From NCBI GenBank assembly GCA_030390025.1, contig CM059432.1:76758001-76822000 (forward strand): a stretch of DNA of 64,000 nt, read 5' to 3'. The notes below the pieces were generated by a model. That model was given only the letters and a program-made list of their open reading frames with translations, was not told where the DNA came from and searched no databases. Shown here piece after piece: positions 1 through 64,000 of the stretch (its first letter is position 1; each line of letters begins with the position of its first letter). The stretch comes from Squalus acanthias (taxonomy: Eukaryota). The translations under genes were made by a program, and so were the position numbers.

Positions 1-65
1 TTTGCCCTGGATGGTGTCGAGCTTCTTGAGTGTTGTTGGAGCTGCACTCATCCAGGCAAGTGGAA
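1..65 (-). mobile_element. Fragment of the non-LTR retrotransposon family also found at 56130-60701
   Basis: Near-identical to about 56554-56617 (tttg.cctggatggtgtcgagcttcttga.tgttgttggagctg.actc.tccaggcaagtgga); cut by the window edge. Confidence 0.7.
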
Positions 66-485
66 AGATTGTTCCCGCTGCTGCCCTCCAATACTGACCC
101 ACTGGAGCATACAGTGTCAATAGGAGGGTACCTCACTATCATAGTGCCAGCAGGTGCCCAAACCAGTATGGGCACATCTCAGGCACCGCCAACCCCACTT
201 GGCTGGAAGCTCAGGTACCTGGCTGCCATTGGTGGTGGGGTGGGAGTTAGAGGGTTGCCTATGCCCCCACCTAGAAAAACCTTTTCCACACCATTCAGCA
301 CCATTGCCAAGGGAGCCACTAATAGCAATTTGCTTTTTAAAAGCTTGCTTCATCTCAGGGGGGTTGAGGCTGCTTCTCTGGCCTAGACACCCCAGTGAAA
401 CCCATTTACAACTCTTCTGGAGGCTGATATATCTCATCGCAATGGGTGTACCAGCCTCTGATCTTATACCAAATTCCACTGATAG

Positions 486-2107
486 AATAACAATAACAAC
501 AACAACTTGCATTTATATAGCACCTTTAACATAGTAAAACATCCCAAGGTGCTTCACAGGAGCATTAGCAAACAAAATTTGACACAGAGCCACAAAAGGA
601 GATATTAGGACAGATGACCAAAAGCTTGGTCAAAGAGGTAGGTTTTAAGGAGCATCTTAAAGGAGGCGAGAGAGGTAGAGAGGCGGAGAGGTTTAGTGAG
701 GGAATTCCAGGGCTTAGGGCCGAGGCAGCTGAAGGCACAGCCATCAATGGTGGAGTAATTAAAATCAGGAATGCACATGAGGCCAGAATTGGAGGAGCAC
801 AAAGATCTCGGAGGGTTGTGGGGCTGGAGGAGGTTACAAAGATAGGGAGGGACAAGAACATGAAGGTATTTGAAAACAAGAATGAGACTTTTAAAATTGA
901 GGTGTTGCCGGGCCGGGAGCCAATGTAGGTCAGCAAGCACAGGGGTGAAGGGTGAATGGGACTTGGTGCGAGTTAGGATATGAGCTGCAGAGTTTTGGAT
1001 GAACTCAAGTTTATGGAGGCTGAAAGATGAGAGGCCAGCCAGGAGAGCATTGGAATAGTCAAGTCTAGAGGTAACAAAGGCAGATGAGCTGAGTCAGGGG
1101 TGGAGTCGGGCGATGTTACGGAGGTGGAAGTAGGCAGACTTTGTGATGGAGCGGATATGTGGTTGGAAGCTCATCTGGGGGTTAAATATGACACCAATAT
1201 TGCAAATGGTCTGGTTCAGCCTCAGACAGTTGCCAGGGAGAGGAATGGAGTTTGTGGCAGAGACCAAAAATAATGGCTTCGTCTTCCCAATATTTAGTTG
1301 GAGAAAATTTCTGCTCATTCAGTACTGGATGTCGGACAAGCAGTCTGACAATTTAGAGACAGTGGAGGGGTCGAGAGAGGTGGTGGGGAGGTAGAGTTGG
1401 GTGTCATCAGCGTACATGTGGAAACTGGTGTTGTGTTTTCGGATGATGTCGCCGAGGAGCAGCATGTAGATGAAAAATAGGAGGGGGCCAAGGATAGATC
1501 CTTGGGGGACACCAGAGGTAACGATGCGGGAGTGAGAAGAGAGGCCATTGCAGGTGACTCTCTGGCTACCATTGGATAGATAAGAATGGAACCAGGCGAG
1601 TGCAGTCCCACCCAGCTGGACGACGGAGGAGAGGCGTTGGAGGAGGATGGTGTGGTCAACCATGTCAAAGGATGCAGACAGGCCGAGAAGAATGAGGAGG
1701 GATAGCTTATCACAGTCACAGTCACATAGGATGTCATTTGTGACTTTGATAAGGGCCATTTAAGTACTGTGGCAGGGCAGAAACCTGATTGGATGGATTC
1801 AAACATGGCATTCCAGGAAAGATTGACATGGATTTGGGAGGCGACAGCATGTTCAAGGACTTTGGAGAGGAAAGGGAGGTTGGAGATGGGGCGGTATTTT
1901 GCAAGGACAGAGGGGTCAAGGGTGGGCTTTTTGAAGAGAGGGGTGATGATGGCAGATTTGAAGGGGAGGGGATAGTGCCTGAGGAGAGGGAACAGTTAAC
2001 AATATCAGTTAACATGTGAGCTTGGAAGAGAAGTTGGGTGGTCAGCAGTTTGGCGGGAATAGGGTCAAGGGAATAGGAGGTGGGTCTCATGAACAGAGAA
2101 GCAGGAG
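486..2107 (-). mobile_element. L2-clade LINE, 5'-truncated and frameshifted (RT region plus 3' tail)
   Basis: Minus-strand ORFs with RT motifs (LSASFDMVDH, GVPQGSILGPLLF, YADDTQLY, FLQLNIGKT, FKMLLKTYLF); 3' tail ends in (TTG)n/(TTA)n at about 486-506. Confidence 0.93.
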
Positions 2108-4693
2108 CTCCCAGCATAGGAGGTCCCTGCCCCAGACCCCACTCTGGCTTCACTGTGTCATGGGCAGAGGTTCCACCCCTTACAAGGCCAACTAGGAACT
2201 CATAGCACAGGCAGAGACTCAGCGTCTTGAGGTCGTGATTGCTTCCAAGCCATTCTACCAAATTCCCTCCAGATATGTGGTGGGATTCTGAAGGAATGGC
2301 CGAGTAAATTTGGCTCCAGCATGTATAGCGTAACAAATACTTCTTTAAAAAAATGCAAAATTTTGAAAAAGAAACAGTGAAATTACTGATAGAATTGGTG
2401 ACTAAACATTACCATGTCTACTGGACATTTTTCTCCCGAAGTTTGACCTTTCGTCTGGAGCTTGGGGCTTGGGAATTTTACCCAGGCCTCTGCTATATTC
2501 CACATTACTATTAAATATCCCTTCTTTTTTCATACTGCAACTATACCACTGCAGCCTGCTGTGGAAATGTATATGAATGCTAACAAGTCTGCATGTGTAC
2601 TGATACTACATTTTGATTGGCTGCTTTAACTGCTTTTGTCGGCAGTAATTTATCTCTTTCTAAAATGATCCAAGGGCAGCATTTGCTGAGGCTTCTTCTA
2701 ATGATTGTGAAGTTTCTTATCTTGTCATATATACAGATCAGGAGCTATGAGTGTCTCAGCTTTTGACCTAGGGTCCATATCCCCACTGGATCTTCAACTT
2801 TCTCAGATGGCTCATTCTCCAATACATATTCATCAATCCAATTTCTAACAATCACTGCACCAAGTATTGTTCAGTAGCCTCAGCAGGTTACAGTGGTTTT
2901 TTTTTTACATCCAATTGAAATTAATGGTCACTCCTTCAGGACCAGTGCAGCAAGTCTTCAGTAACTGACCTTATCCCTGAATGTGTAATTTAGTCATTGG
3001 GGATGTAGATTGTGCATTGCTATTCCATGAATACAATTCAGACTTCAAACCTCCACTTGGCCAAAGACTAATTAGACTCTATTCCTAATTGATTATTTAA
3101 TTTCTCAAACCTATCATTTTGTTTTCTCTGAAATCATGTCTGTTTTATTCTTGTCTATAAGAGCTGAGATTCTAAATTATTTGGGAAACCCAGTTATTCC
3201 AAACTCAATGAAGCAGAATATCATGTTAATATGAATAATTTTGGGCCTATGCATGACAGAGTGTGATTTTGAATTAGCCCGAGCTAGTACTGTCGTTCAC
3301 AGGCTGTGCTAACACTTCCTACTTAGCCTGATAGCTGAATCAGTTTGTAAGATGGCAAATTAATACATGTTTTAACAGTGCTTTGTGGATGAATTATTTG
3401 TGCATGTGCACACTTGCAGACTGACATTCCTCCCCTTGTTAATTTCAGCGAAAGAGTCAGCTCTGAGTATAAAACGGGAAATCCCGTTCTGTATCCAGGC
3501 TGACCTTTTTTCTAAAATCAATGGGTAGAATTTTCAGGCTTCTAGTTTTTTTCACCTCACCAAATGAGTTCTGTCAGTACTGAGAAATGCAGCATGTTTT
3601 TCAAATTTTTTTGCATGGTGTCAGTGTCAAGCACTCCTAGGTAAGTTAAACCGTGATCAGTTGCAAAGCTTCCACTCCACTGCCCTGAGAGTAATGGAAC
3701 AATAACCTTTTGGCCAAATGGCCCTTTCTCGCTCTTGACATCTCTTACGTTCTTACATCTGACCAGGGAGTGCTTGATGCTTAAAATGGAAAGTTTTCCG
3801 TTTCCCAGCGCTAACATCCTTTACCTTGATGATGGGTTGAGACCCATAGTATAGAACAGAATAAATTTTAAGAGTGGGAGCAAAGACAATCTTAATAAAA
3901 AGTGGTGATTGAGTTACACCAAGCTTGGGATTTAAAAACCTGCAGACTGTCAGAGAAAGGCAAAGATCCATATGGTAAGGATGTGTTTTGAAGTCTGAGA
4001 AAGAATGAGTTAGAGGCAACAATGAGATGATTCTTGATTTCAGCCCTGTGAGGATAAGTAAGAATATAACTGAATAAAATAAATAAGGTAAAATAAGAAT
4101 AAAGTGGGAGCCATGGATTATGAAAATAATCTTTAGCCTTCTCTACAAAATCATATCTAAAAAAGTGAACTATTTGAAAGCAGCAGACATTTTAAATAAC
4201 CTTAAATTAAAGAAGGAAAGGTGAAGAATATAGGGGTAAATTTGTTGAGTCCACCCCAATGGCACAGTACTTTGCAGACTGACAGTGTGTATCAGAAAAT
4301 CACGGGGGTGATTTTCCAATAGTTGCTGATGGCATTGAGTTTCCTTGCTGCTGGTATGGACTCAGGAAATCCAGTCTATAGTCTTTACAAAGTAATTTAT
4401 CCATAAATTTTGATATATTAAAGATATCTCTATCAGGAGATTTAGTAGTGTATTTTTGCCCTCATGGTGAATCACCAGCCGGTAACTCCATGCCCTTATA
4501 GTGTTCAGGCGAATATAAAATTCACACAAAATAAAGTTCAAAATGTTAGGAGAGAGCCAGAAGAGGTATTGACTCTTTACAAACATTATAATACTGCAGA
4601 TTGAAAAATGAGTTTAAAGAGTTCCCAAGTTCTCCAAGTTAAACATGGCCTTGCACCAGATGCTAGATTTACTGCACCTGGTATGAAACCCAA

Positions 4694-5000
4694 GGGGTTG
4701 TATTTTCATGGGGAAGACGGGTTGGGGGCGGGAAATCCGGGAGAACCGGTTTCCCACAGGCCCTGCCGTTAAAGTCGGCAGGGCCTGCTTTGCATCTGAA
4801 GCCTCTGTTTCCCACCCGCAGCCAGCCAGATGGAGAGGCTGGCTGGCTGTGGGCAGGTAGGCCTACGTCACTAGGCCACAGAGAGGAGGAAGGGAGGGAT
4901 CGGGTGGGGGCCGAGGCTAGACTTCAGAGGATCGGGGGAGACGAAGATCGAGGCCTCCGGAGAATCGAGGGGCGGGGGAAGGAAGATCGGGGCCTCTTAA
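4694..5000. mobile_element. Truncated GC-rich non-autonomous Harbinger-type element (MITE)
   Basis: 4748-4890 closely resembles 7656-7800 of the TIR-bounded element at 7581-8575; starts with a similar GGGGTTGTATTTT terminus; right end not found. Confidence 0.6.
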
Positions 5001-5697
5001 CATTCAGAATATTAAATCTTGACTTGGACCCATTGTTAATGTTGAAAACTCGTTATCTGTACTCGGAAGATATACAAGGGCCAGCAAGTATAAAATGTTT
5101 GGGGAAATTATTATAGAAAAAAATGTGTTTATCAGTACCTTTGATTAAATTTAAACAGCAAAACGTAAGTACTATTAAAGCAGATTCATAATCTTTAAAA
5201 ATGATCAGTTATGGACAATATCAAACCAGACGTTAAATGAGTGGCCAAAGGGAAAGAGCTGAAACTAAACAACGTCTGATCAATCAAACATGGTACCTGG
5301 CACCTTTTTGTAGTATTTTCCTTTTTATTCCAGTTATTGTTAGAATCGAATGAATGCTGATATTAATTGGGATAAATTGCTATTTTCTTTTACACACGCA
5401 TATTTGAATATAAATAGATGTATCTATTTTAAAAGGACACGGTTATCTTTTTAAGGATACTGCAGAGTTGATCAAAATGTATGTCAAATTTTCTTGAATC
5501 TTCTAAACAGGCTATAAAATATTACTAAATAGAAAGGGAAATAACACTTGCTGTCATGCTTTCTCTAAACTGTTACAATGATGTGGACATTGGATTTCCT
5601 CGGCTTGCAGCACATTAAGGTTATGTCCATATAACATGTGGAAAATATTACATCAGACTGTGTCAGAATCCCGATAATATGCACAATTGGAGAATAA

Positions 5698-7469
5698 GGG
5701 CTGGATTTTCCCTGCGGAGACGGGATGGCGGCGGGAGAGCTGGTTGGTGGGTTCCAGTCCCGCTCTCGTCTGCAGCCGCTCTCTGAAAAAGATTTTCCGT
5801 AGATTGGCCTTGTTAAGCCCGCCCTGCGGGGTTCCTAGCCAATTAACAGGAAGTGGGTCTGATGACGTCATTTGATGATGCGTCATCAGCCGGTTTCCTT
5901 AAAGGGACCACGGCCACATTGATTTTGACAGTTGTGCTGTCAGTGTTCTGCAGCATTGAGGTGCTGCAAACACTGACAAGCACTGCACAAAGATGCAAGT
6001 CTGCACCCAAACATCTCACATGACTCCCTCCATGTGCTTATGGAAGGAGTCACAGCACGCAGGGAGATTCTCTTCCCTTCCCATGGGCGGAAGAGACCTC
6101 CCCAGGATATCAACGCAGCCTGGTTGCACATGGCACAGGAGGACACGAGCAGGGATGTCGTCAGGGGTCCCTGGCTGCAGTGGCGCCAACCTTTCAATGA
6201 TCTCATTGGATCATGAAACATTACTGCAAAGCCACACTCAAACTCACCCTGCTGTGCCACTCATCACATCCCCATCACTCTGCCTTCCATACCCTACTCC
6301 TGCACATCCTTACTCACACCAACTTACCTTGCACCCCCACTCAGCCCTTTCTATCTACATTATCACTTCTCCATCTCACTAGCCACCCCTCACACTCACC
6401 CTCATCCTACTGCAAGCATACCAACTAACAACACACAAGGGTAGGCACTTGAGAGGTTTAGCCAATGTTCATGTGAAGTTTCTGTTAATGTGTTGTCATC
6501 CATTGAAATCTATATTTTCAACACTTCACCTTATTGAACAGATCTGAGCGCACCTTGAGAAGTGTCCTAGTGAGTTCCAGTGGATGTTGAGACATAACTC
6601 CACCCCACCCCCCCCACCCCGCTATTGTGATGAGTGTGTAAGGAATGGCTTGGACATTATAGGGATGCTTTATGGTGCTGGGGTGGGATGGTGTCAACCT
6701 GGCACATCATGTGGCAGCCAGGATGTACAGTGTCAAGTGAAGTACATCTGGCAGCAATGTTGTCAGATGCTGATGCCCTGTGTCCTGTGCAGCATCAGGT
6801 GATGGCGGAGAAGGTTGGTGTTGTTGTTGGTGATGTTGGTGTACCTGGTGATGTTGGTGTTGGGGCTGATCGTGGACGGATTCAGAGGACCAAGGTGTGA
6901 TAGTTTCTAGGGCACCGATGTTGCTGGAATAGATGGAAGCTGCAGGTGAGATGACAGAAGCGATCTGTCAATGGTGAGAGAGGTTGTTCCACTGAGGTGC
7001 CACTGGATATACAGTTGGCTCTAAACACTTGCAAGCTAAAGAAATCTCTATATGTCTTACAAATGCAGTAAGCAACAGTTTCTGAGCTCTGAAAATGAAC
7101 AACTGCAACATGGTATCCTTTATACCACTTCTGCAGCTTTCGGGTTATCAGATAAATCAAAGCAGTCTCAACTCACGCCAGGGTGAGCTGGCGTGTTCCC
7201 CGAGCAGTGGGTAACCCATGGGGGAGCGCGTAAAATTACAAGGTAGGCTCAAAATAGCATTAAATTGGCCGTTAACAAGCCATTTAATGATTTCAATTGT
7301 CTCCCCTGCAGCTTGGTATCGGGTCAGTTCTCTGCTGACAGACCCGACACCTGGGAGACTCGCATGGAGGCGGGTTGACAGCGGGTTTCCTACCCGCTGT
7401 CAATCTTTGCTATTTTGACAGCGGACCCGTCTCCAAACCAGCACTCTGAGCGCTGGCAAAATCCAGCCC
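5698..7469 (+). mobile_element. Non-autonomous PIF/Harbinger DNA transposon (internal deletion derivative)
   Basis: Perfect 12-bp TIR GGGCTGGATTTT (5698) / AAAATCCAGCCC (7458-7469); TAA target-site duplication at 5695-5697 and 7470-7472; contains a Myb/SANT exon. Confidence 0.93.
6034..6216 (+). pseudogene. Harbinger Myb/SANT-like DNA-binding protein, exon 1 remnant
   Basis: LMEGVTARREILFP...AAWLHMAQE...WLQWRQPFNDL is homologous to 47983-48222 and resembles NAIF1/MSANTD-type trihelix domains. Confidence 0.85.
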
Positions 7470-7580
7470 TAAGTGTTGTAGTTTGTCTTGGTCATGTTAA
7501 AGGTATTGTGTGTAATTTTGAGAATTTAAATGTCATGCATCTAGAGAAGTATCCTGTCCCCTTCTCCTTTCATTGGCATT

Positions 7581-8575
7581 GAGCTGAATTTTAATGGAGA
7601 AGGTGGGTTGGGGGTGGTGGGGGGTTCTGAGGCGGTTAGGACACCGGGGCGAACGGGTTTCCCGCAGGGCCTGCCAACTTTAACAGCAGAGCCTGATTTG
7701 AATGGGAAGCCTCTGTTTCCCACCCACAGCCAACCAGATTGAGAGGCTGGCTGGCTCCAGGCGGGTATGCCTGCCGCACTAGGCCACACAGAGGAGGGAA
7801 GGAGGGAAGGAGGGATCACATGGGGGTCATGCTAGGTGAAGATCGAGGGGTCGGGGGCCAGGAGAAGAGCGGGGGTGGGGGGCGGTGGGTGGGTGTCCGA
7901 AGTGGATCGGGGGCCGGGAGAAGATCGGGGGGTCCAAAGAGAGTTGAAAGCCGGGAGAAGATCGGGGTGGTGGGGTGGTTGTCCGAAGTGGATCGGGGGC
8001 TGGGAGAAGATCAGGGGGATTCAAACAGAGTCGGGGACAAGGAGAAGATTGGGGTGAGGTGTTCTGAAGTCGATCGAGGGTCGGAGTAGCAGCACGGGGA
8101 GGGCTGGAGGAGCGGGGGGAATCGGATGCCTGTGGGGGGGGGGGGGTGAAATCGGAGGCCTGGGGCAGTGATCGGAGGGCTGGGGGGGAGGTGAGGCCTG
8201 GGGGGGTCTCCGATCACAGGGGGTGGGTTAGGCAGGGTCCCTGGATCCAGGAGGTAGGTATAAAGGCACTTACCTCTTAGATCCAACAGTCCTCACATTG
8301 TTGTAGCTGGCGAGTTTTATGAGGTGTGCAAAACCCGACCAGCTACATTTAAACACAAAATGGAGGTTAAAGAAGAGGCTTCCAGCCTTATCATAATATT
8401 TAAATAGACGGCCTGCCACCTGACAGCGAGTTGGCTGACCGGCTCCATCCCGCTTCTGTTAAAACCAGAGGGTGGGTGTGTTGGATGCGTGTTCAGGTCG
8501 TGATTCCGATTTTTAACACTTTAAGTATCCCCACGCCCCCCAACCCACCCGTTTTTTTAGGTTACAATTCCCCCC
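7581..8575. mobile_element. Harbinger-type MITE with internal G-rich tandem repeats
   Basis: Imperfect TIR (GAGCTGAATTTTAA / TTACAATTCCCCCC); ATT on both flanks (7578-7580, 8576-8578); repeated TCCGAAGTGGATCGGGGGC.GGGAGAAGATC units at about 7895-8080. Confidence 0.75.
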
Positions 8576-8624
8576 ATTGTATTTATTAGAAAACTCTTAC
8601 TATGGTTGTTAATTTGAACTATTA

Positions 8625-8818
8625 TGAAATTATTATATTTATTTCATTTTGCCTGCTTTATAACTAAAAATTACAAATTCTGCACAAACAACTATTTCTA
8701 TATTTGTTCCCATTTCTATATTGAAATTATTATATTTAGTTGACTTTGCCTACTTTATAAATAAAATTTTAAATTGCATACAGACAACTATTTCCATATT
8801 TATGTTACATTTCCATAT
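8625..8818. repeat. AT-rich tandem duplication, two diverged units of about 97 bp
   Basis: Units start TGAAATTATTATATTTA at 8625 and 8722 and share TTTGCCT.CTTTATAA, ACAACTATTTC.ATATTT and CATTTC.ATAT. Confidence 0.85.
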
Positions 8819-9034
8819 TTACAGAGTATTTTGGTGAACACCACTAAACTAAATTTTACAAGAATGAATTAAACCCTCATACTAATGTAATCATACCAAG
8901 TAACACCACAGAAAGCGACCATTTAGCATTGGCACCACACTCCCTCATAGTCACCCTCTACAGATGTAACTCACACATTCCTTACACTCATGCCATCACT
9001 CTCACTCAAACTTCTCTTCATTTCCTCCTTGCAG

Positions 9035-10359
9035 TAGAAGAGAGCCCACAATAACAGGGAGAGGGAGAGAACCGGAGGTGGCCCTCCATCCTTCAGTACT
9101 TTGACTGCAGCAGAGGAGGTCGCCCTGGAGGTGTCGAGAGTTGCAGAGCTGCTGGCGGTGGGAGACGGAGAGAGGGGGACCTCTCAGCTACCTGGTGACA
9201 GAATTACATCTCATACAGACACATGGCAAACAACAGTCACTCATATGGGGACTGATGTCAGCAGCCAGTGAATGTTCATCATGTGCATAATGGTATTGTT
9301 ACCCATTCTTAATATAACATTTCTAAATCATCACTTTACTCTCCCATAGGTCTATCAAGAGACCCCCGCCCCCCACCCCCGACTGTCCAGCCGGAGGAGG
9401 ACGACGACTTCTCAGAGGAGGCTCCAGCCTCTGAGGGTGCACCATTAGCAGACCCAAGCGCACCAAGCACCAGCGCAGATACGCACATCTCAGTGCATCC
9501 TATGCGAGATAGATTTGTGTTCTCACCTGGTGTCTCACACTTCACAAGTGAGCAAGAGCGGATGGTGTTGACAGAGACAGCAGTGGAGAGTCCTCGCCAG
9601 AGGATGCAGGACGCCCTAAGCTCTGCTCAGCTGTCTCCAGACGATGAGCCTCGGGGGCCATCGAGAAAGAGGGCGATCCTGGAAGGGCAGCAAGAAATAC
9701 AGGAGGCTCTGGCAGGTTTTGCTGCCGTGATGTCTACAAATGTGCAGATAATGGAGGAGTCCATCTCCAACATGAGCACCATGTCGCAGGCGATGGCAAC
9801 AATGTGCTCTTCCATGGAAAGGATGGCCACCTGCATGAAGCAGCTCATGCGCCACTCACATGAGCACATGCTATCTATGGACAACAGATGGCAGAGGCTC
9901 ATAGACCTCATCTCTAGGAGGGATCTAAATGTAGATTTGGGTCCTCATGGCCCCACTGTTGTGCAGCAAGGTGCTCTAAAGCTCCTTGCTAGCAGGGAAT
10001 TGCAGGTGGCACATGACAGGGATGATGGTGAGAAGGGGCATGGAAGTGGGGGCTCCTCTCAAAGCACTCCCATTTCTCCCCCATTGCCTCCCCCTCAGTC
10101 AGAGCCCCAGATGCTTCCTTGGATCGCGATGGCCGAGTCTGCCCCTGCACAGTTGCAGGAGGAGCAGTCTTCGGCGGAACCCTCACAGGCTCCAAAACCC
10201 AGAGGATGTCCGCCAAAAGTGTCTACGCAGTCGCAGCAGGGAAGTGAGCAGCCTGCCTCTACCTCTGCTGAAGCCACAGGGGTTGCACCTCGTAGAAGCA
10301 CACATAAACAAAAAATGACACAGAAGAAGATGCACAAGGGTATGCACATGGGTGTTTAA
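9035..10359 (+). pseudogene. Harbinger Myb/SANT accessory gene, exons 2 (9035-9194) and 3 (9350-10359); exon 1 absent
   Basis: Exon 2 KRAHNNRERERTGGGPP...AEE matches EKRSHNKREGERTGGGPP...AEE at 47479-47638; G|gtgacag donor; cccatag acceptor; exon 3 is open through the 288-aa ORF, which is homologous to 46321-47007. Confidence 0.85.
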
Positions 10360-10559
10360 AGAAGTGTTATTGTTAAAATTCCGTTACTGTCCTCACACAT
10401 ATAAAAGTTTTTATTTTCACCACTTTCATGCCCATTTTTGTCTGATACTTTGGAAGTGGCTTTGTGAGTTGGAATGAATAGTGAGACATAACGTAACCTC
10501 CAGCAATGGGGGTCAGTGTGAAAGGAATGGTTTGGTCATTGTAGGGATGCTTTATGGTG

Positions 10560-11125
10560 TTGTTGCATCGGGAACTGGGCACAGCATGTGTCAGCCATAT
10601 AGGTGCAAGGCAGGAAGTTAAGTAAATCTGGCCATGATGAGGCCATCCCTGGCCTCCAGGGCAGCAATGTGCTCCGCTGCTGGTGCCATCTGGACCTCGG
10701 GTTCCTCGTGCTCCTCCTCCTCGTCTTCCAGCTGATGCTCCTCCTCCTCCTCCACCTCCTCCTCCTCCTCTGAAGAGGCTGTGCGCTCTGCGCCTTGCTC
10801 CTCATGTAGTTCTAATCCTCATTGCTGCACTGTGTTGTGCAGAGCACAGCAAATGACGACAATTCGGGAGACCCTGGCTGGTGCATACTGAAGTGCTCCT
10901 CCAGATCTGTCAAGGCATCTGAAGCACATCTTCAGCATCCCTATTGTTTGCTTTATGACACATCTGGTGGACACGTGGCTTTCATTATAACGCTCCTGTA
11001 AGCCATGTCTTTAGTGGATAGCCTTTGTCTCCAAGCAGCCAGCCGGTAAGTGTGTTTGGCCGTGCAAAGAGCTGAGGGAGGGTGGACTGGCACAGGACAA
11101 AAGAGTCATAACAGCACAAATTTTG
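10560..11125 (-). pseudogene. Harbinger (HARBI1-like, DDE_Tnp_4-type) transposase, C-terminal remnant
   Basis: Hand translation gives DSFVL...[15 protein letters not shown], a deletion/frameshift, then [54 protein letters not shown], a stop, and an acidic poly-Glu tail. Confidence 0.9.
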
Positions 11126-11209
11126 CGTGCTGCCTTGACCACTTTCAACAGGCACAGGCAAATAGCGCTGGCCCTTGACACTGCCCATTTTCTGGCCTTA
11201 TCCAATTTC

Positions 11210-11575
11210 GAGGCCTATAGTTAAAGTTTTTTTTCCCTGGAAAAAGACACAGTTAAGGGACTGGGGTCTAATACAACTTTTTTAAATTATGAAAGTTTCT
11301 GAGAGGACAAATAGTGAAAGATTGTTTCCACTCAAATGGCAATAAGGGACATTGACTGAAGATTATCACTTAAAGAATGAAAAGGGAAGGTAGGAAAAAT
11401 TTTGTGCACAGGGTCAAGTCAATAGATTATGGAATGCTTTACCGCAAGTGGCTACTGAGGTAGAGACTATGACTTCATTTAAAATGTAATTGGATTAGTA
11501 TTTGCAAAGGTAGAATATAAAAGGATACTAGAAAGGGTCATAAAGTTGGATTAGAGTTGACAGCTGCAACTGAAG
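11210..11575 (+). mobile_element. Old CR1 LINE 3' fragment
   Basis: Degenerate similarity to the CR1 3' end at 51200-51520 (ttccctggaaaaaagac, ttgtttccact, tggaatgcttt, gtggctactgaggtagag). Confidence 0.6.
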
Positions 11576-12465
11576 AACTATAACAAACACAGGCACGTGG
11601 ATCACCACAGCAGCCCAGCAAAAGTCATGACAGACAGTTTCACTCAGTCTCAGAATCCATCAATATTGGCAGCTGCTAATGTGAACCTGGGAATTCACAG
11701 AGAGAAAAGGCATGAGGAACACACCAACTTAAAATCAAATGAGTATGATGGAATTTAGTTTGATCTTGGCACACCAAATCTCCATCTGGATATGTTTTTG
11801 TCTGACTCCTAAACAGCCCTGTGATATGTTGATGAAAAGAAAATTCTGTAAACCAAATTATTTTTGCATCGTAAATTGTTAGGTTAACAGTCATCTTCAC
11901 TGTTACATTTTCCATACAATGTTTGAACTTCACTGGGGTACAATTATGATGATTTTGTTGGAACTAATATCCTACTTGAATTGTTTCATCTGGCCCTAAG
12001 ATCATGTATGATATTGTGAAGCGGGCTACAGTCTAGCTTAAAATTTGCACTGTCCTTTGACTTTAAAGTTAATGGATAGAAATTCCAGTCTTGCTTCACT
12101 AGTAATCAATTAGATTAACTGCTCAATAAACTGTGTTAGCCCAACACCTACTTTTGTAGCCTGTCATGAGAAAATATCTAAGCTATTCAACCCTTAAAAG
12201 CATGATACAATTCATATTTTTTTTAAACAAACCTTTTATTACTCCCCCAAATTACTCCCATGTTCTTTCCTGTTATTCCCTCTCCACACTATCATCAGTC
12301 ATGAATAGTTCAGCCCATGGGTATCTCCAACGATGTCATCAAAGTTACTTTATGCTGAGCCACCCAGGAGGTGCATGAATAATGCCAGAGGGACGATTCC
12401 CCAGCCAGCCACTCCCTGATTGATTAGGAAAAATTATGTGTTACTGCTCACAGCTAATCGGAAAC

Positions 12466-12838
12466 TACAACAACAACTTGCATTTATATGGTGCCTTTAA
12501 TGTAGGACAACATCCCAAAGCACTTCACAGAAGTGTAATAAATAAAATGATGCAGAGCCAAAGAAGGAGATATTAGGAGGGGTGACCAAAAGCTTGATCG
12601 AAGTGGTGGGCTTTAAGGAGGGTCTTGACGGACGGGGGGCGGGGTGGGGGGGGGAGGTAGAGAAGTAGATGGGTTTAAGAAGAGAATTCCAGAGCATGGG
12701 GCCGAGATGGCTGAAGGAATGGCCACCAGTGATGGGATGAAGTGGAGGGGGAGGAATGCACAAGAGGCCAGAATCAAAGCAACAAAGAATTCAAGTGGAG
12801 GTGGGGGGGGGAGGGATTGTAAGGCTGGAGGTTACAGA
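12466..12838 (-). mobile_element. L2 LINE 3' end
   Basis: Colinear with 500-840, including the CAACAACAACTTGCATTTATAT tail. Confidence 0.88.
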
Positions 12839-14151
12839 AATAGCACTTTAACTGCCTCTGGGACTTATTATGCAAAACTGCAGTACTTGGGCAGCATATC
12901 AAGCTACATGCAATAAGTACAAAAATCCATGGAACTTGTCATTGGATGTGGTGCCATTTGCTATACCGATGATCTGGCAAAATTGGTAAACACACTATAT
13001 TATCAATATGTTTTCCTCATATGGAGATTGGAGGAATTATTCCTAGAACAATGTGCAATTGATAAAAAAGGCACCCTTCTTTATAAATAACATTTTGACA
13101 ATGAATCAGTCGAATGGTAACATTTCTACTGGTAGTGCTGCTGAGATATTACATGCTAACTGCCAAAAACTATAATAGTTAACACTGACTGGCTTTAAAA
13201 TCTGTAATGTTTCACTGTTATTTAATCGCACATGTATTGGGATGGTTATGGGTGCAGTTATACTGCCAGTCTTGTGCAAAAAGGATGTATAAAGGTTTTA
13301 GGTGCATATTGGCTCAAAATGTGTACCTCTGATGCTAGGTCCCAATTTGACACCAGAGAGCACCAAAGCCAACCAGTGTGAGATTCCCCTCACCCAAGGA
13401 GACAATCTCATACCAGTCTGAGTTTGCATCTGCAGTAACTCCAACCGCATGCCAAACAGCATTTTAAGAGTGCCCAGCTGGTTCATAAACTTATTTTTTC
13501 ATGTTAGGAAAAAGCAGACACTTCTTCCCCATGCCCCTAACATTAAAATTTGTACATGGATCCAGGATCCAAGCAGCCATACCCAGTGTCGCTTTATTAC
13601 TGACCTCAGTGCGATTGGTAGCAATCCATAGTCAGTAGGCTAAGTCATGTTCATAAGAACTGAGATCTGTATCTGCAGTATAACTAAAGCCTTGTAAACT
13701 ACTGTAACAAAAAAGTACGAAAATGCAGGTGGGGCAAAAATACTTTATTTGTGAAGGGCCAAATTTGATCTCGAACTGCTATGTAGATCTATCATTTTTT
13801 TTAAACATGTTTGTTAAACGATATTATTTAGCAGGTTAATTTTCGTAGAATGTAACTAACGAGTTCTTAAAGATCAAAGTTGCCCAAAGAACGCGCCAAT
13901 GTCACAATAAGTAGAAAGTCATTATATGGAAGCCAGAAACTACATTCCTATTAATGTTTTGTTCCTCTATGCAATCCTTTGTCAGTAGCATATTACTATC
14001 AAATGGTGCTAAAATCTAAATAAGACTGATTGCGTAATATATTCTGCAGTACAAATGATCGAGAAACTGGGACATCAGCCTAATTAGAATAGCGCAGCGA
14101 TTTCATACACTTTTAATACCTTTTTTGTTTGTTTGCTCCTGATGAGATTTT

Positions 14152-14232
14152 GAATATATATATAGATAGATAATAGATAGGTAGATAGAGGGATGGATGG
14201 ATAGATGTGTGGGTGCGTGGGTGGGTGGATAT
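14152..14232. repeat. Compound (TA)n/(GATA)n/(GGAT)n/(GGGT)n microsatellite
   Basis: Visible directly in the sequence. Confidence 0.8.
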
Positions 14233-17200
14233 GTAACATGAAACATCACCTGAATTTTACTAAAACAAAGGAGGGATTGGGTATTACACCCTAGTGGATC
14301 AGAGCAATGTGGTAAACCATTTCTCCTGGGATACAATACAATGCATTCGGGAACACACATTGAATGGACAAATTGATGAAGTATAAACCGAACTCTTATG
14401 TTAAACTTTCCAGAACTATACTAAATGTTCTTTGCACTTCGAGTAAATTAGGCTAAAATCCAGCTATAAACTTCAAAGGATTAAAATGTCTGTCTTGAAC
14501 ACAATGTGGGATACTGGCAAAAAATTAATAAACCTTTTGTCCTACATACTGTTTAACATATTTCAGTTTTGCATTTTTTTAAGTATATTTCAAAATAATC
14601 TTATTTTATTTTGTGATGGGCGTCGGTGTTTAGTCAGCATTATGTTTCAAACGTAAAGAAAAACGGTTTGAAAGGCAGTTATATTTAAAGACAAAATAGT
14701 TGTTTGGTTGCTGGAAAAGCTCGCTATCTATTTGCCGTTTGTACCTGACCTCTATAAAACCTACTGATCCTCCCATGCCATACTCACATTTCTAGCTGTA
14801 AAGTATGTTCTCAGCAATCTACCTGTCTCAACCTTCCAGTTGATGAAAAAGGATAAGATCCTCGACGACAAATTGAAGTAAAAGCCTGTCCCATATCTAA
14901 ATTATGATTTTTTGTTTTACTCAGATGTTGATCTTTGCATAAAAAACAATATTGATGTCAGGTGTTAGGGAACACACGATTATTGTCATTTTTAGTATTG
15001 ACTTCTCATTGCAACGTTAACTCAATATGCTTATATGATTGTTCATACCGACATTAAGGATCTTCTAGCTACTAACACCAGTAATGTGATTCGTATTTAC
15101 TGCTCCGAACTCGTTGGTTGTTTAGCATACACGACCTTAGATAGTTCAGGAAGTTCTCTCTATTTCACCTGTGTAATCGCTTGAAAATCATTCGACAGCT
15201 CCAAGTCTTCTGGAGAGACCAGTTGCAAATCTGACAGTTTTATAGCAAACTGCATCTTTATGGCACCTTAAAGACCCGCTGACTGTGTTGGAGTATAATT
15301 TGCGTTTTGCTTTAATTAAAATGAACTGTTAAGATAGAAAGTTAGAAAAGTAGAACGTATTAAATTCTGCCATATACTCGCACCGAAATAATCAACCCCA
15401 GCGTCCCTTGCTGTTACATCCACACAGCGATATTTAACATAATACATATTGCTTTTTAGTTTAACGTGTTTTTATCCACAAAATACTAATCAAATTAGGG
15501 TCAATAATGTGCTTTAACAAAGGACAAAAAATATTATTAACCTGGTTAAAACCGGAAAATATGTGAATATGGCTCTTTGATCTTTATACAATTCCTTTTT
15601 AATATCTTATTTCGTGGTTTCCATTTTAAAAAGTATGTTTTAACAATATTACAAAGAAGGACGGATTTTGTGAAATTCATATCTACGCTAGTTTAACTGT
15701 GTTAAGTAGGTGAAACGCATACACAGGAATTAAATCAAGTTCCAATTGACATTTTCTGTCTGTTTTAAGGAATCAGTCCAATTGCTTTGATAGTTAATTC
15801 TATCCATTTTCGGATTCTCTATTTAATAGCTATTTACATAGTGTAGACTAACGTGTTTATTTTATTAAAATTCATACACGAGAGTCGTAGATCGAATATT
15901 TTGCCTTATGGCGCCTCAAGGCTGAATCTTAACCCTTTAGTGGACAATAAGAAAATCATCAAACCTACATATTTCAACAACGCGTCGCCAGATTGAGGAA
16001 AGAAACAAAGAAAATGAGTAGCTTTCGTTATTATTACCGTTTCGTTTTTATTACCGAAAGTTTCCATACAATACCATCAAATAGTAACCACTCCTAGCTT
16101 TATTCTGATCTCTCAAATCATTCCTTAATTTTGACACGTTGGAACCTAACAGCATTCTTCACCTAATCTGCATTATCACTTACATCAAAGTTTGAACCAT
16201 GTTCTATATCAGCAATTGACGAATGACATAAATATACTATATAATGATAGTAAATACGATGCCATTTGAAATAAGTGTGCCGTATATGTTCTTTGAATGT
16301 GAATAAGTGATGCATGCTTCAAATTAATTAATCTTAATGGAAAATTCTTCAGATGTCTTAATCGATTGTAACAGTAACGTGTTAAATGCGAAACTTATAT
16401 AGACTTAGCAGGCATTTTGAAGTGCCACAATGCTGGTGGATTGGTGGTCCAATCAGACATTGCAGTTCTAATTATAAAGAGCGCATCTTCCCATCTGAGG
16501 GGGAAGGGATAAATCAAACGTTGCTTTTGATTTAAGCAAAACCAAGATGAAAACTGAAGCCATTTAGATAAGGTAGCGATTGTTTTTAAGTGACCTGTAC
16601 CACTCCTGATCTACTATAGCCACAGTTATTCAAAGGGCTGGATTAACGATTCAAACTGTATTCCTACAAATTACTACTCTTTCTGTCTTACTCTGTGCTC
16701 TAATGTTACTGAACACATTGACACTAAACTCCAGTAGGAGTTGTGAACTCTAATGAGGATCGGGTTAATAAATAAATCAGTACAACGTGACAGCTCTGAA
16801 GACGGAGCTCTGAGCAGCAAATTTAACAAGCAGCAGCTGCCAGAGAGCAGACACTGACTTTAGTAAGGCAGGCAAATGGGGGGAAAGACTTTTTTAAATC
16901 CTTAAGTAATTACTGTTAAATCATAGACAACATTTATGTTACCCTTCTGCAGTTGCAACCTAAGGTCAAGACGAGACACAATAATTTGCTAGAGTAAAAA
17001 ACAAACCGAAGCATGCCCTTCCCAGCCATCATTTAAGTGTGTTCACAAAATATCACAAGGCATAGTTAGAAAATGTCTTTTGTTAACTTCTTTTCTCCAT
17101 TTTTTATGGTTACTGCTAACAAGTTTAGAAAAGGTAAGCAGCCTATAGGAGAGGAAGGATAACAATTGATTGCAGACATAAAAGATTGACATAAGCTACA

Positions 17201-17751
17201 GCCAAAGTATTGTTTCTCTCAATGCACATTTAGACTGAAACCTAAGGAGTGTTGTCGTGTTCATCGTAAACATGTTTATTAAATCCCAATATGTACTCCT
17301 CCAGTTGTAATGTAAATGAGATCCAAAACAATATGACCCTCTTCACTGGAAATACAAACACTATTCCTAAAGAGGTAATTGTCTCCACACTATGCACATG
17401 TAAAACAAAATTCATGCATTATTTCCCCTTCACAGTGCAGGTGTAAACCCCCAAAACCTTCTTGGTTATATCTAGACTAAACCTCAAATGGCACTTTCCT
17501 GATATTGTTCATGTAGTCTAAACACCAAACACTATTGTACCCACAGCATACATGTAGACAACTCCTCAGGGCACACTTCTCTATATGTATGATAAACCCA
17601 TACAAAACTGGGTTGATTGAACCTTAAGCAGAAATGGCCTAACTGTGCACACATATGCTAAACACTGTGCTTGGAAACTAAGGAGTACTGCCTTCCTTCT
17701 GTCTGTAGACTAAACCCCTACCAATATTGTCCTTGCAGAGTGCATGAACAC

Positions 17752-18020
17752 TACAGTTTCCAATTCTGGTTGGACATATTCCTGGAGGCTTTCTTCACAA
17801 TATCTCTCACTTCCAACCGCCTCACCCAATAAGTCAGACTTCTTCCCATCTCCAGTATTTTTATAATTAATAAATGAAAGTGTTTAAAGAAAATGAAAAA
17901 ATACACACACTTTTTTAATGCCCCTAGGATTTATCTCGTTGGTTGCTTGAAGCAGTGTTCAGGAGATCAATCTTTAATTCCCGGAGGCTCCAGGACAATC
18001 CTGGAGGGTTGACAACCCTA
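17752..18020. mobile_element. hAT-like MITE inserted in the 41-bp array
   Basis: Right TIR GGGTTGACAACCCTA; degenerate left TIR TACAGTTTCCAATTC; 8-bp flanks ATGAACAC (17744-17751) and ATGTAGAC (18021-18028) match at 6/8. Confidence 0.7.
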
Positions 18021-18239
18021 ATGTAGACTACACCTCAAACAGAGTTGTCCTTGAAGTGTGTATTTAGGCTTAACCTCAGCCAGTACTGTCCCAACAACAC
18101 ACATACAGACCTAACCCCAAACACTATTATCCTCCTCACATGGAGCATGTAGACTAAATTTTGAACAGTAATTCCATGACAGTAAACATGCAGAGTACAT
18201 CTCAAACAATACATATAGATTAAATTACAATAATGTACA

Positions 18240-19130
18240 AGACGTCCAAGGAAGTCAGATGATTGATTACCAATCTTCAGATCACCCTCACAGCACACAA
18301 GCTTGAGTCCTCTCAGTGTAGTGGACAAATCATTTCATCTTGATCTCCTCCATGTCCTTTGATGAAACAATTAAAATCTTGTTTCTTTCAATTGATCAAA
18401 GACACACAGTTTATTTCTGTCTTGTGTATGTTTAAACAACAGCTAACACATCTTAACTTTGATACCTCCACCTTTAGTCCTTCTATCAACATTCTTGACT
18501 TCACTATCTTCTCTGACCTTAAATAGAACTAGCATATCTTCTCCATTGCCAAAGCTGTTTTCAAGGATCTCTGTTTCCTCTTTGGTACTTATTTTCCATT
18601 CAATAACTCCTAACACTGTATAAAGGTTAAGTGCATCCAAGACTTGAATACTGCACCCTTGTCTAAGGAAGCTCTTCTAACACTTGACTAGGACTCCTGG
18701 ACATGATACAAAGAAACTTATTGTTTGATAAGCAAGCCTTATTTCACCTTAAGCCTCTAACCACTCTCTTCATTGTAACCTATTCTGCTTCCTCTATGTT
18801 ATCAATATTGTTATGATCGGTGCTCCTCTGGATTTTTCCCTCATTCCTTATAAGTTATAACTATTTCATTCTACACATTATTACTCTTTAATACAGCCTC
18901 ACAATGTTAAAATCAAACTTCATCACTCAGTCTCCTAAACTTACTTATTTTTACCAATACCTCAAAACTATGGAACTCCTTGCTTCCCTCAGTCTTTCCT
19001 TCTGCTTTCAATATTCAGACTTTTCAAACCAAGGCTTGGCATCACCTAATCAGTACTTCTTGAATTACCTCCTCGTTTACTTTTTTCAACCTTGGAAGTA
19101 GCCTGCCTTTCCCTTTCACTTGGGCTTTTC
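18240..19130 (+). mobile_element. Possible very old LINE (L2-like) remnant
   Basis: C/T-rich strand bias like other L2 bodies and it interrupts the 41-bp array; no clear protein motif recovered. Confidence 0.3.
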
Positions 19131-19314
19131 AATTTAAAATAGTAGCATTTATATAGTGTACATGTAGGCTAAACTGTAAACAATAATTTCCTTACAGTGT
19201 GCACCTCAGATACTGCTGTTTTTAGACTAAAATCTATGATTTTCCTTCTCAAATTATCACCTGTAGACTAATCATCTCAGTATTTGTCTCATTCACAATG
19301 TATATGTAAAATAA

Positions 19315-19722
19315 AAGATTTGAATTCATATCACACCTTATCACATATCTAAAACAGGTGTCAAATCACTTTGCATACAATTAATTATTTTGACGTCCAG
19401 TGCCTGTTGTTATGTAAGCAAACACAGCAGCCATTTTGCAAATAGCAGGATCCAGATATTGTTGGTTGATTACTGGAGGAATGTTGGCCAGGACACCAGA
19501 AGAAATTTCTGCTTCTCTTCAAATAATGCTGTTGGATTTTTAATGCACACCGGAACCAGAACCGGAAAATAGGGTCTTAGCTAAACAGCTTATCTGAAGG
19601 ATAGCACCTCCGAAAATGCAGTCCAGTACCCCATCAACAGTACTCAAGTCCTGCAGTGGGATTTTAACCCACAATCTCTAACTCAGAGACAAGAGTGGTA
19701 CTAACTGAGCCAAGTTGACACT
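19315..19722 (-). mobile_element. tRNA-head SINE, DeuSINE/SacSINE1-like, degraded
   Basis: Reverse complement aligns with 41388-41822 (TTGGCTCAGTTAGTACCACTCTTG head, GGAGGTGCTATCCTTCAGAT, CCTGGCCAACATT, CAAAATGGCTGC). Confidence 0.75.
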
Positions 19723-22700
19723 TTAAATACCATAACAGGCTGGCCCCTCTCATGGTACAAATGCAGACTAAAACCCCTAATAATATTATCCTCACATTAC
19801 ACACGTAGACTAAAATCCCAAATAGTACTGCCACCCTCACAGTATTTATGTAGACTAAACCCCAAACAGTAGTGTCACTCTCGTTGTGGACCTATTATGC
19901 AACAAGTTTAATGCAGGCCAATATATCTATTTCCCAATGCCTTATCAGAAGCCTCCGGACCGTTTTACCACGATCAACCTTCGCTTAAACCTAACCCTAT
20001 TAAATTAAAATGCGATATATTCTATTCTACTGCTAGTTTACCAACTCATGTGTTGGATATAGCTGCACTGTTCCCCTGGACTAAATATTGATGTACAAAC
20101 TTTGATGTAGACAGCAAGCAGTATGTTTTACAATCCAGAGTTCAATTTAAAGCAATTAGAATTCCGAACCATGCGTATGCCTTGCAGAATACACCGGGGA
20201 GCGAGATACCTTTTGAAACCAGCTAGAATCCTATGGAATAATGCTATGGTTCCACACAAATACAATGACTGATTCCTAAAGTAATTACTGTGACCTGTTT
20301 AGAATACATTATCCATTATAAAAGAAAGATTTCTGCGTAAACGTGGATTGGGAGATTGGATTTGTTTCCACTTTGATATTCGATTTCAGATTATTTATTG
20401 AAGAACAAAGTCATTTATTCACAATTTCTTTTTGAAGCAACTTAAGTCAGAGTCAGTTTTCAGAATCAACTAAAATTCAATTGCTCCTAATAATAATTGC
20501 AGGAATTTCAGTTAAGAACACTGTTTATTGTAAGTGGGTTTTTGTTCCTGAAAAACGATGGCTGTATTTGATCCAGATCATGAGTCAGCGAAATTTATAC
20601 CGCCTGTCAATCAGGCAGCAGGTCAGGTCCGCTGCAGTAAATTAACGATTTTGTACAAACACACACGAGCGCGCGCGCATTGGGGATTCTCACATTTGAG
20701 GAGTACTTTCGACTTTTCTATCTGTTCATTTATCTCAGACCCTCAAAGACTCAGGTGACACTTGGCCACTGTACTGTTCAGCCATGCATATTTTGTTTCT
20801 CTGATTTTTCAATGGGATATGTACCACTCAATTAAAAAAACCTGCAACCTGCACATAATCCACAACCTTTCACAAATTATTTTCTCTCATTTTTTTTAAA
20901 TTAATACTGTGGAAATGATGGCGACCACACAATGCGAACCTTTCACCTGCAGGGTTTAAACTGTCAGTCGAAATTGAACCCACCAGAGAGATTGATCTGC
21001 ATTTGAGCAATTGTGAAATTCATCAATGAAACAGATACCAAAATAATCTTTGGAAAGCCATTCTAACATCCAAAGCACATATGTACAAGTATTCAATCTA
21101 CAGTTTCACATTTCAAACTTCCCATTCACATTTCGGGCCCGTTTTTTATGCCTCCCTGCTTATCAACAACTTAACCATTCGATCTTTCATTTCATGCTTT
21201 GCTATGTGACCTAGTATCTTCTTACCTGAAATCATTTCCCACATTAACTCCAGTGAGGGGAGAGGGATACTGAGTGCCCACTCCCTCTGTCCAGTGCAGA
21301 AGTTGCAACGTCAAACGAACTTTCGTCAGATAATAGCGCTTGCAGCTGAAGTGCCTATAGAAGTTCTCTCTTTCTTTCCTTTTTCAATGAGGCCTCTGGT
21401 CAGTACTGATTAATAACTTTTTTTTCTCTCTGTTGTGAAGTGCAGGCCCATTGCAGAACAATAGGAATGTCCTGTGACCAAGAAAAGACTCGACCTTGTG
21501 CTATTTCATTGTGTGAAGCTGAGAAAGGTCTTTCGGAGAGAGACCCAAAGCACTGACCCGCACATCTCCCGCAGACACTTCATTCACACAGCTCGACTTG
21601 CAGTCGCCCGAATCTCTATTGTTTCACTACAACAATGTATAGATTTTTGTTATAAAGTAAACCTTACATACCCACAAATGTTGCTTGACTATACTTCACG
21701 ACGTACTTTATATCATATACCTTGCTTTGGTTTCCACTTGCACCTTGCAAATGGGCAGCTGTTTCTTGTACAAGTTTCGCCTGGTTGTTAAAACATTAGT
21801 TCTTTTCCAAATATGTTTTACCTTGGTAAGTTACTACCTTATGGAAGTATCCCTTTAGTTTCTCTGTAGAAGTCGCTTGAAATGTTTCACCGAAACAAGC
21901 AGAAAATATCATTTAAAAGAGCAAGAATTGTTTTTGCAAGTGGTATTTGTTACATTGAGATCTGACCATCGTCTTTACCTGTATTTAAATCTAATTCAAT
22001 ACAGTTAATTGTCAAACGGCGTGGTCCGCTTTATTAAAATCCCATAGCTGTCCCATATTACCCGAGTGAGTTGTAACCAACACGTAGCTGGCCATTTTTA
22101 TTCAATTAGCTGAAGCATTAATGCTTCGATTTTGGATTGCTTGAATTTGCTTTGATATAAACCAGATAGGCCTGTTGTTAAACGAAAACGTGTTACTTTT
22201 GGAACCCATCGCATGCCTTCTATTGTTTTGAGCGTTCAAGGACTGCCAATACTGCTGGTAATGGGGTCCAAGCAGATGAATGTCCCTTAATAGATAAGCC
22301 ATCATATTCACACCTCTGGAATAAGACTGATGAACTCTGCTTTGGCGCCATGTGAATTCATACTACTAAAAGAGAATGAAACGAAACAAGTTACACAAGG
22401 TAATATTACCTTTGTTTGATTATCTTAGATCTCCCAAAAATGCACTTAATGTAAGTTCAAAACATGGCCACTTATTAAATAAAAAGTTTCGAAAAATTAA
22501 CTGTGTTTTGTAAATGTATTGTTGTAGGGTAAGATTTGTTCACATAGGATATAGCAGGAAATGTCATACTCTTTTGTGTTGTGCAAAATGCAATTGTAAC
22601 GTCATTGAACGAAAGTATTGCATTCAAATGCAGTTTCTAGTATTTTCGAAGTACACAGAAATCAACTATTTCTCCTTATGGACGTAAACTGCCATAGGCA

Positions 22701-22724
22701 AATATTCAGATTGCATGCTGTAAA

Positions 22725-22817
22725 CTTCACCTGAGGAAGGAGCAAATCGATAGTTCCGAAAGCTTGTGATTTCAAATAAAACTGTTGGACTATAACCTGG
22801 TGTTGTGCGACCTCTCA
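22725..22817 (+). mobile_element. Penelope-like element 3' (pLTR) fragment with a minimal hammerhead ribozyme motif
   Basis: Homologous to 53959-54046 (AAATAAA.CTGTTGGACTATAACCTGGTGTTGTGCGAC); contains TCAC-CTGAGGA-A-GGAGC-loop-GTTCC-GAAA-GCTT-GTGA at 22727-22769. Confidence 0.85.
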
Positions 22818-25299
22818 GTATTTTAAAACACAGAGGTCTGACCCCTTCTGTACAATTCATTGTATTTATATGCAAATATTCTTAGTGGATCCTTATTGAT
22901 GTCAGAGCAAACATACCGTGCACTTTTCTCACGAAGTAAACGCTAAGAAAAAATAGTGGTTCTGCACAGCAATTTACGTTGGTTACAAGCAACAATATAA
23001 TGCTGGCAACGCCTCAGAGATAATTGAATGGACGTACACTTCCTTGACAGATCTAATAAATTTGTGTATTTTAGAAATCCACGAATATTTGAGATGGCAG
23101 TACTAATTGCTGAGCACGTACGTATCACGTATATATCCTCTGTACATTATACCTCTATACATCCTCGTTATTACTCCATACCCTTACGGACCGCGGGGTT
23201 TTAAGGGCATTTAGGATGAGCTGCCCGAAATAGCAGAAAATGTCAAACGAAAGTCATGCATTGTTAGTGTTAGGTAACTGCCAGGCACCGTACAGTTCAA
23301 AATTCAGTCCATCTTTAAAACATAACTATGCCCTAAAATGGAAAAGGTGCTGTTGCTATGTCATTAGCACTTTCTTAATAAATATTTCAGTTTAGACCAG
23401 ATTGGCCACCTTTATAACCAATGCTGTTGTATTTTATGCGAGGCCACGCTCAACTGTTCCGTACTAGTTCATTTAACGGTTGTTATTTTTGTCCTGGAAA
23501 CCCCTCGAAACACGGGAAACGTGTATTATGTTCATGCAGCTGGCGGCCATGAAAGTACAACACACGGTACAAGCAGCGTTCGGTAGCAGAATACTGATGT
23601 TTAACATAGATGTTCGAATTCATTGTGCAGACTATTTTAAGATAACTGAATGGGCATATTATTATGCAGTTTAAGTAAAGGGAAATTGATTGATGTCAAA
23701 AATGCATCAGCGTTGAAAGCATTGCCAGTGACAAATTGACAGTTTATGAGACTAGAAACAGGGATGCTGTTTGTTACGAGGTTACCGTATGTATGAATAC
23801 AATAATAATGGTACAGTCTATAAAATCTCCGCAGTTAGAGCTAGAGGTCATTTTGTTAAGGACGCCCTTTAAAACCTTCCAGGAGAAAGGCGATGTATGA
23901 CTCTAGAGGTTTATACTGTATTCCGAGACGTTTTCAATGATCTTTAGAGGTAGCGTCATTCAGTCTACGGTAGGCTGCTGAGGCAATGTGAAGCCAGAGA
24001 GAGGCCTTCTCAGCACACAACCAGATAATGATTAGAAAATAGAATGCAGATCTGTATAATCGTTTTAGATTAGAAATCGTTCATTTCCTGTTAATAATCC
24101 GGCACATGGAACTATCAATGGCACGCCGATCTCTTCCAGAATACGGATTAAGAATCGTTTGACCGAACAGAGTTGGATTTGGAAAATGACCAGAGCTGTA
24201 TAGCGAAATTAAAAACGACAAAAAGTTTTATGGAACGGGGTGTTTTCAAAATTGTTGGTGAAAAAAAGGATTTTGATCAAAATTTATCAAGGGCTAAAAG
24301 AACATAAATCACGCGTCATCGTCAGCTCACATTTGATAATAAATATTTGCTGTTTTTAAATCTGACCAATTCGGTGAGGTTTTTACATACACCGAAGCAT
24401 AACAGTTTAACATCTAATAATATTATAATAAACTAGAAACAGAAACAGTGTCATTGATAAAATGGTTAAGGCTCTTGGGACGTTGGGCGTGTTATAGCAT
24501 GGATCTATACTCGGCAGACTAGGTTTATCAAATGTTAATCTTCTAACTCCACAATATACATAAATGGTCATGATTTATCTTTCCAAAACATTACATTGAC
24601 ATGCCTCCTTACGTTTTGTATGTCTATAAATGCCTACTGGGTTACACGTAGGAGCTGTCACATCAGAGCACTTTTTTTTGCTTTTTCGAAACAAATTAAG
24701 TGTTCCGCAATTACACCTTGCAGAAAATATGCAAAAATGTCTTTTTATAGCGATGCATCTGGTTTTAAACGCACAATGCGTGCAGTCAGTACTCCTTTCC
24801 AGAGCCTATTGCAAGCTCCCCACCCATTAAAACTGCGCTGGGCTTTTCGTCAAATCAAAACTACATACTGTCCTTTTACAGCCTTTGTTGCTGCTGTAAA
24901 GTAAATGTGTCGGGCACGATCTTCCAATTATTATGAAACCTCCTTGTGGGCCAGATCCTTAACATTTGCTGAGTGGGCTGGCGAGCTTACACATTTAAAT
25001 GAGTTTGAGGGACTGGGAAATAGGTTTAAAGAAGTGTTCAGAACCAGATGTTCAAACACAAAAGAGGGAGCAGAGGGAATGGGAAAAAAAAGCGAAGTGG
25101 GGAAAAAATCCCTACATTTGGAATTGGGAAATGCACATCGAGTCTGCTGAAGGCGGCAGGAGCCTGGGAGAGAGTGACTGATTTAACTCATTGTGATGCA
25201 TGGTGCGACCTGCCCTCTTTTGAGAAAAAAAAGGCATGCTTTGCTGAGCTGGGAACATCTGACTCAGAATGAGAGAATGCAATGCGCTCATCCCACTAT

Positions 25300-25447
25300 T
25301 TCAACACCTCACCCAGAGTGTGCAGACTGCTGGCAAAAGCCTCCGCCGCCGCAAGCCAACATATTTGTTACCATTGTCCGACTTTATGGATGTGGGACAA
25401 GTACTGAAGGGAAGACGACGGTTTAATCGGAAGGCTTTGACTCATTT
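25300..25447 (+). ncRNA. Candidate first exon of the pri-miR-124 host transcript
   Basis: CpG-rich segment ending at a consensus GTAAGT donor (25448), about 6.1 kb upstream of the hairpin on the same strand; pyrimidine-tract acceptors follow at 25847 and 30153. The start coordinate is a guess. Confidence 0.35.
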
Positions 25448-27135
25448 GTAAGTTGCGTGCTTCTGTCCGAAGCAATTTATATGTTGAATTGTGGAGAAAC
25501 ACTGTATGGACGTGGCTCGGGTTCTCTCCCTCCCCCCAACCCCCCCCCCCCCCCCCCACTAGTTTGCTAATATGTTTAAGGGGCTGTTGTATATTTTTCT
25601 CTCTGTGAAAAGCAAGATTTTCGGGGGGAGGGGTTCCTGCATGGAGGAGGAATGAATGGACCTCCCGCACTTCTCCACCTCTGTTAGTACAATGACTTCG
25701 AATTGTTTTCACGCTGGGTCGCTAACATTTGAAGTTATATTTTCTGACCTGCTTATCTTACTATCTGACATTTAGTTTAAGTTCTGATTTAATCCAATCC
25801 TTTGTGTGCTCCCCACCCCCCTCCCTTCTTCTTACTTGACCTTGTAGAGTGTGCGTGCCCGCTCCTGTGGTCGGTCGGTGCATTCATTTGTTAAGGTTTC
25901 CTTTTGATTTGAAACTCTTTACAGGACGGAATCATTCCTGGTTTCTTCTAAATGGATTAGGTTTCCTTCTCCTTAGGAATCACACTGCTTACAAGACATG
26001 GACACAAATTAGTGACACCCCCACCCCCCAAAAACAAGGTTTCACAAGTAAAAAATGCAAATTGCCTTTGCTTTCTTTGTCTAAAGTGCTGAAGCAATGG
26101 GAGCTGGTTCTTTTGAAAGAAAAAATGGCGAGTCCCATTGTAACTGGACTATTTTCTTCCGGTACAAGCACTTTAGTGAAATTCTACAGAGCCGGGCTTC
26201 TTTTGAATATTCTTTTGTGCACCTCTCATTGTATGTGGACATTTGGAGAAAGCGTCGTTTCAATCGATTACAAATCATACAAAACTGCAATTAGGATTAT
26301 CCCAGTTTTTTACGTTCACTGTTCTGCTTTCGTAGAATTGTCGTCCTGTTTCCCGTCCCTGTCCTTGCCTGCTTTTTCCCGCTTCTCTTGCCTGGATTGT
26401 CTTAGGTCTCGAGGACCATTTGTTTGTCTGTTTTTCCACCAACGTAGTTGTCCAGAACCCTTCAGTACTTCACGATGAGAAGTTACATTTAGAATCCAAA
26501 GCATCGGAAGATTAAAAGGGGTAAAGGCACCCGGTAACGATGGATACCAGGCTAGAATGGCGATAATGCTTAGAAATGCTGAAATGTGTTGAGGGCGATT
26601 TCCATCGTGGTTTTTCAACCTATTTTAATCAGCTGTAGTCATATATAAGGAGCCTTTTAAAAAGTAAACACTTGTACTGGCGCTAATCAAAATGGTCGTT
26701 TTAACCTGTAAACATACTAACAGGAGAGTAAAATGAAGAAGGATTTCTGGTATTTTATCTGAATGTGATCAGCTTTACCATTGCCCCATGTATTCCCTGG
26801 ATTTCTTTTATTAATGGCTGTTAATTCCTAAATAGATAATCTTCCATTTTTCAAAATTAACGGAACGATCTTCTTCAATTAATTAAGTCTCAGTTAAGGC
26901 GATTGTTTAATAACGGATATTACTTAATAACTTGACATAATAGAACATCGGAAAATGTTGATTTTAATGCTCAGTTTTATGATTTAAATGAAGCTGTACT
27001 ATTTATCACCAGATAATGCATAATCCATATGCCATTAGAAATCACTGCAACCGATTATTCCAATGGGATAAAGTCATCCTTTAAAAAATCAGTTTTTTTA
27101 AAGAATGTAACTTAAATATGATCATCAGCTTCCTC

Positions 27136-27156
27136 TTCAAAACCATGGACAGCGAT
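27136..27156 (+). promoter_or_regulatory. Candidate RE1/NRSE (REST-binding) element
   Basis: TTCAAAACCATGGACAGCGAT matches TTCAGCACCATGGACAGCGCC at 17/21; 4.4 kb upstream of miR-124, whose loci are known REST targets in mammals. Confidence 0.6.
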
Positions 27157-27710
27157 CCGGTTATGTGTGTGTTAAACTGTCTATACAGCCGCGTGATTCA
27201 TTTGTTTATCAAATAAGTATGATCTTATTCAGACTTTTATTAATAGAGTAAATATGCTGTTTGGAATTATCTGCTGGCATGTCTCATCTGTTTATAGATA
27301 CGCATGCACAAATGTTATATATACGAGACCTGTGTGTGTGTATATATTGTGTATAGAAGCATATTTCTCTAACTGTACAGCCTGCGTGTTTTTAGTGGTG
27401 TGGGTGACGGTCTGCCCCAGTGCAGGCTGCCCATTTCGGACGGGCTTGTCCCTACTGGCTCTTGGTGTTTCTATAGCGCTCTGCTCATACTCTCGGAGAC
27501 AGTAAAGATTCCGCAACCCAACCACCCGCCTCCCCCGCAACCCCCTCCCATTCCCTTAACCGTCAGAATTTCCACTGCGAACGTTTGCCTCTGCCAATTG
27601 AATCGGTCTCCATTAGGGGCAGGGTCTGATGCATAATTCGAGAAATGAAAAGGCAATTCTGCATTAAGCGTGAAGTGGCCTTGATCAACCAAACGGTTAC
27701 CATTTCTCAA

Positions 27711-28237
27711 ATGTGTGCGCTGGGTGTATGCGCTGTGTGTGTGCTGGGTGTGTGAGTGTGTGTGTGCTGTGTGTGTGTGCTGGGTGTGTGTGCTGGGTGT
27801 GTGCTGTGTGTGTGTGTGTGCTGGGTGTGTGTGTGTGTGTGCTGAGTGTGTGTGTGCGTGTGTGTGCTGAGTGTGTGTGTGCTGGGTGTGTGTGTGTGTG
27901 TGTGTGTGTGGGTGCTGCGTGTGTGTGCTGAGTGTGTGTGTGCTGGGTGTGTGTGTGTGTGTGTGTGTGCTGGGTGTGTGTGTGTGTGTGTGTGTGTGTG
28001 CTGGGTGTGTGTGTGTGCTGCGTGTGTGTGCTGTGTGTGTGTGTGTGCTGGGTGTGTGTGCTGGTGTGTGTGCTGTGTGTGTGCTGTGTGTGCTGTGTGT
28101 GTGTGTGCTGTGTGTGTGTGCTGTGTGTGTGTGTGCTGTGTGTGCTGGGTGTGTGCTGTGTGTGTGTGCTGTGTGTGCTGGGTGTGTGCTGTGTGTGTGT
28201 GCTGTGTGTGCTGGGTGCGTGTGTGTGCTGCGTGTGT
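27711..28237. repeat. Long compound (TG)n microsatellite punctuated by CTG/CTGG, running into an assembly gap
   Basis: Visible directly; produces spurious Cys/Val and His/Thr ORFs. Confidence 0.97.
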
Positions 28238-28437
28238 NNNNNNNNNNNNNNNNNNNNNNNNNNNNNNNNNNNNNNNNNNNNNNNNNNNNNNNNNNNNNNN
28301 NNNNNNNNNNNNNNNNNNNNNNNNNNNNNNNNNNNNNNNNNNNNNNNNNNNNNNNNNNNNNNNNNNNNNNNNNNNNNNNNNNNNNNNNNNNNNNNNNNNN
28401 NNNNNNNNNNNNNNNNNNNNNNNNNNNNNNNNNNNNN
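28238..28437. other. Assembly gap (200 N)
   Basis: Run of N; the round size suggests a placeholder of unknown true length. Confidence 0.99.
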
Positions 28438-29644
28438 GGGGGGGGGGGTGTTGTGTGTGTTGGGGGGGGTTGATGTGTAAAAGGGAGTGTTGTGAGCTGA
28501 AGTGCAGATTTAGAAAGGAAGAACATCGTGTCTGGGAGCAATCGCATGAAATGTCATGTTTTTTGAATTCATTCTGTGGCTTCGTGTAAATTTGGACGGA
28601 GGGCCGCGTTGTTTCTCGGAACATTGATGTTGTTATTAACTGGCTTGCACTGTCTTTCAGTGCCATCAGGTGACGTTACCTCGATTGTCGGGATAATGCA
28701 AGCACGGGGATCGTACCGGCTTCATGTGCCGGTTCCGCCATATGATTATTTCCAATTTGAAAGAACAACAGAGAATACAGAATAAAGCTGCCGGCCCCTG
28801 GCATGAACCGTGCTGACAGTCTTAGGAGATGCGCTGCATCTCTCTAGACTGGGATAAAGTTATAAACAACTTTATGAAATTGTTTTACAAGTGATACCTG
28901 AGCAGTAATGTAGGTAACACCGAGGACGGGTCCATCATTGAATGTCACCCCAACATTGCTCTGCGAATTGGTGTTTTAAAAAGCGTCGCGTTGCGTTTTA
29001 GTGACTGCAGCAGCAGAGAGGAGGGCCGAGGCGAGCAACCTTGTCCGTTAGACTGTCAACTTAGTACAGAACTGGTCTAATGTTATTTGAAGAGCTTTCA
29101 ACCGTAACCTGAGGGCCTTTGTCATTCTTGTTCTGAAAAAGTTTTTTTCACAACGCCCCCTATTCTCCACCCTACTCCAGATACCTGTGTTCATTCTTAG
29201 GCACGTTTCAGAGAAGTGGGGTGGGGGGGGGGGGAGGGGGGCATTACGTGTAAACAAATGTGTGAAAGAAACAAATGATAGAACATTATTTTCTGAATAA
29301 TAGGATTTCATTTCCAATTATCTTATTCTTATAGGAGGGGGGTACAGGTTACTTGACAATACGCCTTTTGAAAAACCCTGTCGATCAGAGGTCGCCAAAG
29401 GCAGCAAACATAATTTAAAACCCCAAATAATACATTTCGAATAAGTATTTGTTCCGCCAGTCTAATATCGAATTTCAGTGTACATTTAGGAAACTGTTTC
29501 AAGATGTAAAGTGGTACAGCAGTGTTAACGCCGAGAGATGCTGTCATGTTCAAATTGGGGTGTTGCAGCCCCCACAAGGCCCGGTGATGCTGAGATTTTG
29601 TGTCTCTCACTCTCAAGGACATGGAGATGATCAGGAGTTTGGGA

Positions 29645-29745
29645 GCCAACATCTGCCTGCCTGGTGACGTCATCGGCCCCATGTAATCCTCTTGTGCTAA
29701 AAGCAGATCCTTATTTGTTTGGCTGGAGAGCCATTAATCCCTAAG
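29645..29745. promoter_or_regulatory. Candidate neural/retinal cis-regulatory module upstream of miR-124
   Basis: E-box CATCTG (29650), full CRE TGACGTCA (29665), two TAATCC K50-homeodomain sites (29684, 29735) and a Fox-like TATTTGTTT (29712) within 100 bp. Confidence 0.45.
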
Positions 29746-30973
29746 TCTGGATCAGAAGCACGGGGGAAAAGGGCTGCAGGAGACCATCCTGGCTACACAA
29801 AGCCACCAAGAAATTGGAAGAGAAACGTCTCCCTCTGTGTCACCGACCGGGGATGAAGCGGCTCGGAGTCCACGCCTTTTCAGAGGTTATATCGTTAATT
29901 CCATTTATTTACCGAGATAGTTTATGTTTCTCTGTTGATTGCTGCAGCACTCGCTCCAGCCTCCCTGAAAGATATGCATTTGACACTTTTACAGACGATC
30001 TTTGCAGGGTTTCGGTTCCATGGATGAGGTTTTGATGTTGATGGTTGCTGCTGGACATTGGCCTTAGACGATCCCCCCACACCCCACAAATAGCTGGCGT
30101 TTTTTGTTGTGATCCCTTATAGGCTCTGTATTTCCGCACGTTCTCTCTTGCAGTTACTACTGGTGCAGGAGAATCTAGTCTGTGATGCTCTGTGCGTGTT
30201 CCCTCCGTACTCAGTCAATGATGCGACTGGAAAACTGCTACTGGAATAAACCCTCCTGAAAAAGGCATTTATGCATCTGCATTTTCCAAGCGGTTCAGCG
30301 GGCTCCTTACCGGGATGCGGACCACCGTCTCCCTGAGCTTTTGTTTAGTGCTTGTGCGACCAAACCTTCGCTCCTTTTAAAGAAATGTCTTTGTGTCTTA
30401 CAGGGTCTTTGCCTTTACTTCGTGTGCTGCTTTCTGCTGGCCCTCGAGGACCATCTTGCCATTCTAAAGGCCGTTTTGTTTGTATGTTTTGTAGGCGATC
30501 GTCACAATCATCGTTTACCGATCGCCTGTCTCATCCTGTTCTGTGCTGGGGGATGGATCAGTCGGTCAGAAGATATCGTCGTCCGCCAGTAGCTTCCTAT
30601 CAGCACCCTCGGTTCAACGCTTGTGAAAGGGGGAGAAAAACACCACAATGACTCTCAAAGTCTTTTCTTCGACGCGGACCTAAAGTACAGATCATCTGCA
30701 CGGGTCAGCTTGAGGGTCACTGCATAGGTCACTCCACAACTGCCATGGGTAAACGTATCTACACAACTGTCCTTGAGCACCAGGCCCATGTAGAGCGATT
30801 TAGATCAAGAGATGTCTTTTGCTTATTATATATTTTTTATATGTCACAATATTTGCCGCAAGAATATACAATCAGCATCTGCAGCTCTGCGGAGTGGCAA
30901 GCGCCAGACCAGATGGGCTTTTCTGTACACAGGGGACTGGGCAGGTGCCTCGTCTACTGCTTTTACGCACTGC

Positions 30974-31062
30974 AGAGAGAGAGGGAGAGAGAGAGAGAGG
31001 GGGAGAGAGGAGATACAAGAGAGAGGGAGAGAGAGAAGAGATCCAAGAGAGAGGGAGCAGAG
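30974..31062. repeat. Imperfect (GA)n purine tract
   Basis: Visible directly in the sequence. Confidence 0.9.
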
Positions 31063-31550
31063 AACAAAAACACTTATCTTCTCTGCTATTTTATTTTAAA
31101 TCTTCTAAGGTAACTAAGAAGGAAATGTACCGTTTTTATATGCTTTCTAGTCATTTTTTTTTTACAAAGAACGTTCTTACAATAGCTGAAAGCACGGTGA
31201 GTTTGTAGGGCAGATCCTTTATTAGAGAGCGTACAACCGACCTGGCAGCACATTTCATCAAAACCGGACTAAACGCAGGCTGGTGGGATCAATTCCACGT
31301 ACGCACCGTTACAATAAGAATATACTTCCGAATAATTTCAACTGGACCCACAGAACCGGATGCAGAAATGCTGTAGTTTGTATTCCGGACAGTTTAGCGA
31401 GATGGACGAAATCAGCAGACAAAAGAAAAATATTTTATTGATGTTTATAAACGGAACATATTGTTTTGATTTCTCTCGCAATGCCACGGAGTGAGCTATG
31501 CTGTGGATTTGATGATTAATTGTTCCTCTTTTCCCTTCAAGCCGATTGCA

Positions 31551-31632
31551 GACTCGCGCTCTCCGTGTTCACAGCGGACCTTGATTTAATGTCATACAAT
31601 TAAGGCACGCGGTGAATGCCAAGAGCCGAGCC
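31551..31632 (+). ncRNA. mir-124-2: microRNA-124 precursor hairpin, probably the miR-124-2 ortholog
   Basis: Exact miR-124-3p TAAGGCACGCGGTGAATGCCAA (31601-31622) and 5p CGTGTTCACAGCGGACCTTGAT (31564-31585). Loop TTAATGTCATACAAT and 3' flank AAGAGC.GAGCC...CTGCACTT match mir-124-2 from memory. CNNC motif (CTGC) at 31638-31641. Confidence 0.97.
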
Positions 31633-33584
31633 ACTGACTGCACTTTACCAGCAACTTGACCAAACTTCAGCTCAAATCAAATCCATTCTACCACAAAACT
31701 GCCCTAGTCGGCCCGCACCCACCAAGCCCCAGCACTTCACACCAGGAAACACAAAAACACGTCGAACAGAGAAGCGAGTATTCAGTCAATGACCTCATTA
31801 ACTATCCATGCACTTCAAGCGCACAATTTACTGTGGGAAATGCTGCTGATAAGTATTACAATCTTTGCATTGCCATTTGTTTATATAAGGATAACAATAC
31901 TATGCGATCTCATTTGTGGCAATTCCATTTTAACATTTTAATAGGATTACAGTCCATTTTTTTCCAATGCAGAAAAATCTGATCAGCCAGTGAAATAAAT
32001 CTTTTGAGAAGGGATGACAGCGTTCAGCGTGAGAGACGGCGACTCGGTATCACAGCGCCCCCGACTGAGCCATTCCCGGCTGGACGGGGGGCGCACGAAC
32101 TGACATTGTTACTGTCCTTCTGTTTTCTTTGAATTCAGGCCTCATATAGATATAAGATTCGCAAAATAGAGACGCTATTACACTTGCAACTGTGATTATC
32201 ATCCAAAGTGCCCCATTGGAAGTCACACAAGTGTTGATTGACAGATCTGTTGTGGTGACTTGGCCCCCATAAGTAACACAATACAGGTCCCCCTTTACAA
32301 TCCAAGCCCCCACATCTGTAGCACAGTGTGTTACCGACAAGCTCCTTTCTTTTACCTGCTGACCGGTGTAGTTAGGCACTAAATGACTGCTCCTTCTCGG
32401 CCCAGCATGTTTTATTTTTGTTTGTTCAAAGATAGCAAAAAAATAGTTTTAAGTGTAATGTGATTATTTCTTTGACGAATGGATTTTTGGAAAGAAACAA
32501 TACAATATGAAACGGCTGGCAGATGTCAGTGAATCTGTTCACCGTCCGGAACGGTTGTGTTTGAGAGGACTACCAGGCTGCTTTCTGCTCTCTATCAGAG
32601 GGACTTGCGGGCCGCAGTGACTCGGACTGGTTTCTTTGTGCCTCTCGGCCCTCTGCTAATAGAAACGTTCAATACAATCAAACGGTTTTGGTGGAGTGGA
32701 TAGTCCGCTATTCACCCTAACTAAACTGGCAGAAACCTTTTGTTTAACGACCTAAAAAAAATCAGTATCCGCACAATACGCCGTTGCCGGTTTCCAAAGC
32801 TTTCCAAAGCACAGAATTATAAAGTAAAAGAGAGAATAAATAAATAATTATCTTCCCTTTTTTTAAGAGTTCCGAAGTTCGGTGCATAATACTGTACAAT
32901 TCTGAGCGCAAGCTCCCAGCAAGGTCCCCGAGACTTCCAAGGGGCAATAGAAACATCCCGGACGGTCTTAAAACGGTCGCAAACTTCTTCATACTTTGCT
33001 TCAATGGGTTGTTTCAGCCAAACTCTGCAAAATTCAACCAGCCAGAAAGAAATCTGAAAATCCAATTTAGAGGCTGTTTGTGTTACACAAAATGACCCTC
33101 CTCCCCTTAACAATCCCGCAGTTAAACTCGGAGAGATCATTTTTTGGGGCGCACTTGACTTACTGGCAAAACATTCGGCACGAAAAGGTCAAGCTGTGCC
33201 TGTTGTTTGTGATCTGTGTATTATAGTCCAGCTGTAATGAGGAAGCTGAATGTTCTGATACGACTCAACCCTCTGAACACTGCAAAGTCTGAAATAAAAC
33301 GCAATGTGTTCTGGGAATAGCTTTAACCTCTCACCATAATTTACCCATCCTTTAAACATTGGATCTTTGCACAGTTAATGTCATTTTGGGGGAATCTCTT
33401 GTGCAAGTTTCTACTTTTGCAACGAAAACCCAATGAAGATGTTAGATCTTTAAATATTTTATGTTATTATAATACATCAAACAAACAATAGCGTTAATCG
33501 TTCACAAGTTAGGAGTTCCCGCGCCGTTCTTGTATCATGATTGCAGAATACGGCTGATTTATCTCTCTGGATTGTGCCATTTCT

Positions 33585-33705
33585 AAATGATTACAACTCG
33601 TTTCCTACATTACAACGGTGACTACACTTCAAAAGTACTTCATTGACTGAAGCGCATCGGGACGTCCTGAGGTCGTGGAAGGCGCTATATAAATGCAAGT
33701 CTTTC
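33585..33705 (+). mobile_element. 3' tail of the DeuSINE-like SINE (L2-derived tail)
   Basis: Matches about 41715-41820 (CTACATTACAAC.GTG.CTACACT.CAAAA.GTACTTCATTG...GAGGTC.TG.AA.GCGCTATATAAATGCAA). Confidence 0.8.
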
Positions 33706-35704
33706 AAGTCTTTATTGGTGCACAAGCAGATCTAACTCAACAGTGAAAAACTAGTTTGTGTTCACTAATTCGACTTTGTATATTCCGCAGAATTTTAAAT
33801 CTACCGAGCTTAAAAAAAGACACCGATGTGACAACCAGCGGCTTTCGCTGGGCCCGGCACACTGTCGGAGTAAACGTACTTTCCCGTAATATCCATTACC
33901 CGCTGCAGCGCAGATCGTTTCCAGTATGTAAGTGGTCGCATTAAATTCATGGGCAATTTGTTTTACCAATTGGTCCACTTTAAATTGGATTTTCCTGAAC
34001 AAATTCATTCAGATTGGCGCTATGTGCCTTAAACGTTCTGCGGGCCGAGCTCCCTCTTCGGCTAGGACAGAATGCTATCACTTTTTATGCCGCGTTAGGT
34101 TTCAATGAGAGAGTATTTCTGGTTTTAGGACGATAGAATGGACCGAGCCTTACTCATGTCAAGCACCAATCTATTTGATGAAACATTTTCATCCAGGTGC
34201 CGAGGACTGGCCTCTCGCTGCAAAGGCCTCTGGCACTGGGCTCTTCCACTTGAAATTCCGGGGATTCATCCCTTTGCAGCAGGAATGATTGGATCCTGAG
34301 CGGTTTAAGTTAAACGATTTACTATCATAAACGTTTTTGGGGTTTATTTTACACTTAAACGGCTCTACAAGCACCGAAAATAAACAGAAATATTTTGTCC
34401 CCAAATAGTTCAAAATAAATGACAGGTACCGACCGTGGTTATAGTGCAGTTATGTCTCAGTTATAGTCACCAATCTAACCTTAAAATGTCTTCCTGCAGG
34501 TATATAACCACTTATTTTGCGGAGTTTCCCGATTTTGCGCTCGCCGGCCCGCGATTTCCCGCTTATTACAGTGAATGGGCAGAAAACCATTGGCGAGCGC
34601 AGAAGTGGAAAATCCCGGCAAACAGTTTATCTACATTCAGGTCAGACTCTGCATTGTTTATGGACATTGCGCTCAAAGCACAGGAAGGGGAGGAGAGTTC
34701 AATGCTCAGACTTATTGATCTAATTAACATATACCTGGAAATTGAAACAAAAAGTAATGTTTACTGAACGAGTTTATAATTATTTATCTTTATATCTATT
34801 TTCCACCCGCCAACGCATCTGTGCGTGTCTTACCTGAAACGGGGAAATAATGCGCCAGTGCAAACTCCATAGGCTTGAATATTTTTGATTTATTCCTTCT
34901 AGCGAAATAATAAACTAGCAAAAGACATCCAGCAATTCACGCATTGTTTGGAATTTAATTTTAAAATAGAAAAAAATCGGTAAAATCACTAATGAATATC
35001 ACTAATGTTTCCTGCTCTCCTTGAATGAAACCACAGAATGTAGCGAAGCAGAATTTTTAAAACAATTTTATTTTATTCTAGCCGCGGGTTTCTCCAGCTC
35101 TCGGGTCGAGCTGCCGTTCCATATTTGCACTGCATTAGAAAATAATTTGTTTCTCGAGCAACACTTTACCTTCCGGTCGCAAAGTGGTTTTGTAAACAAC
35201 CTTATTGCAATTTTTCTGATTTTTAGTTGTGTGGAAATAAATCTTTTTTTAATTTGAACGAGTTATTGCACGCACGATTGCCGTCCTTGCGTTGGCAAGG
35301 TCCCGCTGTGCTTGAATTGATTTCGTTTTTAAATGTAAAACTGATCATGGATTTTAAATACAATACTTTTATTTATGAAACGAACTAATTTCAGGGCTTA
35401 AAATATGTTCGGTCTTTTTGCTGGCGATCTATGTTCAAGAACAATAGTGAGTACAGGTTGCCATGAAGACGAAATTTTAACCAATCCACTTCGAAACCAG
35501 TCAGAATTTATCCATGAGCAGGCCAGAACATAAATAATTAAATCATGCCAGAACGAAATCAAAAACTATGTAGAACTTGTTTTTTTAATGATAAAACATA
35601 AATGTACTTCTATAGGAAATGTATTAATGTGGATTGGAATTGGTGTATAGCAAAGCAAGCCTGTATGCATTCAATTGTATTTAAAAGGGAAATCAATAAC
35701 TATA

Positions 35705-35866
35705 TAATTTGAGGCGAATAGTATCGATGCATTTAAGGGAAGCTGGATGGGCATATGGGGGAGAAGGGAATAGAGGCTTAGCTGTTGGATGAGGAAGGAT
35801 CTGAGTGGAGCTGGTTGGGCCGAATGGCCTGTTTCTGTGCTGTATATTCTGTGTAATTCTATGTAA
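35705..35866 (+). mobile_element. CR1 LINE 3' tail
   Basis: GGGCCGAATGGCCTGTTTCTGTGCTGTA followed by ATTCTRTG-type terminal repeats, as at 51565-51610. Confidence 0.85.
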
Positions 35867-36874
35867 TAATTTGTTGAAACCAAAACTTTTTGCAAACTAG
35901 ATCTTACCTGTCACTAACAGCATTAACACAAATTAACAACCTTGGTTTGAACATTGAGTACCGGAATAGGCGGAGCAGAGAAACTAAATTGGGCAATCAA
36001 AGCAAAAAAAGTCAGTGGAAATCTGCTCACTGAATCGTCTTTGGATCATCATCCCAATGTGTCTCGCCTGTGGAATTATATCGCCCTTTTCAATTGAAGT
36101 TATAAAAAATTTACTTTCAATATTATTTTGCAAGACTGAAAGAATATCAGTCAGATTCCCAATCCTTTACCCTGTCTGTGGCTGTAGTATACGTTCCACT
36201 GTCATAAAACCATTAGGAAGCTTTCGGACCCACGGTGCCCCGATATTGACTCCCACTGGGAGACGATTAACTTTAAATCATTTCTGTAGCGCCGCCTTCT
36301 GGCAAGGGGAAATTACATGGATCATTATTACATGCGAAAATGTTCCATATGAAACACTGGGAATGTTCGTTTTAAAATAATCGCATTGGATTTAGACAGA
36401 CAGAAAAATACCTGCAAACTGGGTCATGAAAAGGTGATCGAAGTATCTGCAAGTCACTTAAAACAATGAGCACGTGTAATCAAAATAAAAAATAGATTTG
36501 TTCACTGGAAGCGTTTTCTGTGCTCAGGTGATTCCTGGAAACAACAATTTCTGCTTTCACGTTGGCTGCAGAAATGCAGCAGGTCAAATCTTTATCTCAG
36601 GCCTGAGATGGAATATAGCAGTAGTTTGACCCCTGCTTCCTTGTACAACAATTATATGAATAACTTAACCTGAGAAAAACATTATCACCAGCCTCTGCAC
36701 CATTCATTTTGTTTATGACTAAAGTATTTATTATTCGCAGCCGGTGTGTGTGCCGCAAATCAAACACTGCAACTCACCATTGTGGCTCACATAATGTATG
36801 CTTCTTTGGCTTTCCCCCTTCGCAAACAGAATAAATATTTCTCAACTTTTTTTTAATGAAGGCAGTGTCTCTTT

Positions 36875-37580
36875 TATAGAAGTGCATAGAAGTACGAATA
36901 GGGACTCAGGCTATTCGGCCCAACCAGTCCATGACGGCATTTGCCCTCCCCATTTCCCCACTCTGTTCCCATATCCCTACAACCCCCCTTCCTTCATCCA
37001 CCTATCCAATCTAATCTTCAATATTGGCATAGTTTCTGCGTCAACCATTAACCCTGGAAAGGAATTCCACAACCTCACAACTCTCTGTGTAAAGTCTCCT
37101 GTCCTCTGTTCTAAATGTCTGACATTTAATCGTGTATGATGGCCCCTCCATCCTGACCCCTCAACTATTGGAAACAGTTTGCTTCTATCTACCCTGTCTC
37201 TTTTCATAATTATAAACATTTCTGTTATATCGGCCCCCAATCTGTGTTATTCTAATGAAAAAAATACCCAATATTTCAAGTTCCTCTTTCTATTTGTATT
37301 TCCTCATACCTGGCAGCATCCTATTGAATCTGCATTGTACCCTCTCTATTATCTCAACATCCTTCCTATAGTGTGGAGTCCAATATTGCACATAGTACTT
37401 GAACTGAAGTCTTATTAAGGTTGTATATAGGCTCATCATTACCTCTCAGCTTTTATATTCTAAACCTTTTGAGAGAAAACCTAGAATTCTATTAGCTTTT
37501 TTTACAGTCTTATCAACCTGAGGTGTTGCCTTTGATACTCTGTGAACCTGTATCGCTGAGTCCCTCTGCGATTCCACACC
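36875..37580 (-). mobile_element. Degraded CR1 LINE, 3' part
   Basis: Minus-strand ORFs DKTVKKANRILGFLSKGLEYKS and FTQRVVRLWNSFP; CR1 3' stem near 36905-36930. Confidence 0.88.
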
Positions 37581-37646
37581 AAGCCTACTTTCTTTCAATG
37601 CAGTATTTTTTTCAACATCTTTCCATAACAAACCTGATGGAGATCT

Positions 37647-37731
37647 GCACAGATGTTGCCTGATTTGCTGAGTGCATCCAGCATTTTTTGTTTTTATTTA
37701 AAATTTCCAGCATCTGCAGTATTTTGCTTTT
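37647..37731 (+). repeat. Fragment of an abundant elasmobranch interspersed repeat, possibly a Penelope-like 3' end
   Basis: CACAGATG.TGCCTGA.TTGCTGAG...CCAGCATTTT.TGTTTTTATTT...TTTCCAGCATCTGCAGTATTTTGC is recognised from memory of shark repeats; the family assignment is uncertain. Confidence 0.5.
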
Positions 37732-38799
37732 TGTCTGACTGAGATTGTGTTATGACTACTGCTATACTGCAGCTGCCTGTATCAGGCTGGTAGCTATAGA
37801 ATGTGATAGAGTTCTGTGCATGCATGTTTATACATATGCATAGAGTTTCACTTTTAATCATGAGGAGAACATGGGCATTAAATCTCTCCAAACATTAAAT
37901 AAAAAGGTTTTCTAGATAGACCAGTGTACCTCCTGAGCACTTTTAAATTATGACTGTTACAATGGGGTGGAATTAGAAGAAGACTAGCTAGCAGAGGTGC
38001 TGTCATAGCTCTTGCTTTACTGCACTTGAGTGTCAGATCACTGATCAGTCTGCTGAGTTATACTGTCACTTTAACATCATTGCACACCCAAAACTGCTTT
38101 GTAATACCAAAAAGTGTCAGCATAGCTGGAGCTACAAGAAGTCATCCTCCTGGTGGGAAGTCTCATCCACCAGGAGCATGTATCAGAAATTCAACAAGGC
38201 CTGATCCTTGAATTTCCATCTATTAAAATTAATGGTCAGAATTTTGCGGGTCAAATTCCTTCATGCTCCTGGCTGGTGAGGAGCAATATTTTGAAAAATA
38301 GTGTTAAAGTGTCCATTCAGTGTTCTACAATTATATACTAATCTCTTTTCAGTCTGGTTCATATATTAACATAAAAAATATCATTACCTCTGCTGCTTCC
38401 ATATTTTTGGTAGCGATGCTGTAAATAATGATTTTTAGTGTCTGTGATTACTGCAGCTATCTTATTCGTTCCAGGTCTCCAACACTATTGTACAATGTGC
38501 TACAGCATTCTATGTACAGAAGTGCTGATCACAAGACCCAGTAACAGTGAATAGTATTACAACATTTCCAGTGTAGAAGCTTGTGATCATAAGAAATAAG
38601 AATTTTTAGGTACAGAAAAAATCTATTTACGTCAACCAAGCTGTTCATTTTTAGTAGGCTTCTACCCACACCGACTCACCTTCTCAATTTTTCCTTCAAT
38701 TCCTTTTCTCTCCAGAAATATATCTGGTTGCCTCTTGAACCTATTTCAATGGCCTTTGCTGGTAACGTATTCTGTGTAACTGTACAAATTTGATGTACG

Positions 38800-40972
38800 A
38801 TAGCAAGGGTGTCCCGACATTGCAGGCAATGCAGAAAAGGGAAGACTGATACCTAGTTTCAGGCATACAAGATGTGAGGGGAGTTTGAAGCATCCGGGTA
38901 TGTTTACTCTGGAGAAGAGAAGGCTCAGGGGAAATGTTATTTAAGTATTCAAGATCCTTAAGGGAATAGGTAAATTGAATCCTGATAATGGCTGCGATTT
39001 CCCCTACCTCGGTGGGTCCGGGGCGGGCAATGTTGGTGGTGGGTCCTGACCCCGCTGTTGGCTCCAGCCCGCTATGTAGAATGATTTTACGCTGTTTGGG
39101 CTTGTTAAGCCTGCCCAGCGCGTTTGCCGGACAATTGAAGGAAGCGGGTCTGATGACGTCATTTGATGACGTGTCATCAGCCGGTTTCCTTAAAGGGACT
39201 ATGCGCAAATTTATTTTGACAGTTGTGCTGTCAGTGTTCTACAGCATTGAGGTGCTACAAAGACTGACAAGCATTGCACAGAGGTGCAGGGCTGCACCCA
39301 GGCTCTCCCATGACTCCCTCCATATGCTTATGGAGGGAGTCACAGCAGATAGTGAGGTTCTCTTCCCTTCCAATGGGCGGAAGAGACCTCCCCAGGAGAT
39401 CAATGCAGCCTGGTTGCACATTGCACAGGAGGACTCAAGCAGGGATGTCGTCAGGAGGACCAGGCTGCAGTGGCGCAAACCTTTCAATGATCTCAGTAGA
39501 TCACAAAACATTACTGCAAAGCCACACTCAACCTCATCCTGCTGTACACATCCCCATCACTCTGCCTTCCATACCATACTCTTGCACATCCTTACTCACA
39601 CCACTTACCTTGCACCTCCACCCATCCCTCTCTATCTAAATTATCACTTCCCCATCTCACCCTCATCCTAGTCCAATCATACCAACTAACAACACACAAG
39701 GGTAGACACTTGGGTGTGTTAGACAATGTTCATGTAAAGTTTTGGTTAATATGCTGTCAAACATTGAAACCTTTATTTTCAACACTTTGCGTTCTTGGAC
39801 AGATCTGTGTGCACCTTTGGAAGTGGCTTAGTGAGTTGCAGTGAATGGTGAGACATAACGGTACCCCCGCAATGGTGATGAGTGTGAAAGGAATGGCTTG
39901 GGCATTGTAGGGATGCTTTATGGTATTGGTGTGGGGTGGTGCCAACCTGGCGCATCATGTGGCAGCCAGGGTGTACAGCATCAAGTGAAGTAAATCTGGT
40001 CAGGTAAGGCCATCCCTGGTGTCCCGGGCAGCAATGTGGTCAGGTGCTGATGCCCTCTGTCTTGTGCAGCATCAGTTGATTGTGGAGAAGTTTGGTGTTG
40101 TTGTTGGTGCTGCTTGTGTTGGGGCTGATCATGGTGGGATTCTGAGGACCAAGGTTTATTTAGTTTTAAGGGCACAGATGCTGATGTAATAGATGGCAGG
40201 TGAACTTGAGATGACAGAAGCGATCTGTCACTGGTGAGAGAGGTAGTACTGGATAGAGAGTTTGCTCCAAACACTTGCAACCTGCATAAAGCTCAATCTG
40301 CCCTCCAAATGCAGTAAGCAACAGCTTCTGAGCTTGGAAAGTGAACAGCTGTGAGATGGGAGCTTTTATAGCACATTTGCAGCTGTCAAATAATGAGATG
40401 ATTCCATAGTCATACAACTCCCGACCTCCTTACCTGACATGATCCCCGAGCAGCATGGACCTTGTGGGCGACCTCGTAAAATGGGAAGGTGAGCTCAAAA
40501 TACTTTTTAATGGGCTGTTAACAAGGTCATAATGACCTGAATTGCCTCCCCCGCTGCTGCATGTCGGATCTGTTCAGCCCTGACAGACCCGACATCGGAG
40601 AAAGTCGCATGGCGGCGGGTTGACAGCAGGGTCCCGACCCGCTGTCAACATTTTTTTTCCCACCCAACCCGCCACTGAATGCATCCACTGACCCCCCGAA
40701 AAATTCCTCCAATATGTTGATTATTGTCTGAAACTCTAGAATCAGGGGATATGGGCTCAAGCTTCGAAGAGGGAAGGAGCACAGACAGCATTGATCTATT
40801 TTCTTTACACAGAGGGTGATGGGAGTGTGGAATGGTGACAGTAGAAGCAGCTGGTGTTGAATCATTTAAGGGAGCTTTGGAAAGATGTTTGACAACTGGG
40901 AGATTGAGGTAGATTCATTTTTGGTACCAGTTAGTTGGACTGCTGGTCCTGTACTTTCCTATGTTCCTATAG
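38800..40972 (+). mobile_element. Old CR1 3' fragment split by the Harbinger at 38990-40710
   Basis: TTTACTCTGGAGAAGAGAAGGCTCAGGGGAAAT before the insertion; TTCTTTACACAGAGGGTGATGGGAGTGTGGAAT and a CCTATGTTCCTAT tail after it. Confidence 0.75.
38990..40710 (+). mobile_element. Non-autonomous PIF/Harbinger element, sister of 5698-7469
   Basis: Colinear with 5698-7469 over most of its length; Myb/SANT exon at about 39325-39500; AAT on both flanks (38987-38989, 40711-40713); degenerate TIRs. Confidence 0.9.
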
Positions 40973-41387
40973 TCCTACATTCCATAACTCTATTATCTAT
41001 TTGGGTGACAACTATTTGCCTGACTTCACTTCTTACTCCTAACTTCCTGGTATCTGAACTCTTCACAATTGTGAATCATTTAATTTTTTCAATTCCATTG
41101 ATAATCATGAAAACATAGATGAGTTCAAAATCTTCTCTTTGCCAAAGAACACAAGCTCAATTTCCTTAACCTTCTCTCATACCTTAAATTTTCAATACCC
41201 AGATGTTCATTGCGTGTCTCTGTACCCTCTGTATTATGGGGCTTACTGACAGAAAAGGAAAACTGTAGCATAATACAATTGCATCAAGTAAACAAATTGT
41301 TTTCACCTTGACTGACTTAAGAGAAGATTAACCAGATATAACAAAGAGTAAAGCAAAACTTCTTAGAATACAACAATATTTGTCCAG

Positions 41388-41822
41388 GTGTTGGCTGTGG
41401 CTCAGTGATAGCACTCTCTATTCTTAGTCAGAAGGTTGTGGGTTCCACTCCAGAGTCCTGTGCACATATTCTAGGGTGACACTCCAGTGTAGCTGAGGGA
41501 GTGCTGCACTGTCGGAGGTGCTATCTTTCAGATGAGACAAACCGATGCTCCGTCTGCCCCCTCAGCTAGACATAAGAGATCCTATGGCAGTATTTCAAAG
41601 AAGAGCAGGGGAATTCTTCCCTGGCCAATATTTATCCTTCCACCAACATCACTAAAACAGATTAACTGGATACATTGCTGTTTATTCGACCTTGCTGCGC
41701 GCAAATTGGCTGCCACCTTTTCTACATTACAACAGTGGCTACACTGCAAAAAGTACTTCATTGGCTATAAAATGCTTTGGGACAATTTGAGGTCATGAAA
41801 TGCGCTATATAAATGCAATACT
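41388..41822 (+). mobile_element. Near full-length tRNA-derived SINE, DeuSINE/SacSINE1-like
   Basis: Pol III A box TGGCTCAGTGATAG, B-box-like GGTTCCACTCC, central Deu-like body (GGAGTGCTGCACTGTCGGAGGTGC, CCTGGCCAATATTTATCC, CAAATTGGCTGCC) and L2-type tail GCGCTATATAAATGCAA. Confidence 0.85.
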
Positions 41823-42159
41823 TTTTTTCAGAATACATCTTGGTGTGAGAACAAGTAGAAATGAGCAAACTATTTGGATTAAGCATGTTTGGTGGGCCAT
41901 TTGTCATCAACTTTTATTAAAAAAAATACTTTCCACTATTCAAACATCTAAGAGGATTTTATTAATACAGATGGTGTATTATAACTGCTCACAGGTAAGG
42001 ATAAAAGTAAGTTAATGTTAAGTTCTTACAGGCCTCATCAAGAATAATGTGAAAATATTACATCTTGGAACTGTTTGAGTAAATTACATCTAAGTGGAAT
42101 ATTATCAGCTTTACTTAACATTACTAATTATTTGCATATAAGTCCACGTAAATGATTTT

Positions 42160-43820
42160 ATATACAACATCTACTGCACTACCTTCATCAACCCTCTCTG
42201 TTACTTCATCAAAGAACGCAATCAGGTTAGTCAGACACAATTTGCTTTTAACAAATCCATGCTGGCTGCCCTTATTAACCCATGCTTCTCCAAGTGAGAA
42301 TTAATTTTGTCCTTGACAATGGTCTCTAGTAGTTTGCCCACCACTGACATTAGACTGATTGGCCTGTAGTTATCAGATTTATCCCTCTTGCCTTTTTTGA
42401 ACAGGGATGTAACATTTGCAATCCCCTAGTCCTCTGGCACCACTCCAGTATCCAAGGAGGATTAAAAGATTGTGGTCAGAGCTTCTGCTATCTCCATCCT
42501 AGCTTCCCACAGTAACCTCGGATGCATCCCATCTGGACCGGGTGACTTGTTAACTTTGAGTGATGCCAATCTATTTAGCACCTCCTTTCTATCTATTTTT
42601 ATCCTATCCAATATCACTACTCTCCCTCCTCTATTCTGACATTAACTTCATCCTCTTCTTTTCTGAAGAAAGATGCAAAGTACTCATTCAGTACCTCAGT
42701 CATGCCCTCTGCCTCCACAAGATTTCCTTTTATGTCCCTAATCGGCCCCACCATTCCTTTAACGATCCTTTTACTTTTTATATGCTAATAAAAGATTTTT
42801 GGGTTCCCTTTTATGTTACCTTCTAATCTTTTTCATACTCTCTCTTTGCAATTCTTTTGTCCTTTTTCAATTTCCCCCGGCACTCTCTGTATTCTGCCTG
42901 TTTTTCGACTGTAATCTATACCTGACATTTGTCATAAACCTCCTTTCACTGTTTCATTTTTACCTCTATTTCCTTCATCATCCAGGGAGCTTGAGCTTTG
43001 AATGCCCCATCTTTCCTACTTACGGGAATCTGCTTGGTTTGTACCTGAACTATCTCCGCCTTGAAGGCCTGCCATTGCTCATTTACTGTTTTCCAGTCCA
43101 CCTGTGCTAGATCCCTTCTCAAATCACTGAAATTGGCTCTCTTCCAGTTGGATATTTTCACTGTTGCATTTTCTTTGTCCCTTTCCATAGCTACTTTAAA
43201 CCTAATTATAGTATGTTCATTATTACCCAGATGTTCCCCCACTGAAACACACTCCACTTGCTCTACTTCATTCCCCAGAACTAGCTCCAGCACTGCTTCA
43301 TTCCTTGTTGAGCTAGAATCATATTGATTAAGAAAGCTTTCCTGTACACATTTTAGGAATTCTTCACCCTCCTTGCCCTTTACTCTGTTTTTCCTCAGTG
43401 TATATTAGGGTAATTGAAGTCCCCTACTATTACTGCTCTAGTATTTTTATATTACTCTGAAATTTGCCTACAGATTTGCTCCTCAGTCTCCTTCTCACTA
43501 TTTGGGGGTCTATAGTAAACACCCAGCAATGTAACAGCTCCTTTTCTGTTGCTTAACTCTAACCAAGTAGATTCAGTCTTTGAAGCCTCTAGTATATTGT
43601 CCCTCTGTAGAACTGTAATGTTATCCTTGATCAATACTGCCACCCACCCCTTTCTTTTCCCCTTTCCCTATCCCTCATGAATACATTGTAGCCAGGAATG
43701 TTTAGTACCCATTCCTGACCATGTTTAAACCAGGTCTCCGTTATAGCCACTATATCATAACTTGCACCTGTAGCTCGTCATCCTTATTTGTAACACTCCT
43801 CGCATTAACACACATGCATT
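42160..43820 (-). mobile_element. CR1 LINE ORF2 remnant (endonuclease to RT start), disrupted
   Basis: GVYYRPPNS and LELVLGNE...EHLGNNEHTIIRF endonuclease motifs; SPGPDGMHPR and QHGF RT-region motifs on the minus strand. Confidence 0.92.
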
Positions 43821-44299
43821 CCAACACCATGCTAGTCTACATAGTTGCTCGCTTTCCCAGCCACTCTCTCTCCTTATTCCCAGCTTGTTCCTGTCTCGCA
43901 CATGCTTGTATTTTTTCAGGTCTGCCTTTTTCTCTGTCTTGTTTATCTTCCCTTGTTCCTGTGCCTTTCAATTGCTCTGATACCTTATTTCTCACTTGCA
44001 CTGAACTGGAGACTCCTACCTACTGCTGTACACATACTCCTTCAAATGCAACAGGCTATCCAATTGGTAGCATTAATGGCTTCAACTCTCTAACTGTCCA
44101 ACCTTCTTGCAACATAGCACAGAACAAGGCTTCAGCTTCACCTGTGCACAAAGTTATCAAAAAGACATACAGCAGGGTATATGGCATATTAGTAGCAGTG
44201 GGCTATAGATTACTGTTATAAATCATTATGATGTAAAACTTTTTTTTAATTGTATTTTTTCTTGGTTACAACATGTTAACATATATAACATTCATGGCA

Positions 44300-45275
44300 T
44301 ACAACAACATAACATTTATACATGCTTTTAATGTAGTGAAACACCCCACAGCACTTCATAGAGGAGTAAATCAACACTGAGCAGGAATTGGAAGACATTA
44401 GGGCAGATGACTAAATGTGTGGTCGAAGAGATAGCTTTTACAGCTGGGATAGATGTAACAAGGCAGAGTGGTTAAGGAAGAGAATTCCAGAGTACAGGGC
44501 CATTGAAAATGGGGTGGTGGTGAGGACGGGAGGGGTGAAGATGCACAGCAATCTGGACTCTGTGGAGCAAGCTGGAACACAGGGCTGGAAAATGTTTCAG
44601 AGGTACAGCTGGGTATGGTGGAAGGACACAGACAGATTTTAAAGGAAGATGAGGATTTTGTAATCAGTGTGCTGAGAGATGGGGAGTGAGAACTGAGTTG
44701 ATAGGTGTGTGTAACTTAGTATGGGATAGGATGCAGGCAGCAGTGGTTGTGTCTGATAACGCTCCTGTGAAGCACCCTGGGATGTTTTCCTACGTTAAGG
44801 GCTCTTTATAAATGCAAGGTTGTTGTTGTTTTGATGATTTTAAGTTTGTTCCGGGGGAAGGTCAGGAGGCCAGTGAAGCGGGCAGTGGGGAAGGTGAGCT
44901 TAGAGGTAACAATGGTACAGATTTTAGTAGTGGCAGTGGTAAGTTAGGGAAAGAAGTAGGCTATATTTTGGAGGTGTAAGTAGGCAGTCTTGGTAGACTG
45001 GATGTGGAAGTTGAAGCTTAGCTCAAGGTCAAGCAGGACACAGAGAGTGTACACACTTAGTTTCAGCCTCAGCAAGTATTTGAGGAGGGGGGTGGTATCC
45101 ACGTGACGGTGCAGAGCTTCTGGGAAGAACTGAATACGATGGCTTTGGCCATCTCTTACAATGGTTTCTTGTCCAATACTCACTTTGCAGGAGATGGCTA
45201 CATTGGGACTGATAGGAATGGAACCATGAAAGGGCAGTGACACACAGATGAACCATGGAGAAAAGGTGACAAAGA
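44300..45275 (-). mobile_element. Degraded L2 LINE, with a short oppositely oriented L2 tail at about 44752-44830
   Basis: KTAYLHLQNIA and ALSWFHSY motifs on the minus strand; plus-strand tail CCTGTGAAGCACCCTGGGATGTTTT...ATAAATGCAAGGTTGTTGTTG. Confidence 0.8.
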
Positions 45276-45675
45276 GGTTGGTCTAATAATATACATAATT
45301 ATTTGTGGTAGTCAGTGAGCTTTACTGAGTGGCTTAGGTTGTGGATGACCATAGAACTTTATTCTAGGGAGTGGCAGTGATATTAGTGTGTGTTGCTGTT
45401 TCAATGCCAGGGGAGTTTTGGTTTGTCTTTGGGAGTTACCTTTTTCAGGTGAAGTGGGCTGCACTCCAGATACTTGTAGGCATATTTAGTTTCAAAGTAT
45501 GTGCCTTTTGCATATATTTGTTCCAATGTGAATGTTTATATACCTAGGACAGAACAATATGTATAGAGAATACATAGCTTGGGGTAGTAATGCATGAAAG
45601 AAATTACACCACTGATGAGACATCACTCTGACTAAGTTATGACCACTGCAGACAAGAGGGCATTGTGGAGTCCAT

Positions 45676-48493
45676 GGCCACGATTTTGCCGGTGCTCAGA
45701 GGGCGGGTTCGGAGGCGGGTCAGGTGTTAAAGTTGCAATGATTGATGGCGGGTTGGAAACCCGCCACGAACCCGCCTCCGTCTGAGTTTCAGGATTGTCA
45801 GGTCTGCAATCTCACAACAGACCTGACACCAAGCGGCGGGTAAGGGATTTAAAGCACTTAACTCCTTGTTAAGTGCTTGTTGAGAGCTATTTTGACAGCC
45901 TTTTGCAATTTTCCAAGTTTTGGGTCGAGTTTCACGATGTTCGGAGATCACGGTAGGTAAGTGTGTCGGGAATACCAACGAGCTGGAAACTTCACAGCTG
46001 CAATTGCAGTCTAAAAGCTGCACTCTCAAATCTGATCAATTTCAAATGTCAGAGGTTGGTGATTTAACAATTTGGTAGACACATTCTGTGTTTAGGCTGC
46101 AAGTATGTGGTGTTAACTCTGTATCCACTGTAACCTACATTGCTGGACATAAAAGGCGTCCTTACCCTTCACTGTGCCACCTCAAATTGTCAGCACACAT
46201 ATGGCAACGATGTCAAATATTCATGCAACATTAATTTATTGCAACTTAAGAAATGAACAGAAACTTCACAATGAATTCTATCAGCACATCCAAGTGAGAA
46301 CTCTTGTGCTTATTTATGTGTCAGCTTTCTCTTACGCATGATTCTACGTTGTGCTCCCCCTGTGGCTTCAGCAGATGTAGAGAGAGCCTGCTCACTTCCT
46401 GCTGCGCCTGCTTAGACGCCTTTGGTGGTCGTCCTCTGGTTTTTAGTGCCTGTGAAGACCCCGCCAAAGTCTGCTCCACCTGTGGCTGTACAGGAGCAGA
46501 CTCACCCATCACTGCTTGGGTACTCATCTGGGGCTCTGACCGAGGGGTTGGCAAGGGGCTGGAAGTTGGAGCGATTGGAAAGGGGCCCCCACTTGCATTC
46601 TGCCTCCCACCATCATCCCTCTCATGGGCCACCCGCACTTCTCTGCTAGCAAGTAACTGGAGAGCACCTTGCTGCACATCAGTGGGGCCATGAGGATCCA
46701 TCTCTGTAATGATAGTCCTCCTAATGGGGACGTCCATGGACCTCTGGTTCCTCTCCACGATAGATGCCCATCTATCCTCCATAGCTGACCATCTATCTAG
46801 AAGAGTCACCATGTTGGTTTGAGTCTGGCGATTTATGTCCTCCATGGAGGTTGCCATCCTTTCCATGATGGCACCTACATTTGCCATTGCATGCACCACG
46901 GCATTGCTCATGTTTGAGATGGACTTCTCCATTCTCTGCACACTCGAAGTCACCATGGTTGCAAACCCAGTTAGAGCCTCCTGCATCTGTTCCTGAAGCT
47001 CCAGCACCGATCACTTTCTGGATGGCCCCTGAGGCTCAGTGTCTGTATGCAGCTGAGCAGAGCGAGGAGCGTCCTACGGCCTCTGACGAGGACTCTCCAT
47101 GGCTGTCCCTGTCTCCACCATCTGCTCTTGTTCACTCATGCGTGCGATACACCAGGTGACAACAGTACTCTATCTCGCAAATGATCCACCGAGGTGTGCG
47201 TCTCTGCGCTGGTGCTGGATGCGCTCATTGCTGCTGACGCTGCTCCCTCAGAGGATGCAGCATCTCTGAGGAGTCCTCCTGCTCTTCCCCCTGGACAGTA
47301 GGGAGGGGGGCTCTTGATGATCCTGTGGGAGAGTAAAGACAGGAGTTAGACATGTGATATGTAATTTGCAGACACATCCCATTGTGCACATGATGAGCAT
47401 TCAATTTCTATTGACATCAGATGCCATATGTGTCACTCATGAAAGCCAAATAAGATGAATGGAGAAGCATTCTGTCACCAGGTTGTTCAACTGAGCTCGT
47501 CTCTCCGTCCCCCACTTCTAGATGTTCCACCAATCCCACAATTTCGAGAGCCGTCTCCTCGGCATTGGTCAGCGTAACCACGGATGGTGGTCCACCTCCT
47601 GTTCTCTCCCCCTCCCTCTTATTGTGGGATCTCTTTTCCTGCAATGAGGGAAAGAAGTGGAGTTTCAGTGAGAGTGATGGAATGAGTGTAAAGAATGGAT
47701 AGGATAGATGTTTGGAGGGAGACTATGATGCAGTGGGTTCCCATTACCAAGTTCCCTCCTTTTGAGTTGCTGGTTGTTGTCATTGCATAACCTTGAGGGT
47801 GAGTGTGAGGGGTGCATAGTTAGATGGGGAAGTGATTCCATACATAGGGAGAGAGGGCTGGTTGATGGTGCAAGTGATGCTGGGTTGAGTTAGGATGTGC
47901 AGGGGGAGGGTGGGCAATGCAGAGTAATGGGGAAGTGATGACAGGCATAGCAGAATTAAGGTCAGTGTGCTTCTATACTCACTTTTCCTGTGCGCAGGAG
48001 ATCATTGAACCTTTTCCTGCATTGGACCCAGGTGCGTCTTACCATGGACCTGGCACTGACCTCCTCAGCTATTCGCAGCCAGGCTGCCGTCGTCTGCTGA
48101 GGAGGTTTCCTTTTTCCATCTCCCGGGTATAGGACCTCCCGACGACCTCTGACTCCCTCCACAAGAACATGGAGGGATTGCTCATTGAAGCGAGGAGCTG
48201 CCTTCTGTCTCTCTGCAGACATAGTGCGCACCAGCAGCAGTCAGGAGCAGCAGAAACGACTCCAGGTGTAAATGTGAAATGGCCCCCTTAAATACTCCGG
48301 CAGCAAACGCGTCAGCAGAGCAGCTGACCAGACCTGCACCTTGTGACCGGAGCGGGTAACCCACACGGCGGGCTTAACGAGCCCAATTAACCAAAAATTG
48401 TGTCAGCAGGCCGGCTGGAGTCGGCAGCGGGACCGGAACCCGCCGAGCACCGTTCCCGTCGCCAACCCTGCCTCGACAGAGAAATTCGCAGCC
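45676..48493 (-). mobile_element. PIF/Harbinger element carrying a three-exon Myb/SANT gene; transposase largely deleted
   Basis: Imperfect TIR GGCCACGATTTT / GAAATTCGCAGCC; CAT on both flanks (45673-45675, 48494-48496). Confidence 0.88.
46321..48222 (-). pseudogene. Harbinger Myb/SANT gene: exons 48222-47983, 47638-47479 and 47322-46321; frameshift early in exon 3
   Basis: Exon 1 MSAERQKAAPRFNEQSL...AWLRIAEEVSARSMVRRTWVQCRKRFNDL; GT-AG junctions are phase-compatible (0, then 1); a 1-bp deletion near 47263 relative to the 9350-10359 copy gives a premature TGA. Confidence 0.88.
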
Positions 48494-49130
48494 CATGTCA
48501 CAAGTAGGGTCCCTGTTCTCAAATATCCTATTCAAATCATTTTAAAACAGCTCCAGTGGACTGACACACAGCTAGTAATGTGCCACTGGTGTGCACTCCA
48601 CTTGTGTGGAATAATAATATTTTGCACAAGCGCTCAGAGCTTTAAGTTAAAGAAAATTTGTGAGGTCAGTGACTCAAAAGTTTATAGTTTTTTGTGGGAG
48701 TAGACCTTTACTACTTTTTCATTCAATTCCAACATCAAGCACTTCCTGGTCAGGTATATCAGAGCCAGCTGCAGAATGAAGCTCCATCGACTGTGCTCCA
48801 ACAATATCCCTAAGCCCAAACCTTGGAAAACATCCCTTAACAATGGGTGTGACTTTTGCAATTTCCATACCAGCCGTATGCTTTTTCTGAGTAAGATTAC
48901 CAAATAAGTGCTAGTTTATCCTGAATGGTGCATGACCCATGTTTGCGTTGAAGACCCATGTTCACTAGAAACTGGGCTGAGAATGTCCAAACCTCTTTCA
49001 CAGGTAGAGAAAGAAGACTTTTATCTCATCAGTCTGGAATGGATTTGATCCTATGTCCCAGAGGTAAAAGGACAATGTGCTGCCCGACTGCATCACCCTG
49101 TCTCCATAATATATCTATGTATAATATATT

Positions 49131-49874
49131 GGGCCAAAAATTGATCCCGCTGCGCGAGAGTACGCAGTGCGTACTCTCGCGTATTCTGTCACCAATTGCC
49201 GGTTTTCTGCATGCCCTGCGCATGCGCTGAAAACCGGCACTTGGTCTTTGGAAAAGGGGGCGGTTCCTCGGTGCATCGCGTGCGCGCTACAGGCTGCGCG
49301 CACGCTGTGCACTTCGTGCTTTGGACGCGCAGGTAAGGACGGAAGATTTTAGAAATGGAAAAAGGAGGAGTAAGACCCACTTTTAACAAGGTAAGTAGTG
49401 AATTAAGTATTTTTTTGAATTTTTTTTAACAGGTATATCTTTTTTAGAGACTTTAAAGACAGGTAAGTTTATTTTTATAACTTTTTAAAAGATTTTAAAT
49501 TTTTTCAAAAATTTAATTTTTTATTTAAAATGGTTAATTTATTTAACTATACTTATTTTATTAATGTGATGGGTTTTTTAAAAAATTTAATTGAGGTTTA
49601 GCTGTTATTTTGGGGGGGTGTAAGATTCATAGCTTTCACAGCACGTATGTGAAACTTATGAATGGAAGATGGTGTGCTGCCATTGGCTCTAACTGAGTCA
49701 CGTGATCCCACAGCTCGCACGAATTCACGACGCCGGTGGGATACGCAAGCACTGCCCAGCTGATGTCTGGAACATCAAGTTCGTGCGAGCTGGATCTGAA
49801 AAAGCCAACGCGGAGTGAGAGATCGCGCCTGCTCCTTACCCCCGCGGGAACAGAGCGAGATCAATTTCTGGGCC
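49131..49874. mobile_element. Harbinger-type MITE, CpG-rich and hairpin-rich
   Basis: TIR GGGCCAAAAATTGATCCCGC vs GGCCCAGAAATTGATCTCGC (reverse complement of the right end); ATT on both flanks (49128-49130, 49875-49877). Confidence 0.88.
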
Positions 49875-50324
49875 ATTAAGATCGGTATGTCCTGCCCATT
49901 TGCCTGTGATACCTCTAGGTAACGCTCCAAATAGGATTTTCCAATGATGTTTGACTCTGCGGCTGCTGCAGCTGCAAGCCATGGCCACCGTGTGGTACTG
50001 TGGGAACCATTGTATTTTTTCACCTTTTGCTAGCCTGATTCTTTCTGTAATGTTTTTTTTCGTACCAGGTAGGAAACTGAAATTTTAAATTTTGTGTTGA
50101 CTAACAATTAAAAATAAGATCTGTTGCCTTCAAATTTTCTTTCCAGGATAATATTTTGTGTCCCACCAATCGGGCCTACTCCGTCACTGTGGTATTAAAA
50201 TGTTAGCATCTGGCCCTCCTCAGGCTCCCTTGGAAATAACACACTGAGGTCCGTGGCATGAACTTTACATGGCACCCCAATTTTTAATTCCCCGTGCTCC
50301 CTTTACTTTGTTTGGTACATCATA

Positions 50325-51776
50325 TTTTTCCCAACTATTGCTGCCCCTCGGTTACATCATTCGAAAAATCAACATCAGGTTCCACATGTACACTGACAAC
50401 AGCCAACTCTACCTCCCCACCATCTCTCTCAACCCCTCCACTGTCTCTGATTTGTCACGCTGCTTGTCCGACATCCAGTACTGGATGAGCAGAAATTTCC
50501 TCCAACTAAATATTGGGAAGAACGAAGCCATTTTCTTCGGTCCCCGCCACAAACTGTGTTCCCTAGCCACCGACTCCATCCCTTTCCCTGGTCACTGTCT
50601 GAGGCTGAACCAGACTGTTCGCAACCTTGGTGTCCTATTTGACCCTGGGATGAGCTTTCAACTATATATCCGCTCCATCACCAAGACCGCCCATTTCCAC
50701 CTCCGTAACAGGAAGTAGAGTGAACAGTGAGGAGGATAGTGATAGACCTCAAGAGGACATAGGCAGGCTGGTGGAATGGGTGGGCACGTGGCAGATGAAG
50801 TTTAACGCAGAAAAGTGCGAAGTGATACATTTTAGCAGGAAGAACGAGGAGAGGCAATATAAACTAAAGGGTACAATTCTAAAGGGGGTGCAGGAACAGA
50901 GAGACCTGGGGGTATATGTGCACAAATCGTTGAAGGTGGCAGGGCAGGTTGAGAAAGCGGTTAAAAAAGCATACGGGATCCTGGGCTTTATAAATGGAGG
51001 CATAGAGTACAAAAGCAAGGAATCTATGATGAACCTTTATAAAACACTGGTTCGGCCACAACTGGAGTATTGTGTCCAATTCTGGGCACCGCACTTTAGG
51101 AAGGATGTGAAGGCTTTAGAGAGGATGCTGAAAAGATTTACAAGAATGCTTCCAGGGATGAGGGACTTCAGTTACATGGATAGATTGGAGAAGCTGGAGT
51201 AGTTCTCCTTAGAGCAGGGAAGATTGAGAGGAGATTTGATAGAGGTGTTCAAAATCATGTGGGGTCTAGACAGAGTAAATAGAGAGAAACTCTTCCCATT
51301 GGCGGAAGGGTCGAGAACCAGAGGACACAGATTTAAGGTGATTGGCAGAAGATCTAAAGGAGACATGAGGAAAAACTTTTTAAGCAGCGAGTGGTTATGA
51401 TCTGGAATTCACTGCCTGAAAGGGTGGTGGAGGCAGATTCAATTGTGGCTTTCAAAAGGGAATTAGATAAGTACCTGAAGGAAAAACATTTTGTAGGGCT
51501 ATGGGGAAAGGGCGGGGATTGGGACTAGCTGAAGTGCTCTTGCAGAGAGCCGGCACGGGCTCGATGGACCGAATGGCCTCCTACTGTGCTGTAACCATTC
51601 TATGATTCTATAACACCGCCCAACTCTGCCCCTGCCTCAGCTCACCTGCTGCTGAAACTTTCATCCATGCTTTTGTTACCTCTAAACTTGACTATTCTAC
51701 TGCTCTCCTGGCCAGCCTCTCATCTTTCAACCTCCATAAACTTGAATGCATTCAAAACTCTGCTGCCCGTATCCTA
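50325..51776 (+). mobile_element. L2 LINE fragment interrupted by a CR1 at 50711-51610
   Basis: FHMYTDNSQLYL...FLQLNIGKNE...KTAHFHLRN; the L2 sequence resumes at 51611. Confidence 0.9.
50711..51610 (+). mobile_element. 5'-truncated CR1 LINE
   Basis: WQMKFNAEKCEVIHF...RDLGV...LVRPQLEYCVQFWAP; ATTCTATGATTCTA tail; TAACA duplicated at 50706-50710 and 51611-51615. Confidence 0.95.
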
Positions 51777-52132
51777 AGGAACAGCGCCAATGGTGGAGCG
51801 ATTAAAATCGGGGATGCTCAAGAAACCAGAATTGGAGGAGCACAGAGATCTTGGAGGGTTGTAGTGCTGGAGGAGATTACAGAGATAGGGAGGGGACGAG
51901 CCCATGCCGCGATTTGATAACAAGGATGAGAATTTTAAAATTAAGGTGTTGCTAAACCTGGAGCTAATGTAGGTCAGCAAGCACAGGGGTGAAGTGTGAA
52001 CGGGACTTGGTGCGAGTTAGGACATGGGCAGCAGAGTTTTGGATGACCTCAAGTTTACGGAGGGTAGAACACGGGAGGCTGGTCAGGAAGGAATGGAATA
52101 GTCGAGTCTAGAGGTAACAAAGGCATGGATCA
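51777..52132 (-). mobile_element. L2 fragment in opposite orientation, abutting the plus-strand L2
   Basis: Colinear with about 735-1085. Confidence 0.88.
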
Positions 52133-53388
52133 AAGTAGAAGCAGGGAATTTAAGATGTTTTCCAATAATTTATTCAATAACCTAACTTTCTAAGCACAGA
52201 GAAAAAGTACAGCATAATAGCTAACAGAGAAAATAAAGTACATGCAAAGCTAGCCAAAGTTAGGTAGAGAAAATGACAGACAAAAGTAGACAATAATCCA
52301 GGATGACAGTTCGCTGCTGAGCATCATGGAAGTAGGTAGATGTGGTCAATGTTGCAGTCAGTCTGCTACCCAAGGAAAGAGGTTGTATATTTTTAAGCTC
52401 ATGTCACTCAAGGTCACTTAACACTGGAAGCCTACCAGTGGATTGTTGAATAAACTGTGAACTTAAGTCTATACTGTAAACTTGCGCATTGAATGTTGCT
52501 TTATTATACATTAACAAAGCTAAACCCATTTAGTGCAGAGATAGTATGATACATACTGTTTTGCTTAAGGACATTTGTAGCATTCAAATAGCTCTCTAGC
52601 TGCAATCAACTAACTCAGTGTAGACTGGGTATGGAACCTAGACTTTCTTAGTCTTTATTGACTCAACTACTCACTGCATATGCTATGAAGTTGGGGGCAG
52701 GGAGTAAGGCAATGCTTTTACTATATTTTTTAAGGAAAAGGGTTTTTAATGTTTCACATGTACAAATTCGTTTCAGTTTGTCACTTTCACTTTAGACTTG
52801 ACTGACATTGAGGTCCCGATATTTATAGGGAAGCGGGGGAGCATGGTAGTGCCTGGGAAACCTGTCGAGGCTGGGGATGAGGAGGTCCTGTCGAGTTTAA
52901 AAGCAGGACCTCATTATAAGTTTATTCTTCTGTTTTCTGCCCGGTAACAGGCCAAGTGGCAAGGGAGGACCCTTGGGGACGGTCACTGTCAATCGCGATC
53001 GTGGGGCAGGCTTCAAATCAGCGGTGGAGGAGCAGATGGCCGATTGCGGGACAGGCTGCAAACTGGGAGCTTGGGGGGTGGGGGTGTCAGCTAATCACGG
53101 CAGGGAATAGAGAGAGCCCGCAATCAACAGAAGGGAGTCCGAAGGTTTGCTTGAGAGGCCAGGGGAGCACTTCTGCTCCTCCTGGCCCACAAGAAGTTCT
53201 GTAAAAAGCACTTACCTTCTGGAGCCCGCAGTTCCCGCCTCCCTTTCGCTGCCGGGTTTCCTGAGGCCCAGGAAACCCAGCCGATAGCTGTTAAATGTAA
53301 ACCAGTCTCCCAATTGCATTGTCGGAGCCTGATTTAAATATGAGAAGTCGCACAACACCAGGTTATAGTCCAACAGATTTATTTAATT

Positions 53389-53426
53389 TTACAAGCTTTC
53401 GGAGCTGTCGCTCCTTCGTCAGGTAA
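53389..53426 (-). ncRNA. Second minimal hammerhead ribozyme motif (inverted copy)
   Basis: Reverse complement reads TTAC-CTGACGA-A-GGAGC-GACA-GCTCC-GAAA-GCTT-GTAA. Confidence 0.83.
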
Positions 53427-53960
53427 GTTAGCAATGAGAGAATCTCCCAGAATTCACAATTTAAACCCAGACAAAATCTATTCACATTATTCGCTACAAC
53501 AAAGAGCACAGCCAAGACAATGAGATGTGTCCCAGGGGGTCCAACGTGTCAAACCACCTGCTGGCTGCATATCCTGTCAATTTGTGTTCTTGTGTTAGAT
53601 CTGCGGGTAAGCGTTCGCCAAGGCGGCCTTCGAGATACACGACAGCGCAAAATCATAGAGCAGAAACTGATAGCCAAGTTCCGCACTCATGAGGATGGCC
53701 TCAATCGCGATATCGGGTTCATGTCACGATACAGAACGTGACTTGACATCATGGCCGGTCTTCCCAGGTGTTTTTTTTTTTAAAAAGGCTAACACAAGAA
53801 CACAAATTGACAGGATATGCAGCCAGCAGGTGGTTTGACACGTTGGACCCCCTGGGACACATCTCATTGTCTTGGCTGTGCTCTTTGTTGTAGCGAATAA
53901 TGTGAATAGATTTTGTCTGGGTTTAAATTGTGAATTCTGGGAGATTCTCTCATTGCTAAC

Positions 53961-53998
53961 TTACCTGATGAAGGAGCGACAGCTCCGAAAGCTTGTAA
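53961..53998 (+). ncRNA. Minimal type I hammerhead ribozyme motif (PLE-associated)
   Basis: TTAC-CTGATGA-A-GGAGC-GACA-GCTCC-GAAA-GCTT-GTAA: CUGANGA and GAAA core boxes, 5-bp stem II, stem I TTAC/GTAA, palindromic AAGCTT. Confidence 0.85.
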
Positions 53999-56900
53999 AA
54001 TTAAATAAATCTGTTGGACTATAACCTGGTGTTGTGCGACTTCTCATTTTTGTCCACCCCAGTCCAACGCCGGCATCTCCACATCATGATTTAAATATGA
54101 CAATGAAGTGTCCCGCCTCTCCAAGATAGAACGCATGAACACCCCAAAACCCATCAGCGTAAAGGCGGCAATGTACGGGCGCATACGTGGCGAGTTAGGG
54201 GCGCGTTCCCCGTTTTTTAGGGTTTAACCCCCACCTGACCCCCTCCTGCCCGTCGTGGAGGGCTTAATATCGAGGCCTTAAGTTTCAGTTTACTCTTACT
54301 GTAATCGTCATCACTGAACTTTGTTAATCATATTACAATAGTTGTAGTCAAATAAATTAGTGTTAGTATGACATCTCAGTGTCTGATTTAGTCTTTGATG
54401 TCTCTGGCAGGTAATTTGCACTTCATTCAGTGTTGACATATAATCAATAATCAATATTTTTATGTTATGGAGGACAATTTGAAGTGACCTAATTTAGATA
54501 TCATGAAACCCTAAATTGTAAATTGTGCAATCTTATAATTGATGAGGGGGGGAAGATTCATCTAATACCCTTCAATTAATGTAAGTTATATAATGTCATT
54601 TTTTGATGTAATATTTGAAACATATTGTGGGTGTTCTGCAGACTTTATTCTTCAGATTTTCAACAACCCATTGAATACTCCTAACAATGCTAAGAGTAAT
54701 GTTTCCTACCCAGAATCCTGGATGACCATGAATGATATTGGTTTATTTCCCTTTGAAGTGAGTGTCTCCTTCTTTCAAAGTCTGACATTGCTTTTTGTAA
54801 TATCAGCTTAGAGCACTATAATAAAATAGAGAACTACCTTATGAACATCTTCACAAATGAGAAAACGTTTAAGTATTCTTGAGCAAGAAGATAAAATAAC
54901 CTTTACTGCAACAAACTGTGAAAAAGTGTGGCAAATTGTTGTAATCTTTTCAAAACTTCATTTGTTTTATTGCTACTTATCCAGTTGCAACACTTTTTTG
55001 TGCTGTATTTCTTGCCAGGTTTACAAAATGAATAAAATTTAAATGAAAAAAGCAAGAGTTATGTGAACAAAATACTGTCTGCCAATAAGCATGTTTGGTG
55101 TAATAGCATAATGCATCATTGGTTTAGCTAATTACTGTATAGATTTTAATTGTGAGTTAAACGGGTAATATTTAATTGGGCTTTGAATGGAGAAGTGCCC
55201 TATTAAACTCAGCTATTCTGATTCCCTAATTGATCCTTTCCTTTTATAAATAGTCCAGCTGCTGTTTGCTTTTCCCCAACCCACATGTACACACATATAC
55301 ATACAAATCTTTTCATCATAGCTGCCCATGTCTGTGAATTGCTCTTTTCACATGGCCACTAATGGGCATGTATATCAAATCTGTGTGGTCAGATTAGTGA
55401 ACCTGCTGCAATTTTACTGAACGCTGACATTCGATCATCTTCACAATGATTCTAAAGCTTTGACTAAGTGTGTAGGCTTTTACTTTTTAAAAAGAACTTT
55501 TAAATGTATCAGGCCTAGACTTGCTGGTGGCAGAACAAGATGGGTACGACATTTGAAACAAGCAGGGGATCTGATTGCGGCGGAGAACTGGAGTTGTAAA
55601 TTCAATGATTGCAATACAATGTCAAGTCCTCCTGCCAGGTTATACTGTCCCACACCTAAATGGCTTGAATTTTCAAACCTGGGCAGAAATAACTGCTGGT
55701 AAAAGATGAGCAGATGAGACTGTTCCTAAGAAAATAAGCTAGCACGGTAGAAGTTGAGTAAAGCTACAGCAGCATCATTCCTATAAGCATACATGCAATT
55801 CATGTGCTGAAGTAATGTTTGTGTACTTAGAAAAACATATAAATTCCCTAACACAGTATACAAAATAAAGCACAAACTCAGGCAAGAGTGTGTTTTAAGA
55901 CAACAAAACATCTCTAGGTTTGGATGACATTCATATGACAAGAGAGGAGCCCCTCGTGTATTATTGTTTTGTAACACGCCCCAGTGCGGATGCTTCCCTT
56001 AGTTAATACATCAGAAGGAATACATTTTAAATACCAAGTTATTTCAGAAATGCCCAACACATTTTGGTAGCTTTGGTCTTAAAATTATAAGTCCAATCTA
56101 TCCCCCAAAATACACAGCCATCAAGTTACTTTTTATTCGTTTATGGGATGTGGGCGTCGCTGGCAAGGCCAGCATTTATTGCCCATCCCTAATTGCCCTT
56201 GAGAAGGTGGTGGTGAGCCGCCTTCTTGAACCGCTGCAGTCCGTGTGGTGAAGGTACTCCTACAATGGAGTTCCAGGATTCTGACCCAGCGACGATGAAA
56301 GATCGGCGATATACTTCTAAGTCAGGATGGTGTGGGACTTGCAGGGGAACTTGGAGGTGGTGGTGTTCCCATGCGCCTGTTGCCCTTGTCTTTCTAGGTG
56401 GAAGAGGTCGCGGGTTTAGGAGGTGCTGCCAAAGAAGCCTTGGCGAGTTGCTGCAGTACATCTTGTAGATGGTACACACTGCAGCCACGGTACGCCGGTG
56501 GTGGAGGGAGTGAATGTTTAAGGTGGTGGATGGGGTGCCAATCAAGCGGGCTGCTTTGTCCTGGATGGTGTCGAGCTTCTTGACTGTTGTTGGAGCTGTA
56601 CTCTTCCAGGCAAGTGGAGAGTATTCCATCACACTCCTTACTTGTGCCTTGTAGATGGTGGAAAGGCTTTGGGGAGTCAGGAAGTGAGACACTCACCATA
56701 GAATACCTAGCCTCTGACCTGCTCTTGTTGCCACAGTATTTATGTGGCTGGTCCAGTTAAGTTTGGTAACCCCCAGGATGTTGATGGTGGGGGATTCGGT
56801 GATGGTAATGCCGTTGAATGTCAAGGGTTGGTGGTTAGACTCTCACTTGTTGGATATAGTCATTGCCTGGTACTTGTGTGGCGCGAATATTACCTGTCAC

Positions 56901-57633
56901 TTATCAGCCCAAGCCTGAACGTTGTCCAGGTCTTGTTGCATGCGGGCATGGACTGCTTCATTATCTCAGGAGTTGTGAATGGCGCTGAACACTGTGTAGT
57001 CATCAGCGAACATCCCCATTTCTGACCTTATGTTGGAGGGAAGGTCATTGATGAAGTAGCTGATGACTGACCTTCAACCACCACAACCATCTTCCTTTGT
57101 GCTAGGTATGACACCAGCCAGTGGAGAGTTTTCCCCCCGATTCCCATTGACTTGAGTTTTACTAGGGCTCCTTGATGCCATACTCGGTCAAATGCTGCCT
57201 TGATGTCAAGGGCAGTCACTCTCACCTCACCTCTGGAATTCAGTTCCTTTGTCCATGTTTGGACCAAGGCTGTAATGAGGTCGGGAGCTGAGTCGTCTTG
57301 GTGGAACCCAAACTAGGCATCAGCGAGCAGGTTATTGGTGAGTAAGTGCCGTTTGATAGCACTGTCGATGACACCTTCCATCACTTTGCTGATGATTGTG
57401 AGTAGGCTGATAGGGTGGTAATTGGCCAGATTGGATTTGTCCTGCTTTTTGTGGACAGGACATACCTGGGCAGTTTTCCACATTGTCGGTAGATGCTAGT
57501 GTTGTAGCTGTACTGGAACAGCTTGGCTAGAGGCGCAGCTCATTCTGGAGCGCAAGTCTTCAGCACAACAGCCAGAATGTTGTCGGGGCCCATAGCCTTT
57601 GCTGTATCCAGTGCGCTCAGCCGTTTCTTGATA

Positions 57634-59746
57634 TAAGAACATAAGAACATAAGAAATAGGAGCAGGAGTAGGCCAATCGGCCCCTCGAGCCTGCTCCGCC
57701 ATTCAATAAGATCATGGCTGATCTGATCCTAACCGCCAATCTACTATCTATCACAGAACCATCTCCTGCATCTAACAGAATTGCACACACGAAATAGGAG
57801 CAGAATCAGGCTACACAGTCCCTGGGCCCGCTCCACTACCCACAGGGCCATGACCGATCCGAACCTAGACTCATGTCCAAATTCCTGCCCGCTCCCCGTA
57901 ACCCTTAATGCCCTTTACTTCTAGGAAACTGTCTATTTCTGTTTTAAATTTAATTAATGTTGTAGCTTCTACAGCTTTTTGTGGCAGCATATTCCATGGA
58001 CCTACCACCCTCTGAGTGAAGTAGTTCCTCCTCATCTCAGTTTTGAAAGAGCAGCCCCTTATTCTAAGACTATGTCCCCTAGTTCTCGTCTCACCCGTCA
58101 TCGGGAACATCCTCCCCGCATCCACCCGATCCAACCCCTTCACAATCTTATATGTTTCAATAAGATCGCCTCTCATTCTTCTGAACTCCAATGAGTAGAG
58201 TCCCAATCTACCCAACCTCTCCTCATATGACCACCCCCTCATCCCCGGGATTAACCGAGTGAACCTTTTTTGCACTGCCTCGAGAGCAAGGATGTCTTTC
58301 CTTAAGTAAGGACACCAAAACTGTATGCAGTATTCCAGGTGCGGTCTCACCAATACCTTGTACAACTGAAGCAATACCTCCCTATTTTTATATTCTATCC
58401 CCCTAGCAATGAAAGCCAACATTCCATTTGCCTTCTTAATCACTTGCTGCACCTGCATACTAACCTTTTGAGTTTCGTGCACCAGGACCCCCAGATCCCT
58501 TTGCACTTCAGTACTCTCCAGTTTCTTGCCATTAAGATAATAAATTGCTCTAGGATTTTTCCTGCCAAAGTGCATCACCTCACACTTTCCAGTGTTGTAT
58601 TCCATCTGCCAAATCTCTGCCCACTTACTTAGCCTGTCTATGTCCCCTTGCAGGTTTTTTATGTCCTCCTCACTCACTACTTTCCCTCCCATCTTTGTAT
58701 CATCTGCAAATTTTGATATGTTACACTTGGTCCCTTCCTCCAAATCGTTAATATAGATTGTGAAGAGTTGGGGACCCAGCACTGACCCCTGTGGAACACC
58801 ACTAGTTACTGATTGCCAGTCTGAGAATGAACCATTTATCCCAACTCTTTGCTTTCTGTTAGATAGCCAATCCTCTATCCATGCCAGAATATTACCCCCA
58901 ATCCCGTGATTTTTTACCTTAAGCAATAATCTTTTGTGTGGCACCTTGTCAAATGCCTTTTGGAAGTCTAAATACACTACGTCCACTGGTTCCCCTTTAT
59001 CCACTCTATATGTTACTTCCTCAAAGAACTCCAGCAAATTTGTCAAACATGACTTCCCCTTCGTAAAACCATGCTGACTTTGTCCTATTAAATTATGATT
59101 ATCCAAATGTCCTGTTACTGTTTCCTTAATAATGGACTCCAAAATTTTACCTACCACAGATGTTAGGCTAACCGGTCTATAGTTACCAGCCTTCTGTCTA
59201 CTGCCCTTTTTAAATAAGGGTGTTACATTAGCAGTTTTCCAGTCTGCCGGGACCTTAGCGGAATCCAGGGAGTTTTGAAAAATTATTACCAATGCATCTA
59301 CAATCCCTACCGCCACTTCCTTCAAGACTCTAGGATGTAAGCCATCAGGTCCAGGTGATTTATCCGCCTTGAGTCCCATTATTTTACCGAGTACCACTTC
59401 CTTAGTGATTTTGATCGTGTTTAGCTCCTCTCCCCCTATAGCCCCCTGTTTGTCCAGTGTTGGGATATTCTTAGTGTCCTCTACTGTAAAGACTGATACA
59501 AAATATTCATTCAGTGTTTTTGCCATCTCCATATTTCCCACCATTAATTTCCCGGTCTCATCCTCTAAGGGACCAACATTTACTTTAGCCACCCTTTTTC
59601 TTTTTATATAACTATAAAAACTCTTACTATCTGTTTTTATATTTTTTGCTAATTTACTTTCATAATCTATCTTCCCTTTCTTAATCAACCTTTTTGTTAT
59701 TTTTTGCTGCCTTTTAAAGTTTTCCCAATCCTCTGTCCTCCCACAA
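57634..59746 (-). mobile_element. Young 5'-truncated CR1 LINE
   Basis: Uninterrupted RT ORF; (TTCTTATG)n tail at about 57634-57655. Confidence 0.96.
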
Positions 59747-59826
59747 TGTGGAGTGAATTGAATTGGCTGAAGACTGGCTTCTGTGATGGTGGGGACCTCA
59801 GGAGGAGGCCGATATGGATCATCCAC
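57871..59826 (-). CDS. CR1 ORF2 reverse transcriptase region, 651-aa open frame without endonuclease; first 27 or so residues come from the host LINE
   Basis: KSPGPDGLHPR, NYRPVSLTS, QHGF, YLDFQKAFDKVPH, GVPQGSVLGP, FADDTK, RPHLEYCIQFW with no stops. Expression is not implied. Confidence 0.9.
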   Translation of the reverse strand: MDDPYRPPPEVPTITEASLQPIQFTPHCGRTEDWENFKRQQKITKRLIKKGKIDYESKLAKNIKTDSKSFYSYIKRKRVAKVNVGPLEDETGKLMVGNMEMAKTLNEYFVSVFTVEDTKNIPTLDKQGAIGGEELNTIKITKEVVLGKIMGLKADKSPGPDGLHPRVLKEVAVGIVDALVIIFQNSLDSAKVPADWKTANVTPLFKKGSRQKAGNYRPVSLTSVVGKILESIIKETVTGHLDNHNLIGQSQHGFTKGKSCLTNLLEFFEEVTYRVDKGEPVDVVYLDFQKAFDKVPHKRLLLKVKNHGIGGNILAWIEDWLSNRKQRVGINGSFSDWQSVTSGVPQGSVLGPQLFTIYINDLEEGTKCNISKFADDTKMGGKVVSEEDIKNLQGDIDRLSKWAEIWQMEYNTGKCEVMHFGRKNPRAIYYLNGKKLESTEVQRDLGVLVHETQKVSMQVQQVIKKANGMLAFIARGIEYKNREVLLQLYKVLVRPHLEYCIQFWCPYLRKDILALEAVQKRFTRLIPGMRGWSYEERLGRLGLYSLEFRRMRGDLIETYKIVKGLDRVDAGRMFPMTGETRTRGHSLRIRGCSFKTEMRRNYFTQRVVGPWNMLPQKAVEATTLIKFKTEIDSFLEVKGIKGYGERAGIWT

Positions 59827-60827
59827 TCAGCACTTCTGGCTGAAGATGGTTGCAAACGCTTCAGCCTTGTCTTTTGCACTTATGTGCTGGGCTCCACCAT
59901 CATTGAGGATGGGGATATTCATGGAGCCTCCTCCTCCCATTAGCTGTTTAATGGTCCACCACCATTCATGACTAGATGTGGCAGGACTGCAGAGCTTTGA
60001 TCTGATCCGTTGATTGTGGGATCACTTAGCCCTGTCTATAGCATGCTGCTTCCACTTTTTAGCATACATGTAGTCCTGTGTTGCTGCTTCCCCATGTTGG
60101 CACCTCATTTTTAGGTATGCCTGGTGCTGCTCCTGGCATGCTCTTCTACACTCCTTATTGAACCAGGGTTGGTCCCCTGGCTTGATGGTAATGGTAGAGT
60201 GAGGGATATGCCGAGCCATGAGGTTACAGATTGTGGTGGAATACAATTCTGCTGCTGCTGATGGCCCACAGCGCCTCATGGATGCCCAGTTTTGAGCTGC
60301 TAGATCTGTCCTGAATCTATCCCATTTAGCACGGTGGTAGTGCCACACAACATGATGGATGGTGTCCTCAGTGTGAAGATGGGACTTCGTCTCCACAATG
60401 ACTGTGTGGTGGTCATTGCTACCAACACTGTCATGGACAGATGCATCTGCGACAGGTAGATTGGTGAGGATGAGGTCAAGTAGCTTTTTCCCTCCTGTTG
60501 GTTCTCTCACCACCTGTCGCAGGCCCAGACTGGCAGCTGTGTCCTTCAGGACTCAGCCAGCTCGGTCAGTAGTGGTGCTACCGAGCCATTCTTGGTGATG
60601 GACATTGAAGTCCCCCACCCAGAGTATATTCTGTGCCCTTGCTACTCTCAGTGCTTCTTCCAAGTGGTGTTCAACATGGAGGAGTACTGATTCATCAGCT
60701 GAAATACTGCACTGACATCTCTTTCAGAACCCACCAGCAGCTTCCCACCTTAGAAACAAACCAGTAAAGTAATTCAGTACCACATTCAGCCTATGTATTC
60801 CTTATTATAAAACTGATATAATAGTCG

Positions 60828-62386
60828 TGTCACAGTTCCTATGTTAGACTTAGGTATTGTAAAATTCGCAAATTATCGCGATTCAAAAATAACGACAGAG
60901 AGATACAGTTTCGTTCAAGTAGTTTTATTTCAGCGAAATGCTGTCATGTTTCAAAACGGACACAAGAAGCCTGTAAAATGGCCGCCACGCCTCGTGGCAG
61001 AAGTTTCTAGACTTTTCAGTAGGCAGACAAGATGGCGTTCCAATAAACATTTCAGCAAGATCGGACAATGCTCAGCATATATTGATATAAGACAAGACGC
61101 GATCGTTTTGCATTTTGACACCTAAGCAAGAAATATAAGTGCTGGAATCGGTTTTCCATGCACAAACGAGGGCTATTGTACTGAGCAATCAAGGGCCCAT
61201 CCAAAGACATTGATACGCAAATTCCCCGCGGCTCTACGATGAGAGAGCCGTTCGCGGGTACTCACAGCAAGAATTCGGAAGCCCCCAAAACCCCTCCAGG
61301 GAGACTCCTAGCCGGTTCCACAATGGGAGAAATATTAACGGGTACTGAGACAGTTACAAGTATCACCAAAACCCATTAACGACAAGAACCACCCCATACA
61401 AGAAGTTTGAGCGCCAAAACATGACAAAAGATGAACATTAAGATTGGGCGGGAGATAAGGAATTACAGTACTATAACTGTAGTGTCCAAACGTCCATCTC
61501 TCTCTTATTCTGTCATTCGCTTGGAATCGACTCTTGGCTCTTATCCCGGACGACCGTTATTCTCTCTTGTTCCGCTGATCCCTTTTGGGGTCGACCTCGT
61601 GGCGCGCTGCGAAATCGGGTGCACCATCCCGAAGGTCGGTAAACGGTGTCTGGACCTGAAGGCCCGAGGAGATGAGATGAGATGAGAAGAGAAGAAGAAG
61701 AATCCACGTGCCGCCGCGGTCAGTAAACCCCGACCGCGCCCGAAATAAGTGAACATTGTTAAGCTATATAGGTTTTGATCGGGAATCCGAGGTCAACACA
61801 GATCTTCATAACAGCAGACGATTTAGCCTGCTAGCCGGAGCAGAGCAAATAAACAAGTGGGGTACAGAGACCCCTGGTCAACACGTGAACGGTCAGGTGT
61901 TGCAGCGAAAACAGCCGAGCGCCGTTTTAGAATTCTCCGAGGTATTACGAGTGGTGAGCATGTTTATCAATCCTACAGATCTAGATTAGAGCAGGCATTG
62001 ATAGGGGAGGGGGGTTTTATTAAGGATAATTATAATGTGTGTCCCCTTTTTCGATGTGTCGTGCGCTCCTCGTTTCCCTAAACCTAGTTTAATAAATGTA
62101 TGTAAGCTTGTACTGTCATTAATCTGTGCTTATGACATGTATTTCGTAATTCTGAACAATATGCAATAAAGATTTCCATTTCGTACTATTCAACCGGCTC
62201 TATCTGAGTTTTTCTCTGCATTACTGCTCTCGCACCTAAGTCCAGTGTTAGAACCGTAAGGGCGAGTGGGTCGAACCACTCACAGGTGCTTATTGCAACA
62301 AGGCTGGCCGGAGACCAGAGCAAGCAATAGTATTAGGCAACGAAGGCCTAACCTCGCACAAGCACCCTGAACCGTAACCCCTTACA
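60828..62386 (+). mobile_element. Probable long solo LTR (ERV-like or Gypsy-like)
   Basis: CpG-rich non-coding block bounded by TGT...ACA; YY1-like AAAATGGCCGCC and CAAGATGGCG; TATAA near 61472; AATAAA at about 62091 and 62165. No clean TSD (GTCG vs GTAT). Confidence 0.6.
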
Positions 62387-62449
62387 GTATCTCACTTTTT
62401 GATTTTCCGCAGAAACTCCTTGTGGAGAAGTTCCCAAGGTGGAAAGGCT

Positions 62450-62610
62450 CCCCTCCAAGTCACACACCACCCGCATTGGAAATATATCACCGTTCCTTCA
62501 TTGTCTAGGGGTCAAAATCCTGGAACTCCCTAACTAACAACACATTTCAAGAAGGTGGCTCACCACCACTTTCTCAACGGCAATTAAGTATGGGCAATAA
62601 ATGCAGGCGC
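62450..62610 (+). mobile_element. 3' tail of the same LINE family as 56130-60701
   Basis: CAAGAAGGTGGCTCACCACCAC.TTCTCAA.GGCAATTA.G.ATGGGCAATAAATGC is the reverse complement of about 56171-56229. Confidence 0.8.
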
Positions 62611-64000
62611 AAATAGCCATGTGGGAATATGTTCTAGTGGTGATAACTGAGACCTGGTTCAAAAAAGGGGAGGATTGGATGCTTAATATTCCTGGGTAAA
62701 AGGTATTCAGGAAAGATAGGGAAGGGAAAAAAGGAGGAGGGGTAGCAATTTTGATTAAGGAAAATATTACAGTGCTAGAAAGAGAGAATGTCCTTGAAGG
62801 ATCAAAGACAGAATCTATTTGGTTGGAGCTGAGAAACAATAGAGGAGCTATTACACTACTTGGTGTATTTTATAGACCACCAAATAGTGGGAAGGAGACT
62901 GAGGAGCAGATTTGCAAAGAAATTACCGAGAGGTGCAAGAACTATAGATTAGTGATAATGGGAGACTTTAACTACCCCAATATTGAATGGGGCAGTGATT
63001 GTGTTAAGAGCAGAGAAGGGGAGGGATTTCTGAAGTGTGTTCAGGAGAATTTTCTTGATCAGTATGTTTCCTGCCCAAAGAGGAAGGAGGCACTGCTGGA
63101 TCTAGTCCTGGAGAATTAAATGGGTCAAGTGGAGAATGTCATAGTTGGAGAGCATCTTGGGAATAGTGATCTTAGTATCATAATGTTTAGATTAGTTATG
63201 GAGAAGGACAAGGAGCAATCTAGAATAAGAGTACTTAACTGGAGAAGGGCTAATTTCAGAGAATTGAGGAGTGATCTAGCCCGGGGAAATTGGAGTCAAT
63301 GACTGGCAGGCAGAAATGTAATGGAGCAATGGGTGGCCTTTAAAGAGGAGATGGTTCGGGTACAGTCTAGGTACATTCCTACAAAGGGGGAAAGGGAGGG
63401 CAACTAAAGCCAGAGCTCCCTGGATGTCGAAGCAGTAGGATGAAGCAGAAAAAGTGGGCTTATGACAGATGTCAGCTTAATAATACAAGGGAGAATCAGG
63501 CTGAATATAAAAAGTACAGAGGAGAAGTGAAAAAGGAATTAAGGGGGCAAAGAGACAGTACGGGAATAGATTGGCGGCTAACATAAAAGGGAATCCAAAG
63601 GTCTTCTATAGGCATATTAACAGTAAAAGGGTTGTCAGAGGAGTGGTGGGGTCAATTAGGGACTAAAATGGAGAACTATTGGTGGAGGCAGAGGGCATGG
63701 CTGAGGTAATAAATGAGTACTTTGCATCGGTGTTTACCAGGAAGAGGACATTGCTAAAGCTATGGTAAACTAGGAGGTTGCTAGGATACTGGATGAGATA
63801 AAGTAGATAAAGAGGAGGTACTCGAAAGGCTGGCAGTAATTAAAGTGGATAAGTCACCTGCTCCAGATGGGATGCAGCCTAGGTTGCTGAGGGAAGTAAG
63901 GGTAGAAATTGCGGAGGTGCTGGTCACAATCTTGCAATCTTCCTTAGATACAGGGGTGGTGCCAAAGGACTGGAGGATTGCAAATGTTACACCCTTGTTC
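62610..64000 (+). mobile_element. CR1 LINE ORF2 remnant (endonuclease onward), with stops and frameshifts; runs off the window
   Basis: ITETW, GGGVAIL, GVFYRPPNS, MGDFNYP, LLDLVL, HLGNSD and KSPAPDGM motifs. Confidence 0.93.

What the first reader, a model, noticed from the sequence alone, without database searches (positions are those of the whole stretch)
53330..54100. Fold-back Penelope insertion: 259-bp inverted repeat with two opposed hammerhead ribozymes
Seen: 53340-53598 is the reverse complement of 53789-54047, with one mismatch that I could find. That mismatch sits at the variable N of the CUGANGA box (CTGACGA vs CTGATGA), so both ribozyme cores stay canonical. The 190-bp spacer encodes only a GIY-YIG C-terminus. 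A 14-bp direct repeat flanks the insert, and its last bases overlap the inverted copy as microhomology. The whole unit is nested in a Harbinger MITE. Known: Penelope-like elements often carry inverted pLTRs and minimal hammerheads that can cleave as dimers through a palindromic stem III. Inference: this is a very young insertion. Transcription in either direction would give an RNA with one hammerhead that competes with a long dsRNA hairpin, a possible endo-siRNA or ADAR substrate.
Basis: partly seen in the sequence, partly recalled or inferred. Interest (0 to 1): 0.75.

Follow-up and report, generated by a model that had tools for sequence, protein, structure and literature searches.

The report
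Ordinary truncated Penelope-like retroelement insertion
The hairpin-shaped insert with two opposed hammerhead ribozyme motifs is real, but it is the usual dead-on-arrival footprint left by a Penelope-like jumping gene in a shark-type genome, and the hairpin would smother both ribozymes rather than switch them.

Summary
Observation confirmed: 259-bp arms with one mismatch, a 190-bp spacer, a 14-bp target duplication and two opposed minimal hammerheads. The unit is a 5'-truncated endonuclease-positive Penelope-like element (PLE): a direct copy (last 47 codons of the GIY-YIG domain, 3' region, hammerhead, 39-nt 'tail') plus an inverted tail-less copy. This layout is described as typical of PLEs (PMC8557442, PMC3846280), and opposed minimal hammerheads 100-700 bp apart were reported in 2014 (PMC4209133). 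Short-read contigs show the same tail-less end and similar head-to-head joints in other copies. Relatives carry the Neptune/Nematis-type linker. The host is a decayed 709-bp element, probably Harbinger-derived. The mismatch is a CpG transition, not a sign of selection. In either transcript the antisense arm comes first and forming the hammerhead costs about 60 kcal/mol, so there is little real competition; transcription of this locus is unshown. Likeliest origin: both nicked target strands primed cDNA at the element's two internal start sites; fold-back self-priming is the main rival. This scan noted the same pattern in two other genomes. Ordinary; low interest.

The parts
53330..53343 (+). 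Left copy of the 14-bp target-site duplication (AT-rich, with an ATT on each strand); last 4 bases shared with the inverted arm
53340..53598 (-). Inverted, 5'-truncated, tail-less copy of the PLE 3' end (259 bp)
   Evidence: same end point as the copy at 22723-22817 and as 50 contigs in run X5
53389..53426 (-). Minimal type I hammerhead motif in the inverted copy (N7 = C); predicted cut after 53393
   Evidence: mirror of the + strand motif
53598..54086 (+). Direct, 5'-truncated PLE copy (about 489 bp); base 53598 is a 1-nt microhomology shared with the inverted copy
   Evidence: (family sequence continues upstream of 53598)
53598..53741 (+). Last 47 codons plus stop of the PLE ORF: C-terminal part of the GIY-YIG endonuclease (conserved E and N, 'LNRD.G' end)
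   Evidence: 12 hits at E up to 0.01 among 18 candidates, 76-93% identity; 41 of 45 residues identical to P0002 598-642
53789..54047 (+). Right arm: the part of the direct copy that is repeated in inverted form
53961..53998 (+). Minimal type I hammerhead motif (N7 = U): 4-bp stem I, core 53965-53971, one extra base before stem II, 5-bp stem II 53973-53986 closed by G-C, palindromic 4-nt stem III region without loop; predicted cut after 53994
   Evidence: compared with the description in PMC4209133
54048..54086 (+). 39-nt 'tail', present on the direct copy only
   Evidence: family tail seen as loose ends in 10 contigs of X6 at 0.98 agreement; 30-40-bp tail described in PMC8557442
54087..54100 (+). 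Right copy of the 14-bp target-site duplication
52812..54277 (.). Host element, 709 bp without the insert, non-coding, decayed terminal inverted repeats (11 of 14), flanked by TGA and TTA; probably a Harbinger-derived MITE

Best explanation
A recent, dead-on-arrival insertion of an abundant endonuclease-positive Penelope-like retroelement (Neptune/Nematis-type linker in its relatives) into an AT-rich site of an older non-autonomous DNA transposon. Shown: the anatomy (direct copy with tail, inverted copy without tail, head-to-head, 14-bp duplication). Inferred mechanism (about 0.5 against rivals): the element's GIY-YIG nuclease nicked both target strands 14 nt apart, leaving 3' overhangs; each 3' end primed cDNA on element RNA at one of the two internal start sites (outer site gives the tail, inner site gives the tail-less end, here helped by a 4-nt, or 7-of-8, primer-template match); both cDNAs stopped early (about 489 and 259 nt) and were joined head-to-head through a 1-nt microhomology. 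The hammerheads are passengers of the terminal repeat. Any read-through RNA would fold into a 259-bp duplex that buries the motif, so self-cleavage at this locus is unlikely.
For: Tail on one end only, 39 nt, matching the 30-40-bp tail and adjacent inverted 5'-truncated copy called typical in PMC8557442 (passages) and PMC3846280 (passages). The tail-less end is a family-wide end point: the solo copy at 22723-22817 stops at the same base and 50 contigs of run X5 leave the element at 53341 into unlike flanks (agreement 0.40). Other copies show the same head-to-head geometry: 3 of the 15 joints listed in table 5 (18 more not shown) run from the inverted arm into the spacer (53361>53598, 53401>53668, 53434>53766), and table 5c adds 53371>53709 and 53386>53677; sides are short (20-26 letters where given). 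The spacer peptide matches the C-terminus of shark RT plus GIY-YIG proteins. PMC11167929 (main text read) shows in vitro that a lizard PLE protein cuts and extends both strands, prefers ATT, starts RT at two internal sites bounding the tail, and is predicted to be a dimer; the duplication here has ATT on both strands. Folding: 38 of 38 (+) and 37 of 38 (-) hammerhead bases pair with the other arm; forcing the hammerhead costs 64.7 and 60.7 kcal/mol, against 0.8 for the direct copy alone.
Against: No listed contig bridges this locus's own junctions (32 pieces listed, 19,858 not shown), so the locus was not confirmed in independent reads. Two separately primed templates might be expected to differ at more than 1 of 259 sites, and the arms agree at the variant sites that one search lists inside the arm; this fits single-template fold-back at least as well. 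The in vitro work is on a Poseidon-clade element and reports no primer-template homology, whereas this family appears to be of another clade and has 4-7 matching bases at the inner end. Clade was judged by one motif, with no tree.
Confidence: 0.88

Rival explanations
1. Same element, different route: one cDNA was primed at the right end, stopped at 53598, folded back and copied itself from 190 nt back, and the new end was captured at the left nick by the 4-nt microhomology (self-priming).
For: The minus strand of the insert reads exactly as cDNA followed by a copy of itself. Arms are identical but for one CpG transition, which can arise after insertion. PMC3846280 (Discussion read) proposes self-priming for head-to-head PLE inverted repeats. 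A 6-bp palindrome spans the inner junction at 53597-53602.
Against: Only 1 nt of homology at the jump and a 190-nt loop, not a tight palindrome. It does not by itself explain why the copy stops at the family-wide tail-less point, which a solo copy without a detected inverted partner also uses.
Confidence: 0.35
2. The locus is a functional RNA switch or dsRNA source: read-through gives a long hairpin that feeds siRNA or ADAR pathways or competes with a live hammerhead.
For: A transcript would form a near-perfect 259-bp duplex (-553 and -563 kcal/mol for the whole insert). PLE-derived small RNAs, mostly antisense, are reported in a rotifer (PMC3846280 passages). Both cores are intact.
Against: Intact cores are expected in a young copy (95% by chance). 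The antisense arm precedes the ribozyme in both directions and the fold penalty is about 60 kcal/mol. Single minimal hammerheads did not cleave and dimers cleaved weakly in PMC4209133; the lizard motif needed the element's protein, and no RNA-seq reads ended at its cut site (PMC11167929). Nothing marks this copy out from the many others of the family.
Confidence: 0.07
3. Assembly artefact: the inverted arm is a mis-join of a high-copy repeat or a fold-back chimeric read.
For: High-copy family (8,664 contigs laid in X1, 8,839 in X5); the window has 200 N; PMC8557442 notes that such structures trouble assemblies; the locus junctions were not seen among listed contigs.
Against: An artefact would not be expected to create a 14-bp duplication unique in the window, stop at the family's natural tail-less end, leave a 190-nt asymmetric loop and carry a CpG-type difference between arms. 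Similar joints exist in short-read contigs of two samples.
Confidence: 0.03
4. Two independent insertions, or a later local inversion-duplication, rather than one event.
For: The family is abundant, and one search shows joints between relatives of the host element and this PLE at other positions (53185>53336, 53189>53335).
Against: One duplication frames both copies, none frames either alone, and the arms are 99.6% alike while the other window copy is 84% alike.
Confidence: 0.03

Closest known systems
Complex insertions of canonical EN+ Penelope-like elements: inverted 5'-truncated copy plus one-sided tail (PMC8557442 Fig. 2 legend and text; Adineta vaga Pen2a_Av and a Pen2 derivative in PMC3846280; passages read)
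   Same: Head-to-head inverted terminal copy next to the 5' end, 30-40-bp tail on one end only, short target-site duplication around the whole unit, AT-rich target, 5' truncation.
   Different: Very short (743 bp of new sequence), no RT, no direct second pLTR; duplication of 14 bp against 8-10 bp in the rotifer examples read; no tight palindrome at the inverted junction.
Minimal hammerheads (min-HHR) of metazoan PLEs (PMC4209133; results and discussion read)
   Same: Conserved core, extra base between 9 and 10.1, G10.1-C11.1 pair, short stem I, palindromic 15.2-16.2 without loop 3; pairs 100-700 bp apart on opposite strands are reported there (here about 540 bp).
   Different: Stem II is 5 bp (7-8 bp in the Schistosoma families described); predicted cut site base is U; activity untested.
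Poseidon element of Anolis carolinensis, PAc (PMC11167929; main text read)
   Same: Hammerhead near the 3' end of the repeat, tail between two end points, ATT-containing target.
   Different: Relatives of this element carry the CX2-5CxxC linker that Penelope/Poseidon lacks; the frame from the ATG in the hammerhead core closes after 18 codons; some primer-template match at the inner end.
LINE-1 twin-priming inversions (recalled; only a search listing seen, PMC2837659)
   Same: Both nicked target strands prime cDNA, and the products join by microhomology inside one target-site duplication.
   Different: In L1 the inverted part is upstream sequence and the 3' end is not duplicated; here the same 3' end appears twice, so a second template or a self-copy is needed.

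Membership tests
EN+ Penelope-like element | Single ORF with RT and C-terminal GIY-YIG endonuclease | tested here: met
   Only the last 47 codons are in the insert; they match P0002 (41 of 45 identical), which has Pfam RVT_1 (E 5e-9) and aligns with P0004, P0006, P0003 that have Pfam GIY-YIG hits (1 of 3 above the curated cut-off; alignment). Met through relatives, not in this copy.
EN+ Penelope-like element | Inverted 5'-truncated copy adjacent to the 5' end | tested here: met
   feature described in PMC8557442
EN+ Penelope-like element | 30-40-bp tail at one end only | tested here: met
   39 nt, 54048-54086; both end classes seen among family contigs
EN+ Penelope-like element | Short target-site duplication at an AT-rich site | tested here: met
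   14 bp, unique in the window, ATT on both strands; empty allele not seen
Neptune/Nematis-type PLE | CX2-5CxxC linker upstream of GIY-YIG | tested here: met
   Present in 3 of the 4 aligned relatives that reach this region (P0002, P0006, P0008; P0009 lacks the last Cys); definition from PMC8557442. The insert itself does not reach it.
Neptune/Nematis-type PLE | RT phylogeny with named clade members | not tested
   No reference RTs of the clades were held; no tree built.
Penelope/Poseidon clade | Absence of the CX2-5CxxC linker | tested here: not met
   Relatives have the linker.
Minimal PLE hammerhead | Core boxes, extra base before stem II, G10.1-C11.1, palindromic stem III region, short stem I | tested here: met
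   against PMC4209133; stem I shows a two-sided change between this copy and the one at 22731
Minimal PLE hammerhead | Self-cleavage as dimer or with protein help | not testable with these tools
   Needs an in vitro assay; free co-folding of two motifs did not give the dimeric hammerhead fold.
Canonical hammerhead families in Rfam | Match to a hammerhead covariance model | tested here: not met
   0 of 8 matches at E up to 10 in 52500-55000 were hammerhead families.
Non-LTR retrozyme | Two or more tandem units with same-strand hammerheads | tested here: not met
   Motifs are on opposite strands and not in tandem; criterion from a passage of bioRxiv 10.64898/2026.07.22.740005.
PIF/Harbinger MITE (host) | Terminal inverted repeats | tested here: inconclusive
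   11 of 14 alike at 52812 and 54277; best 16-mer match (13) was reached in 22 of 300 shuffles. One of only 3 pairs found in the window by the TIR scan; the right end matches, with 2 mismatches in 13, the end at 11215 of an element with a DDE_Tnp_4 remnant (E 3e-12).
PIF/Harbinger MITE (host) | 3-bp TWA target duplication (recalled definition) | tested here: inconclusive
   TGA on the left, TTA on the right: 2 of 3.
PIF/Harbinger MITE (host) | Short, non-coding, repeated | tested here: met
   709 bp, longest ATG frame 34 codons; 67-70% similar pieces in two other window elements; part 53160-53279 is covered by many contigs.

The most novel reading that the evidence does not exclude
The insert is a clean genomic record of double-ended priming: a dimeric PLE enzyme nicked both strands 14 nt apart and copied two RNA templates from its two internal start sites, the N7 difference being a template difference and the 7-of-8 match showing real primer-template pairing. 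A very abundant, young shark family of such short fold-backs would then let the open question of how PLE inverted repeats form (two templates versus self-priming) be settled by counting arm differences genome-wide.
Probability: 0.3. Interest if true: 0.4.

Novelty: new member of a known kind. Interest (0 to 1): 0.12.

Why it matters
As a single locus it matters little: it is one more copy of a described insertion form. Its use is as a data point: base-precise junctions in young copies bear on the unresolved PLE integration mechanism, and if such fold-backs inside transcribed regions made long dsRNA they could help silence their own family, but neither is shown here.

Tried and rejected
No whole genome is held, so no copy count, consensus comparison or genome-wide junction survey was possible. 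Rfam scan: no hammerhead match. Pfam on the 47-aa remnant alone: no real hit (1 weak unrelated match, E 0.17). Read laying covered 52600-53788 only (left flank, inverted arm, spacer) in 4 of 24 listed runs, all contigs: it neither bridged this locus's junctions nor showed an empty allele among listed rows (19,858 pieces, 597 loose ends and 18 joints not shown), and the right junction was outside the stretch; presence/absence is unresolved. Run X7 (RNA by guess) had no depth on the unique flank 52600-53159 (14 of 30 bins); a hole in contigs proves nothing. X1 differs from the window at 2 flank sites and X5 at 1. Search for a host gene: 0 of 7 unexplained long frames elsewhere in the window hit Pfam at E up to 0.01; a full six-frame scan was not done, so an intronic position is not excluded. 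Selection on the N7 mismatch rejected: it is a CpG transition, chance of that exact site about 0.004-0.035 depending on CpG weight, and 95% of single mismatches would spare the core. My first guess of Penelope/Poseidon clade was dropped. Bacterial promoter scan (11 bases) was irrelevant and empty. bioRxiv 10.64898/2026.07.22.740005: two passages, nothing on inverted forms or sharks. Searches for a paper on shark PLE fold-backs or PLE hairpin siRNAs listed none by title; not exhaustive. The 2017 paper on dimeric PLE hammerheads is recalled only and was not listed.
Full report
Observation. The arms 53340-53598 and 53789-54047 are reverse complements at 258 of 259 positions; the one difference is 53418 versus 53969. 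The spacer is 190 nt. A 14-bp direct repeat lies at 53330-53343 and 54087-54100 and occurs nowhere else in the window; its last 4 bases are also the start of the inverted arm, 7 of 8 if extended. The distance between the two copies is 757 bp. All of this is far beyond chance (E about 1e-133 for the arms).

What the parts are. Bases 53598-53741 give 47 codons and a stop. A protein search restricted to longer proteins returned 12 hits among 18 candidates, 76-93% identical, those with names from cartilaginous fishes. P0002 carries an RT domain and ends in the same peptide (41 of 45 identical); P0004, P0006 and P0003 carry Pfam GIY-YIG hits, one above the curated cut-off. So the + strand from 53598 to 54086 is the 3' end of an endonuclease-positive Penelope-like element (PLE). 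Contigs of other copies continue upstream of 53598 with family sequence (18, 10 and 5 contigs in X1, X5, X6), so this is a 5' truncation point, with one base shared with the inverted arm. Three of the four aligned relatives that reach the linker have the CX4CxxC motif, which PMC8557442 assigns to Neptune and Nematis and says is absent from Penelope/Poseidon (passages). No tree was built, so the clade is probable only.

The tail. The direct copy runs 39 nt (54048-54086) beyond the end of the inverted copy. [quoted passage not shown] The tail-less end here is a natural end of the family: an 84% identical solo copy at 22723-22817 stops at the same base, and 50 contigs of run X5 leave the element at 53341 into mutually unlike sequence, while 45, 31 and 10 contigs of X1, X5 and X6 continue into the tail. 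Head-to-head joints like this one occur in other copies: 3 of 15 listed joints plus 2 further rows of table 5c run from the inverted arm into the spacer, with short sides of 20-26 letters where given; 18 joints were not shown. No listed piece bridges this locus's own junctions, so independent confirmation of the locus itself is lacking.

The ribozyme motifs. Each arm has a minimal type I hammerhead: 4-bp stem I, core, one extra base, 5-bp stem II closed by G-C, a palindromic 4-nt stem III region with no loop, predicted cut after 53994 (+) or 53393 (-). This fits the features listed in PMC4209133 (results and discussion read), which also reports dual minimal hammerheads 100-700 bp apart on opposite strands; here the cores are about 540 bp apart. 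Stem I differs on both sides between this copy and the one at 22731. Rfam gives no hammerhead match. In print, single minimal motifs did not cleave and dimers cleaved weakly; the lizard PLE motif cleaved only with the element's protein and was not needed for insertion in vitro (PMC11167929, main text read). The arm mismatch is C versus T in one of 6 CpGs of the arm; 95% of single mismatches would leave the core intact, so it is no sign of selection.

Hairpin versus hammerhead. The whole insert folds at -553 (+) and -563 (-) kcal/mol, with 38 of 38 and 37 of 38 motif bases paired to the other arm; forcing the hammerhead costs 64.7 and 60.7 kcal/mol, against 0.8 for the direct copy alone. In both directions the antisense arm is transcribed before the motif (sequence order), and the two motifs are on opposite strands, so they cannot dimerise within one RNA. 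The dsRNA idea is physically sound but needs read-through transcription, which was not shown.

The host. Removing the insert leaves a 709-bp non-coding element, 52812-54277, with ends alike at 11 of 14 bases and flanked by TGA and TTA. The inverted match alone is weak (22 of 300 shuffles did as well), but its right end matches the end of a window element that holds a DDE_Tnp_4 remnant and it shares 67-70% similar pieces with two other window elements. Harbinger MITE is probable. Other copies of this host also seem to carry the PLE at other positions, so the nesting is not special.

Age. One difference in 259 (95% range 0.0001-0.022) and a perfect duplication mean young compared with the host and the other copy. 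Conversion between arms and slow substitution in sharks (recalled) limit how far this can be dated.

Mechanism. Both outer ends of the insert are element 3' ends, one at each of the family's two end points. PMC11167929 shows that a PLE protein cuts and extends both target strands, prefers ATT, and starts reverse transcription at two internal sites that bound the tail. The simplest reading (inferred, about 0.5) is two-ended priming from nicks 14 nt apart, with the truncated cDNAs joined by one shared base. Fold-back self-priming, proposed in PMC3846280 (Discussion read), gives the same map and explains the near-identical arms more simply (about 0.35); it is weaker on the 190-nt loop and on the precise tail-less end. 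One locus cannot decide.

Verdict. Real, and a new instance of a described insertion form. Two earlier notes of this scan on other genomes reached the same reading (seen after mine was stated; unchecked AI notes, not support). Interest 0.12.

Noticed in passing
window 22723-22817 (+): Second, older copy of the same PLE terminal region (84% alike), hammerhead core with N7 = G and a longer stem II, ending at the same tail-less point; possible 8-bp duplication with 22639-22646; no inverted partner found.
   Followed up: partly
window 53361>53598, run X1: One contig joins a very short inverted arm to the same 5' truncation point as this insert: either an allele that has lost 236 bp of the arm or another copy; unresolved.
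   Followed up: no
window 5698-7469: Clean Harbinger-type element with 13 of 14 terminal inverted repeat and TAA on both sides; 77% alike to 38985-40648, which has a Myb/SANT-like frame (Pfam E 0.0005, below cut-off).
   Followed up: partly
window 8930-11215: Decayed Harbinger-type element with a DDE_Tnp_4 remnant at 10822-11010 (-) and a 348-codon frame at 9313-10359 related to 46321-47010.
   Followed up: partly
proteins P0001 and P0012: Two shark gene models (named XRCC5 isoform X2 and FAM204A isoform X2) match this PLE endonuclease tail; P0001 ends in it: exonised repeat or annotation error.
   Followed up: no
window 53336, runs X1 and X5: Loose ends entering the tail agree well only in the first bases (agreement 0.39-0.51), suggesting intermediate ends or insertions into the tail; earlier scan notes report a Tx1 LINE that targets such tails in this genome.
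   Followed up: no
window 57871-59826 (-), 42946-43404, 50654-51202, 62700-63119: Long frames that read like CR1/L2-type LINE remnants (recalled motifs, not scanned).
   Followed up: no
window about 27500-28600: CA/TG-rich simple repeat around the window's run of N (200 N in all).
   Followed up: no
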